A stretch of DNA of 64,000 bases, taken from an uncultured virus (IMG/VR IMGVR_UViG_3300032038_000058) (Duplodnaviria > Heunggongvirae > Uroviricota > Caudoviricetes). Below the pieces are notes generated by a model. That model had not been told where the DNA came from, searched no databases, and saw only the letters and a list, made by a program, of their open reading frames with translations. Positions 1 to 64,000 of the stretch are shown here, one piece after another. The position numbers and the translations under genes were made by a program. Positions within the stretch are counted from its first letter, which is position 1, and each line of letters begins with the position of its first letter. The stretch is from IMG/VR virus record IMGVR_UViG_3300032038_000058; one strand, given 5' to 3'.

Positions 1-2
1 GT

Positions 3-544
3 CCTAATACATCAAAGAAGGTAAGCACAAAAGGAGTAGAAACAACCCTATACAATGTAGCAGATAAAGTAAAGGAAGTGTGGACTGATTTTGCAGGTTT
101 TAATGCACAGACACAATTCTTCCCGGAGTATGCAAAAGATTATATAAATTATGAGCACCCCTTCGATCCAGCAGTAGACCTAGGTAATGATTTCTACTTT
201 ATGAGAAAATTTACATTGAATTACTTGGTCTATAAGAAACATGCTAAAATGTTAAGTGTGTATGCAGGAGAAGATGGTATGTTCAATAAAAAAGCAAAGT
301 ATGTAATTGAAGACGAACACCATATACCAATTAGAGATGCAGACCCTGATGAACCAATGGCAGTAAAGAAGAATTTTACTTCATATGAGATAATGATGAA
401 AAGTAGTAAGCGCTCTAGTAGCCCGTTTCACACCATTATCAGCCACGGAGATATTAAGAATTGTCTTATCCCGGGAAATTCATGGGACAAGAATGGAAAT
501 ATTATATATGGAGGGGATGACCAATTACTAACATATTTTGACAT
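3..544 (+). CDS. Family A DNA polymerase, exon 1 (runs off the left edge of the window)
   Basis: The frame is open from position 3 (PNTSKKVSTK...). It contains RSSSPFHTI, resembling GRLSSxxPNLQNI, and ends LLTYFD(I), the start of PolA motif A. It joins in frame to 2577 after intron removal. Confidence 0.85.
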
Positions 545-721
545 TAATTGATTAGTGTCACGTAGAAGTGATTCTATGATAAAATAAACTTACTAAATGC
601 TGGAAAGACTTGTTAGGTCTCTAGTACTAGCCGATTTAGTCACGGCAGTAAAAATCTAGAGAATAGAGTTAATCAGCAGGTTTAAGAAGACAATGATATA
701 AATAATTTAAATTTTAGGTTT

Positions 722-2392
722 ATGACGTACAATGAAATTAAAAAATACATAGAAGAAAATGGTATTAAGAAAAGAGCAGAGTTATGTAAGGAGAATAGAA
801 AAGTTTATGATAATTATAAAAAATTAAGTAAAGAAGAACAAGACGAACTATTACCTTCTTTGATAGTTCATAACTACTCTGATCTTAATACTATAAGTGA
901 TTTTGAAAAATTTATACAAGAAAATAATATAGTATCAAGGAAAAATTTTGACAGAAGATTTGGTAAAGGCTATGTAAGATTTTTGAAAATTCTTACCAAA
1001 GAAGAACAAGATGAACTATTACCTTCAAACTACAATGACTACTCTAATCTTAATACTATAAGTGATTTTGAAAAATTTATACAAGAAAACAATATAGTAT
1101 CAAGAAATGAATTTCAGAAAAGATTTTACAGAGGCTATAGAAGATTTTTGAAAATTCTTACCAAAGAAGAACAAGATGAACTATTACCTTCAAACTTAAA
1201 TGATTACTCTAATCTTAATACTGTAAGTGATTTTAGAGGTTTTATACAAGAAAATAATATAGTATCAAGGAAAAATTTTGACAGAAGATTTGGTAAAGGC
1301 TATGTAAGATTTTTGAAAATTCTTACCAAAGAAGAACAAGATGAACTATTACCTTCAAACTACAATGACTACTCTAATCTTAATACTATAAGTGATTTTG
1401 AAAAATTTATACAAGAAAACAATATAGTATCAAGGGGAGATTTTAAAAAAAGATTTGGTAAAGGCTATGTAAGATTTTTGAAAATTCTTACCAAAGAAGA
1501 ACAAGATGAACTATTACCTTCAAACTTAAATGATTACTCTGATCTTAATACTATAGAAGCTTTTGAAAAATTTATACAAGAAAATAATATAGTATCAAGG
1601 GACGATTTTAGAAGAAGATTTAGTAAAGGCTATATAAGATTCTTGAAAATTCTTACCAAAGAAGAACAAGATGAATTATTACCTTCAAACTACAATGACT
1701 ACTCTAATCTTAATACTATAGGTGATTTTAAAAAATTTATACAAGAAAATAATATAAAATCAAGGGGAGATTTTGACAGAAGATTTTACGGCGGCTATAG
1801 AAGATTTTTGAAAATTCTTACCAAAGAAGAACAAGATGAACTATTACCTTCAAACTACAATGACTATTCTGACCTTAATACTATAGGTGATTTTAAAAAA
1901 TTTATACAAGAAAATAATATAGTATCAAGAGACGATTTTCATAGAAGATTTTACGGAGGATATGATAGATTCTTGAAAAGTTTTACCAAAGAAGAACAAG
2001 AAGAATTACTCCCGCCTGTAAAATCTTTTGGAGAAATTAGTTTACGAAAATTATTTGATGATAACTTAATAAACTATGTATCTGAAAAAACTTTCGAAGA
2101 TCTTAAAGGAAAGAAAAAACACAATCTTAGATATGATTTTTATCTTCCTGATTATAATATACTTATAGAGTATCATGGTGGCCAGCATTTCGACCCAGAT
2201 TCAAAACTTTATACAGAAGAAGGTATAGAAAGAGATAAAATAAAATTTGACTATGCCAAAGATAATAATATTCCTATAATCTATTTTACAAATGAGGTAG
2301 AGGTATATGAGGAAAAAGGATATTTTACTGAAGTAATTACAGACAGTGATATCCTTATACAAAAAATAAAAGAGATTAGTCTGACTAACTAA
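722..2392 (+). CDS. Intron-encoded putative homing endonuclease: tandem 55-aa repeats plus C-terminal Vsr/PD-(D/E)XK-like nuclease domain
   Basis: Lies between intron elements Q and R, closed by TTTAAGAA 681-688 / TTCTTAAA 2398-2405. C-terminus SFGE...LRYDFYLPDYNILIEYHGGQHF is typical of Vsr-like nucleases. Confidence 0.8.
   Translation: MTYNEIKKYIEENGIKKRAELCKENRKVYDNYKKLSKEEQDELLPSLIVHNYSDLNTISDFEKFIQENNIVSRKNFDRRFGKGYVRFLKILTKEEQDELLPSNYNDYSNLNTISDFEKFIQENNIVSRNEFQKRFYRGYRRFLKILTKEEQDELLPSNLNDYSNLNTVSDFRGFIQENNIVSRKNFDRRFGKGYVRFLKILTKEEQDELLPSNYNDYSNLNTISDFEKFIQENNIVSRGDFKKRFGKGYVRFLKILTKEEQDELLPSNLNDYSDLNTIEAFEKFIQENNIVSRDDFRRRFSKGYIRFLKILTKEEQDELLPSNYNDYSNLNTIGDFKKFIQENNIKSRGDFDRRFYGGYRRFLKILTKEEQDELLPSNYNDYSDLNTIGDFKKFIQENNIVSRDDFHRRFYGGYDRFLKSFTKEEQEELLPPVKSFGEISLRKLFDDNLINYVSEKTFEDLKGKKKHNLRYDFYLPDYNILIEYHGGQHFDPDSKLYTEEGIERDKIKFDYAKDNNIPIIYFTNEVEVYEEKGYFTEVITDSDILIQKIKEISLTN
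833..2015 (+). repeat. Coding tandem repeat, 165-nt (55-aa) unit, about 7 copies
   Basis: GAAGAACAAG (EEQ) recurs at 833, 1001, 1166, 1331, 1496, 1661, 1826 and 1991. Confidence 0.95.
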
Positions 2393-2576
2393 TCGAATTC
2401 TTAAACCCCAACGACTATCCCAATAATGGGAGTACACTTGAAATCGTTAAGTGGAAACGGTAAGAATCTCAGAAATGAGATTAAGATATAGTCTGATCTG
2501 TACGGAGACGTGCAGGAGTTCATGTTTAGTAATAAACTGAGAACCGGGAGAAGTAACGTATCTCCTGAACAAAATG

Positions 2577-3543
2577 TAGTAGTGCTGAGGTTAAATCAGC
2601 AGGTTACGCATCCCTTGACCCAGACCTAATTTCCAAGTTTAATGCAGGTGAGGATATATATATTTATTCAGCTCAACTCTATTTAGGGGAAGATGGTTGG
2701 AATAAACTTGATAAAAAAGGAAAAAAGACTTGGAGGAAAAAATTCAAAACTATTTTCTTGGGAGTTTTATATGGCTTAGGGAAACAGAGTCTAGCGGATA
2801 GATTAGATAGTTCTGTTGAAGAGGCCGAAGATATTATACAAGGTCTTTATAAATCTTTTCCTAAACTTAGAGAATATGTGGAAATTCAGGGTCAATATCC
2901 ACTTGATCACGATGGGTATATAAATACTATCCTAGGTGATAAGTTAAGATTACGAGAATATTATGATTATCTTCCAAAGGCAAAGAGTGATAGGGAGAGA
3001 AAGAATATTATTGCTCGTATAAAAAGATTGGGTGTGAACTTACCTATTCAGGGAGGAACATCAGAAATTATGACTTCTGGGTTTATGAATAATATACGTG
3101 AATCTATAAAAGAAGGCTGGGAACAACCTTTACAACCAATTATTACAGTGCATGATTCAAATACTAACTTAATTCCGGTTGAGAAAGTATTTGACATATT
3201 GAAATTTTATCAGGTGCATTATACTGATTATTGTGCTAAGATAGGTCCTAAGATTAAACTATTATTTGACTTGCTTGTTGGCTATGGATATGAATCTGCG
3301 TGTCAATTAAAGCAGTTAGATGATGATACGATTGAGTTTACAGGATCGGCCAGTAATATTATATTGTTATATGATAAAATAATGAATTGTCCAAAATTGG
3401 TTGTAGAGTGTGATAAGACTAGGGATGAAATTATTAATAGTAAGAATATGATTAATGATCCATATTACAGAACTATTCTTGAAAATGGATGTTCTATAAT
3501 AAAGGACATTTCTGAAATTACTGTTAGGTTCCATCGCCTATAA
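2577..3543 (+). CDS. Family A DNA polymerase, exon 2
   Basis: The frame is open from 2578: SSAEVKSAGYAS (motif A), RKKFKTIFLGVLYG (motif B), NLPIQG, ITVHDS (motif C). The ORF-track start at 2758 is internal. Confidence 0.9.
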
Positions 3544-3550
3544 TAAAAAT

Positions 3551-3583
3551 AGAGAGTAGAATGTAAAAGTTCTATTCTCTTTC
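3551..3583 (+). terminator. Intrinsic terminator-like hairpin after the polymerase gene
   Basis: AGAGAGTAGAA ... TTCTATTCTCT inverted repeat followed by T-rich sequence. Confidence 0.6.
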
Positions 3584-3587
3584 ATTT

Positions 3588-3598
3588 CCTTATACGTG
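3588..3598 (+). promoter_or_regulatory. Promoter-like motif CCTTATACGTG (representative of (C/T)CTTA-N4-TG; more than 20 copies in the window)
   Basis: The motif recurs directly upstream of operon starts on both strands; see findings. Confidence 0.7.
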
Positions 3599-3612
3599 AA
3601 TAAAAATAACTT

Positions 3613-3990
3613 ATGACATCCAAAATTAATGGAGGAAGTAAAATTATGGTAAATTTTGTTTTAATATTATTATCGTACTTAGTAGGATTAGTAGCGGCAG
3701 GTTTTTATGCCTGGATTATTTCTAGTTCATGGAGATTTCTTATAATTCCTACACTAAGCCAACTAGGTTTTAGTAATATACCTGAACCTACTACTATCCA
3801 ATGGTTCTTAATAGTACTATTTCTAAACTTAGTGAAATTAATATATTTTCCTACACCAGAAGAAAAAGATAGCAACACTGATTCTCTCCCCGATGCTTTT
3901 GCGAAGATGCTTGCTAAAACATTAGGAAGAATGATAACTATATTGTTTTTGTTTGGTGTATATTGGTTAGTAACATTAATTGTATTATGA
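3613..3990 (+). CDS. Hypothetical membrane protein
   Basis: About three hydrophobic segments. Confidence 0.65.
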   Translation: MTSKINGGSKIMVNFVLILLSYLVGLVAAGFYAWIISSSWRFLIIPTLSQLGFSNIPEPTTIQWFLIVLFLNLVKLIYFPTPEEKDSNTDSLPDAFAKMLAKTLGRMITILFLFGVYWLVTLIVL

Positions 3991-4460
3991 AAAGAGTTTT
4001 AAAAATAATCCCAGCGTGGAGAAGTAGTAATGAACCGAAGATAAAAACTCCCTTCCGTGAAATTAAACCAGAAGAGAGGGATAATAATTCCTTGTGGTAC
4101 CTTGATGGAGACTTGGAAGAATTTGTAGGTTATGATAAAGCTATTGTTTCTAATTGTAAGAGCGGTGGTTTTGCAAAAGAGACAATAAAATGGTTTGAAA
4201 TTTTAGGAGATAAAGTTACTTCTGCAGACATTAGTAAGCCGTTCTATAATATGTGCTTAGATGGGGAAGTTGATGTAGAAGTAGAAGGTATTAGTCGACC
4301 CTGTAAAGGATTTTTCTGGACTGTTAATCATAGAGACGTTTATCACCTAGATAAGAAATATGAAATATGGGATCAAAGGGGATTGGTGTGTTTTGCAGAT
4401 GATAAAGAGGCCTGTGATCGCGCCAGAACTAGGATGAATAATAAAGAGAGGCATATTTGA
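3987..4460 (+). CDS. Hypothetical protein
   Basis: ORF; its ATG overlaps the upstream stop. Confidence 0.6.
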   Translation: MKRVLKIIPAWRSSNEPKIKTPFREIKPEERDNNSLWYLDGDLEEFVGYDKAIVSNCKSGGFAKETIKWFEILGDKVTSADISKPFYNMCLDGEVDVEVEGISRPCKGFFWTVNHRDVYHLDKKYEIWDQRGLVCFADDKEACDRARTRMNNKERHI

Positions 4461-4517
4461 TGGAAACAAGAGATATTAGAATTAACTTAGAGGTATAATA
4501 AATAAAAATAAAGGGGT

Positions 4518-4832
4518 ATGATTATAGGAAAATTATTAGAGCAATTAAAGAAGATAGACAAGGATTATAATGTAGTAGTTCTAAAAGATAATTGTACTCA
4601 TCCAGTCAGCGGGTTTGAAGATTCAACTAGTATTGGTATATGGGAGATAAGGTATTGGGAAGAATCTTGTGATGAAATCCCAGGTATAAAAGTAAGTGAC
4701 CTAATCGAACTTATACCAGAGAATTTAAGTGAGGATGCAGTTACAGTTACAAGAGGGAATTGTTATCCAAATTATAAGATCACAAATATCCGCCAAATAG
4801 ATAATACAAACTTATGTGTAATTGAAGTATAA
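4518..4832 (+). CDS. Hypothetical protein
   Basis: ORF in a co-oriented run. Confidence 0.55.
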   Translation: MIIGKLLEQLKKIDKDYNVVVLKDNCTHPVSGFEDSTSIGIWEIRYWEESCDEIPGIKVSDLIELIPENLSEDAVTVTRGNCYPNYKITNIRQIDNTNLCVIEV

Positions 4833-4914
4833 AGCTATGGATTTTGAAATTTTAGTTAGATAAAGGAGGTTGAAAAATACCTTCTTTTCTTTTCAATTCC
4901 TTAATTATGAAAAA

Positions 4915-5307
4915 ATGAAATTTTATATGTTAAAGAAAGAAGATTTAATGATAGGAAGCTGGGTTAAAATACCTAAGTTAGTGTATTATAACTCAGAAGA
5001 TGATTTTGATAACGGATACACTCAAGTCAAAGAACTAAGAACATGTGACTTAGATACATATTCACTGAAGGAGATAAGTTATGAGGAAATCGAGCCTATA
5101 CCACTAACGGATGCCATAATTGATAAAATAGGTCTTGGCAAAGATGGTTTAAAGTTTATGTATTTCTTAGGAACAGATTATCCTTCATACATTGGATATA
5201 GTAATGGATTCGAATATTGTTTTCCTACTCCAAGGTATGTTCATGAATTACAAATGGCACTAAAGATCTGTAAATTTAATATAAACATAGAAAAAGAATT
5301 ATTATGA
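4915..5307 (+). CDS. Hypothetical phage protein, paralog of 5304-5771
   Basis: Motifs LMIGSWV, IEPIPLT, YVHELQ. Start placed after the promoter motif at 4899-4909. Confidence 0.65.
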   Translation: MKFYMLKKEDLMIGSWVKIPKLVYYNSEDDFDNGYTQVKELRTCDLDTYSLKEISYEEIEPIPLTDAIIDKIGLGKDGLKFMYFLGTDYPSYIGYSNGFEYCFPTPRYVHELQMALKICKFNINIEKELL

Positions 5308-5771
5308 ATATAGGAGAATTACAAGTAGGTGATTTTGTATATTATTGTAAAGCTAATCAATATGTAACTAGGGTTATAGATATTCGTACTTATGGAGATG
5401 AGTATGGAATAACTTGTATACGGGATGATAGGGATCCTTTAAAAGAGAAGACTAAGGAGGATTTATTTAATGTAGCTATTCTCCATCCTATTCCAATTAC
5501 ATCTGAAATACTTGAGAAAAATGGTTTTATAAAAGATGGATATACTAATTTATCACCAGATTACTACTTAAACGATAAAGATTTTAATATTTACGTTAAT
5601 CTTCGTTCAACTTGTGATAAAACTGCACAAATTTGGTGTGAAAATAGAAATACGAAACATATAGCTAGTTATGAAATTTCACGTCATGCTTTAGTTGATA
5701 AGACTTTATACGTGCACCAATTACAACAAGTATTAAGATCCTGTAGAATAAATAAAGATATCGTATTATGA
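5304..5771 (+). CDS. Hypothetical phage protein, paralog of 4915-5307
   Basis: Motifs LQVGDFV, LHPIPIT, YVHQLQ. Confidence 0.65.
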   Translation: MNIGELQVGDFVYYCKANQYVTRVIDIRTYGDEYGITCIRDDRDPLKEKTKEDLFNVAILHPIPITSEILEKNGFIKDGYTNLSPDYYLNDKDFNIYVNLRSTCDKTAQIWCENRNTKHIASYEISRHALVDKTLYVHQLQQVLRSCRINKDIVL

Positions 5772-6199
5772 AACTTTCAAAAGATGAATTTAATATAGTT
5801 GGAGATAAAATTATTATATCCAAATCCGCACTAGAAAGGTGGAGAAGTCATTATGATGCAAATCATGTTTGTATAAATGATGAATATATAGGGAAAAGAG
5901 ATTTATTAGATGACTTATTAGGTCTTTTCAATGATAAGAACATCTCAGAAATTCCCAATTACCTCGACGATCATGAGATACGTATAAAAAATATTGAAGC
6001 AATTAAAAGTAGGGTTTGGAAACTTCAGCGTGATGCATGTAACTTAGAACTAGCTCTAACAAATTTTTATAAAGGTAGAGAGCAGGATGAAGTTCGACTT
6101 AAAGAGATACGTAATGAAATATGCTGGAGAATACAAGATTATGAGGTATTTATCAATGACTACAAAAAGGATTGGGATTTGAATTATGAATATGAATAA
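5768..6199 (+). CDS. Hypothetical protein
   Basis: ATGA-coupled ORF. Confidence 0.6.
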   Translation: MKLSKDEFNIVGDKIIISKSALERWRSHYDANHVCINDEYIGKRDLLDDLLGLFNDKNISEIPNYLDDHEIRIKNIEAIKSRVWKLQRDACNLELALTNFYKGREQDEVRLKEIRNEICWRIQDYEVFINDYKKDWDLNYEYE

Positions 6200-6213
6200 T
6201 ACATTAACTAAAA

Positions 6214-7209
6214 ATGAAATCGGTTAAATTAATTGAAAAAGGATTAGAAGAAGTTAGTATAGAGATTCTTTCTTTACTTGCGGAACTTGATACTAAATGT
6301 TTTGAATTTCAGCGTGAATTAGTCTATAAATATGAACTAGTAGATGATGAAATCGTTGATATTAATGTTCTAAGTATAGAGATCGACTTACAGTATGGGG
6401 CGTTTGATGGAAGTACACTAGAATACCTTCTGTTCTTAAATCTTTCTAATGGTAAAAGAAAAAGATTATATGAAATAGGACTAAGCAGAACCCTATTATT
6501 GTCTTCCATTTTACAAGAACTTCGTCATGCAGTACTTTCAAAAGATAAGGAAGATGTGTTCTCAAGAAAACTTCATATTGAGGGAAAAGATATAATAATA
6601 ACTGACCCTTGTTATATAATAAAGAAGAGTGAAATAAATATTGAGCACAAGTATATAAATTACGGAGACTATGACCTTATTAAGAAAAATAAATGGAAGG
6701 TTAGTGAACTTAGCGTAAAACAAGTTCTGGCCGCATATAAGAAGTATCAACAGGGCTCTAAATTACAAAAGAAGTATGATAAGGAGTATTATTCTCAGAT
6801 AGATAACGATTGGGAAAAGTGTGACTATGGTGATAATATGGAAGCTTTAGGTATTAGTAATTGTTTAGTTACTAGTACTTTATATGGAGATTGGTCTTGT
6901 ACTACGTATAATTCTGATACAAATGAAGTCATCGGACATTTTTGTGCAGATGCTGGTCTAGTAGGTGTATTTATTCTAGATGAAGTACTAGAGTATAATC
7001 CTAAGTTTGATTATCATATTAATAGAGAATGGACTACTACTCTAATCAAAAATTTCACAGGAGATATTTGGTTCGAGAAGCATCATCATGAAGGTGTCTA
7101 CGAAGATACTACAGAATGGCACAAGAAGGGTGATACTTGGGAAGAAGATACGATTCATGTAGTAGGAAAAGGAAATGTAAACTTTATTACAAAGCAGACA
7201 GGTCTTTAA
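6214..7209 (+). CDS. Hypothetical protein (C-terminal IITDPCY / YGDWSC / FCADAGLV domain)
   Basis: 331-aa ORF. Confidence 0.65.
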   Translation: MKSVKLIEKGLEEVSIEILSLLAELDTKCFEFQRELVYKYELVDDEIVDINVLSIEIDLQYGAFDGSTLEYLLFLNLSNGKRKRLYEIGLSRTLLLSSILQELRHAVLSKDKEDVFSRKLHIEGKDIIITDPCYIIKKSEINIEHKYINYGDYDLIKKNKWKVSELSVKQVLAAYKKYQQGSKLQKKYDKEYYSQIDNDWEKCDYGDNMEALGISNCLVTSTLYGDWSCTTYNSDTNEVIGHFCADAGLVGVFILDEVLEYNPKFDYHINREWTTTLIKNFTGDIWFEKHHHEGVYEDTTEWHKKGDTWEEDTIHVVGKGNVNFITKQTGL

Positions 7210-7261
7210 AAGAGAATAGAGGGAGGGCTATAATAGACCCTCTTTCATTTCCTTATACTTG

Positions 7262-8374
7262 ATGGAAAAGAAGAAAATTAAAAGGCCAGTTATTTACTAT
7301 GAAGAGTATAGGCCAGAAGGAATAGAGAAACTCACCCCAAGAGAAGTACTGAAAAGACCTTATAGTAGAACGGTAAAGTCAGTATCGGGAGATAATAAGG
7401 AGTTTTTAGTTTTTATAGATACATACGCATTAAGTTGTATTGCTGGTAGAATATTTTGGAAGAAGACGTCAAAATGCTCTATCACTTATAAAAATAGTAG
7501 AATTTATGGAGCTATAACGTGCGAAATTATTTCAACCTTAATAGTTGCATTCAAACTAGATTGGATTGATAGAGAAAAGTGGGTAAAAAAATTAGTAGGG
7601 CAAAATAAAACGCTTTGGAAATTAATATTGTCTGGAAAAATAACAAACCCTGAAGATCTAGCTAAAAAATATAGTAAATTATATTTTAAAGGAAGCTACT
7701 CTTATAAAACACTAAAGGAATATTTTAAGTGTGAGATGATTAGGGTTAGTTTATGGGATGCATACTATCATACTACAAACCCAGACCTATGTATTAGGAA
7801 GTTAACTAAATCTTATTCAGAAAATAACAGATTAATAATCCAAGAAGAAACAAATCTATTGGAAGATTCAATACACTACTGTAGATATGATAATACTAAG
7901 GTAAACCCGCTATGGAGTGTTAAGAGACTGAGGAGTGAGCATCAAAAGCAAATAGAGAAAGACCTATTAGAAGATTCTCAAAAACTTAGCGATGAATTAA
8001 TAGCTGAGGAATTTAAAAAGGATAGAATAGAACTTATCCTTTCAGAGAAGAGATGTTTTTTCGAAGCTAGTATGATGCATAACTGTATTCATAGCTGCTA
8101 TTGGCCAAAAGTTATAGCAGGGGATTACATTCTAGCAAAAGGTACTATAGATGATATTCACTTTGACTTAGGATTACAGGTTGTTAAGGATGAGATAGTA
8201 TTCAACCAGGTACACTCTATTTATAATGGGAATGTTCCTGAATATATTGAGGAGTTCTGTAAGAAGTGGATGTTTAATAATAGGAACGATCTTCTTCAAA
8301 TTTCTAAGAATATTAAAAGTAAAAAGCTAATTAGTAATACTTGTTTACTTCCAATAGAGTTAGGGTGGTTTTAA
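7262..8374 (+). CDS. PcfJ-like domain protein
   Basis: C-terminal EASMMHNCIHSCY resembles the PcfJ ExxxMxHCV motif. ATG directly follows the promoter motif at 7251-7261. Confidence 0.55.
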   Translation: MEKKKIKRPVIYYEEYRPEGIEKLTPREVLKRPYSRTVKSVSGDNKEFLVFIDTYALSCIAGRIFWKKTSKCSITYKNSRIYGAITCEIISTLIVAFKLDWIDREKWVKKLVGQNKTLWKLILSGKITNPEDLAKKYSKLYFKGSYSYKTLKEYFKCEMIRVSLWDAYYHTTNPDLCIRKLTKSYSENNRLIIQEETNLLEDSIHYCRYDNTKVNPLWSVKRLRSEHQKQIEKDLLEDSQKLSDELIAEEFKKDRIELILSEKRCFFEASMMHNCIHSCYWPKVIAGDYILAKGTIDDIHFDLGLQVVKDEIVFNQVHSIYNGNVPEYIEEFCKKWMFNNRNDLLQISKNIKSKKLISNTCLLPIELGWF

Positions 8375-8381
8375 AAAAAAG

Positions 8382-8421
8382 AAAGTATTAGGAAAATTAA
8401 ATCCTAGTACTTTTTCTTTTT
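8382..8421. terminator. Bidirectional terminator-like hairpin
   Basis: AAAGTATTAGGA / TCCTAGTACTTT stem flanked by A and T tracts. Confidence 0.65.
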
Positions 8422-8619
8422 GTATTAAATTTTATCATACTATCTGAATTTTATTATTTATCCAACTGTAATATAATTCATATTCATATTTTTCATCTTT
8501 TTCCCAAGTTAATGCGGGATTCATACAAAAATAATAAATAATATCTTTCATACTTATAAGGCATTTGAATTAAGTTGAGAGCAAAACCTTATATTTGAAA
8601 AAAATATTAATTTATATAT

Positions 8620-9039
8620 ATGAAAGATTACGAAAAAGCACTTAGTATTGCGGAAGCTTGGTATAAAAATACAGCAGTAGATGGTAATACTAAAAGAGTT
8701 CTTGAGAAAATATTTCCGGAACTGAAAGAAACAAAGGACGAAAAGATAATAGAAGCACTTATTGAATTTTTTAAAGTAGGTGCTGAAAATAACGAGGCGA
8801 CTTGTAAAATCCCTGATAAAGATATCCTTGCTTGGGTGGAAAGGATTAAAAAAAGTGGTGGTTTCATATCACCCGATCTTAAAAAATTTATAGGTAATAA
8901 AATAAATGTTGAAGAATTACGTCGACTATATGACTCTAGTTTACCTATTACAGGGGATTTTGAAAATTATCGCCTTGCATTAGTAGACAGTTATGAAAAA
9001 GGTATCTTACAAGTAATAAATATTATTAATCAATTATGA
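8620..9039 (+). CDS. Hypothetical phage protein
   Basis: ORF after the promoter motif at 8587-8597. Confidence 0.6.
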   Translation: MKDYEKALSIAEAWYKNTAVDGNTKRVLEKIFPELKETKDEKIIEALIEFFKVGAENNEATCKIPDKDILAWVERIKKSGGFISPDLKKFIGNKINVEELRRLYDSSLPITGDFENYRLALVDSYEKGILQVINIINQL

Positions 9040-9269
9040 CCAGAGAAGAGGCAAGAGAAATTGGATTGAGCTCTATTAAAAAAGACCTCGATTCAGGTAA
9101 AATTAAATTAAATGATATATTCGTAGCTTGTCCAAAACCTGGAAAAAATTCTTGGACATACGAAGAAGCTATTAGGTCGTTAGAGACAGATACTCCATTA
9201 GAAGGTAGTAATATGTCTTTAATTGATGACATAATTAATTTTCAAAATTGGAAAGAAGAACAAAAATAG
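9036..9269 (+). CDS. Hypothetical protein
   Basis: ATGA-coupled ORF. Confidence 0.55.
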   Translation: MTREEAREIGLSSIKKDLDSGKIKLNDIFVACPKPGKNSWTYEEAIRSLETDTPLEGSNMSLIDDIINFQNWKEEQK

Positions 9270-9309
9270 CAACATTAGTACATTGAGAATTTATAATATC
9301 GCTAAACTA

Positions 9310-9816
9310 ATGAAATTTTATAAAGGTAACATAGAACCTGATGAAAATGTCATAATGGTTTTTGGAAGTAATCCGGAAGGTCGACATGGAGCAGGTGCGG
9401 CATCTATAGCTCTTAGTAGATTTGGTGCTATTTACGGCCAAGGTGAAGGATTACAGGGAAATTCTTATGCCCTTCCTACAAAAGACCTCAAGTCTGTATC
9501 AAAGGGTAGATGGTATAGACCCGGGATTAACGAAAAAATTGAAGTCAAGCAATGGTATAAAAGTCATAATTATACGGATATACTTTATAATCCTCTTAAT
9601 AAAGAAAGATCTATGCATCCTAATCAGATAATTGAGAATATTAGGAGATTCTACCAGGTTGCAACGGAAAATCCAAATAAGATATTTAAGGTTGTCAACT
9701 ATAGGCTAGGGGAAATATCTTTAAATGGATACTTAGGAGAGGAAATGAGACAAATGTTTTTAATGGCTGGAAATATACCAGAGAATGTTTATTTTCACGA
9801 AAGTTGGAGGATATGA
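9310..9816 (+). CDS. Conserved phage protein with VFGSNxxGxHGAGAA motif (possibly macrodomain-like)
   Basis: VFGSNPEGRHGAGAA ... GAIYGQGEGLQGNSYALPT. Confidence 0.55.
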   Translation: MKFYKGNIEPDENVIMVFGSNPEGRHGAGAASIALSRFGAIYGQGEGLQGNSYALPTKDLKSVSKGRWYRPGINEKIEVKQWYKSHNYTDILYNPLNKERSMHPNQIIENIRRFYQVATENPNKIFKVVNYRLGEISLNGYLGEEMRQMFLMAGNIPENVYFHESWRI

Positions 9817-10622
9817 TAGAAAAACTTATAGTAACTGATAATACAAAATCACCATTACACTATATAACTGACCTAAAGAATTTTAAAAACGGGACAGAAT
9901 ATATATTTCACCCAGGAGTAAATATTATAGTGGGTGAGAATGGTTGTGGTAAATCAACACTTTTAAAATTAATTAAGAAGTATCTTCTAGTTGATTATAT
10001 TGAGTGCGATAAGGGAGAATATAACTGTAATATCAATGCATTATTCCACGACTACAGGGACAAGGATAGTGATAATCCTTTCGATCTCAAGAAGACATTA
10101 TTGGACGGCATAGAGGTTTTTGCCGATTATAAGAAAAACACTTTCCGTTTATGTCATGCCGAGGAAAAGCTTGGGAATGATTCTGCATTAAAGACATTCA
10201 ATTCTTTCGGGACATATTATACCCAATTATCTTCTTCTACGGGTGAAGGAGTATTGGTAGCAATTAATTCACTTTTTAATTATATGTTTAGTAAAGATGC
10301 AAAATTATTTTATGATTACTCTCAATTTAGAAATGGCAGTCATGATGAGTACGTAGATTATGTGGATCGACATAGAGTAGAAAATCATAATGAATGGACT
10401 ATTATAATGGACGAACCAGATAGAAACTTATCAATCGATAGTATAAATGATATTAAATGTATTCTAGATTACCATAAGGAGAATTCCCAAGTAATTGCTG
10501 TTATTCACAATCCACTGTTAATCTATTCATTATCGAAGAACAAAGATATAAACTTCATAGAATTAACTCCGGGGTATATAAATAAAATTGTTGAATCTAT
10601 AAATAACCTAGTAAAGCAATAA
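9804..10622 (+). CDS. ABC/AAA-type ATPase
   Basis: Walker A GENGCGKS, signature-like SSTGE, Walker B IIMDEPD, H-loop VIHN. Confidence 0.8.
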   Translation: MEDMIEKLIVTDNTKSPLHYITDLKNFKNGTEYIFHPGVNIIVGENGCGKSTLLKLIKKYLLVDYIECDKGEYNCNINALFHDYRDKDSDNPFDLKKTLLDGIEVFADYKKNTFRLCHAEEKLGNDSALKTFNSFGTYYTQLSSSTGEGVLVAINSLFNYMFSKDAKLFYDYSQFRNGSHDEYVDYVDRHRVENHNEWTIIMDEPDRNLSIDSINDIKCILDYHKENSQVIAVIHNPLLIYSLSKNKDINFIELTPGYINKIVESINNLVKQ

Positions 10623-10664
10623 TAGCTGAAATATGCCCTTTCCTGTTAAACTCTTATAAATGAT

Positions 10665-11030
10665 ATGGAAAGAAATAAATTAGACATAGAAAAATTTTTT
10701 ATATCCTTATTCAAACAACATAAGGAAATACCTAAGATTTGGGAGAATGCATTAAAGGAACAAGGTCTAGTGTTTGATGGTGAAAATTTAGTTCCGATAA
10801 ATGAAAAATGTACAGAAGAAGAACTAATTGAATTTAAAGGTTTTGTTGGAGTCTATGAAGAAAAGAGTACTGGCGAAACGTTACTCGGGACACCTTGGCA
10901 AGACGAAAGCAATTCACCTAGGTTTATAGAGTATGATCGCTATGGATATAGATTCCTAGGAAATGCTAAAATACAAATTACGTTACCTAAGTCAGCTAAG
11001 TTTGAGAATTTTAATTTTAAGATAAGATGA
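10665..11030 (+). CDS. Hypothetical protein
   Basis: ORF 2 nt after the promoter motif at 10652-10662. Confidence 0.55.
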   Translation: MERNKLDIEKFFISLFKQHKEIPKIWENALKEQGLVFDGENLVPINEKCTEEELIEFKGFVGVYEEKSTGETLLGTPWQDESNSPRFIEYDRYGYRFLGNAKIQITLPKSAKFENFNFKIR

Positions 11031-11224
11031 TACAAGTAGGGAAGAAATTTAAACCAACTTTTCCTGATTCAGGTATAGATCATTTTGAAGTTATTCAAGT
11101 TAACGAAAAATGGGTACATACAAAAGTTTATCCTAAAGAAGGAGAATGTTACCCCTTCGAAGATAAAATTGAAAAAGATATTTGTGAATCAGCACTAAAT
11201 ATAGGAGAATATGTTTATATCTAA
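11027..11224 (+). CDS. Small hypothetical protein
   Basis: ATGA-coupled ORF. Confidence 0.5.
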   Translation: MIQVGKKFKPTFPDSGIDHFEVIQVNEKWVHTKVYPKEGECYPFEDKIEKDICESALNIGEYVYI

Positions 11225-11429
11225 GAGACAACATTTGATTTGGGCTATCTGTTGTACTTTCATGACAGGTGTATTAATAGGTGCAACAGCCAATCAACTA
11301 GATAATGGGAAAGTGGACTGGATTATGATAGGGTTTTCCATTATAATATTTATTTATGTCTGCCTATACTGGGGGATCGTTCATAATATGTATAAAAACA
11401 GTGAAAACCTTATTGATGGGAAAAATTAA
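11211..11429 (+). CDS. Small membrane protein with two TM segments
   Basis: Two hydrophobic stretches. Confidence 0.5.
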   Translation: MFISKRQHLIWAICCTFMTGVLIGATANQLDNGKVDWIMIGFSIIIFIYVCLYWGIVHNMYKNSENLIDGKN

Positions 11430-11550
11430 TAATTCCTTGTTTTTGCAATAATAAATTATTCGATTGGAGAAGCTGTCTGTGATAGATCGCTTCTTTTTTT
11501 TTTATTTTACTCCGAAAGCCTTATGTGTGTAAAATATAAATTAAAAAATT

Positions 11551-12729
11551 ATGTTAAGTATTTTAGACAGTGATCTTTATTTATTTAGTGTTAGTAATAG
11601 TTTTTATCAACTATATCCATTAGCAGAAGGTACACTAACATTTAATGATCGAAACAAAGAAATTTATGATCAAGAATTTATTGATCAACTTAAACAAGAA
11701 TTTGCTAAATTTAGCCAATTAAAGCTAACAGATGAAGAATTTAATTGGTGTGTGAAAAATATTCCCTACATTCCACAAACATACTGGGAATGGTTGAAAG
11801 GGTTTAGATATGAATTGGAAAAAATCAAAATTAGTCTGGATCAAGAGGGGCATCTTCATATTGAAGTAACGGACAAAGTATATAAATCGGGGTTCTATGA
11901 AATTCCGATATTAGCAACGGTGTCCGAGCTTAGAAATAAGAGACTTGGGTACGTTATGAATATCCAAGACATGTTAGATCGCTTAGACAAAAAGATTAAT
12001 TTTGCTAATGAACACCACTTAAAATTTTCAGAATTCGGTACACGTCGGCGATATAGTGCCTATTCACATGAGGCTATTGTTAAAAGGTTAAAAGAACGTT
12101 GCCCTATATACTGTGCTGGAACATCTAATGTATATTTTGCAATGAAATATGGGATGACTCCTATAGGTACACTTAACCATTTGTGGATATCATTCCATGC
12201 AGCAGTATTTGGGAATAAACGCGCAAACTATCTCATGTTAGAAGATTGGATTTCTGTATATCAAGGTAGTCTGGGTACGGCATTGACTGATCTTTTCACT
12301 ACAAAGTCTTTCTTGAGGACTCTAACAAGACAACAGGCTTTGTTATTACAAGGTTATCGTATTGACTCTGGTGATAACTTTAAGATCGGAAATATGATTA
12401 TTGAAAGACTTAAGGAGTTCGGTATTGATCCTAAGACAAAACTTTTGGTATTTAGTAATGCACTTGATTTTCCAAAGTATAAAGAAATTCACGATTACTT
12501 CAATGGAAGAATTATGGTGAGTGCGGGAATAGGTACTAATCTTACTTGTGATCCTGGTATAGAAAATTATAAGCCAGCTAACATAGTAATGAAGCTTAGT
12601 AAAGTTAGGATGTCTGCCAAAGATCCTTGGGAAAAGTGTATTAAAATCAGCGATGACCTTGGAAAACATATTGGCGATCCTAAGGAAATTGAAATTGCTA
12701 AATATGAACTTCACTTAGACGATGAATAA
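11551..12729 (+). CDS. pncB: Nicotinate phosphoribosyltransferase
   Basis: SILDSDLY, FSEFGTRRRYS, GTSNV, PIGTLNH, ALTD, RIDSGD, GIGTNLT, NIVMKL, KISDD. Confidence 0.9.
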   Translation: MLSILDSDLYLFSVSNSFYQLYPLAEGTLTFNDRNKEIYDQEFIDQLKQEFAKFSQLKLTDEEFNWCVKNIPYIPQTYWEWLKGFRYELEKIKISLDQEGHLHIEVTDKVYKSGFYEIPILATVSELRNKRLGYVMNIQDMLDRLDKKINFANEHHLKFSEFGTRRRYSAYSHEAIVKRLKERCPIYCAGTSNVYFAMKYGMTPIGTLNHLWISFHAAVFGNKRANYLMLEDWISVYQGSLGTALTDLFTTKSFLRTLTRQQALLLQGYRIDSGDNFKIGNMIIERLKEFGIDPKTKLLVFSNALDFPKYKEIHDYFNGRIMVSAGIGTNLTCDPGIENYKPANIVMKLSKVRMSAKDPWEKCIKISDDLGKHIGDPKEIEIAKYELHLDDE

Positions 12730-13904
12730 TGGCACAAAGAGAGATATTAGATAGGTCAAAATCTTTCCTTGATATTTTTACAAGGGATATAGAAATTGAT
12801 TACACTCTCCCAAAGTTCAATGTCCTTAGGGAAAAAACAGAAGAAGATGCTAAGAAAAAAGTAGAGGAGTCTGGTAGTGTAGAAAGAATGGTCTCTTCTT
12901 ATATGGGCGCTGGATATGATACTCCCGCATCTATAAATAATATTCCTGTTTTCGAGGGAGATAAAAAGAGAAAGGCTTGGATAGATAATAATAAAGGAAA
13001 ATTGGTAGATGAAGAATTTTTTAAGAATCTAACTGCCGATGATTTAACTATTATCTTAGATGAGAATAGGGCTAAGGGAATTAAGGCGAAGTTTGAGTTA
13101 ACTATAAACAGCTTAGGCTTGTCAGGTGAAAATCTCCAACCTACAACAGACAGCGTTACTTCCGTAGAGCCAAGAATAGTAGAAGAGCCTTTACCTGGGT
13201 TTTGGAACAAGATTCGTAGAAAAACATCGAAAAGAATAGGTTTATTCTATAAAGGTACTGATGAAGAGGTTCCAGAAACAGCCATTCAAACAGTTGGGCA
13301 AAAACCAACCTACGAACTAGATGTAATGAAGTTTTTTGACTTAGTGAAGTTAGAATCAACTAAGGAGATAGAGGATTATTATAACAGAATAGGTTCTTTC
13401 CTAGTGGCGATTAAGAAGGCCAAGCAGATGGGACAAACATCTCTAGTAGATAAGTTCCTGGGGAGAATCTTTATTGTAAAGTATGAATCAATCTTAAGAA
13501 CAAAAGGATTTCATCACAAGATATCAGAACCTCAGCTAGTATCTTTTGTAAAGAAAACAGAAAAGGGTGTATCTTTAACCTATGTCAAGAATTTCTCTCA
13601 CCCTATCCCAGATGATGTATTAGAGAAGAAGTTACAGGCGGATGAATTACATGTCTTTGATAATTATGTAGTTCTTCACTATGATCCAGAAGGGAAAGTA
13701 TATTCTCAGACACAAGAAGAGAAGGAAAAAGAACGTGTTAAGAAATCAGATCCAATCCTCTTCGGTATTATAGCCGAAAGTAGAGAACTGTATTATATTA
13801 CAGATTGGGTAGATGAATATTGTGACCTAACTTTAGATAAATTTCTTGAAGTTAGTGGATTAGATAAACAATCATTAGAAATTGGAGAAAAAATTAAAAT
13901 ATGA
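12729..13904 (+). CDS. Hypothetical protein between pncB and pncA
   Basis: 391 aa, coupled to both neighbours; C-terminal DPILFG...YYITDWVDEYCDLT. Confidence 0.7.
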   Translation: MAQREILDRSKSFLDIFTRDIEIDYTLPKFNVLREKTEEDAKKKVEESGSVERMVSSYMGAGYDTPASINNIPVFEGDKKRKAWIDNNKGKLVDEEFFKNLTADDLTIILDENRAKGIKAKFELTINSLGLSGENLQPTTDSVTSVEPRIVEEPLPGFWNKIRRKTSKRIGLFYKGTDEEVPETAIQTVGQKPTYELDVMKFFDLVKLESTKEIEDYYNRIGSFLVAIKKAKQMGQTSLVDKFLGRIFIVKYESILRTKGFHHKISEPQLVSFVKKTEKGVSLTYVKNFSHPIPDDVLEKKLQADELHVFDNYVVLHYDPEGKVYSQTQEEKEKERVKKSDPILFGIIAESRELYYITDWVDEYCDLTLDKFLEVSGLDKQSLEIGEKIKI

Positions 13905-14659
13905 GCAAAAATTTATTATTAGTAATTGATATGCAGAAGGATTTTTGTGATCCCTCTGGTAGTCTATATGTCCAAGGAGGTGAAGAGGCAGCTGAGAAAT
14001 TGGCAAACTTTATATCGCATAGGACAGAAAGATTTGACCACATCATACTAACTCAAGACTGTCATTTTCCTACACATATTGGGATGCATAGCTCCTGGAC
14101 AGATGAGAATGGAAATGACCTAGTACCATTCACGTCGGTGACTTCAGGTGGAATTGAACGAGGAATGTTTAACCCCAAGTATGTAACCCGAGAATATGCA
14201 ATTGAATATGTAAAAGCAATTGGGGGTGTTCATACTGTCTGGCCACTTCATTGTTTGAATGGATGTGATGGGATTCAGTTTCCAGAGGTTATAAAAACTG
14301 CCTTAATAGAGTATTGTGCAAGAACGGGCAAGCCTTATGAAGTTTTATCCAAGGGGCAGAAGAATGACGTGGAGATGTATAGTGTTTTATCCTACTTTGA
14401 TATTAATTTAGGAAAGAAGTGGATTAATTTTACATTAGTCGAAACTCTTAGCAGCTATGATAAAATATACATAGCAGGGTTAGCTAAGGATTTCTGTGTA
14501 TACTCTACAGTTAAGGACCTACTTGAGCATGAAGCTGGTTTGTTTAAAGACAGACTAGTATTTCTTAATAGCTGTATGGCATCTATTGATCCAGGAAATG
14601 TTGTGATTAAAAATTTCTATAATGAAGCTGTAGAAAAATACGGTGCGATAAATATGTAA
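13901..14659 (+). CDS. pncA: Nicotinamidase (isochorismatase family)
   Basis: VIDMQKDF, TQDCH, WPLHC, KG, AGLAKDFCV catalytic motifs. Confidence 0.88.
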   Translation: MSKNLLLVIDMQKDFCDPSGSLYVQGGEEAAEKLANFISHRTERFDHIILTQDCHFPTHIGMHSSWTDENGNDLVPFTSVTSGGIERGMFNPKYVTREYAIEYVKAIGGVHTVWPLHCLNGCDGIQFPEVIKTALIEYCARTGKPYEVLSKGQKNDVEMYSVLSYFDINLGKKWINFTLVETLSSYDKIYIAGLAKDFCVYSTVKDLLEHEAGLFKDRLVFLNSCMASIDPGNVVIKNFYNEAVEKYGAINM

Positions 14660-14668
14660 AAAAAAAAT

Positions 14669-14713
14669 AAAAGAGGTAATAGTCCATTAAAGGATTACTA
14701 TCTCTTTTTTTTA
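14669..14713. terminator. Bidirectional terminator between convergent genes
   Basis: AAAAGAGGTAATAGTCC ... GGATTACTATCTCTTTT imperfect stem with A and T tails. Confidence 0.6.
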
Positions 14714-14715
14714 TT

Positions 14716-15105
14716 CTACATGACATTAACTAGGCGATCGAATATTCTATCGAGACCCAGGTAATTCATGAATTCTGAGTAGTTCTTATATACTGCTTTT
14801 TTATTTTTAAACTGAATAAGAGGGGATGTTTCTCCGGTTATCCAGATATCTAATCTCTTATCCGACGGCATGTAAATAATCTCACCTAAAGGAAACTGTC
14901 TACTGTCCTTACTCAAGATTATAAACCTATACACATCCGCCCCCTCTGCTATTTGGAGATTTAATTTATTAATCCCAAAAGCTATCTTTATATTATCAAA
15001 CATTGCTTTTACTTTCATTAGCCTATCTTTACTAAGTTCCTTGAAAAAACCAGTAACATTACTAACTTCCGCAAAATTCAAACCTCTATAATTTATATTT
15101 AGCAT
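14716..15105 (-). CDS. Hypothetical protein
   Basis: ORF in a minus-strand operon. Confidence 0.6.
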   Translation of the reverse strand: MLNINYRGLNFAEVSNVTGFFKELSKDRLMKVKAMFDNIKIAFGINKLNLQIAEGADVYRFIILSKDSRQFPLGEIIYMPSDKRLDIWITGETSPLIQFKNKKAVYKNYSEFMNYLGLDRIFDRLVNVM

Positions 15106-15543
15106 TTATACTATTCTATTTATCAAATTTTTAATTTCATCTTGTGTCCCTAAGAAATCCTCCCTCTGACAAACTACCATCAGTTTACCCAGTAATCTTT
15201 CTACATAGAATTCTACTTCAGTAACATAAGATGAGCAATTAGTTTTGAACCTAAAGAATATGTTCTTCTCACTTGGACTACCGTTCCTAATGTAAACAAT
15301 ATTCTTTCCTATCAAATCTTCAGTACTAATGTCTTTGATGCTAAGCTGAGTAATATCTAGAGATTCCTGTGTGTCTGGAGGTATTAGATACTCTTCTATT
15401 TTAAAATAATCTAAAAGTTTTTCTATTACATTATTTGCAAAAGAGTCTTCAACATTAATACAAGTTCTTCTGTTATCACTTACAGAGGTTGTAGTGAGAT
15501 CAAGATTTGAATGTGAACTTACTAGTTTTGATGGACTGATCAT
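15106..15543 (-). CDS. Hypothetical protein
   Basis: ORF in a minus-strand operon. Confidence 0.6.
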   Translation of the reverse strand: MISPSKLVSSHSNLDLTTTSVSDNRRTCINVEDSFANNVIEKLLDYFKIEEYLIPPDTQESLDITQLSIKDISTEDLIGKNIVYIRNGSPSEKNIFFRFKTNCSSYVTEVEFYVERLLGKLMVVCQREDFLGTQDEIKNLINRIV

Positions 15544-16301
15544 TTTCCCGCAGATGATGTTGCTGTTGTAATATTATTGTCACAAGTATTATCAATCGAA
15601 TTAGGAGTATCGATGTCGTAAGCAGTATTCCAGATTGAACCAGAAGAACCATGCCACCAAGTGCCATTTCCATTACTTAGATAACCATTATCAACGAAAG
15701 TTAGTTTATTAATTTCGTCTACAAGTTTACTAAGTTCATCTTTATCAAGTTTGGAATATTTTTTTTCACATCTCAGTATTTTCTCTACAGCTTCAATTAA
15801 CTCTTCGTCACCTGCTATATATCTATCGTAATCAGGACTTACGTAGACACAAAGTTCTTGAGAAATTACCTCAACATATAAATCAAATTTACTTACCCAT
15901 GCTTCAGGTATTGTAGTGAAACATTGTCTAAAATTACTTGTCGGGAAATCTAAGTCTTTTACACAAATAACCTCCCAACCAATTATATCTTTTTTAGTGA
16001 TAGAATAATTGATCTTAAAAAATGCCTCTTTTTCTATTACTTCAATATCTTTATCTACAGCTGAACTGAAAGAATCGTAATAGTACCGTCTACCATTGCT
16101 AGGAGTAGTATATTTATAATTATTCACAGATGTTGTTCCTTGCTGACCAAACTTAGTGTAACCAGGCCTTGATGCAACAGTACCCGCAGCATTATCACTA
16201 GTCCCATCTACATAATTTTCTTTCGCTATTATGTTATTTTTATTAGAGAGGTCGACACTTGTTACGTATTTCATATACTCATTAAATAGTTCCTCATTCA
16301 T
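15540..16301 (-). CDS. Hypothetical protein
   Basis: ORF in a minus-strand operon. Confidence 0.6.
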   Translation of the reverse strand: MNEELFNEYMKYVTSVDLSNKNNIIAKENYVDGTSDNAAGTVASRPGYTKFGQQGTTSVNNYKYTTPSNGRRYYYDSFSSAVDKDIEVIEKEAFFKINYSITKKDIIGWEVICVKDLDFPTSNFRQCFTTIPEAWVSKFDLYVEVISQELCVYVSPDYDRYIAGDEELIEAVEKILRCEKKYSKLDKDELSKLVDEINKLTFVDNGYLSNGNGTWWHGSSGSIWNTAYDIDTPNSIDNTCDNNITTATSSAGK

Positions 16302-16308
16302 ATGTTTC

Positions 16309-19146
16309 TTATTTTAATATTATATCAGATAAACCATTTTCGTTTAATGATAGAATGTAAGTTTTGTTATTAAATGCCGGTATAGATTCAGCATGGCTTG
16401 TTAACATTATACAACCTACATTCATCGTTTTCAGTATCTCTAAAACTTCTTCTAACCTATCATTATCTAAGTTTTTGAAGAATTCATCTAATACCAAAAG
16501 ACCTAACCTATTTATTATCTTGCTCATATAATCAATGTCCAGTAAAGTTCTTTGGCCAGATGAGCATAGGTTGATAGGAACTAGGTTACCAGAGTTATTA
16601 TAATTAGGGACAAGATTTAAGTGTTCCATTCTACCTTTTCCCTTCCTCTCTACTACATATTTCACAGTATTAGAAGAGAATTGTGTAGAAAGACGATTAA
16701 ATATCTCTTCAAATATTAATCCAGTGGGTCCTGTAAGTTTTATGTAATTTTCATAACCCTCTAATAGTCCTGAAACTTTATCTACCTCGGACTTGTAATG
16801 AGAATACTCTGATAATCTTTGATTTTTATCATTTATCGTACTTTCATAAGTTTCCCAAGATAGTATTCCTGCCTCTATCTCCGCCATCTTTTCTACAAAA
16901 TTCTCAGGCAATCGTACTTCTTCAACCGTGTTAAGAGAATTTATTTTTTCTTGTACGTCTGATAAAAGTTTTGAGAACTTATTGTATTCTAAGATCTGAT
17001 TCTCTAAAGTCGTCCTCTCAGCAATTAATCTTGTAATACTTTCACCTATATTACTAAGTTCTTGATTGATTTGCTGATATTTCTCATTAGATTCGCTACT
17101 AATTTTCTTTAGATTTGCCAGCTCATTTTCTTTCTCAAATACAATAGGTTTTAGTTCCTCTACTTTCTGTAATAATTCATTTTTATGGTTTTCTAGAGCA
17201 GCGGAAGTTTGAATTATTTGTCCGCACTTAGAGCATTTTTTGCCCAGTCCAATTTCTTTTGCTTCCCTCCAGTATCTATTACCTTCATCTTTTAATCGTT
17301 GGAGATCACGTTCTTTGTATTCTATTTCAGTTCGAATATTACTTAACTCTACTAAACTCTGTTGAAGCAAATTTCTCTGTCCTGATAGACTATTTATTTC
17401 AGAATCTATTATGTCCTTTGGTCGAGCTGATTTGAGGATATTATCAAGTTCCCTTAATTTATTTCCATAGAACTCTCCCTGGGCATGTAACTGAGAGTGC
17501 GTATTGATATAATTATTCCATAGATTGTTCTTTCTTTGAATCTCTACTCCTTCCTGCTTTAGTCTGATTAATTCTTGCTTGGTTGAGGCAGGAATAATAA
17601 GATTATTTAATTTCTCATCTATGTATTGTATCAACCTCTCTGTTTCATTTAACTTAGATAACCACTCTGACCCCTGCATCCGAACTTGCTCGTATAAGTT
17701 TCTAGCTACTTCATTATAAGTATCTATCCTATTAAGCTTTAGGAACTTTGATGTAATCTCTGTAACTCTTTCTGGACTGAGAGATCTAAGGAATGAACTT
17801 TTATCTGCATCAAAGAAGAACGCATCCATATACTTGATAAACGGAAACCTCTCTCTTGCATCCTTTTCAAATAATTTCTTAGAATTATATTTGAAAGGTT
17901 CTCCATTAACCCAAAGGCCATACTTACTAGTACCTCTTTGAATTGTACATGTATTTCCTTGATATAAGAATGTTATCTCAGTAAGGCAATCTTTTTTTCC
18001 GAAGGTTGTAAAAGACTTAAGACTTGATAATCCTACGCTATCTCCTACATCACACAGGGCATACTTAATAGCACTTAGAAGAGAACTTTTTCCAGACCCA
18101 TTAGATCCAAGAACTAATATCTTATCCATATCCTGAAAGTCTATATCAATTTCTTTTATAGACCTCCAATTCTCGCAGTGAAGGTGGAGTAACGTAAAAT
18201 TAAAATCTACCTCCCCTGAATCTATATTAGATATATTATTTAGAACTTCCTGATGAATATTTCCTAAACCAGTCTGAGCAATGGCAGAATCGACTAATGA
18301 ACTTATCTCTTCCCATGCATTAACTTTTATACTTCCGGTCATAGGATCAACCACTGAATTATTCTGCTTATAGACAAACCATGTATGTGTATCTTCTTTC
18401 CACCCTTCTTCATCTAGTATATCAGTTGTGGCAAATTTCATAAGATTATCGCTCGGATTTAGATTGATCCAGTTCCAAGTCTTATTACTACAATCCACGA
18501 CAATTCCACTAGCTTCTTCAGGGTCACTAAGCTTACATCTCTGTGCACAACCAATACTTACATACTTTCCGATCTGTCCTTTCTGATGTATATCTCCACA
18601 AATAGCTAGATCAAATTTACTCTCATCTAGTTCTTGTGAATCAAATAATCTTCCTTCATTGGCATTTTTACTGTAACATATAGTGGCATGTGTAAATAAG
18701 ATGTCAACTTTTCCATCAATCCAAGTTAAATCAAATTTAGGCATCCAGTTACAGAAACCTATCACTTTTCCATCTACAATAATAGTTTTCTTATGTGCAT
18801 AATGAAGATTACTTGGCAACATTACACCGAGACATGCATCACTTATATCCTGATCGACACTTTTTCCATCAAGATCATGATTTCCCCAGATAATATAACC
18901 CTCTTTGAAATGAGACATTATAGTATCTAAGAATAACTTTACCTCTGCCTGGACATAAGGACGGATTATACACTTTTCTACTATGTCGCCTGCAAATACA
19001 ATAATATCACAGTCCTCTCGTTTACCTGCATCTATTATATTTTGTGCAACTGTTCTACTACCCTGATATAATCTAAATCGATTACTAGGGTTTCTATTTG
19101 CATAATCATTTATATGTATATCTGCTACTGCTAATATTTTACTCAT
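16309..19146 (-). CDS. Fused SbcD/Mre11 nuclease - SbcC/Rad50 ATPase
   Basis: N-terminal phosphoesterase motifs ADIH, GD, GNHD, THA, GDIH, then Walker A GSNGSGKS, coiled coil with CSKC zinc hook, CSSGQ signature and LVLDE Walker B. Confidence 0.88.
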   Translation of the reverse strand: MSKILAVADIHINDYANRNPSNRFRLYQGSRTVAQNIIDAGKREDCDIIVFAGDIVEKCIIRPYVQAEVKLFLDTIMSHFKEGYIIWGNHDLDGKSVDQDISDACLGVMLPSNLHYAHKKTIIVDGKVIGFCNWMPKFDLTWIDGKVDILFTHATICYSKNANEGRLFDSQELDESKFDLAICGDIHQKGQIGKYVSIGCAQRCKLSDPEEASGIVVDCSNKTWNWINLNPSDNLMKFATTDILDEEGWKEDTHTWFVYKQNNSVVDPMTGSIKVNAWEEISSLVDSAIAQTGLGNIHQEVLNNISNIDSGEVDFNFTLLHLHCENWRSIKEIDIDFQDMDKILVLGSNGSGKSSLLSAIKYALCDVGDSVGLSSLKSFTTFGKKDCLTEITFLYQGNTCTIQRGTSKYGLWVNGEPFKYNSKKLFEKDARERFPFIKYMDAFFFDADKSSFLRSLSPERVTEITSKFLKLNRIDTYNEVARNLYEQVRMQGSEWLSKLNETERLIQYIDEKLNNLIIPASTKQELIRLKQEGVEIQRKNNLWNNYINTHSQLHAQGEFYGNKLRELDNILKSARPKDIIDSEINSLSGQRNLLQQSLVELSNIRTEIEYKERDLQRLKDEGNRYWREAKEIGLGKKCSKCGQIIQTSAALENHKNELLQKVEELKPIVFEKENELANLKKISSESNEKYQQINQELSNIGESITRLIAERTTLENQILEYNKFSKLLSDVQEKINSLNTVEEVRLPENFVEKMAEIEAGILSWETYESTINDKNQRLSEYSHYKSEVDKVSGLLEGYENYIKLTGPTGLIFEEIFNRLSTQFSSNTVKYVVERKGKGRMEHLNLVPNYNNSGNLVPINLCSSGQRTLLDIDYMSKIINRLGLLVLDEFFKNLDNDRLEEVLEILKTMNVGCIMLTSHAESIPAFNNKTYILSLNENGLSDIILK

Positions 19147-19667
19147 AGTGAATTCATTATGTTTGTGTAATTATTCATAACCCAATTGATAGCAGCAAAG
19201 GCATGTTTACATAATAAAGTTACACCTTTGTTACCTTTAGGGGCATCAGATAAAGCTTGACCTAGGGATATTTTAATTCTTTCATTTTTAAATAAAGAAT
19301 CTCTCTTGTCTAGAATATAAGCTGACCTAAACTTGAAATCTGCACAGTCACAGTATACTCTTATTTTATTCTCACTCCAATTATTTAATGAAAAATCTGG
19401 CTCTAGCTGAATAAATACATAATGAGGATTCCCCGTATCAGATTTAACTGCTAACTTAAGTGTAATATAATAAATCTTTACAGTATCCATATTAGTAAAG
19501 AATTTTTTTACTTTTGCAGCTATTCCTTCCTCCTTAAGAGAGAAGAATGTATCAACTAAGCTAACAGAACAGTTACCTGCACGTGCTTGTCGATTTCCAT
19601 CAATCTGCATTAATTCACCTAAAGTATATCTATTACCAAATAAATTACTTAATAAACTTCCTATCAT
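19143..19667 (-). CDS. SWIM-type zinc-finger protein
   Basis: YCDCADF ... LCKH. Confidence 0.6.
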   Translation of the reverse strand: MIGSLLSNLFGNRYTLGELMQIDGNRQARAGNCSVSLVDTFFSLKEEGIAAKVKKFFTNMDTVKIYYITLKLAVKSDTGNPHYVFIQLEPDFSLNNWSENKIRVYCDCADFKFRSAYILDKRDSLFKNERIKISLGQALSDAPKGNKGVTLLCKHAFAAINWVMNNYTNIMNSL

Positions 19668-19669
19668 AT

Positions 19670-19900
19670 TTATTTTATAGAATTTATATCTACAACCGGT
19701 TTAATATTTCCAGTAAGCGTTATTATACTATTACTTGATTTTATATAAAGTCCTGAAAATACAGGCTCCTTATCTTGACCATTACCACTATAAACAGGTT
19801 CTATCTCTGTCCTAGGTATGTATCTATTATCTTTAAATAATCTTTGGGTAGACTCATCATAAGAATAAACCTCACCCTTCTTAGTAACTATCTCTATCAT
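19670..19900 (-). CDS. Small hypothetical protein
   Basis: Coupled ORF. Confidence 0.55.
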   Translation of the reverse strand: MIEIVTKKGEVYSYDESTQRLFKDNRYIPRTEIEPVYSGNGQDKEPVFSGLYIKSSNSIITLTGNIKPVVDINSIK

Positions 19901-20964
19901 CTTTCACAATATAAACTTGGGTCAAATCTACTAATAAACTCTATATAATATCTATCTGAAATTTTTGTAATTCCATGTTTATCACAGAATTTATGAAACT
20001 CTCCTAATCCACTAAGTTTTCCAGCTGAAGGAAGTATGTCAGTAATTTGTCTTTTTGCTTCCTCTAGTCTAGGATACTTAGAGATATCAAATGTCTCCAT
20101 CTGTTTTTTGAATAGATCTATATCATTTACATCAGAATAATCACCATTCATGATATGCTTAATAGTCTCAACTGCATTTACTCTCTCTTTTGCAGTTCGT
20201 CTCATCCCGTTGTGTCCCTCTATTCCTAAAGAATCTATTAACGATTTATATTGATATAATGAAATTCCCATACTCTTAATTTCATCCGGCATCTCATTAT
20301 ACATCTTCTCGTAAGTAATTAATTCAGGCTGAGATTTACCTACAGGCATCTTAAACTGTAACATCTTTGGTGAAGTACAGTAAGAAATATCTGAATCCTT
20401 AGTAACCATTACACTGGGCTTTGAATTTGGATCTGGATCATATAACATCATTGAAGCTATATACATTAAGTTGTCTGCCTCATATCCAGGTACATATATC
20501 GATGGTACTCCAAATTTTCCCATTTCATATGTTAATGCAAATTTCGCCTTCTGCTTAGTCTCATTGTAGTATAACTTTACTTCAGCTTCTTGCAATACTT
20601 CTGGGGTTATGCTAGGATCCGCCTTCAATGCTTCATATTTTTCTCTTGTCATGTAAGTACTAAGAGGGTCTGCTTTTCCTTTTGCATCTTCAATATCACC
20701 GCGGCTATCTTTATAAGCACCCCCCAGTAGATGAGTTGTATAATATCCATTCCACGCAGGGTCCCACTTATCAACTACAAAAACATACTTATCTGCAGTT
20801 ATTCCATAGTCCCTGGCAAATTTATTCAGAGACCATATCGTCATTTGAATTATTTCACCAGCCGTATATTCTCCCGGCTTTTTATCCTTACTGACAACCC
20901 AAGAATTACGATAAAGTAACATTGAGCTATCAATCAATGCGTATTTATATTTATTATTTGTCAT
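19897..20964 (-). CDS. 5'-3' exonuclease / flap endonuclease (T4 RNase H-like)
   Basis: YALIDSS, YKDSR, GYEADN, TKDSD acidic motifs. Confidence 0.75.
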   Translation of the reverse strand: MTNNKYKYALIDSSMLLYRNSWVVSKDKKPGEYTAGEIIQMTIWSLNKFARDYGITADKYVFVVDKWDPAWNGYYTTHLLGGAYKDSRGDIEDAKGKADPLSTYMTREKYEALKADPSITPEVLQEAEVKLYYNETKQKAKFALTYEMGKFGVPSIYVPGYEADNLMYIASMMLYDPDPNSKPSVMVTKDSDISYCTSPKMLQFKMPVGKSQPELITYEKMYNEMPDEIKSMGISLYQYKSLIDSLGIEGHNGMRRTAKERVNAVETIKHIMNGDYSDVNDIDLFKKQMETFDISKYPRLEEAKRQITDILPSAGKLSGLGEFHKFCDKHGITKISDRYYIEFISRFDPSLYCER

Positions 20965-21031
20965 ATAATTTATTTTAATAATAAAAGGTAAGAGGGTTAC
21001 GAAAATCCCCTCCTACCCAAAGTTCAGTTAA

Positions 21032-22357
21032 TTAAAATGGCAAATCACCGTTATTTCCCCCGAAACCTCCTGCAAATGCTGGCCTCTGGAAAGGTGCACT
21101 ACCCCCAAATGTATTATTAGGGGTATCATTTACTGGCGTACCTGAAATCGGATTTAAGTGCGCGGCAGCGGGGTTCTGGAAAGGATTAGTATTCTTTGCT
21201 ACTACTTCATCCGGATTCGCTGCAACATTACTGTTACCGTATCCACCAAGCATACTCTTTTCATTCTCAACAGCCTTAGCCGCCATTTCAGCTAAGATCG
21301 GATCATTTGTCTGCTGACCTCTTGTATCAGTAGGGACTTGCTGAGAAAGAATGATATCGTTAGTAGCCTTAATTGCCTCAGCTACACTAGTTCCATTCTG
21401 CTTAGCTATACGAATCTTAGCAAGCTGGTCTGTCATATATTCAATAGCTTCCGTAATCAAAGACTTATTGAACAAACGACGCTGATCTGCAGGTGTATCC
21501 TCATCCTTATTTGCCTGCCAACCTAGGAATGTCTCTACCGGATTCTGCATCAAATCCATATCATCTTCTGGAATAGTTACTCCATTAAGATATGATTCTG
21601 CACCAAGTTGATGACTAACTGAAATATTAAATCCAGGACCATCTGCCTTGTTAATAGAGAACATCATAAATCCCTTACGATTTGCAGTCTCACGGTTATA
21701 GATATCATAAATCCAGTCAGAATTTCCAAGACCTGAAGTAATATTAGTGTCCTGAATTGCCTCAGCTACGATATCAATAAAACCTTTCGCTGTTACTACA
21801 AAGAGTGCACAGAAGTTCTGACGAGCAGGTGTTCTCATATCTCCACCAGCCCAAAGATTTAGAGCCATTGCATGAAATAATGTATAATTCTTCCGACGAA
21901 TTAACTTACCAATAGTAGGATCCATCGCATTATTTCTAGCATCTAATTCCTTATATAACTCTTCCCAAACTGTATATGCTTGACGCAATAAAGCCTCGTC
22001 TGCAGCTGTCAAAGATGATACTTCTCTGCCACTCGAAGGATCTTTAATCGTATAAGCACTCTCAGGAAGAATTCGAATCCATGCATTATATACTGTCTCT
22101 GTTCCATCACTACCGAGGTTCTTTCTAGGAATACTGATCTCTCTCGTATTTGGAAGTGCTACAAATGGATAACCACTGATAGTACTGCTAATAGGAAGCA
22201 ACTGATATTTACCAAAAGCTCCAGGATACGAACAGAAAATCTTCTCAATTGTTCTCTTCTTCTCAAAAACTTTCTTCTTTGAATTTGTAGGTGACATGCT
22301 CTGTAATTTCTCCAAAAATGCATCTACTCCATTTCCGTTGTTAACTGAATTGTTCAT
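21032..22357 (-). CDS. Probable single-stranded DNA-binding / replication protein
   Basis: First gene of the recombination operon; low-complexity tail ending GDLPF, like SSB C-termini. Confidence 0.45.
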   Translation of the reverse strand: MNNSVNNGNGVDAFLEKLQSMSPTNSKKKVFEKKRTIEKIFCSYPGAFGKYQLLPISSTISGYPFVALPNTREISIPRKNLGSDGTETVYNAWIRILPESAYTIKDPSSGREVSSLTAADEALLRQAYTVWEELYKELDARNNAMDPTIGKLIRRKNYTLFHAMALNLWAGGDMRTPARQNFCALFVVTAKGFIDIVAEAIQDTNITSGLGNSDWIYDIYNRETANRKGFMMFSINKADGPGFNISVSHQLGAESYLNGVTIPEDDMDLMQNPVETFLGWQANKDEDTPADQRRLFNKSLITEAIEYMTDQLAKIRIAKQNGTSVAEAIKATNDIILSQQVPTDTRGQQTNDPILAEMAAKAVENEKSMLGGYGNSNVAANPDEVVAKNTNPFQNPAAAHLNPISGTPVNDTPNNTFGGSAPFQRPAFAGGFGGNNGDLPF

Positions 22358-22723
22358 AAAATTTCTTAATTTAATTTGTTTTTAATAAAATAATTACTTT
22401 TCTTTTATATATTATTATTCTCTTGGGACTACATATTATCGTAATCCCATTGTGTCATTTATAAGATTTTAAAGTGTTTGTAGCGGATTTTCTTTTACTA
22501 CATTAATAAAGTTTTACGGGGATATTAACGGAATTTTTATCATTTCAGGCGCGGAACTATCATGGCCGAGCGGAATATACGGCTCCCTAATTTCGCCCAG
22601 AGAAACACTTGGGAGCTTCCACCATATAATGAGTAAGTAATTTTTTCCAGATAAATATAATTAAGAAGGCCTGCCCTATTTCTCCTTAACAGTCGAAACA
22701 GCCCACCACACCAGGCCTTACTT

Positions 22724-22759
22724 CTTCACTAACGCCTAACGGCTTTTATTGAAGTGAAG
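22724..22759 (+). repeat. 36-nt hairpin element, copy 1 (identical to the reverse complement of 56985-57020)
   Basis: CTTCACTAACGCCTAACGGCTTTTATTGAAGTGAAG. Confidence 0.95.
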
Positions 22760-22794
22760 GATATGATATTAATTTGACAATAGGAAAATTAAAG

Positions 22795-22866
22795 AAGAGG
22801 CTTGGATGGTTGGGGGAGCGGAATGGCGAAGAGAAACGGAGACATGGAGCGGAGGCAAAGCCTCTT
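22795..22866 (+). other. G-rich stem-loop element, copy 1
   Basis: AAGAGGCTT / AAGCCTCTT stem enclosing GGATGGTTGGGG ... AGCGGAGGCA, which is shared with 57025-57069. Confidence 0.75.
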
Positions 22867-23040
22867 TGAAACTAGTAAAGGAGGTGTAACTTTTTTAAGG
22901 CTACAAATCTTCTTTGTGGATATCCAAAAATATCTCAATAAAAGTAACATTTTGCACTTAGAATAACTTTAAATCCTGATATATGAGGGAGGACTCCTGT
23001 GTCCTCGCAAAAAAGTAACAAATTTAAAATAATATTTATT

Positions 23041-25062
23041 ATGAGAAAAAAGACTATTAACGTACCTTTTGGGATTAGGTACATTAGCGATTGGAAAGAT
23101 TTTAATTTCCAAAATTTCCCAGATCAATGTATAATTAATAAACAATTGCCTGGTTGTGGCTTTACTGAATTTTGCATTAGGAACTCGGATAATATTATTC
23201 TCTGTTCCCCTAGAAAAATGTTGCTCCAGAATAAAACCGATCAACACTTAGGGGAGGTATTTTTAGTAAAGAATGAACTAGAGACTGAACTAGGAGTTGA
23301 TAAGGATATTTCAAAGGATCAGAAGAATTTTGTAGAATATATACAAGAGATTTCTATGACCCAGAAAAATGAAGTTTTTAATAAGATTACTAATGAGTTT
23401 GTATTTTATTATCATAACTGTCAAGAGAATTCGAAGCCAGTTAAGATTCTGGTAACATACGACTCTTATAGAATTGTAAAAGATATTTTAACAAACTTAG
23501 GAATATTTGATCAATTCTATACTATAGTAGATGAGTTTCAAACAATCCTTCACGACTCCAGGTTTAAGTCTAGTACAGAATTAGAGTTCATGAATACTTT
23601 GGGAACGTCAAAGAAAGTATGTTTTGTCTCTGCTACACCAATGATTGACGAGTACCTTGATATGTTAGATGAGTTTAAAGATCTTCCTTACTTTAGTTTG
23701 GATTGGTCAGCAGAAGATCCCGGTCGAATTATTAAACCGAATCTTAAAGTGCTTTCAATGAAGTCTGTAGGTTCCAAAGCAGAAGAAATAATAAAAGAGT
23801 ATAGGTCTGGAGATTTTGAAAAGGCGATTAGAGTAGACGAATTAACTGGTAAGCCTTATGAAATTTTTTCTAAGGAAGCAGTATTTTACGTAAATTCTGT
23901 CAATCATATTATTTCAATTATTAAGAGGAATAGTTTAGAGCCAGATGAGATAAATATCTTATGTTCGAATACCACAGAAAATGTCAAAAGGATCAAAAAG
24001 AGACTTGGAAAAAGATTCATAATAGGAACAGTGCCTCTTAAGGGCGAAGAGAGGAAGATGTTTACTTTCTGTACAAGGACCGTATACTTAGGGGCCGATT
24101 TTTATAGTGATAATGCAAGATCATTCATTTTTTCTGATTCAAATTATGATTGTCTTTCTGTAGATATTAGCCAAGATTTACCTCAAATACTTGGGAGACA
24201 GAGATTAAACGAAAACCCATGGAAGAACTCGGCAACATTTTTCTATAGAACTACTTGCGACTATAGGAAAGTTGATAGAGCGGAGTTCGAAAAGTTTGTA
24301 GAAGAGAAGAAAAGGGCGACCTATAGTTTACTTACCTCTTATGAATCATCTCCGACAAAAGAAACTAAGTCCGACCTAGCCAAGAGTTTTAAATTTATAG
24401 CTGGTGCGAGAAATTATAGAGAGAATTATGTAGCAGTTAATACTCACGGCGGATCTTCTCTTCAGCCTGTATTTAACAACTTAGTATTAGTTAGTGATAT
24501 AAGGGCGTATGATATTCAGCAAGTAGATTATAAGGACAGGTTTAGTGTGTTTTGTTCAATTAATGCTCACGTAAATTCAGAGAATATTAATACAGAGATA
24601 GCTGAATTTTTCAAAGAATATGATAAACTGACAACATTTCATGATAAAATAAAAATGTTATGTACGTTTAATTATTCAAATCCGGATATAATTAATATAG
24701 TTCTCAATCAACTCGGGGAAGATAAGGTAAAATCCGCTTATATAGGTCTAGGTCCAGATAAACTCCGATCATTGAACTATAATATTAGCTATATTCAACG
24801 TGCATTAAGTGTTGTAACTTTTAGTGAAGAAAATCTTAAGGAAGCAATCTATGGTAATTTTAAAATAGGAGAAAAAATCTCTCTATCTTATATAAAGAAA
24901 GAGCTTTCTAAAATATATAATTCAATTGGATATAAAAAGAATCCAAAAGCTACAGACCTGCTGAATTATTTCGAAGTAAAAGAAAGTCTAATATTTCAGG
25001 ACTTAGGCGATGGAAGCAGAAAACGAGTAAAATCATATGAACTAATAAGTAAAAAAGAATAA
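23041..25062 (+). CDS. SF2 (DExx) helicase-like protein with degenerate Walker A, paralog 1
   Basis: PGCGFTE, CSPR, VTYDS, VDEFQ, VSATP, CTRTVYLGADF, QILGRQR. Start set at ATG 23041 by comparison with paralog 2. Confidence 0.75.
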   Translation: MRKKTINVPFGIRYISDWKDFNFQNFPDQCIINKQLPGCGFTEFCIRNSDNIILCSPRKMLLQNKTDQHLGEVFLVKNELETELGVDKDISKDQKNFVEYIQEISMTQKNEVFNKITNEFVFYYHNCQENSKPVKILVTYDSYRIVKDILTNLGIFDQFYTIVDEFQTILHDSRFKSSTELEFMNTLGTSKKVCFVSATPMIDEYLDMLDEFKDLPYFSLDWSAEDPGRIIKPNLKVLSMKSVGSKAEEIIKEYRSGDFEKAIRVDELTGKPYEIFSKEAVFYVNSVNHIISIIKRNSLEPDEINILCSNTTENVKRIKKRLGKRFIIGTVPLKGEERKMFTFCTRTVYLGADFYSDNARSFIFSDSNYDCLSVDISQDLPQILGRQRLNENPWKNSATFFYRTTCDYRKVDRAEFEKFVEEKKRATYSLLTSYESSPTKETKSDLAKSFKFIAGARNYRENYVAVNTHGGSSLQPVFNNLVLVSDIRAYDIQQVDYKDRFSVFCSINAHVNSENINTEIAEFFKEYDKLTTFHDKIKMLCTFNYSNPDIINIVLNQLGEDKVKSAYIGLGPDKLRSLNYNISYIQRALSVVTFSEENLKEAIYGNFKIGEKISLSYIKKELSKIYNSIGYKKNPKATDLLNYFEVKESLIFQDLGDGSRKRVKSYELISKKE

Positions 25063-25156
25063 AAAAGAGATAGTATATAGGAAATTAATCTTATATACTT
25101 TTCTCTTTTCTTTTCATTCTATCCTCCTCGCAGATATAATAATATTCTTCCGGACA

Positions 25157-25567
25157 TTAATTTTCTTTCTTTACGTAGCTTGTCCATTTATTCAGGATTC
25201 CTTTATAGTTTTTATTATCGAATCTATTTATTGCTTGATCATAAAATAGACAGTAGAGTAGTAGTTCTTCGTCTTTGCTTTTCTCGTCTACTATCAGATC
25301 TATCTTAGTAAAGCCTTTATTTATAATATGAGCCTCTAGTATTGCAAATTTCTCTTCTTCGGTTTCCCCATATATAACTGAGGGGAGTTTTAATGTATTC
25401 CTAACTGCAGGGAAGAGATTAAGAAGCAATCCGGTATTAATTTTCTGTTTAAAGCATACGGGTTCTTCTATTAATTTTTGAACAAGTAAAATCCCTTCCT
25501 CCTCTAGATCTATACACACATCTATCTCATGCTTTCTAACGAATACCTCCAGGTGATCTTTTATCAT
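25157..25567 (-). CDS. Hypothetical protein
   Basis: ORF downstream of the MFS gene. Confidence 0.55.
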   Translation of the reverse strand: MIKDHLEVFVRKHEIDVCIDLEEEGILLVQKLIEEPVCFKQKINTGLLLNLFPAVRNTLKLPSVIYGETEEEKFAILEAHIINKGFTKIDLIVDEKSKDEELLLYCLFYDQAINRFDNKNYKGILNKWTSYVKKEN

Positions 25568-26738
25568 CTTTGAATAAACTTATTGCAATTCCCAGGGCTA
25601 CAATATAAATTACCCCTACTACTAAGAATAGTGTATCATATCCAAGTCCTCGATTATTTATAATAAAGGAGCTTAATTGATTTCCACTCAGTCCTGCCCA
25701 TGCCCAAGCACTTAAAGCAAATCCATGAATAGTAGATATATTATTCATGCCAAATTTTTCTTTTAGCAGTATAGGTAATGTACTAAATCCACCACCATAC
25801 CCAGCATTAATAATACATAGGGTTATTATCAGGAGTATTGGTGATAAAGACACTGATCCTAGACAGAATATTGTACTAGTAAAGAATATAATAAGATATA
25901 TTATAATTTTTTTACTAACTAGGTCTGAGCATGTACTATATCCAAATCTTCCTACTGTATTAAATAATGCTGTTGTAGCTGATAACAGGGCAATTCCGGA
26001 GATACCAACAGAGAGTGCTATAGATTTTTCAAAGGATATCAAAGCAAGGCCACATGTAATATTTAGGTAGAATAATAGCCAAATCCTAATATACCTAGAA
26101 TCTAGTATTACTTTAAATGCATCTTTAAACTTAAACTCATCTTTAGGTTCTGTCCATCCCTCTGGTTTTTTAATAAATAATGAAGCGAGAAGCATAGGTA
26201 AGAATGATATACCTGCCATTGCTGTTAGTACTTCACTTGCTAATAAGTTAATACTAAATAGGTATTCTATTATAGGGGAGAATAATACTTTACTTAATCC
26301 AAATCCACTTATAGCAATACCTGTTGCTAGTCCGGGGTGTTTACTGAACCAGAGCATTAATGTTTTTACTGGACTTAAATATCCTATACCTAATCCAATT
26401 CCCATTAAGGCTCCATAGGATAAGAATAACCCTAGAATAGAACCTCCTTTAATTGCGAGGGCGGATAGTAACAGACCTGAGATAAAACAGATCATAGAGA
26501 GTACACTTGCATTTTTCACATTTTTCTCAACAAATCTACCACCAAATGCAGCAGACATACCTAGTGAAAAGATAGCAAGCGAAAAAGCAAATTCAATCGG
26601 GGATGTAGAAACTAATCCCATCTCTTGAGCAATATCGCCTTTTAATAGCGACCAACAATATACACTTCCAATGCATGAGTGTATCAATAGTGCAGGTAAA
26701 GCCCCACACAACCATTTATTTTCTTTTATCTTTATCAT
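25536..26738 (-). CDS. MFS transporter, OFA (oxalate:formate antiporter-like) family
   Basis: About 12 TM segments; GSVYCWS, GIGLGIGYLSP, WFSKHPGLATGIAISGFG, YGGGFS. Start placed at ATG 26738 after the promoter motif. Confidence 0.85.
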   Translation of the reverse strand: MIKIKENKWLCGALPALLIHSCIGSVYCWSLLKGDIAQEMGLVSTSPIEFAFSLAIFSLGMSAAFGGRFVEKNVKNASVLSMICFISGLLLSALAIKGGSILGLFLSYGALMGIGLGIGYLSPVKTLMLWFSKHPGLATGIAISGFGLSKVLFSPIIEYLFSINLLASEVLTAMAGISFLPMLLASLFIKKPEGWTEPKDEFKFKDAFKVILDSRYIRIWLLFYLNITCGLALISFEKSIALSVGISGIALLSATTALFNTVGRFGYSTCSDLVSKKIIIYLIIFFTSTIFCLGSVSLSPILLIITLCIINAGYGGGFSTLPILLKEKFGMNNISTIHGFALSAWAWAGLSGNQLSSFIINNRGLGYDTLFLVVGVIYIVALGIAISLFKDDKRSPGGIR

Positions 26739-26789
26739 AACACATATAAGGCAGTGATTGTTTTCTATAGGCAAAACCTTATATTTGAT

Positions 26790-27350
26790 ATGAAGCCTAA
26801 TGATAAAAATAGAGTAGTTTGCCCGGATTGTGGTAAAGCGAAAATGTTATTTAAGTCGAAAAAATCGGCTGAGAAATTTATTGAATATAATGGAAAAGAT
26901 ATAGATACTGGTGGAAAACCTCTTAGATCTTATTACTGTCCTGCATGTTGTGGTTATCATATTACAAAGAGGAGGTATAGAAAATCTTATAGCACAAGGA
27001 CAGATAACTTGATCAATGCTTATCATAGTAGCCTAGAATCAAAGAAAAAGATTGAAAAGCAGACTCCTCCTCCTCCACCCCCAACAACAGAACAACTTGC
27101 TCAGGGTGAGGTAGATAAAATCCCTTTAGAGATATTTATCCTAGGAAAAGGGTCTGTAAAGAAGTATATAACAGAAACCTTTAGAAAAGAGGGTGAGGAG
27201 ACTTTATTTATTACCACCATAAGAAAGTTGGCATATAAAAGATTAGAAAAAATTTGGGGATATAGAAAAATACCCTATGAGCAGTATCATAAAGAAATGG
27301 AAGAATTAAAAAGAAAAAATATGGAAGGTTTGAAAGAGCAGGGATTTTAG
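26790..27350 (+). CDS. Zinc-finger-like basic protein
   Basis: CPDC ... CPACCGYH and a poly-Pro linker. ATG lies 2 nt after the promoter motif at 26777-26787. Confidence 0.6.
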   Translation: MKPNDKNRVVCPDCGKAKMLFKSKKSAEKFIEYNGKDIDTGGKPLRSYYCPACCGYHITKRRYRKSYSTRTDNLINAYHSSLESKKKIEKQTPPPPPPTTEQLAQGEVDKIPLEIFILGKGSVKKYITETFRKEGEETLFITTIRKLAYKRLEKIWGYRKIPYEQYHKEMEELKRKNMEGLKEQGF

Positions 27351-27356
27351 GAGTAG

Positions 27357-27402
27357 AAAAGAAAAGTACTAGATATATTACAATCTAATACTTTCTTTTT
27401 TT
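27357..27402. terminator. Bidirectional terminator-like hairpin
   Basis: AAAGTACTAGAT / ATCTAATACTTT imperfect stem with A and T tails between convergent genes. Confidence 0.55.
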
Positions 27403-27403
27403 A

Positions 27404-30061
27404 TTAACCCAGTACTTCTACCTTAGGATTATTGTTTTCGTCAAGGCTAACATTAAATTTCGAGGCTTTTACATCTTGCAACATCATATTACTTACAGGT
27501 ATTATTACAGATGATTCAATACCTCTTGACAAATCTCTAGCTCCGTATATAGGATTACATTTACTAATGATATAATCCCTCAACTCGTTAGAGACTTTAA
27601 TGCTAACTTTATTTTTATTTAACTGTGTCCGAATCTTTAACAGTTCTTTATTAAAAATTTTGACTAATTCATCTTTTCCTAGGTTATTGAATACTATGAT
27701 TTTATCTAATCTGTTAATGAATTCTGGGCGAAAGTGTTTTTCTACACTCTTCATTACAATATTCTTATTTCTTCTTGCAATGTCCCCCGGATCCTTTATT
27801 CCAAATCCAATATTTTTATCTTCCTTTAATTCCCGGGTACCAATATTTCCCGTAAAGATTATTACACAGTTAGAGAAATCTACCTCAGTTCCATTGGCTA
27901 ATTTACACTTTGATGTTTCCAATACAGATAGCCAGATGTCATATAAGGCGGGATGCATTTTATCTATTTCATCAAGAAGTACTAAAGATCTTTTATGTCT
28001 TCTTACTTTCTCTAGGATACAATCTCCGTTCTCATATCCTACATATCCGGCGGGTGCACCAATTAGTTTAGACAATGAGTGTTCTTCCTTAAGTTCACCA
28101 CCATCAATTTTAATCAATGCATCTTCTGACCCAAAGAATATTCTAGCAAACTCTTGAGCAATAAGTGTTTTACCTACTCCACTAGGCCCTACTGCTAAAA
28201 GACTACATAGAGGTTTCTTTTGGTTATGCAATCCCAGAGAGTTCAATTGAAGCGACTGAACTAATGTATCAATAGCCTCTTGCTGACCAATTACTTTACT
28301 TTCAAGTTCTTTTTTCATCAAGGCTATTTTATCTCGATCTGATTGAATAATATTCTCAGCCGGAATCCCTGTCATTTTACTTACGGCATCTGATACAGCA
28401 TCTAGTGTAATAACTGGCCAGGTTTTTCTGTTCCTAGCATCTTTTTCAGTAGCTTTGATTTCAGCATCTATAAGTTTTTGAATAGCTTTCTCTTCTTTTC
28501 TCAACTCTTCTCCTCGCTCAAAATCCATATCTACCTGAACAGCTTTTATCTTCTCTTCAATTATATTTTTCAATTTATCTTCCAGGTCAGTAGTTTTTGG
28601 AGATTCAACAATTCTCTTTAAACTTACAATTGAAGAGCTTAGGTCTAGAACATCTATTGCTTTATCGGGGAAATTCTTATCGGTTATATATCTATCTGCC
28701 CATTCTACACAATGTTCAATAGTGTCTTTGTCTAATCGAACTCTATGATATTTTTCGTATGCTCCCGAAAGACCTTTAAGTATTTTAATAGTTTCTCCCT
28801 TACTAGGTTCTTTAACTTCTACTTGAGTAAATCTTCGGTTCAATGCAGCATCTTTTTCTATATACTTTCTATACTCGTCATTTGTTGTTGCACCAATACA
28901 CTGGAACTCACCACGAGCTAGATAGGGTTTCAAGATATTAGCACCGTCTCCACCACCAGTTCCTCCATTTCCAACAAGGGCATGAAGTTCATCGATATAT
29001 ACAATAATATCTTTTGAAGAACATACCTCCTTTATTATCTTCTGTAATCGTTCTTCATATTCTCCTCTATATTTTGTTCCCGCCACTAAGTCATTCAAGT
29101 TCAGCGCCCGAATTTCTTTATTCTTTAGTGCAGCAGGAACCTTGTTGTTTACTATTCTTTGTGCTAATAGTTCAACTACGCTACTTTTGCCAACACCTGC
29201 TTCTCCTACCAAGGCGACATTAGCTTTTTTTCTTTTACATAGAATTTCAATAATAGAGTCTACTAAAGCATCCCTTCCTATTACGGGATCATATTTTCCA
29301 TCTTTAGCATAATTATTCATATTGATCGAAAATTGATCTAAGTAGGGAGTATCGCTGTTGGGATCTAATTCCTGTCCAGATAGAGGGCTAGTATCTCCAT
29401 ATTTCTCAAACTCCTTTTCATCGTCTTCATTATTTGCCATAGAATTATTATCATTATTGGTTGATTCTTTATCTTTAGCCATTGATTTTGCTATTTCCAT
29501 AAGGGCTGACATTATATCTTTACCACCTTTAATTTTCTTCTCTCCCTCATATAGTTTACTTATACTATCAGATGTAATTCCCATGTCAATCAAGATATCA
29601 ATGACACTAGAATCATAATGCTCTATTAGTTTTTCTAATATCACGTCAGTATCTAAAATATCTTCTCTCTCTGGATATACATATTTAGTATGTTCAATCG
29701 AGCAGTTAATTACATACTCAAGCTCCGGATCAATACCTAGGTCAACTGTAAAGTATCTATCATCCTTGTCAACATGTAAAGAAGATGCATTCTCTTCTAA
29801 CCAACATATTATATCGGCATTCTCATCCTCGGCCGTTTCTATAATAAAGTCTCTATCTTCTTCCTCGATAGTAGACAATAGATAATTAGATAATGGCAGA
29901 TTACTTGGAGAAGAATTCCTCTTGTTTAAGTAATAATCTAAGAAAGTAAGTGAAAATATCTCAATTGGTATTACATTCATCTTTCTTTCTTTTGAGAACT
30001 TGTACGAAATCTTAAAAATCTCCTGTAAGTCTCTTGATAGTTTTAACTTATTATTTTTCAT
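27404..30061 (-). CDS. clpC: ClpC/ClpA-type AAA+ ATPase
   Basis: Two NBDs (GEAGVGKS / YIDELH and GPSGVGKT / LLDEIDK), GTKYRGEYEER pore loop, NIGFG ClpP-docking loop, FRPEFINRLD, YGAR. Confidence 0.88.
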   Translation of the reverse strand: MKNNKLKLSRDLQEIFKISYKFSKERKMNVIPIEIFSLTFLDYYLNKRNSSPSNLPLSNYLLSTIEEEDRDFIIETAEDENADIICWLEENASSLHVDKDDRYFTVDLGIDPELEYVINCSIEHTKYVYPEREDILDTDVILEKLIEHYDSSVIDILIDMGITSDSISKLYEGEKKIKGGKDIMSALMEIAKSMAKDKESTNNDNNSMANNEDDEKEFEKYGDTSPLSGQELDPNSDTPYLDQFSINMNNYAKDGKYDPVIGRDALVDSIIEILCKRKKANVALVGEAGVGKSSVVELLAQRIVNNKVPAALKNKEIRALNLNDLVAGTKYRGEYEERLQKIIKEVCSSKDIIVYIDELHALVGNGGTGGGDGANILKPYLARGEFQCIGATTNDEYRKYIEKDAALNRRFTQVEVKEPSKGETIKILKGLSGAYEKYHRVRLDKDTIEHCVEWADRYITDKNFPDKAIDVLDLSSSIVSLKRIVESPKTTDLEDKLKNIIEEKIKAVQVDMDFERGEELRKEEKAIQKLIDAEIKATEKDARNRKTWPVITLDAVSDAVSKMTGIPAENIIQSDRDKIALMKKELESKVIGQQEAIDTLVQSLQLNSLGLHNQKKPLCSLLAVGPSGVGKTLIAQEFARIFFGSEDALIKIDGGELKEEHSLSKLIGAPAGYVGYENGDCILEKVRRHKRSLVLLDEIDKMHPALYDIWLSVLETSKCKLANGTEVDFSNCVIIFTGNIGTRELKEDKNIGFGIKDPGDIARRNKNIVMKSVEKHFRPEFINRLDKIIVFNNLGKDELVKIFNKELLKIRTQLNKNKVSIKVSNELRDYIISKCNPIYGARDLSRGIESSVIIPVSNMMLQDVKASKFNVSLDENNNPKVEVLG

Positions 30062-30105
30062 ATAATATATATAAATTTAATTCATATTATCCATATATAA
30101 GAATC

Positions 30106-31035
30106 TCAACCCAATTTAACATCAGTTTTTTCTCGAAGAAATATTACTTGTCCAGGGGTAATTCCTAACTGCTTTCTGACTTGTTTAGTTAGAACATTAA
30201 TCATGGTAGGAATATAATTTCTTAATAATGGATGAAGTCTCCCACAGTAAAGAACATCTGTTTCAAAATAAGTCTTACCTCTAAAAACAGTCTTAATCAA
30301 TTGGGGTAATCTCTCCATTAAGTAATTTGTACCACTACCTAAATCCTCCAAGGGCATTTCATATCCTCTAACTAAAAATCTCCAATCTTCAGTAACCTCA
30401 CTAATTCCTAGGTCAAGGGTAGTCAACATTTTTCTCATAGCCAATGACTCATCCTTCTTTAGCTCTAGGTGAGATATTATGAACTCTTCTCCCTGGAAAT
30501 AAATCTCTACGTCTTCTAAAAGATATTTAAAAGTATTGTGCAAACATTCTATTTTCGGGAGTAATAGGTGCTCTCTTCTATCGGGAATTTCAAGGTATAG
30601 TTTATCTATCACCTCATCATCATTTAGCCCCTCTAAGTACCATTTCTCCCCAAACGATATACTTTTATCCCCTAAGATACTAATAAGATTATATGTTGTG
30701 CTGAAAGAAATATTATAATCTTGTTCTTGACTGGATAGATCTTTCTCTATTAAGCTAAGTTTTTCCTCTTCAATAAAATCATGGTTAATTTTTATTGAAT
30801 AGCGGTATACTTTATTGCTTTCGGTCTTCCAACTTATATCATAGGTAAAATCTTTTCTATCTAATAGGAAAGGTCTGAAGTTATTTCTCTGTATTAAGTC
30901 AAAGAAAATTTTATTAGAGGCTATAAAGTTTCTCTTATATTCCTTATCTACATCTAATATACAACTATCATTTGAAAATTCTAAAAAATAATCACGCGAG
31001 TGATCCTTTGTCTTTAATTCTATACTTTTTATCAT
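30106..31035 (-). CDS. Degenerate ABC-ATPase-like protein
   Basis: LGSGT signature-like and LHPLL motifs; no Walker A visible. Confidence 0.4.
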   Translation of the reverse strand: MIKSIELKTKDHSRDYFLEFSNDSCILDVDKEYKRNFIASNKIFFDLIQRNNFRPFLLDRKDFTYDISWKTESNKVYRYSIKINHDFIEEEKLSLIEKDLSSQEQDYNISFSTTYNLISILGDKSISFGEKWYLEGLNDDEVIDKLYLEIPDRREHLLLPKIECLHNTFKYLLEDVEIYFQGEEFIISHLELKKDESLAMRKMLTTLDLGISEVTEDWRFLVRGYEMPLEDLGSGTNYLMERLPQLIKTVFRGKTYFETDVLYCGRLHPLLRNYIPTMINVLTKQVRKQLGITPGQVIFLREKTDVKLG

Positions 31036-31069
31036 AACATATATAAGGAAATAAAAAGAAAAGAGGGAT

Positions 31070-31951
31070 TTAGTTTCCCTCCATAGTTTTTATTAGGTTA
31101 TTATATTTCTCTTTTTCTAAAGGAGTCTCGGCTTGGTTAATTATTTCAGATACTTCGGATTTTATACAATGTTTTATAATGTCTTTAGTATCCTTATAAT
31201 CAAATTCAACCTCCGGCAATATTGATATGAGCTGTGGACATTTCTCTACAGTCAATTTCTTCATAGTATACCAACAACTTATTTTTCCATTTTCTCCCAT
31301 TCTTACCTGAAATATTATATCCGTTGAAACATCAGAGCTACTTGAATAAGGAAATTTTATATCCGCAATACCAACATTAGTATAATCATCCCAATCCAAA
31401 AGTGTATATTGAGATTTCCAAATTTTAAAAGATACATATAAATTATTAGTACATCTTTTATAAATTTTTCCTAATTCGAAATAATCTGCGAACAAAGAAT
31501 TAAGAGTTGTCTTTCCTCCAACTTCCATCTTTATATTATACAATCTTTCACTTATTTCAAAACGAATACTAAGTTTGTTATATCTGACTACTTGATTCTC
31601 ATAACAATCCTTTATCCATTTAAATATTAAATCAGGGTTACCAGTTATATCTATTAGTTTTTGTTTAATTTGATTAAAACTGTTAAAGTTCCCCTTATGG
31701 TATGAAAATGTAAATATCCTAACACCATCACAGTTATAGAAACACCATGAATTTGCCACCTTAGAAGTAATTTCCAGTATATAATCCCCCAATAGGTAAG
31801 TCAGGGAATGAGGCTTGCCAAACTCTAGGTCTTCTCCTTCTGTATATGTAAAGTTTAGGAAATATTTTTCTTTAAGCTTTTGCTTCAGCTCTAGCATTAA
31901 TTCTTTTTCATTCATACTTTTTCTCATTAAATAAGTAACTGGAGTATCCAC
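31070..31951 (-). CDS. Hypothetical protein
   Basis: Long ORF; start uncertain. Confidence 0.6.
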   Translation of the reverse strand: MDTPVTYLMRKSMNEKELMLELKQKLKEKYFLNFTYTEGEDLEFGKPHSLTYLLGDYILEITSKVANSWCFYNCDGVRIFTFSYHKGNFNSFNQIKQKLIDITGNPDLIFKWIKDCYENQVVRYNKLSIRFEISERLYNIKMEVGGKTTLNSLFADYFELGKIYKRCTNNLYVSFKIWKSQYTLLDWDDYTNVGIADIKFPYSSSSDVSTDIIFQVRMGENGKISCWYTMKKLTVEKCPQLISILPEVEFDYKDTKDIIKHCIKSEVSEIINQAETPLEKEKYNNLIKTMEGN

Positions 31952-32465
31952 CTCTTTTTAAAATTTGCCTAAGAATGAAAGATGTCTCAGAGAGTTCAAT
32001 ACTATCAATCAATAATTTTAGAGACTCTTTTTCTTCATCCTCTCTTACTTTAGTAAAATCTATATTTTTTAACTCCTCTAGTATTATTTTATCCTTCTCT
32101 TGGATTCTTATACTTTCTAGTGAAATTATTATATTATGTATATTATTTTTAATAACTAATTCATGCTGTGTATATAGATAACGTGAACATAATATACACA
32201 AGATGATTATATTTAATATAATACTAATAGTTACTGATAAAGTTGTAACAGGATTATTCATTAGGTAAATAGTATTACCTACCAAACAACATATAAAAAT
32301 AAGAGAATAGGTAAATAGTAAGATTGACAAAATTCTCTTTGCCTTCTTATTAAGTATAGTTGCTTCTGCTCTAAGTAATGTTAATATATTGTTCATAGTA
32401 AAATATAAAAAGGAACCCTGAGTTGTTTCCTCAAGATTCCCAGTTTCACTCTTAATTAAGATCAA
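31908..32465 (-). CDS. Hypothetical membrane protein
   Basis: Two TM segments. Confidence 0.55.
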   Translation of the reverse strand: MILIKSETGNLEETTQGSFLYFTMNNILTLLRAEATILNKKAKRILSILLFTYSLIFICCLVGNTIYLMNNPVTTLSVTISIILNIIILCILCSRYLYTQHELVIKNNIHNIIISLESIRIQEKDKIILEELKNIDFTKVREDEEKESLKLLIDSIELSETSFILRQILKRGGYSSYLFNEKKYE

Positions 32466-33144
32466 ATGACTTCCATTCAGCTGCTTTAATTGCTCTATTC
32501 AACTCTGATACTCGTACTTTACCTTCAAACTTTCCTTTTGGGTAATGTAGGGTATTAAGATCTACCTCGATAGGGTTTCTCATGTCTACATCCTCAGTCG
32601 AATAAACAGCTTCCGGTTTTAACCAGATTGCTTCTCCTTCTCCCTCTACTTTTGTTACTAAAAACTTATCCAAAGAAATCAGTATGTCTATATAACTTCC
32701 AGGAGTAAATTTATAATTTCTCCATCTAAGCATATCTCTCAGGTCTACAATTAGGGTTCTTGTAGCCAAAGCAGAGTTGTCTAGTTCAATGAGAGGAAAA
32801 TCATTGTTATTCTCATAAACATTGATACCACTTAGTTTCTTTTCGAAAAAAGTACCTTCTTTTTTTGATAGTAGTTTTTCAATAAAATTTACAGAATTTG
32901 TCTTGATATCTTTCTTACTTTTTAACAATGTAGAAATTATATCAGCATGATTCCAAGATTTTATACTAGCTGAATAGTGATATTTTCCAGTCTTCTCACT
33001 TACTTTTTTCAGCGTGAATAGTGGTGTATGATCTGCTAGCATACTAGGAGAAACTATTTGATAATGATAGTAGGAATCACCCAGACAACTATTATCTAGG
33101 TAGAATGGAAATTGATTTCCAATTAATGTCTTCTGCTTCTTCAT
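32452..33144 (-). CDS. Hypothetical protein
   Basis: Coupled ORF. Confidence 0.6.
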
Positions 33145-33419
33145 TTCTTTCTTTTTTGATTATTATTTTTATTTGCAACATACGCTTCTTGTTGGGGTGT
33201 CTTCAGTCTAGTGGAAATTCTACCTTTTGTTAAATCATAAGGACTCATTTCTACTTTTACTCTATCACCTGCCAGTATTCTTATATAATTTTTTCGAATT
33301 TTTCCTGAAATAGTGCATAATATCTCAGGCTCACCTTCAATTTCAAGTGCTACTTTAAACATCGAATTTCCGAGCTCTTGAAGTACCGTTCCTTCATAAC
33401 ATAAACTCTCTTGTTTCAT
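33141..33419 (-). CDS. infA: Translation initiation factor IF-1
   Basis: [15 protein letters not shown] ... [32 protein letters not shown]. Confidence 0.93.
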
Positions 33420-34927
33420 TTTATCTCCAAGTCTTTATCAAATTTAATATCTAAGATTTGAAATTTATTTTTCATTATCTCAGTTTTAAGGTTTTTGGTA
33501 AGATCTTGGCGGAATTTTATCAAATCAGAAAGTGTTATTGTTACAGACATTATATTATTTTCGAGTATTTCACACTTAGTTATGTCCAAGTAATTACCCG
33601 AAACTACCGAACTTAATAACTCTTTTACTGAAGTTAATAGTTCACCTTCGCCTAGTACCTCCTCAAGTGTAACATTCTTCTTTTTAAAGGCTTTATCTTT
33701 AAGTTGAATAGATGTCTTTCGAGGAACGCCTATTTCATGGTATTTGAAATAATCTTCCGCAAAAGCAATATAATTATCAAAGTCACCGAATACTACCTGA
33801 TTCATATTAAATCTATATAGAATTTCTTCACAGATACTTTGTAAGTCTATTCCCAGATCTTTAAATTGTTCTGGATAGTAGAGACTTTGTATTATATTAT
33901 CCCTATCTATGTCATCTAAGAATATTCTCTGTAATGCTTGAACGTTTTCCTCAACGCTTTTCTTATTAGATAAAGTTTTTTCTTTAGGGAAGTAGAATTC
34001 AATGTTGTAAAACTTTACTAAAATATTAGTAAGTTTAGTTTTTATAAATTGAATTAAGATATCCCTGGAAGCATCACTTATTGTTTCCGCCGCTTTATTA
34101 GACCTATAACAATATACATTTAAAGCTTCTTTTAGGGGAACTTTTCCTTTATTGTTATCATTGTTTAGTCTCTGAATCATTTTATCCCTAAAGTCTTCAA
34201 AATGCTCGTCTAGGATTTCTATTTTCTCCCCAGAATCTACCATCAGTGGAAGTTTGTAGAGGACTTGAATATTATTACCCTCATCACTGACAATTTTACT
34301 ATCTAGTGCGTCAATATTAGTTTTAATACCCTTCGCTGATCTTAAGACTAGATAGTTCTCAACCATCTCTTTTTCTTTTAGGTAGTCTGAACTATACTTA
34401 TCTTCTTTATGTGAAAAAACTTTTCCTAGATAAATATAGGTTTCTTTTTCAGAGTCATATCTATGTCCAGGTATCCACTTTCTTGTTTTCTTTAGCATAG
34501 AACAGTTTACTCGGCGAATCATTTCATCAAAACACTCGTCATAAGAATCCATCCCTTCATTAGTGAATTTAACTTCTGTCGGGGAATCGTCAGAAAAGAT
34601 AGGTTCTACTTTCTCTGTAAAACTTCCAGCCGTACAATCTATCTGTGAAATTAAATCCCCAAGACCATTCTCACCAGAAAAATTCTTAACAACATACCAC
34701 ACATCATTTACTAAGATTGATAAAGTTAAGTCTTTCTCTACTCTAGCGTTAAATGAAATTTCATCATTTAGTTCTATTTCTTGATAAGGGCAGTTTTTTA
34801 GGTATTTTTTATAAACCTGTTCAAAATAATTCTTTCCTGCAGGTATTAGACATACTTTTTTTATACTATCTTCAGAAAAGATTATTAATTTTAAATCTGT
34901 TACTAATCTCCAGCTATTATTCATTTG
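33416..34927 (-). CDS. Hypothetical protein with KWIPGH motif (shared with 58729-60108)
   Basis: [12 protein letters not shown]...YIYLG. Start uncertain; ORF track gives 34936. Confidence 0.6.
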
Positions 34928-35360
34928 ATATTTCATATTTTACTTTGACTTTAACACTATTAAACTTTATTTTATTACCCCCTAGATAATTATAAGCAAC
35001 ATCTAATGCTTTTTTTAAATCTTCTGACGGGTTTTCTATATCTTCTGGGCGTGCGATTGTAATGACTGCTTGTTTAAACTTTTTCTTTGCCTCATCTGGA
35101 CCTATTAAGCTACAACTAAATAGTCTTCCATCTAATAGTTCACAAGCTTCATTGAGTTCTGGAATCTCCCAACATTCTCGATTAAATCTTGCTTCAATGA
35201 AATCTTCTAGTGTATCTACCATATTAATACCAGAAGTAGGTGTTCTTCTGCAATCAACCCAACCGCCTTTCTTATACCAAATCAAGCTTTTGTTCACTTT
35301 TGTTATAAGATTTTTTAAATTCTTCTCCATTGATTTTAAATATAAGTTTGTAAAATTCAT
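34917..35360 (-). CDS. Hypothetical protein
   Basis: ORF; start uncertain. Confidence 0.5.
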   Translation of the reverse strand: MNFTNLYLKSMEKNLKNLITKVNKSLIWYKKGGWVDCRRTPTSGINMVDTLEDFIEARFNRECWEIPELNEACELLDGRLFSCSLIGPDEAKKKFKQAVITIARPEDIENPSEDLKKALDVAYNYLGGNKIKFNSVKVKVKYEISNE

Positions 35361-35871
35361 CCATCCTTTTTTCTTCTATAGATGAAGGTGGATAGTTTAA
35401 TTTCTCTTCATAACATATATAACTTGAAACATAGGAGTAATATCCTCCTTCGGTTTTTACAAGGACACTAACTTTATATTTTTCGCCGGAGATGGTATCT
35501 ATAATTTCGTATTCACCTTCTTCATAATACCAATCCTCGAATTCTGCTAAACCACTAGTCCTTGTATATTCATTTCTAATATAAGGAACCTGGTCGTTTA
35601 TTTTTGCAATTTTCCAATTTTGAAGAGTAAATATCCCCTCAGAAATTATAAAACTGTCAAGTTCCTCTGGAAAAGATTCAGGTATTAATATCAAATTATA
35701 ATCTTTTATCCAAACGAAAGGGTAATTATCAATCATAAAATACCTTTGATATCGGAAATTCGGATCTTCAATAAAATTTTCCTGACATGGTATTTTTCGG
35801 AATTTCTTATCCTCTATTGGGACGATTGAATAAAATTTTTCTTTAGTTATTAGCCTTATCCTCGTATCCAT
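35272..35871 (-). CDS. Hypothetical protein
   Basis: ORF downstream of the radical SAM gene. Confidence 0.55.
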   Translation of the reverse strand: MDTRIRLITKEKFYSIVPIEDKKFRKIPCQENFIEDPNFRYQRYFMIDNYPFVWIKDYNLILIPESFPEELDSFIISEGIFTLQNWKIAKINDQVPYIRNEYTRTSGLAEFEDWYYEEGEYEIIDTISGEKYKVSVLVKTEGGYYSYVSSYICYEEKLNYPPSSIEEKRMDEFYKLIFKINGEEFKKSYNKSEQKLDLV

Positions 35872-36886
35872 TCCTGTATTTATTAAAATAGTCTATTATA
35901 TTCATTTTACTCCAAGAAACCCGATTAAGATCCCTGGAAGTAGGTGCATACTTTTCTTCTACTGCATCAATGTACATAGAAGAACTAAATTCATCACCAA
36001 AATATAACTTATCCCACTCATCTTTTGTTAAACAATCTCGTATCCCTAATTGATCTATTGCAAGATTATCAAATCCTACTATCTTTTTAAATTTTCCATC
36101 AAAAAGATACCTAGATCTATATAAATACTGTTTTAAGTAACTTGACCATTCTTCTAAAGACTTTTCAGGCAAGTTCATAGTTCTAGCTCGACCGAACTGT
36201 TTGAATCCCAATATTAGAATTTTATCATAATATTTACTTTTTAATAATTTTTTCAAGTCTTCTAGTGGGAATAGACCAGCTATTATATGATACACGTACT
36301 TACTTTGATTTCTTCTTCGTAAGTAATACATTGAATCGTTTCCTAGAAATTCTGTAATTGGATCTTCTATGTAATTATCTAGGCTAACTCCTATATTGTG
36401 CGAAATATCTAATAATTTCTTAATTCTATCAGATTTGTATTTTACTTGACCGTGATATGGTGAATCTTCGTTCTCAGGTAAGATTTCTACTTGAGATTGA
36501 ATATCAGAGTATCTAACTGTCACTCGTGGTTGAAAGTTTCTACTCTCACACCATTCTATTAGTTTTATAGTATCTTCGGGAATTTCAAAAATATTTCCAC
36601 CCCCAATAGCAATCTCAATACCAACGTGAGGTAATTGATCTAGAATGGCTACGGTTCTGTTAAAATCAAAACTCTTTCCACTAGGATTACTAGATTCATG
36701 ACAAAAAGGACAGTTATTTAAACATTTATTCGTTATCTTTAAGTCAATTGAATCTGGGAATTTAGGACTTAACTCTTCACCTGCCCTTAATGCCCTTTTT
36801 ACTTTAGTTCCAGTATAATCAAGGTTTACAAAATAATTACCATTTATATAATTACTACTTAGATTATTTGGTCTTTTCTCGTTCAT
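35843..36886 (-). CDS. Radical SAM protein (TNSSS-associated, copy 1)
   Basis: DLKITNKCLNNCPFCH (CxxxCxxC) and EIAIGGGN. Confidence 0.88.
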   Translation of the reverse strand: MNEKRPNNLSSNYINGNYFVNLDYTGTKVKRALRAGEELSPKFPDSIDLKITNKCLNNCPFCHESSNPSGKSFDFNRTVAILDQLPHVGIEIAIGGGNIFEIPEDTIKLIEWCESRNFQPRVTVRYSDIQSQVEILPENEDSPYHGQVKYKSDRIKKLLDISHNIGVSLDNYIEDPITEFLGNDSMYYLRRRNQSKYVYHIIAGLFPLEDLKKLLKSKYYDKILILGFKQFGRARTMNLPEKSLEEWSSYLKQYLYRSRYLFDGKFKKIVGFDNLAIDQLGIRDCLTKDEWDKLYFGDEFSSSMYIDAVEEKYAPTSRDLNRVSWSKMNIIDYFNKYRNGYEDKANN

Positions 36887-37962
36887 ATTTCTCCAAATTC
36901 TTCTGATATAATTGAATAATTAACAAATACTACCTCTTGTTGATGATCATTAATAATCTTGCGGAAGGTTTCCTCTAAGTTCTTGATATACTCTATATCA
37001 ATATCAGATTTATTACCTCCTCTCGATAACTTTAATGACTTTGAAAATGAATTAAGATAATTTTTTGTTAGATTTCCATTTTCAGTTTCCCACAGACTTC
37101 TAACATTATCACTAATCCATAATAACTTACGAGATGTTTCTGGAATGCTGGGATAGTTGGACTCTATTGAGAAAAATGAAAAATTCTTTTTAGGAAAATA
37201 GTATAATATTTTTGAGTTACCGATATCGCTATTTTGTGTCATACTTGTGAATTTTCCATCTTTATAGATAATACACTCAAGTAGTTTTATTTCTGTACCT
37301 ATCACATCTTCATCTGATTCTGGGAATTCTTGAATAGGTATGTCAACTTTTCCTATGTCTCCACCGAACTCTATTGAAATATTTCCACCAACTAGGGGAT
37401 AATTGGGATTAATTAATTCTTTTTGCATTTTAAGATATAAACTTCCCCCATCATCTCCTAAGTATAGCCAAGAATTAGAGTTAAATATAAAATTTTTAAG
37501 AACTTCTTTATTTTCCCAAACATCATATCCTAGGTCGAGACTTTGGTGATCTACTTCAGGCCAATATTCATAAATGTCAAAATCAAATTCGTTTAATCTC
37601 TCTATACTGGTTTCTTGAAGCTCCTTATAATATGCTCCTAACCAATCGAACTTTACACCCTTACAGCCAGTAAACTCTACTAAAATTTCTTGTAAGAGAG
37701 ATAATTTTTCATAATCTTCTCCCCTTATTAAACCACATGCGTACTGAATTTTTTTCAACACACTATTAAATTTCTCATACTCTCTCCCGAAAGAACAGTC
37801 AGAAGAGATATGAATGATGCCTTCTTCGTCCATTTCTAAATCCCATAGTAAACTATCTGGGGTTATGTTATTAACCTCTCTTGTGTTAATTACAATAGAA
37901 TGAGACGAACTACTATTTGTTTCTGGCAAATCTTTTCTAATTACTATTTTTAAATCTTTCAT
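36883..37962 (-). CDS. TNSSS-motif protein, long form
   Basis: N-terminus VIRKDLPETNSSSSHSIVI; stop overlaps the radical SAM start. Confidence 0.7.
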   Translation of the reverse strand: MKDLKIVIRKDLPETNSSSSHSIVINTREVNNITPDSLLWDLEMDEEGIIHISSDCSFGREYEKFNSVLKKIQYACGLIRGEDYEKLSLLQEILVEFTGCKGVKFDWLGAYYKELQETSIERLNEFDFDIYEYWPEVDHQSLDLGYDVWENKEVLKNFIFNSNSWLYLGDDGGSLYLKMQKELINPNYPLVGGNISIEFGGDIGKVDIPIQEFPESDEDVIGTEIKLLECIIYKDGKFTSMTQNSDIGNSKILYYFPKKNFSFFSIESNYPSIPETSRKLLWISDNVRSLWETENGNLTKNYLNSFSKSLKLSRGGNKSDIDIEYIKNLEETFRKIINDHQQEVVFVNYSIISEEFGEI

Positions 37963-38002
37963 ACACTAGTAAGGAATTTAAATGAAAAATAAAGAGGGAA
38001 AA

Positions 38003-38536
38003 TTAAATCCCTCTCTTCTTTTTAGTTTCTTTATCTAATATTTTCAGTAATGTAGGCAATCTGTAGTTACCATCCATTGAGCGTATTAGATCAGCTGCTA
38101 ATTGGTCTGAAATACCTTCTCCTTGAACAAATAAAGGATTAACTACTTCTTTATTTCGGTACACTTTTATACTAATATCATCACACTTACAATAAAGACT
38201 TTTCGCAACTCCTATTAATTTTATATGAGAGATGTTAAGTTTCTTTCTTAAGTGTAAGCCAAGACCATCATGAATACTTCCATCAGCATCTTTCAATCTC
38301 AAGAAACCATCTAAGATTATAAAGTCTATCTTACTTAAGTCTACCTTTTTTAATAAATCTAAGATACATGGAAGTTCTCGTTTGTAGAATTGTCCTGGTA
38401 TATATGGTCCGAAATTATTCTCAGAGATAACTGAAATTATACTACTGGGAACTTTATCTTGCCACGAATTGAATAGTACTCCGACCGTAAAAGCTTTCGT
38501 ATCTGATTCATAAAAAGTATCTATAGCAATAATCAC
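38003..38536 (-). CDS. Endonuclease V-like protein
   Basis: IAIDT, PYIPGQFYKRELP, IILDG, IGVAKS, YRLPTLLKILD. Confidence 0.8.
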   Translation of the reverse strand: MIIAIDTFYESDTKAFTVGVLFNSWQDKVPSSIISVISENNFGPYIPGQFYKRELPCILDLLKKVDLSKIDFIILDGFLRLKDADGSIHDGLGLHLRKKLNISHIKLIGVAKSLYCKCDDISIKVYRNKEVVNPLFVQGEGISDQLAADLIRSMDGNYRLPTLLKILDKETKKKRGI

Positions 38537-38817
38537 AGGTAAGATCTTTTTAATAAAACTTCTTTAGCTGCATTTAATATATCTAATGTAGCCTTATCTA
38601 ACCTACTCTCTGCAGTAAATCGATCAGAGAGGTCAGGGTATAAAGGTGGCAAGTATACACTAAATATATCTACACTATTTTTAGGAAACTTCAAAAAATT
38701 AGATCTATTATTTACTATCGGATCCCAAAGGTCAAATACAGTCACTTGTTTTGACTTGGAACACTTTTCAATTTTTCCTTTTACTTTAGAAATATAACTA
38801 TCAATGTACTGTTTCAT
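38533..38817 (-). CDS. Hypothetical protein
   Basis: Coupled ORF. Confidence 0.5.
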   Translation of the reverse strand: MKQYIDSYISKVKGKIEKCSKSKQVTVFDLWDPIVNNRSNFLKFPKNSVDIFSVYLPPLYPDLSDRFTAESRLDKATLDILNAAKEVLLKRSYL

Positions 38818-39586
38818 TTGTATTTATATCTGTTAAGTCAATTAATTTAAGATCACCAATTTCCTCTCCCATATGTTTCAACTCGTAGAAAGTATCATTG
38901 TCTGTAGCAATAACACTATAAGACCTATTATTCATATCTGAAATAATTAATCTCCAAGTATCTTTATGTTCGTGACGGATTTTTATTTGATTGATTCTAA
39001 ATACAAAAAGTTCGTCAGTATACTCTAAGTCATCAGTGTCTTCTCCCTCTATTTCTTTTGTTGGACGAATAGCTGCTACAATATTCTTCGCATAGCCTAA
39101 AGTATTAACCTGCTCTTTAGATTGTGCAAGGGTTTTAATAGCTTCAAATGGAATAGTGTCTCTATTATCAAACAAATCTCCTACACGTTTATAGTAAGCC
39201 TCTTCTTCGATAACACTCAAGTGATAACTATAAGGAATAAATCTATTCATTGTATTTTGAAGACCCTGCCCCATTACATCAAAACTAAAACCTTCCGGGA
39301 TTATTCTTTCTTCTTTTGGTGTACCTTCGGGAATCCCATTATCTAGTACTTGATATTTAATATTATAAGTCATTGTAACAGGATCATAGTCATTAATACT
39401 TATGACATTAGCTGCCTTAAATGTATTCTTCCACTCTCCCTTTTCATCCTTATTGTAAATTACCAGTACTACCTCCTGACCTATATATTTCAATAGTTCA
39501 CCTCCTCTAGGGATCCATTTTATAGACCCAGAATTAAATCCATAAAGTTCTTTAAACTCCTCAAATTTTGTTTTCTTATTACTCAT
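38801..39586 (-). CDS. Hypothetical protein
   Basis: 261-aa ORF. Confidence 0.6.
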   Translation of the reverse strand: MSNKKTKFEEFKELYGFNSGSIKWIPRGGELLKYIGQEVVLVIYNKDEKGEWKNTFKAANVISINDYDPVTMTYNIKYQVLDNGIPEGTPKEERIIPEGFSFDVMGQGLQNTMNRFIPYSYHLSVIEEEAYYKRVGDLFDNRDTIPFEAIKTLAQSKEQVNTLGYAKNIVAAIRPTKEIEGEDTDDLEYTDELFVFRINQIKIRHEHKDTWRLIISDMNNRSYSVIATDNDTFYELKHMGEEIGDLKLIDLTDINTNETVH

Positions 39587-39675
39587 AATATTTTAGATAT
39601 TAAAATTCATATATAAAGTATTACTGGGAAATTATAAGAGTTTTTTTAATTAAGAAAAGAAAATAGCTCCAGAAA

Positions 39676-40230
39676 TTAATCAGAAACTATTAAAGTATGT
39701 ATTCTATCAATATTTTTTATCTCATCTTCAAATCCTTTGTCTAAGTACTTCCACCCTTCAGACATCTCTATTTCCCCTCCTGCCGTAACATGTTGATTTA
39801 TTCCCATAGGATCTGATTGTATAATTTTCCTTTCTTCTCTAAATGGGTCATCTTCGGAGAATGAAACAATATAATTTGTTCTATATATAGGGTTAATACA
39901 CCTTTTTATCGTTTTTAGTGTTGGTGGCTTAATTTTTTCCACAAAAGAAATCTCCCCGTTAAACTTACAATAAACCCAAACAGTACTATCTGCTATCATT
40001 CGCGCTATTCTACATATTTCAATGTTTTCCTTACATAATAGGCCGTTTAATAAATCATAGCCAGGACCAGACCCATTATTCCAATCTTGTATATAGCTTT
40101 TTGGCAATGCTAATTCTATTGGAACCATAAAATGATAGCTACTATAATGAAATACACTATCTGTTATACTAATCCAATGAATAGTCCTCTTCTTTTTATC
40201 TAAGTTTTCATTTTTCATAAAAAGCATCAC
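39676..40230 (-). CDS. Hypothetical protein
   Basis: ORF after the promoter motif at 40260-40270. Confidence 0.55.
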   Translation of the reverse strand: MMLFMKNENLDKKKRTIHWISITDSVFHYSSYHFMVPIELALPKSYIQDWNNGSGPGYDLLNGLLCKENIEICRIARMIADSTVWVYCKFNGEISFVEKIKPPTLKTIKRCINPIYRTNYIVSFSEDDPFREERKIIQSDPMGINQHVTAGGEIEMSEGWKYLDKGFEDEIKNIDRIHTLIVSD

Positions 40231-40316
40231 TCTAAGGTAAATTTAATCCTTTATATTTTCATATATAAGAAAAAGAAAGGACCAGGAATTTTATCCTAAT
40301 CCTATCTTTAATGCTT

Positions 40317-40730
40317 TTATAATTTAGCTCTTTTTTCAGCAATAAGTTTCTCTAGTTCTTCTGCCGACATTTCTTTAAGCTGAGCATCTTTCTTCTCTTG
40401 CAATAATGTCTCAAGCTTATTGATTTCTGCATTGGCTTTGTATGCTTCAGAACTTGCCTTAGCTTCTGCAACTCGCGTACTGAAAATATCCTTCAGTATA
40501 TTAAAACGAAGGCGAACTAGCTCTTCTTCCTGATTGTTTGTTTTAACCGTTACATCAGAGTTAAGGAATTCTAGATCATCGTCTACTTTTGAAATTTTCT
40601 TTAATTCCTCATGCTCTTTAACAATCAACTCTTTTAATGCAGTTATATTAAGTTTCCACAACTGCTCTACTGTAAGCGGTCCTCTACTAGTGTTAAACCG
40701 CAACTGTAATCTACTTGCTTTTTTGTACAT
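40317..40730 (-). CDS. Coiled-coil phage protein
   Basis: KASRLQLRFNTSRGPLTVEQLW N-terminus, helical C-terminus. Confidence 0.6.
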   Translation of the reverse strand: MYKKASRLQLRFNTSRGPLTVEQLWKLNITALKELIVKEHEELKKISKVDDDLEFLNSDVTVKTNNQEEELVRLRFNILKDIFSTRVAEAKASSEAYKANAEINKLETLLQEKKDAQLKEMSAEELEKLIAEKRAKL

Positions 40731-40735
40731 AATTC

Positions 40736-42943
40736 TTAAAATTTAACTTTTATTACTCTTTTGAATGAGCCACTTAGTCTTAAGATAACCTCATCTCTTA
40801 CCGTAGCATTGAATCCGAGCCCTGACAGCTGTTTTGGAGTAGATTCAACCTTAAGCCTAGATCCAAGAACCTCCATTACTTTTCTGTGATCAAGAAGGTC
40901 ACTCTTAAGATACTCGTTATGAATTGAACGAATACTTTCCGGTGCTGTGGCTCCCTGTAACATAAAGAAGTAGTGCTTATTTCCTATTTCATTAGTCCAG
41001 AAGTTTGGGCTAGGACAAATAAGACTGACTTTGTGAAATTTACACGTATCTAGTCCATAGACTGTTTCAGGAGTTTCATCACTTCCTACGAAATACTTAC
41101 CCTGTTCTACTTCTATTACACCATTAGGCTTAACATGTACAGTAGCTAAGTGAGCATCATTATTTTCTCTAATCTCTTGTCGGATCTCATATTTATAGGT
41201 TTCTCCGTTAATGAAAATCTCTGCACGAGCACCATTATTTCCACCGCCATTGAAGTTGTGTATAAAGAATTCATACCTTCCTACCTTAACCTTAGACAAA
41301 TCCGGGTAGAAGATGTTCTCGACAGCAACTCCACTACTATACCCGCATTGTTCTTTTGGTCTGGTAATATCGATGTCAATTACACCACCTCCTTTAGACA
41401 TACATTGACCAATTCGTTTCATATCCCTACCAATATTATGGCTACCGTAGTAAATATGATCAAGTGTATCAAGTTCTTTACAGTGTAGGTCTAGGTCAGT
41501 AGAATTAGCATCACCTGTTTCATTCCAAATCATAGAACATCTAAACGGTGCATCTACAAAACCACCAGCTGCCTTAACGGCTTGCTTAATCATACTCTTT
41601 CCAGCAAGATTACCTACGTATGTCCATGAGAAATTATTATCCCATTTGAAAATACGCTTACTGTCTTTGTTCTTTGAGGTAAGAAGCGTCATGAAATTAT
41701 TCTTATTCTTATTAGTTAAGAATAGTTCAACCTGAGTACATCCAGGAAGAATATCTTTCATAAACTTCTCAATGCTTACTTCCTCTACTTTATCGAATTC
41801 GGATCTCTTATGTCTTGTGGTCGCGGTAGGCTTGAGATTATCGAATATACTAATCTTTGTTTTAACTTCATTGGCATCCGCATTAGCAAATAAGATCTCA
41901 TTAACGTCGATATCCTCTATAGTAGCACAACGTCTATCAAAAGAGTCTGCATATCCATTCTGCTCAACGAACTCTTCTGCAGCTTTAATCTGTTTTTGAG
42001 TGATCGGTGCACTTGCCTTCATATAGTTAGCTGGATCTACCATCTTATTGAAAGCTTTACATGCCTCATTGATTTCTTTTCCCTCTGTTAATTCAACTAA
42101 GAGGGTTCCGATAGCAGTATTTCTAAATGCACAGGCAGGTCCCCACTCGAGAGACTTTAACCATAACCAAGACTCTTTCTTCTCAGTAGGAATATTTTCA
42201 TACTCTTCTGCGTATTTCAATGCTTTTTTTACATTCTTTATATAAGAAGCACCATTCAGCAATGACCCTTGTGCCTCAAGATCAATAACCAATTGCATTG
42301 TATCTTTTGAAATTTCATTGAGACCTCTTTTAAATACGTCCTTAAGCTGTCTCGGAGTAGCCATAAGCTGGTCTTTACTTTTCCCACTAAAATCAATAAA
42401 CTGTTTAGGGATAGTTATAAACATATGGTGGTATGTGTAAGTATCATTTACCTTGAACGGAGCTTGTGGCCAACGATCAACGTCTTCTTGGGTATAACGC
42501 TTAGTATTTTTCTGAACACCTAACTTAAATGCTGACTGATCCCTTCTCGGATTAATCTCGTAGGGTGTTTTGTACATTGCTAAGAATGTATAAGTTTCTA
42601 CAAATATCTCACTAACAGTACTCTTATGAATAAGTGAGGTCATTTCTTTTAAAGAATTCTTATACCCCTCAGGCACTTCATTATCATCCAAATCAAAAAG
42701 TGACATTATCTCAAGAGTTTCTGGATCAATGCTTACTACGTTTCCATACCTCTTGATAAATCCGTGACAATAATTACAATTATGTACACTAGATTCTGTA
42801 GATCTCCACACTGGATCGTTTGGCTTGAAACCTTCCATGTAAGCCATCCAAAGTAGCTCTCCTTCTACGTTACATCTAAATAATCTACCAGTTTTACACA
42901 TTTTGTCAAACTGATTCTGAATTAATTTACATAAATTTTCCAT
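40736..42943 (-). CDS. Large phage protein with HNCNYC motif and C-terminal DLDLH (YfaP-like) domain
   Basis: HNCNYCHGF; TDLDLH ... IDID ... AVENIF. Start placed at MENL. Confidence 0.6.
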   Translation of the reverse strand: MENLCKLIQNQFDKMCKTGRLFRCNVEGELLWMAYMEGFKPNDPVWRSTESSVHNCNYCHGFIKRYGNVVSIDPETLEIMSLFDLDDNEVPEGYKNSLKEMTSLIHKSTVSEIFVETYTFLAMYKTPYEINPRRDQSAFKLGVQKNTKRYTQEDVDRWPQAPFKVNDTYTYHHMFITIPKQFIDFSGKSKDQLMATPRQLKDVFKRGLNEISKDTMQLVIDLEAQGSLLNGASYIKNVKKALKYAEEYENIPTEKKESWLWLKSLEWGPACAFRNTAIGTLLVELTEGKEINEACKAFNKMVDPANYMKASAPITQKQIKAAEEFVEQNGYADSFDRRCATIEDIDVNEILFANADANEVKTKISIFDNLKPTATTRHKRSEFDKVEEVSIEKFMKDILPGCTQVELFLTNKNKNNFMTLLTSKNKDSKRIFKWDNNFSWTYVGNLAGKSMIKQAVKAAGGFVDAPFRCSMIWNETGDANSTDLDLHCKELDTLDHIYYGSHNIGRDMKRIGQCMSKGGGVIDIDITRPKEQCGYSSGVAVENIFYPDLSKVKVGRYEFFIHNFNGGGNNGARAEIFINGETYKYEIRQEIRENNDAHLATVHVKPNGVIEVEQGKYFVGSDETPETVYGLDTCKFHKVSLICPSPNFWTNEIGNKHYFFMLQGATAPESIRSIHNEYLKSDLLDHRKVMEVLGSRLKVESTPKQLSGLGFNATVRDEVILRLSGSFKRVIKVKF

Positions 42944-43004
42944 AAATTTTTTTATTAAATTTATAATCATTTATAAGGAAATACTGGGTAAAAGAAAAAT
43001 AGCC

Positions 43005-43598
43005 CTAGAATGGACTATTGTAGAAATAAATTGTAGATAATAAACTTAACTTTAATAGATATTCATCCTCAAAGAAAAGTCGGTATTGAATTGGTTGCTT
43101 GTCGAAGATATCCCAAATATTATCTTTAGAAAATTTTATTTTAACATACTTTAATAATCTTCTCTCTACTTGTTTTATTGTAAAGTATTTAAGATGATTT
43201 TCTACTTCATCCCTTATTGATTTATTATTATCCCACTTTTTTCTTTTTTCCTTAACTTGACTTTTTCTTAGAAAAGAGATATCACTTAGGTTTATATTCT
43301 TTTCAAGAACGCTTGGTGTTAAGTATTTTATACAAGAAATTGTTGGTTCAGTTTTAAAGCATAAGTATATTTTCTCCCTCCCAAGACTTAAGAAAATATC
43401 TTCATGAAAATCAAAAAATCTAACCAAACTCTCTTTATTCATATTTGTAAAATATTCTTTTAGTATAATAAATTCCTCTTCGGGAATCTTTTTCTTAAGA
43501 TTGTAAATATTTAACAGTCTCATAGGAGTATCCGAAAAATAAACAATCATTTTCTTTTTAAAAAACTTATAATTAAAATTATAACTCTCAATTAACAT
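43005..43598 (-). CDS. Hypothetical protein
   Basis: AT-rich ORF; start uncertain. Confidence 0.45.
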   Translation of the reverse strand: MLIESYNFNYKFFKKKMIVYFSDTPMRLLNIYNLKKKIPEEEFIILKEYFTNMNKESLVRFFDFHEDIFLSLGREKIYLCFKTEPTISCIKYLTPSVLEKNINLSDISFLRKSQVKEKRKKWDNNKSIRDEVENHLKYFTIKQVERRLLKYVKIKFSKDNIWDIFDKQPIQYRLFFEDEYLLKLSLLSTIYFYNSPF

Positions 43599-43680
43599 AA
43601 TATATATATAATTAAAAAATAAGCAGTCTATTCATCACGAACCAACTACCCTTATTAGTAAATAATATGATATACTTAAA

Positions 43681-43911
43681 TTACTTATTAACTTTTTTGT
43701 AAAATGATAATTCCTTCTTCAAGACTTTGTTTTCTTGTCTCAATGAATCAATCTCTCTAGTCATACGCTTAACTTTATTGTTAAGTTTTTCAGTTCTTTC
43801 TATTAATGCTTTTATACTTTTTTCATTAGAGAGAATTTTCTTTTCCATAGACTCCTCTTTCATAAATATTAAATTAATTGTTGGGTTTGAATACGGCTCT
43901 GTTTCTGTCAT
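43681..43911 (-). CDS. Small coiled-coil protein
   Basis: Heptad-like C-terminus; coupled to the upstream gene. Confidence 0.45.
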   Translation of the reverse strand: MTETEPYSNPTINLIFMKEESMEKKILSNEKSIKALIERTEKLNNKVKRMTREIDSLRQENKVLKKELSFYKKVNK

Positions 43912-44645
43912 TTTTCTAAACCTCTAACTTCAAATAATTCATTTATTCCTAAACATCTATATAACATATCACCAATATGTCCGGAGTAAGATCTATGATA
44001 ATGTCCGTAGAACCACCTAGAACATTTAATCTCTTCAAGAATATAATCTAAATATTTTCTAGTTTCTAATACCTTTTCCCAAGTCTCAAATTTCACATCT
44101 TCTTGTCTAATAGGAATAGGTTCAAAAGAAAGTGGTGCATCGTGAGAAACTATGATATCTACTTTAATAGGTAAATTATCATATTTCATAATTGGTGTTT
44201 CATTTTCCCACCAGCATCTTTTTCTACTTCCACGCCTAATAAAATTATCGTTTTCTTCCCTTCTAGTTTTTCCAGTATAGGGATCCTTTCTGTCAATGTC
44301 TATCGATACTGCTCCTCCGACAGGGTAGATTTTTATTCCGGATAGTTCAATAATTTCATGACTCGGTAGGAACTTAAGTCTATCGTAATCGTGTTTTTTA
44401 TCAAAGTAACTAGGGTCGTCGTGATTACCATTTATAGTATAAATAGTTAAATCATTCTCAATTAATCTCTTTTCAACCTCCCTATATCTTACGTCCATAG
44501 AATTAGGTCCACCAAAACCAACCCCAAAATCACCTAAGATTAGTATATCTGCATTTTTTAAAGACCATTTTTGAAATAATTCTTCATATACAAGTTTCTT
44601 TAACTCCCCGTGTATATCACCACACATAAATAACGATCTTTCCAT
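43908..44645 (-). CDS. Calcineurin-like metallophosphoesterase
   Basis: GDIHG, LGDFG, NGNHD, SHDAP, GHYH. Confidence 0.88.
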   Translation of the reverse strand: MERSLFMCGDIHGELKKLVYEELFQKWSLKNADILILGDFGVGFGGPNSMDVRYREVEKRLIENDLTIYTINGNHDDPSYFDKKHDYDRLKFLPSHEIIELSGIKIYPVGGAVSIDIDRKDPYTGKTRREENDNFIRRGSRKRCWWENETPIMKYDNLPIKVDIIVSHDAPLSFEPIPIRQEDVKFETWEKVLETRKYLDYILEEIKCSRWFYGHYHRSYSGHIGDMLYRCLGINELFEVRGLEK

Positions 44646-44749
44646 ATTCTATTTTATTATTTTCTATCTATAAGGATATAAAACTGGTTAGACTGCGAAA
44701 TAATCACTACCAAATCCTTATAAGTGATTATAAATTTAATAAAATTAAT

Positions 44750-45466
44750 ATGAGTAAGAAATTTAAATTTAGTGATTTCAGAAATTACTTTAAAGCAAGA
44801 AAACCATTTATGATGACGGCATTTGATGATATAGTAAAGCATCAGCCAAAAGGTATCATCACACCCTATATTACAAGGGAAAGCCAAGATAGAATGATTC
44901 AAGTAGATGTATTTTCTGAATTAATGGCAAACAGAATTATATTTTTCGGCGATGAAGTCAACTCTACTACAAGTGCTGTGGCCGTTGCTCAATTACTTTA
45001 TATGAGAAGTGTTGATAAGACTGCACCAGTATCTGTATTCATTGAAAGTCCGGGGGGATCTGTTTATGATGGTCTCGCTGTATATGACACAATGACGATG
45101 ATGAAGAAAGATTGTGAGATTACTACTGTGGCGTTAGGATTAGCTGCTAGTATGGGTAGTATTCTTTTACAAGGAGGTACTAGGGGAAAGAGATCAGCCT
45201 TACCACATACAAGAGTTCTTATACATCAACCCCTCAGTGGAACAGGAGCAGGATCACACCAAGCAACAGATATTGAAATTCTTAGTAAAGAGACAAATAT
45301 ATTAAAAAAAGAATTAATTGGAATTTTAGCTAGTGCATCTGGTAAGCCATTTGATGAAGTGTACGCTGATTGTGAAAGAGATCATTGGTTGAAAGCAGAA
45401 GAATGTTTGCCAGGTAAATATGGAGAGTTTGGCTTGATAGATACTATTGCAGATACACTATTCTAA
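44750..45466 (+). CDS. clpP: ClpP protease subunit
   Basis: DVFSELMANRIIF, IESPGGSVYDGLAVYDTM, GLAASMGS, LIHQP, ERDHW. Confidence 0.92.
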   Translation: MSKKFKFSDFRNYFKARKPFMMTAFDDIVKHQPKGIITPYITRESQDRMIQVDVFSELMANRIIFFGDEVNSTTSAVAVAQLLYMRSVDKTAPVSVFIESPGGSVYDGLAVYDTMTMMKKDCEITTVALGLAASMGSILLQGGTRGKRSALPHTRVLIHQPLSGTGAGSHQATDIEILSKETNILKKELIGILASASGKPFDEVYADCERDHWLKAEECLPGKYGEFGLIDTIADTLF

Positions 45467-45486
45467 AAAATAAAAGAAGGTAGAAA

Positions 45487-46335
45487 TTAATCTACCTTTT
45501 CTTTTTTACTATATTCTGCCAATTGTTTCTTTTTATCTTCTTCTAAATACCTTTCTCTCTGTTGATCTAGTGTACCTATATCGTTCTTCTTTTTATTAGT
45601 TCCATTATCAATCCTCTTCACATTCTTTAGAAACCAAGAAATAATTAATTTTATATAATCTAACAAAAGATCATTGTCTTCTTCAGGCTCAAAATCCTCA
45701 CTTTTATATTTTACTACCCAGTCACTGAATAACAAGTCTATTGGATAGAGTAATAGAGGACTTTGTATTGTGAACCTTATATTTTTTTCATCACTATACT
45801 TACTGTCTTCTAACCTATCTTTCCATAATTTAAAATCCACATAAGGTACAGCAATTTCCTGATCAAAATCACTTTCTACGTAACTATTATTAATCTGAAC
45901 TTTAAAATCATCTGGTACAGTTACGTCTATGTAAGAATATTCAGGTTCAATAATATCATCGTATATTCTTTTTAAAGACATTCTTCCTGTTTCTGAGAGT
46001 ACAAGAACTATTCTATCCTCGCTGTCGATGGCAATTACGGAACCATTTAGTAATATACAGTTTCCAGGTCGAAGTTCTTTTGTATCGCCTAAGAAGTCTC
46101 TATTCTCCTCGTATAAAATAACCTCTTCCTCCCTAAATCCCTTCATCATAACTTTACCAGATGAATCATATTTCGGAAATTTCATTGTTTCCTTGTGAAC
46201 TATATTTTTGGGGAAATAAGAATGTTCCCAGTCAATTACTCTATTTATTTTTTTCAATAATCCGGGCTGGGTAAAATCATTTATACCTCTATTACATCCA
46301 CATTTGTACTTTTGCTCTAATACTTCAACTATCAT
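45487..46335 (-). CDS. Hypothetical protein
   Basis: ORF after the promoter motif at 46361-46371. Confidence 0.6.
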   Translation of the reverse strand: MIVEVLEQKYKCGCNRGINDFTQPGLLKKINRVIDWEHSYFPKNIVHKETMKFPKYDSSGKVMMKGFREEEVILYEENRDFLGDTKELRPGNCILLNGSVIAIDSEDRIVLVLSETGRMSLKRIYDDIIEPEYSYIDVTVPDDFKVQINNSYVESDFDQEIAVPYVDFKLWKDRLEDSKYSDEKNIRFTIQSPLLLYPIDLLFSDWVVKYKSEDFEPEEDNDLLLDYIKLIISWFLKNVKRIDNGTNKKKNDIGTLDQQRERYLEEDKKKQLAEYSKKEKVD

Positions 46336-46407
46336 TATTTCTTATTTTTTAATTCATTTACATAAATAAGGAAAAGAAAGTAGAGTCTAACCCCACTTTC
46401 TAATCTT

Positions 46408-47070
46408 TTATAAACCAAATTGATCTAATACAGGAAGGATAACTTGTTTTATTGCTTCTCCATCCTCTTTCCACTTTCCGTTGACTTCTAACTCTAATGT
46501 TTGTCTGGCATCTAACTGAGAACTATACTTTGTTAAGGCAGAACATTCCCAATCTATTATAAGATCTATTGCATTTAACTTATCCCAACCTTTCTTTTTT
46601 CCATACTCGAGATGGTGACTATTATGCTCACGGTGCCATTTTTGAACTTTCTTGTAGTCTTTCCTATACCACAGCTTTAGCCAAGGTTTTTCAATATCAT
46701 GTAGAAGATGTCTCGGTTTCCACACTCCTAGGTTTAAAGCTAGCATTTGAAAAGCACACCAATGGGCAAACCAGTATTTGAATGAACTTCTTTGGTCTTT
46801 CCGGAATAAATGAACCTCTTTCATATATCCCCTCAGAGATATTAGATCATTAAACGCATATAATTTTTCTCCGGCAAAACATATCACATATGAATTAAAT
46901 CCAATAGCTATATCGCCGGTCTTATCATCTACTATATTTCCGTAATGATCTTTCTTAACCCCTACTAGATTAAATCTCTGTTTAATATATTCATAGTTAG
47001 TGCCATCATATTTGACTGGCTCATGAAACTCTAACTCTTCTTTTGTCTTTCTAAATCTAAACTTTTTCAT
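46408..47070 (-). CDS. HD-like domain protein
   Basis: HW ... LLHDIEK ... HREHNSHH ... IDWEC. Likely start at MKKFRF; the 47166 start overlaps the RlmN-like gene. Confidence 0.55.
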   Translation of the reverse strand: MKKFRFRKTKEELEFHEPVKYDGTNYEYIKQRFNLVGVKKDHYGNIVDDKTGDIAIGFNSYVICFAGEKLYAFNDLISLRGYMKEVHLFRKDQRSSFKYWFAHWCAFQMLALNLGVWKPRHLLHDIEKPWLKLWYRKDYKKVQKWHREHNSHHLEYGKKKGWDKLNAIDLIIDWECSALTKYSSQLDARQTLELEVNGKWKEDGEAIKQVILPVLDQFGL

Positions 47071-47965
47071 TTTTCTGTAACCATTCTTGAAAATACCATA
47101 ATTGTCCACATCCTCCACCAATGTCATCTTGTCCTGCAGGATTAAACACGCGGAGGGATGCACCACCTTCTAGCATATATTTCTGAAATTCATTAATAAT
47201 ATCTAATTGTCTATCAATAGATGACTTAACACTTTCATCTTTTTCACAAATTACACTAAGAGTACATTCCCACACTCTCGGATCAAATATTTCTAATAAT
47301 CTTTTGGCATCCTCTTTCGTATTATTCCCCTCATGTACACAATAATTATAGAAAGGCTTACGATTAGTAAATGCAGCCCAAGTATTACCAAGAGTTGAAA
47401 TTTGTCTTAATGTACAAGTTTTAGTTGGTATCAATTTTGCTCTATTCTCATCTAAAGATTCATGAACAGAGAACTGTAAGCCAACCTTATCTATTAGCTG
47501 AGACAACGCAATAAATCTAGAAAACACTTTTTCAATTCCTTGTGGTGCTGAAGTACTTACGAGAAGCTGAGCATTTGAATACTTTACATTAAGAACTTTA
47601 ATAGCCTCTTCTAGGTTATCATAGTTCTGCATCGGTTCGCCCATACTCATAAACATTATTTGAAACTTCTCTATATCATCTGTTTTCGTATCCCCTAGTA
47701 CACTGTCTCTTATAACAGTATCCACTTGGTCAATAATCTCACGGGCAGATAAATTTCTAATAAAGAATCTTCCAGTCCAGCAAAAAGTACACCCAACTGG
47801 ACAACCGCTCATAACTGAACAACAAATAACTGTCCTTTTCTGATAAGATCCATACCGATATAGTACAGCCTCGGCAATAGCTTCTTTAATATCTTTCGTT
47901 TTCTCCCATTCAAAAACGAATTTTTTTACATTAGTGTCGCTTGAATTAAATACTTTATATGTCAT
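47057..47965 (-). CDS. RlmN/Cfr-family radical SAM RNA methyltransferase
   Basis: SVMSGCPVGCTFCWTG, RNLSAREI, MSMGEP, SVH, DIGGGCGQL. Confidence 0.85.
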   Translation of the reverse strand: MTYKVFNSSDTNVKKFVFEWEKTKDIKEAIAEAVLYRYGSYQKRTVICCSVMSGCPVGCTFCWTGRFFIRNLSAREIIDQVDTVIRDSVLGDTKTDDIEKFQIMFMSMGEPMQNYDNLEEAIKVLNVKYSNAQLLVSTSAPQGIEKVFSRFIALSQLIDKVGLQFSVHESLDENRAKLIPTKTCTLRQISTLGNTWAAFTNRKPFYNYCVHEGNNTKEDAKRLLEIFDPRVWECTLSVICEKDESVKSSIDRQLDIINEFQKYMLEGGASLRVFNPAGQDDIGGGCGQLWYFQEWLQKNEKV

Positions 47966-47980
47966 TTTATTTTATAAAAT

Positions 47981-49870
47981 TTATAATAACCAATCATTAA
48001 CTACTGCATCACTAGGCATTCTCCAGTCACCCCTAGGACTAAGACTAACTGATCCAATCTTAGGTCCATCAGGAACACAGGATCTTTTAAATTGTTGTGA
48101 GAAAAACCTCTTGATAAATTTACTATACCAATCCTTAATTACTTCTTTTCCGTAGTATTTTTCAAACTTAGCATTTTCCGCCAAGAATAAAATCTTATCG
48201 CTTGAAAAATTATGTCGTACTAGGTTATATAAGAAGAAGTCGTGAAGTTCATACGGTCCAATCTTATCTTCGGTCACCTGTGCATTTTCTCCTTCTGCAC
48301 CCGAACCTGTTAATTCTGGGGAAACAGGAGTTGAAAGTATGTCATGTAATACCTTACCTATCTCTTGCGTCTCAGTGCAATACTGAATATAATAACCGAT
48401 TAATCTTTTTATTAATGTCTTAGGAACGGAACAATTTACGTTATACATAGACATATGATCGGCATTATATGTACACCAACCTAATGCCGCTTCACTTAGA
48501 TCACCGGTTCCAATTACTAAGGCGCCCTCTTGATTACTTAGGTTCATCAAGATCTGTGTCCTACTTCTTGCCTGAACATTCTCATAGGTTATATCCTGAG
48601 TCTCTAGATCATGCCCTAAGGATTTTAATTCAGCCTCACACATTGCTTTAATATCAATTTCCCTAGAATCAATTCCGAATAACTCCATTAAACGAAGAGA
48701 ATTACCCTTTGTTCTCTGACTTGTAGCAAATCCAGGCATAGTTACCCCAATTATATCGGTCATTGGTCTTCCTAATTTTTTCATTGCCTCAATCGTAACC
48801 AATAATGCCCAAGTAGAATCAGAACCTCCACTGATTCCTAATATGGCCTTCATTCCAGTATGTTCTAATCTTTTTGCTAAGGCTAAACTCTGCATGGATA
48901 GTATTGATTCATATACACCCTTTTCATTCTTCTTAGGTATAAAAGGAGTACCATCATACTCTCTTACTGTATATGATAGGTGACTATTAAACTCTGCGAG
49001 AATTGGTAAATCTACATTAATAACATCAACTTTTTCTGCACAACCAGACTCTAAGAAATTCCTAAAAGTATTATTAACTCTTCTATCATTTCTAATACTT
49101 TCAACGTCAATATCGCTAAAAGCCAATTGTTCTTTAATATCAAAGAATGTCCTTTCTAGGAGTTTACCGTTTTCAAAGATAAATCCCTTTCCAGAATAAA
49201 CTAAATCTTGAGTACTTTCGCCATATCCCGCACTGCTGTAGACATACCCACAAATAAACCTAGCACTTTGTTGCCGAAGAAGCGCTGACAAGTATTGATC
49301 TTTTCCTATCAAATCATTGGATGCTGATAGATTAAAGATAATATCCGCACCTGATTGTACTAAGTAAGATGACGGTGGAATAGGGGCCCAGACATCTTCA
49401 CAAATTTCTATACCGAAATTAAAATCTTCAGACTTAAATACCACTAAGTTAGAAACTGATCTCGAAAACCACCTAGGCTCATAGAATTCTTTATACCCAG
49501 GGAGATTTCTTTTTCCAACAATTCCTAGTAACTTTCCATACTGTATCACATAAGCAGCATTAATTAGTCTACCATTTTCCTCTGAAGTAGCCCCTATGAT
49601 AAATACTGAACTTCCAAGATCCGATGAGTAATCTATAAGCTCATTTATACCTGCCTTCTCTGCGCTCAATAATGAATCTTGATGGAATAAGTCTCCACAA
49701 GTATATCCCGTTACACAGAGTTCAGGAAATACAGTAATGTTAACTCCTTCCTGATATGATTCTTTCATTAATTTTTTAATTTGAGTAACGTTATATTTAA
49801 CATCCGCAACCTTAACTTTAGGTTTTGCAGTTCCTACTCTAATTAATCTAAAATTTTTTCTTTCATTCAT
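47981..49870 (-). CDS. nadE: Glutamine-dependent NAD+ synthetase
   Basis: Nitrilase domain FPEL, K, EICED; synthetase GISGGSDS, YENVQARSR, GTGDLSE, FKRSCVPDGPK. Confidence 0.93.
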   Translation of the reverse strand: MNERKNFRLIRVGTAKPKVKVADVKYNVTQIKKLMKESYQEGVNITVFPELCVTGYTCGDLFHQDSLLSAEKAGINELIDYSSDLGSSVFIIGATSEENGRLINAAYVIQYGKLLGIVGKRNLPGYKEFYEPRWFSRSVSNLVVFKSEDFNFGIEICEDVWAPIPPSSYLVQSGADIIFNLSASNDLIGKDQYLSALLRQQSARFICGYVYSSAGYGESTQDLVYSGKGFIFENGKLLERTFFDIKEQLAFSDIDVESIRNDRRVNNTFRNFLESGCAEKVDVINVDLPILAEFNSHLSYTVREYDGTPFIPKKNEKGVYESILSMQSLALAKRLEHTGMKAILGISGGSDSTWALLVTIEAMKKLGRPMTDIIGVTMPGFATSQRTKGNSLRLMELFGIDSREIDIKAMCEAELKSLGHDLETQDITYENVQARSRTQILMNLSNQEGALVIGTGDLSEAALGWCTYNADHMSMYNVNCSVPKTLIKRLIGYYIQYCTETQEIGKVLHDILSTPVSPELTGSGAEGENAQVTEDKIGPYELHDFFLYNLVRHNFSSDKILFLAENAKFEKYYGKEVIKDWYSKFIKRFFSQQFKRSCVPDGPKIGSVSLSPRGDWRMPSDAVVNDWLL

Positions 49871-49939
49871 AATTAATATATTTTTAATTCACATTTAAGG
49901 CTTTAAAACCTTATAAAGGAAAACAATAAATTGAAGAAT

Positions 49940-50179
49940 ATGGGAAAAAGTAAAGCAAAAACAAAAGCAATTAAAGCGGGTGGCAGAAAATTGTCTGATA
50001 AAAAAGATAAAATCCGCGCTAATAAAAATTTTAGAAGAAAAACAAAAATTGCAATTAATACGGGAATAGAGGAAAAAATTCCGAAATCTATTAAGGAGGT
50101 ATCCGATGTCTGGGATTTTGCAAGTGACGGATTAGCAACATATGTTCCAGACTTAGAAAAAAAGTATATGAGAAAGTAG
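49940..50179 (+). CDS. Small basic protein
   Basis: K/R-rich ORF with SDVWDFASDG. Confidence 0.55.
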   Translation: MGKSKAKTKAIKAGGRKLSDKKDKIRANKNFRRKTKIAINTGIEEKIPKSIKEVSDVWDFASDGLATYVPDLEKKYMRK

Positions 50180-50225
50180 AGCTAACAACAGCCCTACTTT
50201 TCTTTTCAAAACCTTAACTGTGTAT

Positions 50226-51077
50226 ATGAAAGCTTGTGATATCTGTATAGAAGAAGAATGTAAAGGAGAAAAAACATGTAATTGTGAAACATGTAAAAAT
50301 AAAAATGAATGTCCGAGATATAGGGGTATTCATCCTACAATAAGGATTACTAATAGGTGTACTCAAAGATGTGACCACTGTTGCTTCGCCAGTAATCCTC
50401 TTAGTAATATCATGATGTCAATTGATACTGCAAAAGAGATTTCTACTTTCCTAGAGAAAAATGAAATAAAAACTGTGAATCTAATGGGAGGAGAATTCTT
50501 TTGTAACCCGGATTGGTATGATATTCTGAAAACAATTATAAATACTCCTTCAATTGAGGTAGCCAGACTCGTAACTAATGGTGATTGGGCTGGAATCGAT
50601 GAGGTAGAGATAAAATTAAAAAGCCTAATAGAAGAATATAAGCAAAAGTTTTACCTATCTCTCTCTAAAGATAAATGGCATACTAACAAAAAAGTAGAAT
50701 CTGCCATTAATTTCTTAGAAGCAGCTGGAGGATTTTATAATGTCGCAAAGGAAGAAGAAACAACTAAGGATTCAATAGTACCTGTAGGGAGAGCAATATT
50801 TCATTATGGGATATACTCAACAATGGGATGCTACTGTTATAACCCAATACGAAAATATTGTATATTAATTGATGAAGAAGGTAATATCTATCAATGTAAT
50901 TTTGGAATGTTTAAGTTTGCAAAAATAAAAGACTATATCTCTGGGGGTTTCGCAAAAAGATTTAAGGAGTATAAACAGAAATTTTACAAAACGTTTATTC
51001 CGTCTTGTAGGAGTTGCTCTAGATTTGAAAGTCACTGTACACTTGAAGAAAAGAAATGTTTTATAAAAAGAAAATGA
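50226..51077 (+). CDS. Radical SAM protein with Cys-rich N-terminal extension and Cys-rich C-terminus
   Basis: CDIC/CNCETC leader, ITNRCTQRCDHC, MGGE, VTNG, C-terminal CYC ... C ... CRSC. Confidence 0.85.
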   Translation: MKACDICIEEECKGEKTCNCETCKNKNECPRYRGIHPTIRITNRCTQRCDHCCFASNPLSNIMMSIDTAKEISTFLEKNEIKTVNLMGGEFFCNPDWYDILKTIINTPSIEVARLVTNGDWAGIDEVEIKLKSLIEEYKQKFYLSLSKDKWHTNKKVESAINFLEAAGGFYNVAKEEETTKDSIVPVGRAIFHYGIYSTMGCYCYNPIRKYCILIDEEGNIYQCNFGMFKFAKIKDYISGGFAKRFKEYKQKFYKTFIPSCRSCSRFESHCTLEEKKCFIKRK

Positions 51078-51517
51078 TGATTGAAGAATTAGAACGAAGA
51101 AAACTATATTCTTATTCTAGAGAATACCCTGATTCCTTTCGGGGATATAAAATATATTATTTAAGTCCTTATGGAGATATAGTCCGCCAATGCAAGAACG
51201 GATTAAATGACTATGGAACTTTTAATATACAAAAGAATAATATAATATTAATTAACATATGTAGACTTAAAACGTATCTTCCTGAACTTTTTAATTTTAA
51301 AATACCCGCCGATCCATTACAATCTCAGCCACTTCTTGTACTAACTTTAACTCCAGCATATGTCCTACTTAGATTTGGACCAATATCAAAAAGTCTTACA
51401 GTCAGTGTGTATCCAGAAAACAATCACTATGGAATCGAATATGAAGGGTTACGTTTTCCGGGGTATCAAAAAATAGAAGATATAGTAAATTTTGTAAAAG
51501 AAAATAATATAGAGTAG
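51056..51517 (+). CDS. Hypothetical protein
   Basis: ORF; start uncertain. Confidence 0.5.
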   Translation: MFYKKKMMIEELERRKLYSYSREYPDSFRGYKIYYLSPYGDIVRQCKNGLNDYGTFNIQKNNIILINICRLKTYLPELFNFKIPADPLQSQPLLVLTLTPAYVLLRFGPISKSLTVSVYPENNHYGIEYEGLRFPGYQKIEDIVNFVKENNIE

Positions 51518-51520
51518 AAA

Positions 51521-52306
51521 TTAATCTACTCTTTCTATTTTTGGAGTTCCAGGTATATTGTAAAACCTATCCTTTCCATAATCTTTATTACTTAATTCCC
51601 AAGCATATTTTGATTTCCAGATATGTCTCTCAAAAGGCTCCGGAGAAAATTCATTTGTCTTAATTTCAACTTCTTTCCAAACAAATCTCCCAAACTTCTC
51701 ACCATCATTGAAATCATGCCACCAATCAACTGTCTTTGAGTCTTTTAATAACTGTACTTGTTCGTCAGCGCTTTTATCCTCTAACTGTTTATGACTAAAA
51801 TATTGTTGTGCTACCTGCTGCTTGGAATTTCTTATGCAATCTAATTGTCGATAGAGAAACCAAGCATAGACATCATTGAAGGTAGGAACATTCCAGGCCT
51901 TAGCATCAAACTGTACAGGCTCAATATCTTCATCTGGATATAACTGAAACAATCTTTTATTAAAATACCCAGTCGCTATTGAAGGTATAATGCTTAAGAT
52001 TTTACATAACCTATTGCCAAAGAAGGTATCTGTTTTGAGGGTATCAAAATCAGTCAATAGAATACTAATTTCATCCGACTGAATATATGCAAACTTGGCT
52101 CCCTGTACTTTAGAACATACATAGGCAGCTGTAGAATTCATTATTTCAATAAACTGTTCGTCAAAAGGTAACTTAAATCTTTTTTTAATTACCTTACTAA
52201 ACGATCTACCATCTAACATCACCAAGACATAAGTCCCTGGTAATAATTTATAATCTGTGAGTCCTCTATAATACTCACATTTTTCTTTTAATGTCTTAAA
52301 TTTCAT
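51521..52306 (-). CDS. tRNA(His) guanylyltransferase Thg1 / Thg1-like protein
   Basis: LDGRSFSK, PFD, YIQSDEIS, FDAK, RQLDCIRNS. Confidence 0.88.
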   Translation of the reverse strand: MKFKTLKEKCEYYRGLTDYKLLPGTYVLVMLDGRSFSKVIKKRFKLPFDEQFIEIMNSTAAYVCSKVQGAKFAYIQSDEISILLTDFDTLKTDTFFGNRLCKILSIIPSIATGYFNKRLFQLYPDEDIEPVQFDAKAWNVPTFNDVYAWFLYRQLDCIRNSKQQVAQQYFSHKQLEDKSADEQVQLLKDSKTVDWWHDFNDGEKFGRFVWKEVEIKTNEFSPEPFERHIWKSKYAWELSNKDYGKDRFYNIPGTPKIERVD

Positions 52307-52322
52307 TTTTAAATTATAATTA

Positions 52323-52730
52323 CTATTTTTCCACGCATGACTTTATAAATAATTTTAATGTTTCATACTCTTTGTAATTATTATTATTCTTAAAATTTAC
52401 AACTTTGCCGGTTATCTTATCAAATACGTAAAGAATTAGCTTATAAGACCCGTATGAATAATAATGAATTTCATATCCATCTTTTTCGACTACAGAGAGG
52501 CTAATTTTGTCAGTAAGAAAAGTACTTTCATTGTTATTAAGAGTATCCAAATAATCACATCGACTTAAAACTAATTGACAAGGAAGTAACTGCCCCATGA
52601 AAAATCTAGATTCATAGCTGTTATCATATCCTAAACATATTTCTGATAATCTCTGTAAACTTATTTGGAATATCATGTCCAAAAACTTACTATTCCTACT
52701 ATAACTTATTATCACATCCTTTGCTTTCAT
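52323..52730 (-). CDS. Hypothetical protein
   Basis: ATG 52730 overlaps the stop of the 52-aa ORF. Confidence 0.5.
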   Translation of the reverse strand: MKAKDVIISYSRNSKFLDMIFQISLQRLSEICLGYDNSYESRFFMGQLLPCQLVLSRCDYLDTLNNNESTFLTDKISLSVVEKDGYEIHYYSYGSYKLILYVFDKITGKVVNFKNNNNYKEYETLKLFIKSCVEK

Positions 52731-52885
52731 GTTGAAAATATTAACCACGTATCATCCTCTCCTTTTAAGAACTTCCAGTAATATTCAAACTCTAAGTCTG
52801 TCATACCAAGTTCTTTCTGTAACTTCTCTTTCTTAGTAGGCGCTCGACAAGAACTATAAAAGCTTAAAGTTACTTCACAATTCAT
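52727..52885 (-). CDS. 52-aa ORF missing from the ORF track
   Basis: MNCEVTLSFYSSCRAPTKKEKLQKELGMTDLEFEYYWKFLKGEDDTWLIFST; ATGA overlaps at both ends. Confidence 0.6.
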   Translation of the reverse strand: MNCEVTLSFYSSCRAPTKKEKLQKELGMTDLEFEYYWKFLKGEDDTWLIFST

Positions 52886-53493
52886 ACCTCAACTATCTTA
52901 CAAGGTTCTAGGTTATATGAACTAGGAGTAATAACTATCTTCTCGTCCTTTATCAAAATATTCTTGCTATAAGTTTCTTGAGGATATTCATACACCTTAA
53001 TTAAATCTGGATGTGCTTGTAATTCCCCTATGAAATTAGCACCAAAAGCAAGATTAGTTATGTTGTTTTTATTAATCTCCTCAGCCATATACTCAAATAC
53101 CCCAGGCTCTAATCCTTTCTTTGACCTTCCATGTTTCATAAGGGGTAATAGGACATGATAATGCAAATCCTTTCCGTATTCTTTCGCTACTTGAATAAAC
53201 TCATCTACACTTGGCTTATCAGAAATTAAATGATGAATCATGACTTTACAATTTCCATACAACATGAGATTCTTAACTGCCATTTCTGCTTCTTTTCTCA
53301 CGGACCTATTTCCATAAGATACAGCTACACCACCGCAAAATTGACTAGTGGCCTCTAGAAGTTTCTTACACTCTGAAGAATTATAATCAGATAATGTAAG
53401 ACCATTTGTTGTATAATTCGGAACAACCCTAGTATTATAAACCATTTCTAAGAACTCAACAAACTCTGGATGAATTGTCGGTTCCATAGTTGA
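52882..53493 (-). CDS. Radical SAM protein (TNSSS-associated, copy 2), exon 2
   Basis: STMEPTIHPEF, NYTTNG, VAVS; in frame with exon 1 after splicing. Confidence 0.85.
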   Translation of the reverse strand, partial: STMEPTIHPEFVEFLEMVYNTRVVPNYTTNGLTLSDYNSSECKKLLEATSQFCGGVAVSYGNRSVRKEAEMAVKNLMLYGNCKVMIHHLISDKPSVDEFIQVAKEYGKDLHYHVLLPLMKHGRSKKGLEPGVFEYMAEEINKNNITNLAFGANFIGELQAHPDLIKVYEYPQETYSKNILIKDEKIVITPSSYNLEPCKIVEV

Positions 53494-53782
53494 CACTATA
53501 CCATTATATTTCTATAATGAGTGGAGTACATTTTCATCTACCTCTCGTAGATGTCGCGCCCTTCGAAGTTTTATATTCTTTAATAATATTAAAGGTTCAT
53601 CCATACTCTCTACACTACTGTATCATATTACCTATACAGTTAGCACGGGATTACCATGATTAATTCCTAATTTTAGGCTTCCCCGTTAGCACTAATAGAA
53701 TTAGTACCCTCATTATTACTGAGTTGGCGCGATTCATTGATATTATCACTAACATCAAGGGCATTTTTGAAACTAATTAAAT
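53494..53782 (-). ncRNA. ORF-less group I intron (289 nt) in a radical SAM gene
   Basis: On the minus strand the exon ends GGU and P1 GGU|AUUU pairs with AAAUGCC (U-G wobble). P3 UCGCGCC/GGCGCGA; P4 CGGGG/UCCCG; P7 GAGAGUA/UACUCC; terminal G. Splicing gives QIAIG|STMEP. Confidence 0.85.
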
Positions 53783-54223
53783 ACCTATTGCTATTTGAAA
53801 TGGTTTCTCTGTATATACAATTGGCTTACCTGCAAGTTCCATCATTTTTGCGATAAGCTTGAGATTTATTACATCAGCACTATCATCTTTCTCCGGTATA
53901 CTCAATAGTTCTTTTACAGTTTCGTCATTAGTTGTCTTAGGATCCACTGCTATATCTTCTGGGAAAGAATCTAGCCACGATTTCCACGTCTTACTTACCT
54001 CTGGCCAAAATTCTCCACCCTTACCAGCAGAAACATAGCAAAACGGGCAAGACAGGTTACACTTCGTTCCTAGGCCGACGTCATAGAACTCACTTCTCTC
54101 TGGCTTAAGTTCCATTGTAGGTCCTAAGTCTAATCTAACAGTTTTAAGATTATGCCAAATGGAATAATAATTTAATCCTGGATTTCTTCTAATTCTTATT
54201 CCCCAATCTGTAAAATTCTTCAT
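53783..54223 (-). CDS. Radical SAM protein (TNSSS-associated, copy 2), exon 1
   Basis: DVGLGTKCNLSCPFCY (CxxxCxxC) ... FQIAIG. Confidence 0.85.
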
Positions 54224-54543
54224 TATATTTCTCTTGAATAATTAGTGAAATCAATTGAATAACCTTTGAATCTCTCATTTGATTCTAGGAGTGCTTTTAT
54301 TCCCTCACTGTAAAATTTCTTCACCTTTCTTTTCCAATGAGGATATTCTACTACTAGATGTGGCCGCCTGTTACATTCTCCCATATAAATAACTACGTCC
54401 AATTCTGATTCTTGACTATAACCAAAAACATCATCTAGTAAATCTTCTATCTCTTTTAAAATTTTCTTGTCTGGGTGATTTATATAACAAAACACCTCAG
54501 AACTACTGTTTGTAATTACATCTGTTACTGATTTAATTTTCAT
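54223..54543 (-). CDS. TNSSS-motif protein, short form
   Basis: MKIKSVTDVITNSSSEVF; TAATG overlap with the radical SAM start. Confidence 0.7.
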   Translation of the reverse strand: MKIKSVTDVITNSSSEVFCYINHPDKKILKEIEDLLDDVFGYSQESELDVVIYMGECNRRPHLVVEYPHWKRKVKKFYSEGIKALLESNERFKGYSIDFTNYSREI

Positions 54544-54685
54544 TTCCTCTAATTTTTTTTCATAGTTAAGGTTTTGAAAAGAAAAGGTTAAAGAATAATA
54601 ATATAATCCAATAACCTCCCTTAATAATCAAATTAATAACTAATCACTAACCCATATCTTGCACTTCTATATACGTAAATCATAA

Positions 54686-56737
54686 TTAAAATTTTTTACT
54701 TATTATTTCATATGCCATATCTCTTTTCTTAGTAACAGAGTTGGTTATCTTAGTCTCCTTAACATCAAACCACTGCTCTAGGTCCGTCGCTTTTGGAGTT
54801 ACAAAATATTCAAAAGACTTATAAATCTCTCTTAATTTCTCTTTTATTTCTGCTTTTGTATATTTTTCCCCAACAATAAAAGTAGATTTTATTTTCTCTG
54901 CTAAATCCCAGTTAATATTTTGTCTAGACATTGAAGACTCAAATTCCTTTTCCAGCATATTTCTAGTATAGCTATTAGCACGGATTCTATTAATTCCTAA
55001 AGTCAAAATGTAATTCTTATATTCCATAGGTATCAAATCTAGTACTAACACTTTTAAACTCTCTGATAACCTACCAGATTCTAAACTATCGCACAGGAGT
55101 TTCATTTTATCTCGAAAAATAGTCATTGAATTAAACTCTTTTAAGAATAACTCTGCAGCTTTATCTATAACACTAGTATTATAACAATTCTGTAAACTAG
55201 AGAAAACTGTAAATCTATCAGCATAATCTACTTCCTGTATCTCAAAGGTTCTCATTTCAGATACCAACATTAGATTATTAAATACCGGTAACTTAGAGGA
55301 ACCATTATGCCTATTTACAGCCACATAGTCGTCTTTGTAGTTTGAATTTTTGGCATCTTTTTCATACTTCGTTGCTAAAGATCCTCTAACTCCATCATTG
55401 GCTGCTGTTTTATATGCAGAAAGTAAATCATTAGTGCTTTCAATCTTTTTCTTTAGATAATTACTAAACTCCTCTGGACTTTTATCGTCTATTCTTAAGG
55501 TAATATACAACTCCGCTGAATTTTTCCAGGGATTCTCTACTAAACGCTGACGTCCTAAGATTTGCGGAAGGTCCATAGAAATATCCACAGAAAGACAATC
55601 AATATTAGCATTACTGAAAATATAAGATTTGGCATTTGTACTGTAAAAGTCTGCTCCTAGGTATACTGTCCTTGTACAGAAGGTAAACATCTTATGAGGT
55701 TCTCCATACTTTGGTACTTTCCCTATATACTCAATTTTATCTCTAACTTTTCCATCAAACGCCTTTCTAATCAATTTTTCATTCTCTTTTGTTCTAGATA
55801 CTAAGACATTACACTGATCAATAGTAAGCTCAGAGGCCTTTATTGCTCTACAAATATCCTTAACCGAATTAACATAAATTACAGCTTCCTTAGATTGTAT
55901 CTCCTGTAAATTTCCATTAGAGTCTGTAAAACGATAAGAATCAAAATTCCCTGATTTATACTTCTCAATAATCCTTTTAATTGCCTGTTGAATAGTATTA
56001 CGTTTACCACAGTACTTTACTTCTAGGTGAGGCTTTATTACTCTCCCTGGTTCTTCACTCTCCCAATCCAACTCAAAATAAGGTAAGTCTTTAAATTCTT
56101 CAAGCATATCAAGATATTTCTCTAACATAGGAGTAGCTGAGACGAAACATACTTTTCTCAAAGACTTTAACTCTTCTACAAACTCTAATTCAGTGTCAGA
56201 TTTAAACTTGGCGTCACAGAAAATTGATTGAAACTCGTCTATGACAATGTAAAAATTCTCTATATCCTTTCCAAGTGCTTCCTTGACATGTCTGAAACTA
56301 TCATAAGTAACTAATAATTTACATGGCTTACCGGGAGAAAATGGAGAGGATTTACAAGAATTCCAGTAGGATCGTATGTTATCCTTAAGCTGCATAATCC
56401 TAGCCGCAGTTTCATTAACATCTACACTAGGTTGTGGCCTATTAGTTTCTGGTTTTGGGTCTCTGGAAAAATCCTTCTCAAAATTCGTAACCTTTTCAAT
56501 CTCATTTCTTACGTAAAAAAGATTCCCTTGATGCTGATCCTCCTTATTCTCTAACAAAATACGCCTAGGACTACATAGGATAATGTTCATGCCATTCCTA
56601 ATACAATTCTCTGTATATCCACAGCCAGTTAGGGTTTTGTTTAGGATATGAGGGAAATCGAAATCTGACAAATTATAATCAGGCCAATCACTAATGTACC
56701 TTATTCCCTTTGGTACTTTTAATACTTTTTTTCTCAT
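54686..56737 (-). CDS. SF2 (DExx) helicase-like protein with degenerate Walker A, paralog 2
   Basis: TGCGYTE, CSPR, VTYDS, IDEFQ, VSATP, CTRTVYLGADF, QILGRQR; collinear with 23041-25062. Confidence 0.75.
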   Translation of the reverse strand: MRKKVLKVPKGIRYISDWPDYNLSDFDFPHILNKTLTGCGYTENCIRNGMNIILCSPRRILLENKEDQHQGNLFYVRNEIEKVTNFEKDFSRDPKPETNRPQPSVDVNETAARIMQLKDNIRSYWNSCKSSPFSPGKPCKLLVTYDSFRHVKEALGKDIENFYIVIDEFQSIFCDAKFKSDTELEFVEELKSLRKVCFVSATPMLEKYLDMLEEFKDLPYFELDWESEEPGRVIKPHLEVKYCGKRNTIQQAIKRIIEKYKSGNFDSYRFTDSNGNLQEIQSKEAVIYVNSVKDICRAIKASELTIDQCNVLVSRTKENEKLIRKAFDGKVRDKIEYIGKVPKYGEPHKMFTFCTRTVYLGADFYSTNAKSYIFSNANIDCLSVDISMDLPQILGRQRLVENPWKNSAELYITLRIDDKSPEEFSNYLKKKIESTNDLLSAYKTAANDGVRGSLATKYEKDAKNSNYKDDYVAVNRHNGSSKLPVFNNLMLVSEMRTFEIQEVDYADRFTVFSSLQNCYNTSVIDKAAELFLKEFNSMTIFRDKMKLLCDSLESGRLSESLKVLVLDLIPMEYKNYILTLGINRIRANSYTRNMLEKEFESSMSRQNINWDLAEKIKSTFIVGEKYTKAEIKEKLREIYKSFEYFVTPKATDLEQWFDVKETKITNSVTKKRDMAYEIISKKF

Positions 56738-56984
56738 AACATTTATTATTTTAATTATTTCTTTTTCATAAGTGAAGCCTCCTTAAAACAGTCAGCTTCA
56801 CTATCTCTCTCACATATCAGGCGTTGAGAGTTTCTGGAAGGAGTTTTTTTTGATTTACAGAGTAACATTATCTTTAGAGATGAAAAAAAAGACATACATT
56901 AAATAATACCCCAATTCCTCCAAATTTTTTCCACGCCACGTTCCAAAAATTTTCCGGAATAAAAAATAATAAAATTTGCCATAT

Positions 56985-57020
56985 CTTCACTTCAATAAAA
57001 GCCGTTAGGCGTTAGTGAAG
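56985..57020 (-). repeat. 36-nt hairpin element, copy 2
   Basis: Reverse complement is identical to 22724-22759. Confidence 0.95.
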
Positions 57021-57024
57021 TATT

Positions 57025-57069
57025 ACTCGGTCGGATGGTTGGGGAAGCGTAAGCGGAGGCAGACCGAGT
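57025..57069 (+). other. G-rich stem-loop element, copy 2
   Basis: ACTCGGTC / GACCGAGT stem enclosing GGATGGTTGGGG ... AGCGGAGGCA. Confidence 0.75.
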
Positions 57070-57198
57070 TTATTATTATTCTTTATCTTTATTCCCAGAG
57101 GGTCCCTGTTTCAGAGGCTCTCAATTGCAAAGGTTTTTTTAATGCAGAATCCGCTTGAAAAATCCCGCCGTCTAAAAACCCCTGAAAATCTTATATAT

Positions 57199-57361
57199 GG
57201 AGAGAATATAACGACACATAAATTACAGTCATACCCTTCCGGTCTTAGCCGACAAAAAAGTGGATATTGGTCGGGGTAATAGAGACAATCGCCGGGGTGA
57301 CTGATTTACTAGCCCATTGCGAGTTCGGGTTCACGTGTGCATCGATTCTCTCCCTTTTTTT
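57199..57361 (+). ncRNA. Candidate ~155-nt structured ncRNA (rod-like)
   Basis: Begins at the end of the promoter motif. GGAGAGAAT pairs with ATTCTCTCC, with nested stems inside and a T tract after it. Confidence 0.6.
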
Positions 57362-57622
57362 CCTTTATGGAATCCCAGATACCTCTTCGTGGTGTATAGG
57401 ACTAGTAGTACTAAAGTTATGAAGCTAAGATCTGGGCAAAGGCATTGAATTATTTTGATGCTGGAGTATGGTGACATAGAGATTTATTATTTAAATGTCA
57501 AAACGCCGAAACACATATAACTATTTAAATTAAGATAATGAATTTGATTTTGATTAAAGAAATTAGAGGAAATAATAATAATATATTAAAAATTCGATCA
57601 GGTATTAATAATTTTTAAAGCT

Positions 57623-58231
57623 ATGAAAAATTCTGGTAAGTTTATGATTGCAGCTATTTCAGTGGGGACATTGACTTTGCTGGGATTCCTAGGTTATAGA
57701 AAGATGTCTAGTGATAAGAAGATTAATAAGCGTGAAGAAAAGGAGGACAAGGCATCTGTAGAGCTAGGTAAGACGAAAAGCGTGGATGACATCAGTGATT
57801 TAGATTCAGTTTTAGTATCATCGAAAAAAGAGGTTTATGGTATTTACAAAGAGGTATTGCTTAGTACTATACTGAGGAATAAGTCTGGTAAATATAATGA
57901 GCTTTATGAATTAACTGACGTCTTGGCAGAATTTACAGTTATCGTATCAAGAGGATTTTTATTGAATCTTGAAGTAATTGAGATGCTACCAAAAGATGAA
58001 GGTGAGTTTATTAAATTATTATACCGAATACGACTAATTAAGGAAGTAAGTCTCTTGTTAAATAGGAATAGATTAAGAAGGATCTATGGCAATCAAGAGG
58101 GACAAGAAAGGGTAGTCGTACCTGCCTCATCAAAGAAGAGAAGACCGAGAAAAAAGAAAGAGTACTTGGTATTAAATCTTCAAACCCGGCCAGAGGGTGT
58201 GAGACAGAGGAGATCGGAGCACTTTGTATAA
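57623..58231 (+). CDS. Hypothetical protein with N-terminal membrane anchor
   Basis: Hydrophobic N-terminus, basic C-terminus. Confidence 0.55.
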   Translation: MKNSGKFMIAAISVGTLTLLGFLGYRKMSSDKKINKREEKEDKASVELGKTKSVDDISDLDSVLVSSKKEVYGIYKEVLLSTILRNKSGKYNELYELTDVLAEFTVIVSRGFLLNLEVIEMLPKDEGEFIKLLYRIRLIKEVSLLLNRNRLRRIYGNQEGQERVVVPASSKKRRPRKKKEYLVLNLQTRPEGVRQRRSEHFV

Positions 58232-58275
58232 AATAAAAATAGGTGGAAATTAAATCCACCTTTTCTTTTTTTTTT

Positions 58276-58659
58276 TTAGAATTCAAATCTCCTGACTATA
58301 TTCTGTGCAGTACCAGAATTACGCTTTCCTTTTCTTACAAATGCTATATCCATATCACTATTCTTAGTCATTGCTGCATCTCTGCTTTCGTCTGAATCAA
58401 AGCCGCCACGTTGATTAAATAGGCTTGATTTACATACTCTTGCCTTTTCGAACATATGGTATACAGTTACCCTACATCGTTCTACGTCAGGAAGATTTTC
58501 TTTTAGCCAATCTTGTGCCATTTCATCTACTCCCCAATAATCTCCCACAACAAAATGGAAGTCTTCATCATTCCTAATAACATTCCTTAATACTGGAACG
58601 TAAAGTCTGTTAAATTCTTCAGAGGTAATTTCTCTGTGTCCTGAAATAAAATATGTCAT
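58276..58659 (-). CDS. SLOG-superfamily (YspA-like) protein
   Basis: YFISGHR, VVGDYWGVDEMA, RDAAM, SGTAQN. Confidence 0.6.
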   Translation of the reverse strand: MTYFISGHREITSEEFNRLYVPVLRNVIRNDEDFHFVVGDYWGVDEMAQDWLKENLPDVERCRVTVYHMFEKARVCKSSLFNQRGGFDSDESRDAAMTKNSDMDIAFVRKGKRNSGTAQNIVRRFEF

Positions 58660-58728
58660 ATAAATTAAGTTTTTTCCAATCTTAAGGCTTTAAGTACTTA
58701 TATATGAGTAAAAAATTTAATATAAAAT

Positions 58729-60108
58729 ATGAATAAAGAAAATTATATTATTCCAGAAGAGATTACATTCTATTACCCTAAGAAATTAGGAAAGGTTAGA
58801 AGGATAGAAGGTTTTGATAAATTGCCCGACGTTCTTCCAGCCGCAGTTTGTAATAAGAAAGATACTTCAATTAAGAAGTCTAAAGTAAAGTATAATTTAG
58901 CTTGTGTCTCCGGATATCAGTCAACTTATAACTGGTATTATGTTAAAGACGGAGAAGAGGAGATATTAGGAGAAATAACTATTAAAAACAATTCTTTTAA
59001 TATAAGCTTAATTCCTAGTGAGATTTCCGAGGAGTTTTTATCACAGTGTTGCTCAGATTGGGGAAATAATTTGGGTTATAGGACGAGATTATTCCCAGTA
59101 ATTATTGATTCCCCTGAGATACTATCAGCAACTAATGGTAAGCGGTTAATGGTTTTGTCTCGGTGTAGTGATTTCTTTCAAGCTTTATTAGAAAATCCAT
59201 ATATAATTGATGGAAAAATTAGAGGAACCTATAACTTGTCTTTTACTACACAATTCCCTGGACTAGTTGAGTTAAGGTTAGTGGATACGTCAAACCATAA
59301 TTATAATCAAGCAAAAGAAAAGGGATATACTGTAGCTAAGAAAAAGACATCGAAGTGGATTCCTGGTCATTTATACACCAAGGGGAATGGTAACAGTTTT
59401 ATATACTTAGGGGAATTTCAAAATATCATAGTAGATAGGCGTTATGGGACAGTAGAGAGTTTTGTTTCTTTACGAGAGAATAGTAATATCCTTAATAGTT
59501 GTAATGATCATCGTAAATTTAAAATGGGAAAAGTTTTTATTAATTTCCCTGAAGATGATGAAGTTAGTGAGTTTAAGGACAATTATGAAGGTGCACCATT
59601 AATAGAGTTTATTAAATTGAACTTACTAGATCAAAATACTTTCTCTGGTAGTTTAAGGTGTAGAGATTCATACAAGAGTCCAGTCACTGCTGTAGATATG
59701 GGAGAGGTTTTAGTATATGATAATAACCTAGACATAAATGCTGTATTAAAACAGATGACAATAGATCAGTTACAGTCTTTTACTAAACTGTCTGAGATCC
59801 CTGAAGAAAAGAGATTCTTATTATCATATTATCCTGAATTTGTTGAAAGTGGAAAGATAGATGAGTATTTGGATCTCTACTTGGAGAAAATGAAGAAAGA
59901 AATACTTGGTATAGGAAATTATTTCTACTATAGAACTCCTAGAAGTACCACCCCAGCTACTGCAGAGTCTATTAGGTCTAATTTAAATTGGTATTTTAGT
60001 GACATTTTGAGTAAGACTGTTTTTAATATCTCTGATTCTAAGATTAATGATATTTTAACAAAAGTTGCAGATTATTACAACGAACAGAAAAATCTTAAGA
60101 AGCCGTGA
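58729..60108 (+). CDS. Hypothetical protein with KWIPGH motif
   Basis: KKTSKWIPGHLY...FIYLG. Confidence 0.6.
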   Translation: MNKENYIIPEEITFYYPKKLGKVRRIEGFDKLPDVLPAAVCNKKDTSIKKSKVKYNLACVSGYQSTYNWYYVKDGEEEILGEITIKNNSFNISLIPSEISEEFLSQCCSDWGNNLGYRTRLFPVIIDSPEILSATNGKRLMVLSRCSDFFQALLENPYIIDGKIRGTYNLSFTTQFPGLVELRLVDTSNHNYNQAKEKGYTVAKKKTSKWIPGHLYTKGNGNSFIYLGEFQNIIVDRRYGTVESFVSLRENSNILNSCNDHRKFKMGKVFINFPEDDEVSEFKDNYEGAPLIEFIKLNLLDQNTFSGSLRCRDSYKSPVTAVDMGEVLVYDNNLDINAVLKQMTIDQLQSFTKLSEIPEEKRFLLSYYPEFVESGKIDEYLDLYLEKMKKEILGIGNYFYYRTPRSTTPATAESIRSNLNWYFSDILSKTVFNISDSKINDILTKVADYYNEQKNLKKP

Positions 60109-60413
60109 ATGATATTTTAATGATAATTCAAGTTGCCTGTAATTCAGGAGAAGAATCAATTTCAATAAATAATGTGTCTGACTTAGATATTAGTGTTTTA
60201 GAGCCCATGTTGATAGATATTAAAAATCATCGTGGGTACTATCCTACTGGAAGTTATATACGTCTAGGTCAACCAACTGCTAGGGACTTATATAGATCTT
60301 ATCAGGCGTGGGACATATTTGAGTCTCTTATTCCTAAGCCAAGGTCCGGTTTTTCAACAATTCTTAGTATTAAGTTATTTAAGGAAAAACCCTTGGAAAT
60401 GGACATGCTCTGA
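60105..60413 (+). CDS. Hypothetical protein
   Basis: GTGA-coupled ORF. Confidence 0.5.
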   Translation: MNDILMIIQVACNSGEESISINNVSDLDISVLEPMLIDIKNHRGYYPTGSYIRLGQPTARDLYRSYQAWDIFESLIPKPRSGFSTILSIKLFKEKPLEMDML

Positions 60414-60447
60414 AATCCTTAATAATGAAAATAAAACTTGAAAAATT

Positions 60448-60633
60448 ATGGATAATATTAAAGATTATTTTAGAGCAGATGAAATCATTAATGCGAAAAG
60501 TTTTACAAGTGCAACAATAGTTTACACAAATGATCCGAAGAGAAGAGTAGAGCCCTCTCAAGTTGTAGTTGAGAAAATGAGAGCTACTACTGGCGATCAT
60601 CAACTATTGCGGTCTGAGATATTCCTTCCGTAA
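60448..60633 (+). CDS. Small hypothetical protein
   Basis: Preceded by the promoter motif (60417-60427) and followed by a terminator-like hairpin. Confidence 0.5.
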   Translation: MDNIKDYFRADEIINAKSFTSATIVYTNDPKRRVEPSQVVVEKMRATTGDHQLLRSEIFLP

Positions 60634-60709
60634 GTTTAAAATTTATTAAGTTGTTCAATGTTGAGGCAGGTCTATTAAAGTAGGTCTGTCTCTTTTTATA
60701 GGAGATAAT

Positions 60710-61276
60710 ATGAGTAAATTAAGAGATTATATTTTACAGTATAGTCAATGTCCGGTGGATCAGTTGTTTAGTATATTAAATAATTCCACTGATTTGACAA
60801 GAGATGAAAAAAATATTATTTACATCTATCTTAATCCGAAACCGATAGCACATATGGAATTGCCCGGAATAATTACTAGCAATAGGGGAAATCATCAAGA
60901 GGGCTATTTGACGGAAAACTTAGGAGAGATTCTTATATTACTTCGGGCATACAGATCTAGTCAATATAGTAGGTTTATTCTTCACTTACTCCATTCTTAT
61001 GTACAAAATAGTAATGGTATCTATGTAGAGAATGATCCAGAGTTTGATAATTGTAATTGTGGGCTATGTGGCAAACTTATTCATAATTATCCAGTTTGGG
61101 AGGAATTGTGTAATTTAAACCCATCATTTAAGGAACAAGAGAGAAAAGAATACTTAGCCTACGGAAACAATCAGAGTACTCAGCATCTATGTTTAAATTG
61201 CATGATACAGCTAAATGCATTAGATAGATTGCTCAAAAACCTCGAAGGATCTGGTTATCTTAGTAATTTTAAATAA
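60710..61276 (+). CDS. Zinc-binding hypothetical protein
   Basis: CGLC ... CLNC. Confidence 0.55.
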   Translation: MSKLRDYILQYSQCPVDQLFSILNNSTDLTRDEKNIIYIYLNPKPIAHMELPGIITSNRGNHQEGYLTENLGEILILLRAYRSSQYSRFILHLLHSYVQNSNGIYVENDPEFDNCNCGLCGKLIHNYPVWEELCNLNPSFKEQERKEYLAYGNNQSTQHLCLNCMIQLNALDRLLKNLEGSGYLSNFK

Positions 61277-61425
61277 TAAAAATACCAATGAAACCGGATG
61301 ATATTCTTATATATGAAATTGAAATTTGATTCATTGTTTTGGTTTAATTAGTTTTGTTAAATTGTTAGTGAGAGATTAATGGAAAGAAATTTTTGTTAAT
61401 TTCTCATTAATTTTACTGTAAAAAT

Positions 61426-62010
61426 ATGGCAAAGAAGATTAATTATAGGGAGAGTTTTTATTTCCCAGATATCCCATACCAGCCTTATCCGATGTACTTA
61501 ATATCCAATTCGGGTAAGCTAGTTAATTTTAAATCAATAGTATACCCTTCTACAACATCAGTAAAGAAGTATACTAGGAAGAAGCAATTACGTTTTAGGA
61601 GTCAGCAGGCAAAAATATTTGATGCCCTAATAAACGTTGGCTATTTTGATCCCTTAATTGTTTATAGAGAGTTTCCTATACCTATTCAAAACTGTTATAG
61701 GTTAGAAGGACAAAAAAGGTTGTATTATATTTGTGACTATTTCTTTCCTACACTGAACCTAGTAGTAGAGCTGGATTCCGATTATCATGATAGTCAGACA
61801 AGGGATCCCGATGCGATAAGGGATAGTTATATTAAGTCTGTCCATGGGTTGGATATATTTAGGATAAGAGATTTACAGAAAGAGGCAGTTCAGAAGTCAA
61901 AGTTTAAGGAATTAGCCAAGTTGATGAGAGATAAGAACCCAATATCCTCTCCGCAACCTTTAATCTTTACGACAGACCTGTATAGCTACTTAGATAAAAA
62001 GCAACTGTGA
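61426..62010 (+). CDS. Free-standing Vsr/DUF559-like endonuclease
   Basis: YYICDYFFPTLNLVVELDSDYHD ... RD ... IFRI. Confidence 0.7.
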   Translation: MAKKINYRESFYFPDIPYQPYPMYLISNSGKLVNFKSIVYPSTTSVKKYTRKKQLRFRSQQAKIFDALINVGYFDPLIVYREFPIPIQNCYRLEGQKRLYYICDYFFPTLNLVVELDSDYHDSQTRDPDAIRDSYIKSVHGLDIFRIRDLQKEAVQKSKFKELAKLMRDKNPISSPQPLIFTTDLYSYLDKKQL

Positions 62011-62057
62011 GGCTGGGATTACCTTACTTATGAGTTAAATTTAATAATAAGATATAT

Positions 62058-62678
62058 ATGGTTAGAATTGTTTCGGGAATAGATGGAAATAGTGGAAACT
62101 TTTGTGTTACGATAAGTTCTCCTTTAGTTGAAAAATATTATACAAACCTATGTGGGATGATGAAAAATGATAAAATGTCACCTTCTGGTCTTACTATTGA
62201 TAAGGTGGCAAGTGATTCTGTTCTCATTCAGTTTCCCCCAAAAGGAGGCGTAAATCCTATTATTGGTGAACTTGAAGGTGGAAAAGCAAAAGTAGATGCT
62301 TCAGCCGCCGAGCCATTAAATAATGTTCTTGATATAGCTAGGAAATTTGTTATGGGTGCAATAAAACATTGTACTAAGTCAATTGAATTTATTCCACTTT
62401 TTGATTTTACGGGTGACATTAGGAATTATTCTTTTGAAGAAATGAAGACTGATATTATTGAGGCCGTAAAAAATAAAAGGAATTTATGTATTATTGACAA
62501 ATTTCAGGCTTACCTAGATAATCAGAAAGATCAGAAGTATGAATTTAATCAGTATCTAATTGATTTTAATTCTAATCCTAGTGAATATTCTGATTTTGTA
62601 TTAATGGTTCAAAATAACAATTTATCTGAATTAAGAAAAATTTATAAAACAAAATTAAAAAGAACATCTTGGTTCTAA
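62058..62678 (+). CDS. Hypothetical protein
   Basis: ORF after the promoter motif at 62022-62032. Confidence 0.6.
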   Translation: MVRIVSGIDGNSGNFCVTISSPLVEKYYTNLCGMMKNDKMSPSGLTIDKVASDSVLIQFPPKGGVNPIIGELEGGKAKVDASAAEPLNNVLDIARKFVMGAIKHCTKSIEFIPLFDFTGDIRNYSFEEMKTDIIEAVKNKRNLCIIDKFQAYLDNQKDQKYEFNQYLIDFNSNPSEYSDFVLMVQNNNLSELRKIYKTKLKRTSWF

Positions 62679-62748
62679 AGAGATTAAGAGGTATAGTAAT
62701 GATAATATTATTGTACCTTTCTTTTTTCATTTTTAAAATAAATTTAGT

Positions 62749-63330
62749 ATGGAACAAATAAGTAATTCTGTGGCCATCATTTCTGGAGGCGAACCTATTC
62801 CAGCAGGATTTGAAGATGGCATTAAAATTGCATTAATGGGTTCAAGTGATTTAAATGTTTCGAGTGAGTTAGATTGGTATAGTAAGTTTGCACAGGGAGT
62901 TGCATTAATTACAAATACTGAGCCAGGAAAAGGTATTATTATGTATAGAGGTATGAAGTTTTTATTAATGAGCTGCAAGTCCTGGAACCCTGCTAACCCT
63001 GTAATATCTTATGACAATCCTGAGTTTGTAACAAAAATAAGTATGGACCTTGATTATGCTGATGCTGCTGACTGTATTTTCTTTAATTTCCTAAAGAAGA
63101 GTACGGCCCAAATGCCTCTTACTGAGTTTTGTCTAGCATCTCGATCGGGTAAAATGATATGCAGGTGTCCAAATGATTATGTAAATTATGGGGTTGTAAG
63201 ATGCATCTGTGAAAGATATAATATACCTCTTCTTCCTGGTGCAGCTACTAGCGTATTGAGTGTTTTGCAGACAATGTGGGCTTTCATTCCTAAATTTCAA
63301 GAACTACAGAGATTTAGACTACCAGAGTAA
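62749..63330 (+). CDS. Nucleoside 2-deoxyribosyltransferase-like protein
   Basis: IALMGS ... W ... ADCIFFNF ... MPLTEF ... ICRCPNDY..YGVV pattern. Confidence 0.5.
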   Translation: MEQISNSVAIISGGEPIPAGFEDGIKIALMGSSDLNVSSELDWYSKFAQGVALITNTEPGKGIIMYRGMKFLLMSCKSWNPANPVISYDNPEFVTKISMDLDYADAADCIFFNFLKKSTAQMPLTEFCLASRSGKMICRCPNDYVNYGVVRCICERYNIPLLPGAATSVLSVLQTMWAFIPKFQELQRFRLPE

Positions 63331-64000
63331 TGAGAAGCCTTGTAATTTTGAAGGGCTTAGTAAAAAGAAATAAAATTGATTGGGTAAAAAGAGAAGGATT
63401 ATTTAATTTCTTACTTGATATAGATTCAGTAAAGAGATTATATTACCGACCAGATTATAGAGGTGGTAAAGATTTTTTAACAAGATCTTATGATGACAAT
63501 GTGTACAGAGTATTTATCCAGGCATTATGTTCTCGCTTATCTACTGGTACATTAATTGTTGTAGATATGGACAATGAATCAGTATCGACCGTAGAAGAAC
63601 TGGCAATGATATATGGGTATAAGGTGTTTTACCATGTCGAACCTACTCCATTTGATTATGTTAAGAAAAATAAAAAATACTGTACTTATCAATATGTCCC
63701 ACAATCAGAGGAAATGCTAAAAAGAGAGGTAAGTGAATTTAATAAACTTTCATTTATAGAAGAGGATTTGATAAATTCTTATATAGACCTAGAGAAATAT
63801 TGGAGATATCAATTACAACCTATAAAAGTTGATAACAAAGATAGTATATTACATGTGTCTGATTTACACTCTCATTGGGAAGTATTGAAAAGAAATATAC
63901 CAATCAAAAAATTCCCTTTAATAGTATTCTTAGGCGATTACATAGATGGACCAGAAGAAGGCGGATCAAGAAGATTAATCAATTTCGTCTTAAAAAATAA
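63330..64000 (+). CDS. Polynucleotide kinase/phosphatase-like protein (degenerate kinase plus metallophosphoesterase); runs off the right edge
   Basis: Open frame from ATG 63330: MRSLVILKGLVKRNK ... LIVVD ... ILHVSDLHSH ... VFLGDYIDG. Confidence 0.65.
   Translation, partial: MRSLVILKGLVKRNKIDWVKREGLFNFLLDIDSVKRLYYRPDYRGGKDFLTRSYDDNVYRVFIQALCSRLSTGTLIVVDMDNESVSTVEELAMIYGYKVFYHVEPTPFDYVKKNKKYCTYQYVPQSEEMLKREVSEFNKLSFIEEDLINSYIDLEKYWRYQLQPIKVDNKDSILHVSDLHSHWEVLKRNIPIKKFPLIVFLGDYIDGPEEGGSRRLINFVLKN

Follow-up and report, generated by a model that had tools for sequence, protein, structure and literature searches.

An identical 36-nt hairpin precedes each of two diverged helicase-shaped genes in the window, which is the whole 64,000-nt stretch of viral DNA analyzed here and is a fragment of a bovine-gut/rumen jumbo phage. 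Our results are best explained if this 36-mer belongs to a long, structured, non-coding DNA control region, of which it is the best-conserved part, and if the control region and the helicase-shaped gene behind it are inherited as one module. As the best reading of what these modules do, to which we give a probability of about 40%, we propose that they are replication origins with their own initiators.

Helicase-like paralogs, their spacers and the shared hairpin

The initial annotation described two diverged paralogous SF2-like proteins of ~680 aa, and this description was confirmed: paralogs A and B (Table 1) share 313/691 identities (45%). Identity is 64% in the N-terminal region that includes motif I, 22% in the helical C1 region and 44% in the winged helix. 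Motif I (Walker A) reads GCGFT in A and GCGYT in B, and the catalytic lysine of GxGK[ST] is absent from both. Both proteins contain the motifs DEFQ, SAT and QILGRQR, which vary little or not at all across the family. These findings agree with the earlier claim of a Walker A motif without its lysine beside intact DEFQ, SAT and QxxGRxR motifs. Residues D164, E165, F166, Q167, S197, A198, T199, Q382, G385, R386 and R388 were invariant in 14 sequences. When Walker A was compared across 272 family proteins, G[CS]Gx[ST] (x = F, Y, M, A, L, I, G or S) was found in 246 and a lysine in none; the remaining 26 have no such motif in their first 130 residues, and several of these begin mid-protein according to their alignment ranges. 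Because the lysine is missing from all family proteins examined, ATP-driven unwinding is doubtful.

Structure models confirmed that both proteins have a predicted generic SF2 fold with two tandem RecA-like domains. Foldseek returned 397 PDB matches to this two-RecA fold at E <= 0.001 (best E 4e-8), with Brr2, RECQL5, BLM and RecQ as the top matches of the helicase core, and comparison by VIA gave Z 11-13.3 and rmsd ~4 over 260-300 aligned residues (model residues 9-503), for a core model with a mean pLDDT of only 66. In paralog A, the SF2-like core is followed by a helical region and a C-terminal winged-helix-like domain (approximately residues 595-670). The C-terminal model has a pLDDT of 90, and its last ~75 residues, which are winged-helix-like, matched the RFX DNA-binding domain with middling strength (Z 6.3, under 8; rmsd 2.7; 66 aligned residues). 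From these models, the C-terminus of the paralogs looks like a putative winged-helix DNA-binding tail. Pfam gave no family at E <= 0.01 for A or B, and DEAD, Helicase_C, ResIII and similar Pfam families were not found among 15 family members at E <= 0.1. Profile searches with NCBIfam, PHROGs and PADLOC yielded noise or nothing, and a profile search against solved structures yielded noise alone (E 0.61 and 1.3). In one neighbouring cluster of the ESM Atlas, 11% of the members carry PF00270.

The annotation also placed an identical 36-nt element ~250-280 nt upstream of both paralogs. A search of the whole window found exactly two occurrences of this 36-mer, located 281 nt from the start codon of paralog A and 247 nt from that of paralog B, with both copies oriented alike with respect to their genes. 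It is present in the window solely upstream of these two genes, and no further match was found there when up to 3 mismatches were allowed (0.00 expected from 100 shuffles). The hairpin has an outer stem, CTTCACT/AGTGAAG, that encloses a 22-nt interior with an inner stem, GCC-TAAC-GGC, and these arms and the inner stem folded as predicted, as RNA or as DNA and on either strand (z -3.2 to -4.5). The interior can be read as CTAACG(C/G) repeated twice in tandem, and the hairpin loops of relatives contain CGCTA(C/G) twice. Around the 36-mer, the two spacers are identical at 39/41 nt (22719-22759), and their remaining flanks are barely alignable. As for whether the 36-mer always lies upstream of a paralog, both window copies do, and the exact 36-mer had 0 matches in IMG/VR. 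The 22-nt interior had 0 matches in metagenome contigs, and none of 159 loci (L201-L359) contained a 12-nt core when 1 mismatch was tolerated; these three collections yielded no hairpin closely related to that of the window.

Both elements lie in the two longest non-coding gaps of the window and at divergent strand switches, as had been claimed; the third-longest gap in the map of ORFs of at least 100 aa is 520 nt. Spacer A contains GC-rich islands of up to 58%, compared with 32% GC for the window. The spacers also share an upstream box and a G-rich element, X. Copy A of X is enclosed by the inverted repeat GAGGCTT/AAGCCTC and begins 45 nt downstream of the 36-mer; copy B, enclosed by CTCGGTC/GACCGAG, is inverted and lies on the opposite (upstream) side of the 36-mer, which suggests that the spacers are undergoing rearrangement. 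Scans of both spacers for sigma-70-type promoters and terminators found nothing above shuffles. Gene A forms a single-gene unit: its neighbours lie on the opposite strand, and a terminator-like hairpin follows it. The same status had been assigned to gene B, but same-strand ORFs start 142 nt downstream of it, and gene B may therefore head an operon.

Table 1. Coordinates of the paralogs, spacers and shared non-coding elements in the window
Feature	Position	Strand	Basis
Paralog A (P0001), 673 aa	23041..25062	+	translation, motifs, models
Paralog B (P0002), 683 aa	54686..56737	-	translation, alignment
Non-coding spacer A, 683 nt, between divergent genes	22358..23040	.	ORF map
Non-coding spacer B, 885 nt, between divergent genes	56738..57622	.	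ORF map
36-nt hairpin element, copy A	22724..22759	+	exact match and folding
36-nt hairpin element, copy B, identical to copy A	56985..57020	-	exact match, repeat scan, spacer comparison
G-rich X element, copy A (GGATGGTTGGGGGAGCGGAA ... AGCGGAGGCA)	22804..22857	+	spacer comparison
X element, copy B	57033..57061	-	minus-strand match (E 0.005) and collinear 10-mer
Shared upstream box CATTTATAAGATTTTAAAGTGTTTGTAG, copy A	22456..22483	+	23/28 identical to B, E 5e-4
Shared upstream box, copy B	57172..57199	-	spacer comparison
Proximal region conserved with relatives (CATTTTGC ... GGGAGGACTCCTGTGTCCTCG)	22948..23040	+	

A viral gene family behind long, structured spacers

The paralogs belong to an unnamed and almost entirely viral family for which Pfam, NCBIfam, PHROG and PADLOC have no model. 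The family is very large: scoring covered more than 4,700 clusters at 90% identity, and among representatives at 50% identity there were 1,587 matches. A and B are each nearer to proteins of other phages (up to 97% identity for A and up to 63% for B) than to one another, and the closest relatives whose DNA was examined encode proteins that are 59-63% identical to A or B. These relatives came from alignment-based searches; a single-protein locus search gave 42 pattern matches with no relative among them. Copy number, for which all per-genome counts are lower bounds, was at least 5 element sites per contig in four IMG/VR contigs of 371-401 kb (with the gene confirmed at 5, 5, 4 and 3 sites), at least 5 family genes in a 390 kb metagenome contig, at least 3 in a 184 kb contig, and 1 in each of three cultured phages of roughly 90 kb; the culturable relatives Phab24, D'Alembert and ET-ABTNL-9 have one copy apiece. 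Module density in the jumbo relatives is roughly one per 60-95 kb.

A long spacer is the rule in this family. Across 60 non-redundant relatives, the nearest ORF of 90 aa or more was a median of ~600 nt away from the gene, and the spacer is 1.35 kb in phage D'Alembert, where it lies beside the terminal repeat, and 0.93 kb in Phab24. Unlike the long spacer, divergent gene order is not general in the family and was found in 26/60 relatives. The spacers are also structured: perfect hairpins of at least 7 bp numbered 59 upstream of the genes versus 18 in an in-gene control (60 non-redundant loci). A k-mer search of 64 non-redundant spacers found no family-wide upstream consensus; TTCGCTC and TTTTCGC were present in 11/64 spacers and in 0 controls.

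In a human-gut clade of relatives, 72 of 80 loci carry GGAGCTTCC together with a hairpin with the loop CGCTACCGC, located 340-440 nt upstream of the gene, once per locus and in the orientation of the gene. The stem of this hairpin occurs in three variants, ACACCCCT/AGGGGTGT, ACACCTCT/AGAGGTGT and ATCCCCTC/GAGGGGAT, which are all fully complementary and comprise only three stem types from one closely related clade. They were compared by eye and by folding; MAFFT set the third variant one column out of register. All of the stem pairs are Watson-Crick, and therefore neither strand is favoured. A scan of IMG/VR for the clade element found at least 80 loci, and a paralog starts 350-440 nt downstream in 60 of them. 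Another 19/80 lie in unrelated contigs without a paralog downstream, and 1 more is cut by the end of its contig. The 19 loci in unrelated contigs are probably chance matches; 18 differ in spacing, and one, L090, has the clade length and an unrelated sequence. Among paralogs in the relatives, the upstream blocks are mosaic, with varied combinations of stem type and flanking block, which indicates frequent exchange between paralogous spacers. The identity of the two 36-mers in the window could thus be a gene-conversion patch.

Proposed origins with their own initiators, and the alternatives

At both window spacers and in 60 relatives, an initiator-like gene directly adjoins non-coding DNA that contains repeats or hairpins. 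The suggestion in the initial annotation of an initiator with its cognate origin gained ground as far as a gene with its own cis-element is concerned, given the SF2 fold, the winged-helix-like C-terminus and the recurrent unit of gene plus structured spacer, while the comparison with UL9 that accompanied it found no sequence link (no Pfam family). We infer that the proteins bind DNA, that the hairpin is a site at the DNA level and that the modules have some role in replication. If they are origins, the divergent C-terminal part of each paralog would bind sequences specific to its own spacer, and the shared hairpin, which could arise by cruciform extrusion or on single strands of unwound DNA, may be a common site of action for the conserved helicase core or for the shared replication machinery of the phage. 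Because the 36-mer is identical in both spacers but the DNA-binding tails differ (22-44% identity), the 36-mer is probably not the paralog-specific site. The several modules of a jumbo genome would then resemble the origins of multi-origin archaeal chromosomes, each of which has an initiator paralog beside it.

GC skew, which had been proposed as a check for a replication signal, gave none. In the window it follows the coding strand and flips only where the gene strand flips, and the minus-strand genes to the left and right of A agree in their skew. Where the upstream neighbour is co-directional with the gene (33 relatives), the skew was +0.141 in the upstream flank versus +0.177 in the gene, with the same sign, and no strand-composition switch independent of gene orientation was found in the window or in these relatives. 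Since the skew follows the gene strand only, it is uninformative on replication, and since replication skew is often absent from phage genomes, this result does not exclude an origin. A bolder version of the origin proposal, which we regard as tentative and somewhat doubtful, is that gut and rumen jumbo phages have multi-replicon genomes with evenly distributed origins, each with its own diverged, lysine-less SF2 "pseudo-helicase" initiator that has a winged-helix tail and is a counterpart of UL9; the shared DNA hairpin would be the point of replisome entry, and homing-type nucleases of certain lineages would have captured the tails to attack rival origins.

RNA evidence bears on two of the alternatives. 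RNA contigs from four bovine-gut or bovine metatranscriptome studies cover both genes flanking spacer A and nothing at 22442-22993, a gap that is not evidence of silence, as such contigs can miss short RNAs. In two studies, RNA contigs start precisely at 22994 (235 nt past the hairpin), a weak hint of an RNA start that also speaks faintly for the origin reading. Transcriptional control, in which the hairpin or its duplex would be an operator or upstream activating site that co- or autoregulates the paralogs and possibly the divergent neighbours, seems unlikely, although it deserves serious consideration. An identical site before two genes of one genome fits a shared regulator, which could be one common phage or host factor or a conserved part of both paralogs, and the orientation of the module relative to the gene is always kept. 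The proximal 90-130 nt are conserved separately between window copy A and relatives, and the window copies lie between divergent genes; the neighbour of A has deeper coverage than any other gene in four RNA libraries. However, the hairpin lies far from the start codon, at distances that vary (window, 247-281 nt; relatives, 340-440 nt), the hinted 5' end is itself ~235 nt away, and such control explains neither the several copies in large genomes nor a structured spacer of 600 nt. Furthermore, the stems change on both sides under a fixed loop, which points away from a duplex operator and towards a single strand that folds. The hairpin might also be an RNA element, either within a long 5' leader of the helicase-like mRNA or in a small independent spacer RNA. 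We consider this improbable in spite of the good folding of the hairpin as RNA (z -3.2 to -3.7), the complementarity of all three stem variants and the ease with which standard libraries and contigs lose short RNAs. Rfam gave 0 matches in the window at gathering thresholds, and at permissive settings the two spacers scored 18-20 bits at best, where the gathering scores are 44-55. No T-run follows the hairpin, and the terminator scan detected no terminator-like site in the two spacers. In addition, the RNA contigs of the two studies start downstream of the hairpin, a weak hint against this reading, and the Watson-Crick stem pairs favour neither strand.

The spacer and gene might instead form a self-propagating cassette, with the 36-mer as its end or recognition site, and the annotation had suggested a mobile unit spreading through the genome. 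The several copies per genome, the mosaic upstream blocks that recombine among copies, and the association of family genes with homing-type nucleases in relatives would fit this, as would the hundreds of homing endonucleases reported for Jug phage genomes in the available text of PMC12880540. The suggested spreading unit gained no support from our results, and we judge the idea slightly less probable than an RNA element. The duplication is old, since A and B share only 45% identity and other phages encode nearer relatives of each. Neither a repeat scan nor the ends of genes A and B showed terminal inverted or direct repeats bracketing the units, Pfam, NCBIfam, PHROGs and PADLOC revealed no recombinase, transposase or nuclease domain in the proteins, and the element lies 250-440 nt inside the spacer rather than at a junction. 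Finally, the 36-nt identity might have no function of its own and might be a recent, short gene-conversion tract between two homologous spacers. Exchange among the paralogous spacers of relatives and the inverted, displaced X element in the window agree with such a tract, yet we find this very improbable: a conserved-loop hairpin occupies the equivalent place in 72/80 relatives, structured elements are enriched upstream across 60 non-redundant loci, and a conversion tract would not be expected to coincide with a hairpin (shared tract, 22719-22759; hairpin, 22724-22759).

Related systems and significance

Herpesvirus UL9 (OBP) has an SF2 fold and a C-terminal sequence-specific DNA-binding part, and acts with the palindromic oriS/oriL, according to the available text of two papers (PMC12543377, PMC13483431). 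The phage module resembles it in its predicted SF2 fold, its putative C-terminal DNA-binding part and its palindromic or hairpin-capable non-coding site. It differs in that no sequence relation is detectable (no Pfam family is matched by 16 members of the module family), the phage protein has no Walker A lysine, the host is bacterial, and the module is multi-copy, with each protein copy encoded beside its own site. UL9 chains were not among the 50 structural matches listed by Foldseek or VIA, which does not exclude kinship.

Sulfolobus has several origins, each with an Orc1/Cdc6 or WhiP initiator gene beside it. The phage arrangement is similar in having several structured non-coding sites, each adjoining a diverged paralog that ends in a predicted winged helix, but the Sulfolobus initiators are AAA+ proteins rather than SF2 proteins, and the origins there were mapped experimentally, whereas the phage sites are known from sequence. 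Phage P4 alpha, with its ori/crr sites, is likewise a helicase-class protein with a C-terminal winged helix, which binds the origin in P4. It is a primase and SF3 helicase with an intact P-loop, unlike the lysine-less SF2 proteins described here. The P4 domain (1ka8) matched the paralog tail with a low Z of 4.3 (rmsd 2.7, 64 residues), a value equalled by dozens of unrelated winged helices, and this match was therefore not counted as kinship.

In the available text of PMC8263062, the origin-directed nuclease Odn (gp88) of phage ICP1 is a T5orf172 nuclease joined to a copy of the origin-binding domain of the PLE replication initiator RepA. A similar arrangement is present in relatives of the window: in L001, an ORF directly behind the family gene is weakly T5orf172-like (18.6 bits, below the Pfam cut-off of 20) and carries a 75%-identical (120/160 residues) copy of the C-terminal tail of the family protein, a likeness that we count in favour of the origin reading. 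Unlike in ICP1, the donor protein and the putative nuclease share one genome in these phages, and the arrangement is absent from the window. A different precedent is provided by phage N4, whose early promoters are DNA hairpins recognised by the virion RNA polymerase; their stems measure 5-7 bp and their loops 3 nt, and they are located immediately upstream of the transcription start. The N4 and the present elements are both short DNA hairpins with a sequence-specific loop and stem that serve, putatively in the present case, as a cis-signal in a phage genome, but here the hinted RNA start is ~235 nt away and the hairpin interior is 22 nt.

We found no published description of a hairpin-plus-helicase module. 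In abundant phages of the rumen and of the human gut (contigs of 360-400 kb), the family is a marker of a non-coding module that is conserved and multi-copy; the abstract on the Jug phages gives the same size of 360-400 kb as that of the human-gut contigs with the module. If the modules are origins, this would be, to our knowledge, the first phage genome organised as several origin-initiator units, and the first SF2-type origin-binding initiator outside the herpesviruses. The unusual P-loop would then raise the question of how such a protein works without the canonical lysine. Even if the module is regulatory, a hairpin with a fixed loop and a changing stem would be a new class of cis-element for the annotation of these genomes.

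The 36-mer and its spacers

The 64-kb window contains exactly two copies of the 36-mer CTTCACTAACGCCTAACGGCTTTTATTGAAGTGAAG, each upstream of a helicase-like paralog; no additional match with up to 3 mismatches was found, and none was expected from 100 shuffles. The initial annotation had described this element as identical before two diverged paralogs, in the same relative orientation and within the two longest non-coding gaps at divergent strand switches, and our results agreed on each of these points. The proteins are 45% identical (313/691 identities), the 36-mer lies 281 nt (A) and 247 nt (B) from the start codon in the same orientation relative to the gene, and the spacers, of 683 nt (A) and 885 nt (B), exceed every other gap when ORFs of at least 100 aa are mapped, both being flanked by divergent genes. 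The two genes had also been called single-gene units. This is true of A, an isolated gene with a terminator-like hairpin after it, but not of B, since same-strand ORFs come after it.

Around the 36-mer the two spacers are identical at 39 of 41 nt, and elsewhere they are almost unalignable. A second likeness is a 28-nt box (E 5e-4). A third is a G-rich piece of 20-30 nt (E 0.005), inverted in spacer B and on the opposite side of the hairpin compared with A. The 36-mer folds as a hairpin in RNA or in DNA of either strand (z -3.2 to -4.5), and its loop is a short tandem repeat, CTAACG(C/G) x2. Small upstream ORFs were read by eye before both paralogs, as were 12-codon ORFs at the equivalent place in relatives.

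The window has a G+C content of 32% and densely packed ORFs, with Pfam matches to family-A DNA polymerase, NAPRTase, NAD synthase, ClpB-like and ClpP proteins, an SbcCD-like fusion, Thg1 and radical-SAM proteins; many ORFs have no family, and neither tRNA genes nor Rfam families were found in the window. Several studies of bovine-gut and bovine metagenomes and metatranscriptomes contain sequence near-identical to it and, together with the gene content, this shows that the window is a fragment of a large rumen or gut phage. Its NAD-salvage and NAD-synthesis genes (Pfam: NAPRTase, an isochorismatase-like ORF that is possibly a nicotinamidase, and glutamine-dependent NAD synthase) agree with PMC11662467, whose title concerns NAD+ systems of gastrointestinal jumbo phages. 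One ORF contains seven tandem 165-nt repeats (66-100% identity with a reference copy) and therefore encodes a protein of 55-aa repeat units; its Pfam matches are short and scattered, with no matched stretch passing on its own. An AT-flanked hairpin family (AAAATAAAAGAAGGTAGAAATTAATCTACCTTTTCTTTT and variants) is found at gene ends on both strands and likely represents bidirectional terminators. The motif CTTTTCTTTTCAA(A/T)(A/T)CCTTAA(C/T)T stands directly before start codons in three copies, 91-96% complementary or identical, and resembles a promoter or leader signal of the phage; a similar word, CCTTTCAA..CCTTATG, precedes helicase-like genes in relatives.

Features of the window, with positions in nucleotides
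Feature	Position	Strand	Remark
36-mer copy A	22724-22759	+	exact match
36-mer copy B	56985-57020	-	exact match
Paralog A (P0001)	23041-25062	+	673-aa ORF
Paralog B (P0002)	54686-56737	-	683-aa ORF
Spacer A	22358-23040		non-coding
Spacer B	56738-57622		non-coding
Upstream ORF before A	22983-23018	+	11 codons
Upstream ORF before B	56754-56768	-	4 codons, behind AAGGAGG box
Divergent neighbour of A	21032-22357	-	441-aa product
HDV-like ribozyme match	57362-57437	+	in spacer B
NAD genes	11551-14659, 47981-49870		Pfam
165-nt repeats	705-1994		seven copies
ORF holding the repeats	722-2392		
AT-flanked hairpins	45467-45507, 51501-51541, 58230-58270, 37985-38028, 31045-31091		repeat scan
CTTTTCTTTTCAA motif copies	4884-4915 (+), 50197-50222 (+), 54561-54586 (-)		repeat scan

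Gene, element and spacer in relatives

The family is very large: scoring of 8,000 candidates gave over 4,708 clusters at 90% identity, and at 50% identity there are 1,587 representatives, 400 of them at E <= 1e-30. Its ESM Atlas neighbours are 'hypothetical protein' clusters, mostly viral. Three cultured phages of ~90 kb have one gene copy each. In Psychrobacter phage D'Alembert the gene, annotated 'DEAD-like helicase', comes after a gap of 1.35 kb that borders the terminal repeat, with an HNH endonuclease gene behind it, and in Acinetobacter phage Phab24 a 0.93-kb gap at a divergent switch precedes it. Large phage contigs from IMG/VR and metagenomes carry several copies each, the numbers being lower bounds taken from the best 80 loci per scan: four IMG/VR contigs of 371-401 kb have at least 5 sites each (the gene was confirmed at 5, 5, 4 and 3 of them, the other sites being element matches alone), a 390-kb metagenome contig has at least 5 genes and a 184-kb contig at least 3.

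In a human-gut clade whose proteins are 58-59% identical to A, 72 of 80 loci contain one GGAGCTTCC and then a hairpin with CGCTACCGC in its loop, 340-440 nt ahead of the start and in the orientation of the gene; five of the others have a diverged version, and contig ends truncate the remaining three. The loop of this hairpin is constant, and its stem takes three fully complementary forms (ACACCCCT/AGGGGTGT, ACACCTCT/AGAGGTGT and ATCCCCTC/GAGGGGAT). All combinations of flanking blocks and stem types were found in the clade, and therefore paralogous spacers exchange pieces. When IMG/VR was scanned for this element, a paralog started 350-440 nt downstream at 60 of the 80 best loci; one locus is cut off by a contig end. 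The other 19 matches, in unrelated contigs, are probably chance (18 with other spacing, 1 with unrelated sequence). More distant multi-copy contigs have their own upstream blocks of 31-95 nt, common to their paralogs, several with hairpins and CG-rich words, e.g. GCGTAGCG and CGCTTAACGG; the loop words of relatives are again a short tandem repeat, CGCTA(C/G) x2.

In 60 non-redundant relatives, a set that excludes L206 and L207, two loci with too little upstream DNA, the nearest upstream ORF (at least 90 aa) lay at a median distance of ~600 nt; it was co-directional in 34 and divergent in 26. Thus, the long spacer is a family trait, whereas the divergent switch is not. The spacers of these relatives hold 59 perfect hairpins of at least 7 bp, versus 18 in equal lengths of coding sequence.

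The helicase-like protein and its tail

No Pfam, NCBIfam, PHROG or PADLOC model matched either paralog, and a one-by-one Pfam scan of 15 family members gave no match. A full-length AlphaFold model (14-sequence alignment, mean pLDDT 66) has two RecA-like domains, for which Foldseek returned 397 PDB chains at E <= 0.001, led by Brr2, RECQL5, BLM and RecQ; a second structural comparison gave Z values of 11-13.3 against many SF2 enzymes, with no subfamily prominent. The reported absence of the Walker A lysine, with the other motifs intact, was confirmed. Across the family, motifs II (DEFQ), III (SAT) and VI (QILGRQR) do not vary, and motif I, GCGFT in A and GCGYT in B, has the form G[CS]Gx[ST] (x = F, Y, M, A, L, I, G or S) in 246 of the 272 family proteins examined, none of these 246 having the lysine.

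Conservation between A and B is highest at the N-terminus with motif I (64%) and lowest in the helical region before the winged helix (22%). The C-terminal 169 residues, modelled on a 40-sequence alignment (pLDDT 90), are predicted to form a helical region and then an H-S-H-H-S-S unit that aligns best with winged-helix DNA-binding domains (Z 6.3 for the RFX DNA-binding domain; Z 4.3-5.4 for RFX5, Nse1, DpnI, MCM8-WH and the phage P4 origin-binding domain). Given such middling Z values, we call the modelled tail winged-helix-like.

Directly behind the helicase-like gene of one relative (L001) lies a 347-aa ORF (4998-6041 of that locus) that matches T5orf172 weakly (E 0.0028, 18.6 bits versus a cut-off of 20); its final 160 residues share 75% identity with the helicase-like protein's tail. 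Second tail copies occur downstream of the gene in at least five more loci (L042, L052, L054, L076 and L216), and no third copy was found in the window. The N-termini of ORFs carrying such copies are weakly T5orf172 nuclease-like. In about a quarter of the relatives' loci listed, the tblastn match is ~1 kb longer than the gene, probably owing to second tail copies or insertions. PMC8263062 describes ICP1 Odn as a T5orf172 nuclease fused to a domain that shares 42% identity with the origin-binding domain of RepA, the satellite initiator; Odn cuts the satellite origin. The L001 ORF likewise joins a weakly T5orf172-like part to a copied tail, and this analogy suggests that the tail may be a portable DNA-targeting domain whose target matters.

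A proposed origin with its initiator, and the alternatives

Five facts are to be explained: a helicase-fold protein with a predicted DNA-binding-like tail; a structured 0.6-kb spacer always inherited with the gene; a hairpin whose stems change while its loop stays constant; one identical hairpin before two old paralogs of a single genome; and 90-kb phages with one copy alongside large contigs with several. The best fit is an origin with an adjacent initiator, to which we assign a probability of about 0.4. The shared hairpin would then be a common site for the conserved core or the phage replisome, and paralog-specific reading would fall to the divergent C-terminal region. The GC-skew check proposed for an origin did not favor one. 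The skew flips its sign at each of the two spacers, and its cumulative value over the window is lowest at spacer B, but minus-strand genes have the same skew on both sides of A, and in 33 relatives with a co-directional upstream neighbour the sign is unchanged across the module (+0.141 vs +0.177); the flips track the coding strand only. A selfish cassette of spacer and gene is improbable, weakened because A and B are each closer to proteins of other phages (up to 97% and 63%, respectively) than to each other, and we give very little weight to the 36-nt identity being a mere gene-conversion patch.

It is possible, though doubtful, that the hairpin or spacer is a transcriptional control site. 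In RNA contigs from four metatranscriptome runs of four studies, examined over 19500-27500, coverage was deepest in the divergent neighbour of A (contig depth 22-48 versus 2-8 for its neighbours), the contigs of which stop at 22406-22441, 50-85 nt upstream of its start codon; its product has no Pfam or PHROG family and may be a major structural protein. In two studies the contigs of gene A start exactly at 22994 and show no loose end at that point, a weak hint of an RNA 5' end 47 nt ahead of the start codon; this position falls within the upstream ORF of A. The stretch 22442-22993 is outside contig coverage, which is not evidence of absent RNA. It is unlikely that the hairpin is part of an RNA leader or small RNA: Rfam gave no family at threshold for the two spacers, permissive settings included, neither spacer has terminator-like sites, and every stem pair is Watson-Crick, which would allow the hairpin on either strand of the DNA. 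In spacer B, the strand that encodes the divergent neighbour matches the HDV-like ribozyme model of F. prausnitzii weakly (18.4 bits versus a gathering score of 44, E 1), probably by chance.

The main text of the Jug-phage paper (PMC12880540) does not mention helicase, paralog, hairpin, intergenic or GC skew, and uses 'origin' in unrelated senses only; the titles and abstract beginnings of papers listed in wider literature searches gave no account of such a module. We rate the module of putative origin and initiator as a variant of the initiator-beside-origin arrangement, in an undescribed and very large protein family.

Follow-up and report, generated by a model that had tools for sequence, protein, structure and literature searches.

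What does a radical SAM (rSAM) enzyme do when its gene is joined to that of a protein recognisable only by the residues TNSSS near its N-terminus? The question is raised by the window, a 64,000-nucleotide stretch of DNA from an uncultured virus of the Caudoviricetes, which carries two such gene pairs. A sequence-only reading had described them as one two-gene module occurring twice, and the positions and ORFs that it assigned to both pairs proved correct. The features to which we refer throughout are the following:

36883-37962, minus strand: TNS1, a 359-aa ORF with TNSSS at residues 15-19
37906..37920, minus strand: the TNSSS codons of TNS1
35843-36886, minus strand: rSAM1, 347 aa, a single-cluster radical SAM enzyme with the motif CLNNCPFC (C55, C59 and C62)
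32452..35871, minus strand: five genes downstream of rSAM1, encoding 199, 147, 506, 92 and 230 aa
37991..38016, minus strand: a terminator-like hairpin after an EndoV-like gene and immediately upstream of TNS1
54223-54543, minus strand: TNS2, a 106-aa ORF with TNSSS at residues 11-15
54499..54513, minus strand: the TNSSS codons of TNS2
53783..54223, minus strand: rSAM2 exon 1, with CNLSCPFC and an end that reads ..FQIAIG
53494..53782, minus strand: the intervening sequence in rSAM2, 289 nt, probably a group I intron
52882..53493, minus strand: rSAM2 exon 2, beginning STMEPTIHP

The start of rSAM1 overlaps the stop of TNS1 by 4 nt, and the start of rSAM2 overlaps TNS2 by 1 nt. A six-frame translation of the window contains TNSSS twice, against 0.02 occurrences expected from long-ORF composition, and both copies lie at a protein N-terminus, in genes that each overlap an rSAM gene just downstream; looser head patterns run across the window retrieved zero extra heads. 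It had been claimed that TNSSS is the sole common feature of the two partners, and profile comparison agrees, since the alignment of TNS1 with TNS2 is limited to the motif and the strand that follows (15 columns, hhalign 19%). The enzymes of the two pairs are related, as had also been supposed (hhalign probability 97%, E 8e-11, 164 columns). The promoter motif said to precede both pairs fared less well: the upstream word that they have in common, CCTTA(N)CTA, is found 9 times in the window against 7.3 expected, and a sigma-70-like site looked for before TNS1 was not found. The hairpin at 37991..38016 marks a boundary at which a new transcription unit begins with TNS1.

As ORFs, rSAM2 is seen in two pieces, 53777-54223 and 52882-53496, which had been read as the product of an interruption removed by splicing. 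Excision of 53494-53782 is indeed predicted to yield one 350-aa frame, and the joined frame can be aligned over its full length with homologues that lack the interruption, at 47-52% identity. The insert is preceded by U and its last base is G, and the Rfam model RF00028 (Intron_gpI) matches it over model positions 1-253 with 16.4 bits (gathering threshold 50; E 0.06-0.12); a search of the window with Rfam gave nothing at or above the gathering threshold. Of 77 related loci, 8 have an interruption at the corresponding site, IAIG|STGEP. Longer inserts from seven related loci gave no Rfam match, and the insert of one locus, L082, contains an ORF that we take to be GIY-YIG-like. Judged by its sequence, the 289-nt insert in rSAM2 is probably a group I intron.

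Whether the pairing is more than a peculiarity of one virus was addressed by co-occurrence, the check that the sequence-only reading had itself suggested. Among viral loci with a relative of TNS1, an enzyme of the rSAM1 type lies downstream in 76 of 80 (35 of 39 clusters after dereplication at 70% identity), and all 74 scored TNS1/rSAM1 pairs are co-oriented with the enzyme downstream. Relatives of TNS2 are accompanied by an rSAM2-type enzyme at 77 of 79 loci (28 of 29 clusters), and on genome contigs the same holds for 30 of 36 TNS2-type loci, with four of the six misses at contig ends. The reverse search, which started from enzyme patterns free of the TNSSS motif, encountered a headed ORF at 76 of 80 loci (27 of 28 clusters). 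In named phage records that contain the enzyme, the head domain is present without exception (24/24: 9 of the Ma-LMM01 group and 15 Lak phages). TNSSS proteins and this radical SAM clade are thus near-obligate neighbours in both directions, and the earlier proposal that the two constitute one uncharacterised phage system is strongly backed by the comparative data. Gene order is somewhat flexible, being reversed in Lak-A2, and in Ma-LMM01 one gene separates the headed gene from the enzyme.

Head and enzyme also vary in step. The enzymes, which carry a single Fe-S cluster, form one phage-specific superfamily with two sister clades, of which rSAM1 goes with heads of the form R-x4-E-TNSSS-x-H and rSAM2 with S-x2-D-x2-TNSSS-E. 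There were no rSAM2-type C-terminal matches in 80 TNS1-type loci, and TNS2-type loci gave only weak matches to rSAM1, around the cysteine motif. The head itself is about 20 residues long and includes a T-N-S-S-(S/T) loop that is invariant, although for the many loci retrieved by patterns that include the motif this is partly by construction. Its position is strict: of 540 headed ORFs, 520 have TNSSS no further in than residue 30. In many loci, tandem arrays of 2-6 headed genes stand ahead of one enzyme, and tandem paralogues (12 loci, 70 pairs) are 74.7% identical over the 20-residue head and 27.1% identical over the remainder. TNSSS therefore behaves like a tag, as had been anticipated: it is strictly N-terminal, kept on divergent bodies, and its type is matched to the enzyme clade. 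Taken across phage genomes, the comparison shows both pairs in the window to be instances of one widespread phage module in which a head is coupled to a dedicated enzyme.

In the Salmonella phage Arash a single 476-aa chain, gp146c, combines the head domain with the enzyme and matches both phrog_16999 and phrog_28997. The latter family is defined by gp130 of Ma-LMM01, a TNSSS-headed protein of 165 aa, and rSAM1 matches the former with E 4e-37. Among the 540 headed ORFs of the collected loci, none is fused to the enzyme.

Turning to the headed proteins themselves, the head of TNS1 reads R9..E14-T-N-S-S-S19..H21 and that of TNS2 S5..D8-V-I-T-N-S-S-S-E16. The conserved domain of TNS1, for which 31 homologues were found, covers approximately residues 1-175, and the C-terminal half is variable; D138-H139 and G-N-D at 169-171 are nearly invariant (in alignments of 31 and 69 sequences). 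The TNS2 family, with 129 representative relatives, has as its invariant residues T, N, S, S and P68. Neither the short bodies nor any of the TNS2 family have the D-H and G-N-D motifs, so that the head alone is universal. This universally conserved segment is N-terminal and devoid of Gly, and its invariant residues (R, E, T, N, S, S, S, H) are polar. Partner proteins span 90-404 aa, with some bodies of only about 70-80 residues.

An AlphaFold2 model of TNS1 residues 1-180 is confident overall (pLDDT 83.8, pTM 0.80), with 56-63 for the head (residues 1-20), and the full-length model is poor (pLDDT 66.3). No part of TNS1 is better conserved than the head, and none is modelled with less confidence, a combination that would be expected of a segment that is ordered only on a partner. 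Structure searches with the 1-180 model returned zero Foldseek matches in the PDB, a top Z of only 2.8 over 48,161 chains with VIA-align, and in BFVD one uncharacterised Myoviridae protein (E 4e-6) together with a weak row (E 1.2) for a 461-aa ‘Radical_SAM domain containing protein’, a candidate second fusion. Foldseek with the full-length model gave zero matches at E <= 0.001; a few weak rows suggestive of a PP2C phosphatase fold appeared with that model and were gone with the better one. A reading of the TNS1 motifs as SGNH-hydrolase-like or metallophosphatase-like was likewise set aside, as the order of the motifs does not fit and there is no fold match. The TNS1 family profile had 0 matches among PDB sequences at E <= 10, neither TNS1 nor TNS2 is assigned a family by Pfam, PHROGs (zero matches), NCBIfam or PADLOC, and the ESM Atlas offers only unnamed viral clusters (scores of 0.83-0.84 for TNS1).

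The enzymes are easier to place. C55, C59 and C62 are invariant across 26 rSAM1-type sequences, the CxxxCxxC cysteines of the rSAM2 type are nearly so, and further conserved Cys of the kind that mark a SPASM domain or an auxiliary cluster were sought in both clades and none was found past the three of the rSAM motif. Pfam PF04055 (gathering threshold 29.5 bits) scores 22.7 bits on rSAM1 and 15.2 on rSAM2 exon 1, and on relatives it reaches 51.4 (the Arash fusion), 32.4 (L173) and 35.1 bits (L076). The family profile matches solved rSAM cores with E 1.4e-4, and rSAM1 homologues amount to 382 metagenomic matches. NCBIfam maturase models give 10-20 bits on these enzymes against cut-offs of 170-650, the top match being HxsC of the His-Xaa-Ser system (TIGR03977, 20.3 bits, below its cut-off of 267.9), and PADLOC detects on the rSAM relatives a weak viperin-core similarity and nothing more.

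The genomic surroundings of the module offer a further hint of its role. RNA-repair-type genes (Thg1, RlaP, RtcB, CCA-adding enzyme, HAD_SAK_2) occur in the flanks of 8 of the 23 loci that were covered, an uncontrolled count; in the window a Thg1-like gene adjoins the second pair, and an RlmN/Cfr-like RNA-methylating rSAM is encoded in the same part. The five genes downstream of rSAM1 keep their order in related jumbo-phage loci, and the 92-aa gene among them is IF-1-like: its counterpart in locus L001 matches Pfam eIF-1a with E 1e-21, and 75% identity is reported for the downstream-gene comparison. Capsid or protease genes do not recur beside the module in the flanks of the loci.

Several explanations can be envisioned for so constant a partnership. 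The one that we favour, tentatively and with a probability of about 0.4 on the basis of sequence comparison, is that the enzyme modifies the TNSSS head of its partners. The partner proteins would make contact with the enzyme through the head, a contact that we infer from genomics only; the enzyme would cleave SAM reductively and then abstract a hydrogen atom from one of the residues that form the serine-rich loop, and each partner would thereby be modified, that is, matured or activated. The divergent bodies may then be the working parts, and the matured proteins may act in phage-host conflict, as the RNA-repair and counter-defence gene neighbourhoods suggest. Against modification, only three Cys are invariant in the enzyme and auxiliary-cluster cysteines are absent; known serine-oxidising and peptide-crosslinking maturases carry auxiliary clusters. 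The Arash fusion may also count against it, since fusions are more usual for subunits than for an enzyme and its substrate, and the polar head residues would also suit the binding of phosphate, a metal or a nucleotide. Fusion and polar head fit equally well a role as adaptor or as part of a composite active site, in which the headed proteins would be interchangeable specificity subunits and the chemistry would fall on another target: the head would dock in the enzyme and help it to hold a substrate with a phosphate group, for instance a nucleotide of tRNA or of some other RNA, and the body would pick the target. To these two points may be added the RNA-repair-type genes of the uncontrolled count above, the Thg1-like gene, the RlmN/Cfr-like enzyme and the several different bodies that attend a single enzyme. 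We nevertheless regard such a role as doubtful, though as the main rival, as no known RNA- or DNA-binding domains were found in the bodies, some of these are very small, and the collected loci are without a single fusion.

A bolder reading, which we hold to be unlikely, draws on both of these: one rSAM enzyme with swappable headed proteins would constitute a new counter-defence or RNA machine, in which either the serine-rich loop of each is turned into a novel protein-derived reactive group or the headed proteins are adaptors for altering RNA chemically. If this were true, the adaptor variant would have host or phage RNA, for example tRNA, altered to escape host nucleases; in either variant the arms race would be fought out in the tandem and fast-diverging bodies, and the domain would have a new fold. 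It is improbable that the two genes encode enzymes for successive steps of a pathway in small-molecule or nucleotide metabolism, with a TNSSS domain that makes or consumes the rSAM substrate by means of catalytic E, H, D-H and G-N-D residues. The long family does keep polar motifs at D138-H139 and 169-171 beyond its head, the predicted domain is compact and confident, and the genes are translationally coupled; however, the extra motifs occur neither in the short bodies nor in the TNS2 family, divergent tandem bodies are ill-suited to a single pathway step, and there is no recognisable enzyme fold. Least probable is that the head has nothing to do with the enzyme and serves as a signal for sorting or processing, for example in capsid targeting or as a protease-cleaved propeptide ending at the Glu before TNSSS, with adjacency a matter of inherited synteny. 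Phage internal proteins do show the same pattern of an N-terminal head on diverse bodies, and the module’s head is strictly N-terminal on diverse tandem bodies; but the adjacency is kept in very distant phages and prophage-like loci, in both gene orders, as a fusion and with two co-varying head/enzyme types, and the want of recurrent capsid and protease genes speaks against such a signal as well.

Much new chemistry has come from radical SAM enzymes that act on proteins. The clade described here is phage-specific and extends across Lak megaphages, the cyanophage Ma-LMM01, a Salmonella phage in culture, and prophage-like loci of cultured gut Firmicutes; nearly everywhere it is accompanied by members of one partner family, which is unannotated, has no recognisable fold and keeps its motif invariant. 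With its motif and its enzyme both defined, and with a fusion that occurs naturally, the pairing provides a direct handle on the role of these enzymes in large phages. RNA repair and counter-defence, at which the neighbourhoods hint, are fields in which new enzymology is wanted. Nothing relevant on the module, the TNSSS head or the phage rSAM pairing in print was found among the matches listed, and the term ‘radical SAM’ does not occur in the passages of Iyer et al. 2021 (PMC7824862) that were covered; the comparison suggests a new enzyme-partner system.

How, then, does the module compare with systems that are known? The sequence-only reading had offered anSME, RiPP maturases and glycyl-radical activases as analogues, and in detail the fit fails, given the absent SPASM Cys set and the Gly-free head. 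As in the module, folded proteins that bear a short conserved Ser/Cys-containing motif close to their N-terminus are paired in the anSME system with an rSAM enzyme, and one enzyme can act on several substrate paralogues. Its target motif, C/S-x-P-x-R, is unrelated to TNSSS; it has a SPASM domain and two auxiliary clusters, whereas the module enzyme conserves three Cys only, and the sulfatase fold is unrelated as well; NCBIfam and Pfam gave no match. Activases of the PFL-AE type resemble the module in being small single-cluster rSAM enzymes that act on a loop of a folded partner, often encoded adjacent. In glycyl-radical enzymes the target Gly lies in a C-terminal finger loop; in contrast, the module’s head is N-terminal and Gly-free, its partners have no conserved C-terminal finger Gly, and the sequence match to the activases is limited to the generic rSAM core. 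RiPP precursors and their maturases, PqqA-PqqD-PqqE included, share with the module the tandem genes, the conserved N-terminal segment followed by a variable remainder, and the single rSAM enzyme, but the module’s partners are proteins of 90-404 aa with a folded predicted domain, not short peptides. Pfam and NCBIfam revealed no RRE/PqqD-like or SPASM domain in the module (a divergent RRE could escape them); fusions of an accessory protein to its enzyme are known from PqqD-PqqE. The records of phrog_16999 (‘Fe-S oxidoreductase’) and phrog_28997 (unknown function) carry neither their mutual link nor the head motif in their annotation; the two families correspond to gp128 and gp130 of Ma-LMM01, and they are like the module’s enzyme and its headed protein, respectively.

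The window is AT-rich (32% GC) and phage-like, with no DNA match among the named phages, and it carries two gene pairs in which a protein with an N-terminal TNSSS motif (the head) is followed by an overlapping radical SAM gene:

36883-37962, minus strand: TNS1, 359-aa ORF reading ..PETNSSSSHS.., Thr at residue 15
35843-36886, minus strand: rSAM1, 347-aa ORF after TNS1, genes overlapping by 4 nt; carries CxxxCxxC
54223-54543, minus strand: TNS2, 106-aa ORF reading ..DVITNSSSEVF.., Thr at residue 11
53777-54223, minus strand: first ORF of rSAM2, 148 aa, 1-nt overlap with TNS2; carries CxxxCxxC and ends ..FQIAIG
52882-53496, minus strand: second ORF of rSAM2, 204 aa, further downstream; begins STMEPTIHP

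Six-frame translation of all 64 kb contains TNSSS twice, at these two heads, where the composition of the long ORFs would predict about 0.02 occurrences, and looser head patterns revealed no additional head across the window. The ORFs, their overlaps and this count bear out the two pairs proposed in the sequence-only reading; the promoter motif that it saw before both operons is not borne out. The word shared there, CCTTA(N)CTA, shows no over-representation (9 matches versus 7.3 expected). TNS1 is preceded by a terminator-like hairpin belonging to an Endonuclease V-like gene. rSAM1 matches phrog_16999 'Fe-S oxidoreductase' (E 4e-37) and scores 22.7 bits against Pfam Radical_SAM, under the 29.5-bit cut-off. 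Four genes past the enzyme lies an IF-1-like candidate (33141-33419, minus strand, 92 aa) with 75% identity to an IF-1-like gene at the same place in related jumbo-phage loci, which itself matches Pfam eIF-1a (E 1e-21).

The same reading had taken the two rSAM2 ORFs for one spliced gene, and comparison with relatives favors this: removal of the 289-nt insert (53494-53782, with a U before it and a G at its end) gives a single 350-aa frame that aligns end to end with four unbroken homologues at 47–52% identity, and unbroken homologues of 306–316 aa read ..KPFQIAIGSTGEPTIHP.. across the split point. Because the frame is restored, the Rfam group I intron model matches the insert over its whole length, albeit weakly (16.4 bits versus a gathering score of 50), and the same site is broken by 339–1995 nt in 8/77 related loci, the insert is likely a mobile group I intron. 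In two gut-phage contigs that are close relatives, the rSAM2-type gene is broken at the window's codon junction (L082 4652-6034; L083 4652-4956, a short insert at the same IAIG/STGEP position); the insert of one has two ORFs and that of the other is short and ORF-free, as if a homing-endonuclease gene within an intron were present in one and absent from the other. An ORF inside the L082 insert is presumably GIY-YIG-like.

The pairing extends well beyond the window. The protein collection contains 31 homologues of TNS1, and a profile scan of IMG/VR yielded 80 TNS1-type loci, mostly on contigs of 100–450 kb, of which 76 have an rSAM1 relative; the enzyme is downstream on the same strand in all 74 scored cases and present in 35 of 39 partner clusters (TNS1-type partners grouped at 70% identity). 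With the TNS2 profile, a word-free HMMER scan of 1.84 billion proteins recovered 129 representatives at E <= 0.001, and 79 viral loci were found as well; an rSAM2-type gene lies directly downstream in 77 of these (28/29 clusters), and both exceptions are at contig ends. Since the TNS1- and TNS2-side scans used patterns containing the motif, enzyme-side patterns without it served as a circularity control, and an N-terminally headed ORF was found within 5 kb in 76/80 loci (27/28 enzyme clusters). The pairing holds in both search directions. On bacterial and archaeal genome contigs, the enzyme is present in 30 of 36 head-domain loci. Cultured sources among the 36 are Eubacterium plexicaudatum ASF492 and Lachnospiraceae MD308. 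Six loci lack the enzyme: four at contig ends, plus L169 and L174, which have room for it. Among named phages, 24 records carry the enzyme (nine of the Microcystis Ma-LMM01 group and 15 Lak megaphages), and each of the 24 also has a head-domain gene, about 165 aa long, with one ProQ-C-like gene in between in Ma-LMM01 and the gene order reversed in Lak-A2. In some loci (L138, L140, L141, L143-L146, L151-L158), tblastn finds an rSAM2-type gene and the ORF filter (80 aa or more, with CxxxCxxC) returns nothing; the motif may vary there, the frame may be broken, or another genetic code may be in use.

Each head type pairs with its own enzyme clade. The 80 TNS1-type loci contain zero matches to the rSAM2 C-terminus, and TNS2-type loci match rSAM1 only weakly, around the cysteine motif. 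The suspected kinship of the two enzymes is confirmed by profile-profile comparison (probability 97%, E 8e-11, an alignment of 164 columns that takes in the segment preceding the cluster motif), whereas the TNS1 and TNS2 families align over no more than 15 columns, covering the motif plus the following strand, at a probability of 19%. The only invariant residues in 69 TNS1-type sequences are R9, E14, T15, N16, S17, S18, S19 and H21, with D138 and F158 near-invariant; 42 TNS2-type sequences share invariant T, N, S, S and P68 and near-invariant S5, D8, I10, S15, E16, F18, C19, I21 and G81. Head frequencies derive from 254 unique heads, in which positions used for selecting or sorting are 100% by construction. 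Both enzyme clades conserve just the three cluster cysteines and therefore have no SPASM or twitch auxiliary cluster. Against solved structures, the enzyme family profile finds the generic core only (viperin-like proteins, SkfB; best E 1.4e-4), and in the Atlas the clusters nearest to rSAM1 are dominated by viruses.

Many loci have several headed genes in a row, followed by one enzyme:

Six headed genes: L076, L251
Five: L197
Four: L077
Three: L070, L080, L165, L168, L170, L173, L231, L266
TNS2-type: three in L087; four in L093, where a fifth ORF has the head TNSST

Among such paralogues (12 loci, 70 pairs), identity is 74.7% over the 20-residue head versus 27.1% over the remainder, and body lengths range from 90 to 261 aa. 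Across all loci examined, 520 of the 540 ORFs carrying TNSS[ST] place it in residues 1–30; 18 have it at positions 31–70, probably in calls begun at an upstream alternative codon. The full-length predicted model of TNS1 is poor (pLDDT 66.3), and residues 1–180 modeled from the 69-sequence alignment reach pLDDT 83.8 and pTM 0.80; the most conserved part, residues 1–20, stays at pLDDT 56–63. Foldseek matched this 1–180 model to no solved structure at E <= 0.001, which does not amount to a new fold, and the top VIA-align Z among 48,161 chains was 2.8.

A natural fusion is found in Salmonella phage Arash. Its gp146c (476 aa, annotated 'methyltransferase') starts ..FATNSSSSHS.., shows two motifs known from the TNS1-type domain, IDHES and GGNDN, and then runs on into a radical SAM domain (Pfam 51.4 bits, residues 196–308) that matches phrog_16999 (E 5e-29, residues 188–457) and rSAM1 (BLASTP E 3e-12, rSAM1 residues 44–317); the N-terminal part falls into phrog_28997, to which Ma-LMM01 gp130 belongs. 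This architecture supports direct cooperation of the head and enzyme parts and would somewhat favor a subunit over a substrate relation.

Flanking ORFs of 23 diverse loci were compared with Pfam, and RNA-repair-type genes occur near the module in eight: Thg1 (L040, L059, L080), RlaP (L055, L075, L173), RtcB (L064), CCA-adding enzyme (L173) and HAD_SAK_2 (L076). Counter-defence-type genes comprise Acb1-like Arash gp143c, PARG in L059 and ADP-ribosylglycohydrolase in L093. NAD-salvage genes occur in both the window and Arash. As raw gene counts, these neighbourhoods are a hint at RNA repair and counter-defence, no test of it. Arash gp143c (L278 6848-7300), annotated 'RNA ligase', matches anti-CBASS Acb1 (PF23474, E 1.3e-15), and a nicotinamide phosphoribosyltransferase gene lies near the fusion gene. 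L064, a module-carrying locus, has a QueC-like gene (3-2297) with an intein bearing a LAGLIDADG domain, near its RtcB ligase. Other genes of the window are:

38003-38536, minus: Endonuclease V-like, 36.6 bits, directly upstream of TNS1
51521-52306, minus: Thg1-like tRNA-His guanylyltransferase, 93.7 bits, two small ORFs downstream of rSAM2
11551-14659, plus, and 47981-49870, minus: NAD salvage (nicotinate phosphoribosyltransferase, isochorismatase-like, NAD synthase)
47057-47965, minus: third radical SAM gene, 302 aa, RlmN/Cfr RNA methyltransferase-like (phmmer versus RlmN 6fz6, E 4.5e-16), directly downstream of the glutamine-dependent NAD synthase gene (47981-49870)
50220-51077, plus: fourth radical SAM gene, 285 aa, cysteine-rich C-terminus, peptide epimerase YydG-like (E 3e-11)
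51056-51517, plus: 153-aa ORF of no known family, overlapping the end of the fourth radical SAM gene, with which it may form a further enzyme-partner pair
27404-30061, minus; 44750-45466, plus; 25536-26774, minus: ClpB-like double AAA+ protein, ClpP protease, MFS transporter
2758-3543, plus: 261-aa ORF, partial DNA polymerase family A match (profile positions 216–336 of 381); the polymerase gene may be split

Overall, divergent proteins share an invariant N-terminal head, and this head is tied, nearly without exception and clade-specifically, to a dedicated single-cluster radical SAM enzyme, and we infer that the head is the interface to that enzyme. Several roles can be envisioned for it. In the leading reading, to which we give a probability of roughly 40%, the enzyme would abstract hydrogen from the serine-rich loop of the head, and each partner would thereby be modified. 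The main rival, possible if rather doubtful, has the head dock onto the enzyme to complete its active site, with the body supplying a target such as RNA; the subunit relation that the Arash fusion somewhat favors and the RNA-repair-type neighbours would sit comfortably with docking. A two-enzyme pathway is improbable, and an unrelated sorting signal more so still; both fit the data less well than modification or docking.

What has been found is a radical SAM enzyme paired with a protein partner of its own, and it may be more than that. The searchable literature, whose coverage is incomplete, yielded no description of the TNSSS motif or of this pairing. In its logic the pairing is similar to several known systems; a defining feature of each was looked for here and not found: the auxiliary clusters of anSME, which acts with sulfatases; the glycine finger of glycyl-radical activases; and the short peptide precursor with an RRE of RiPP or PqqA/D/E systems.
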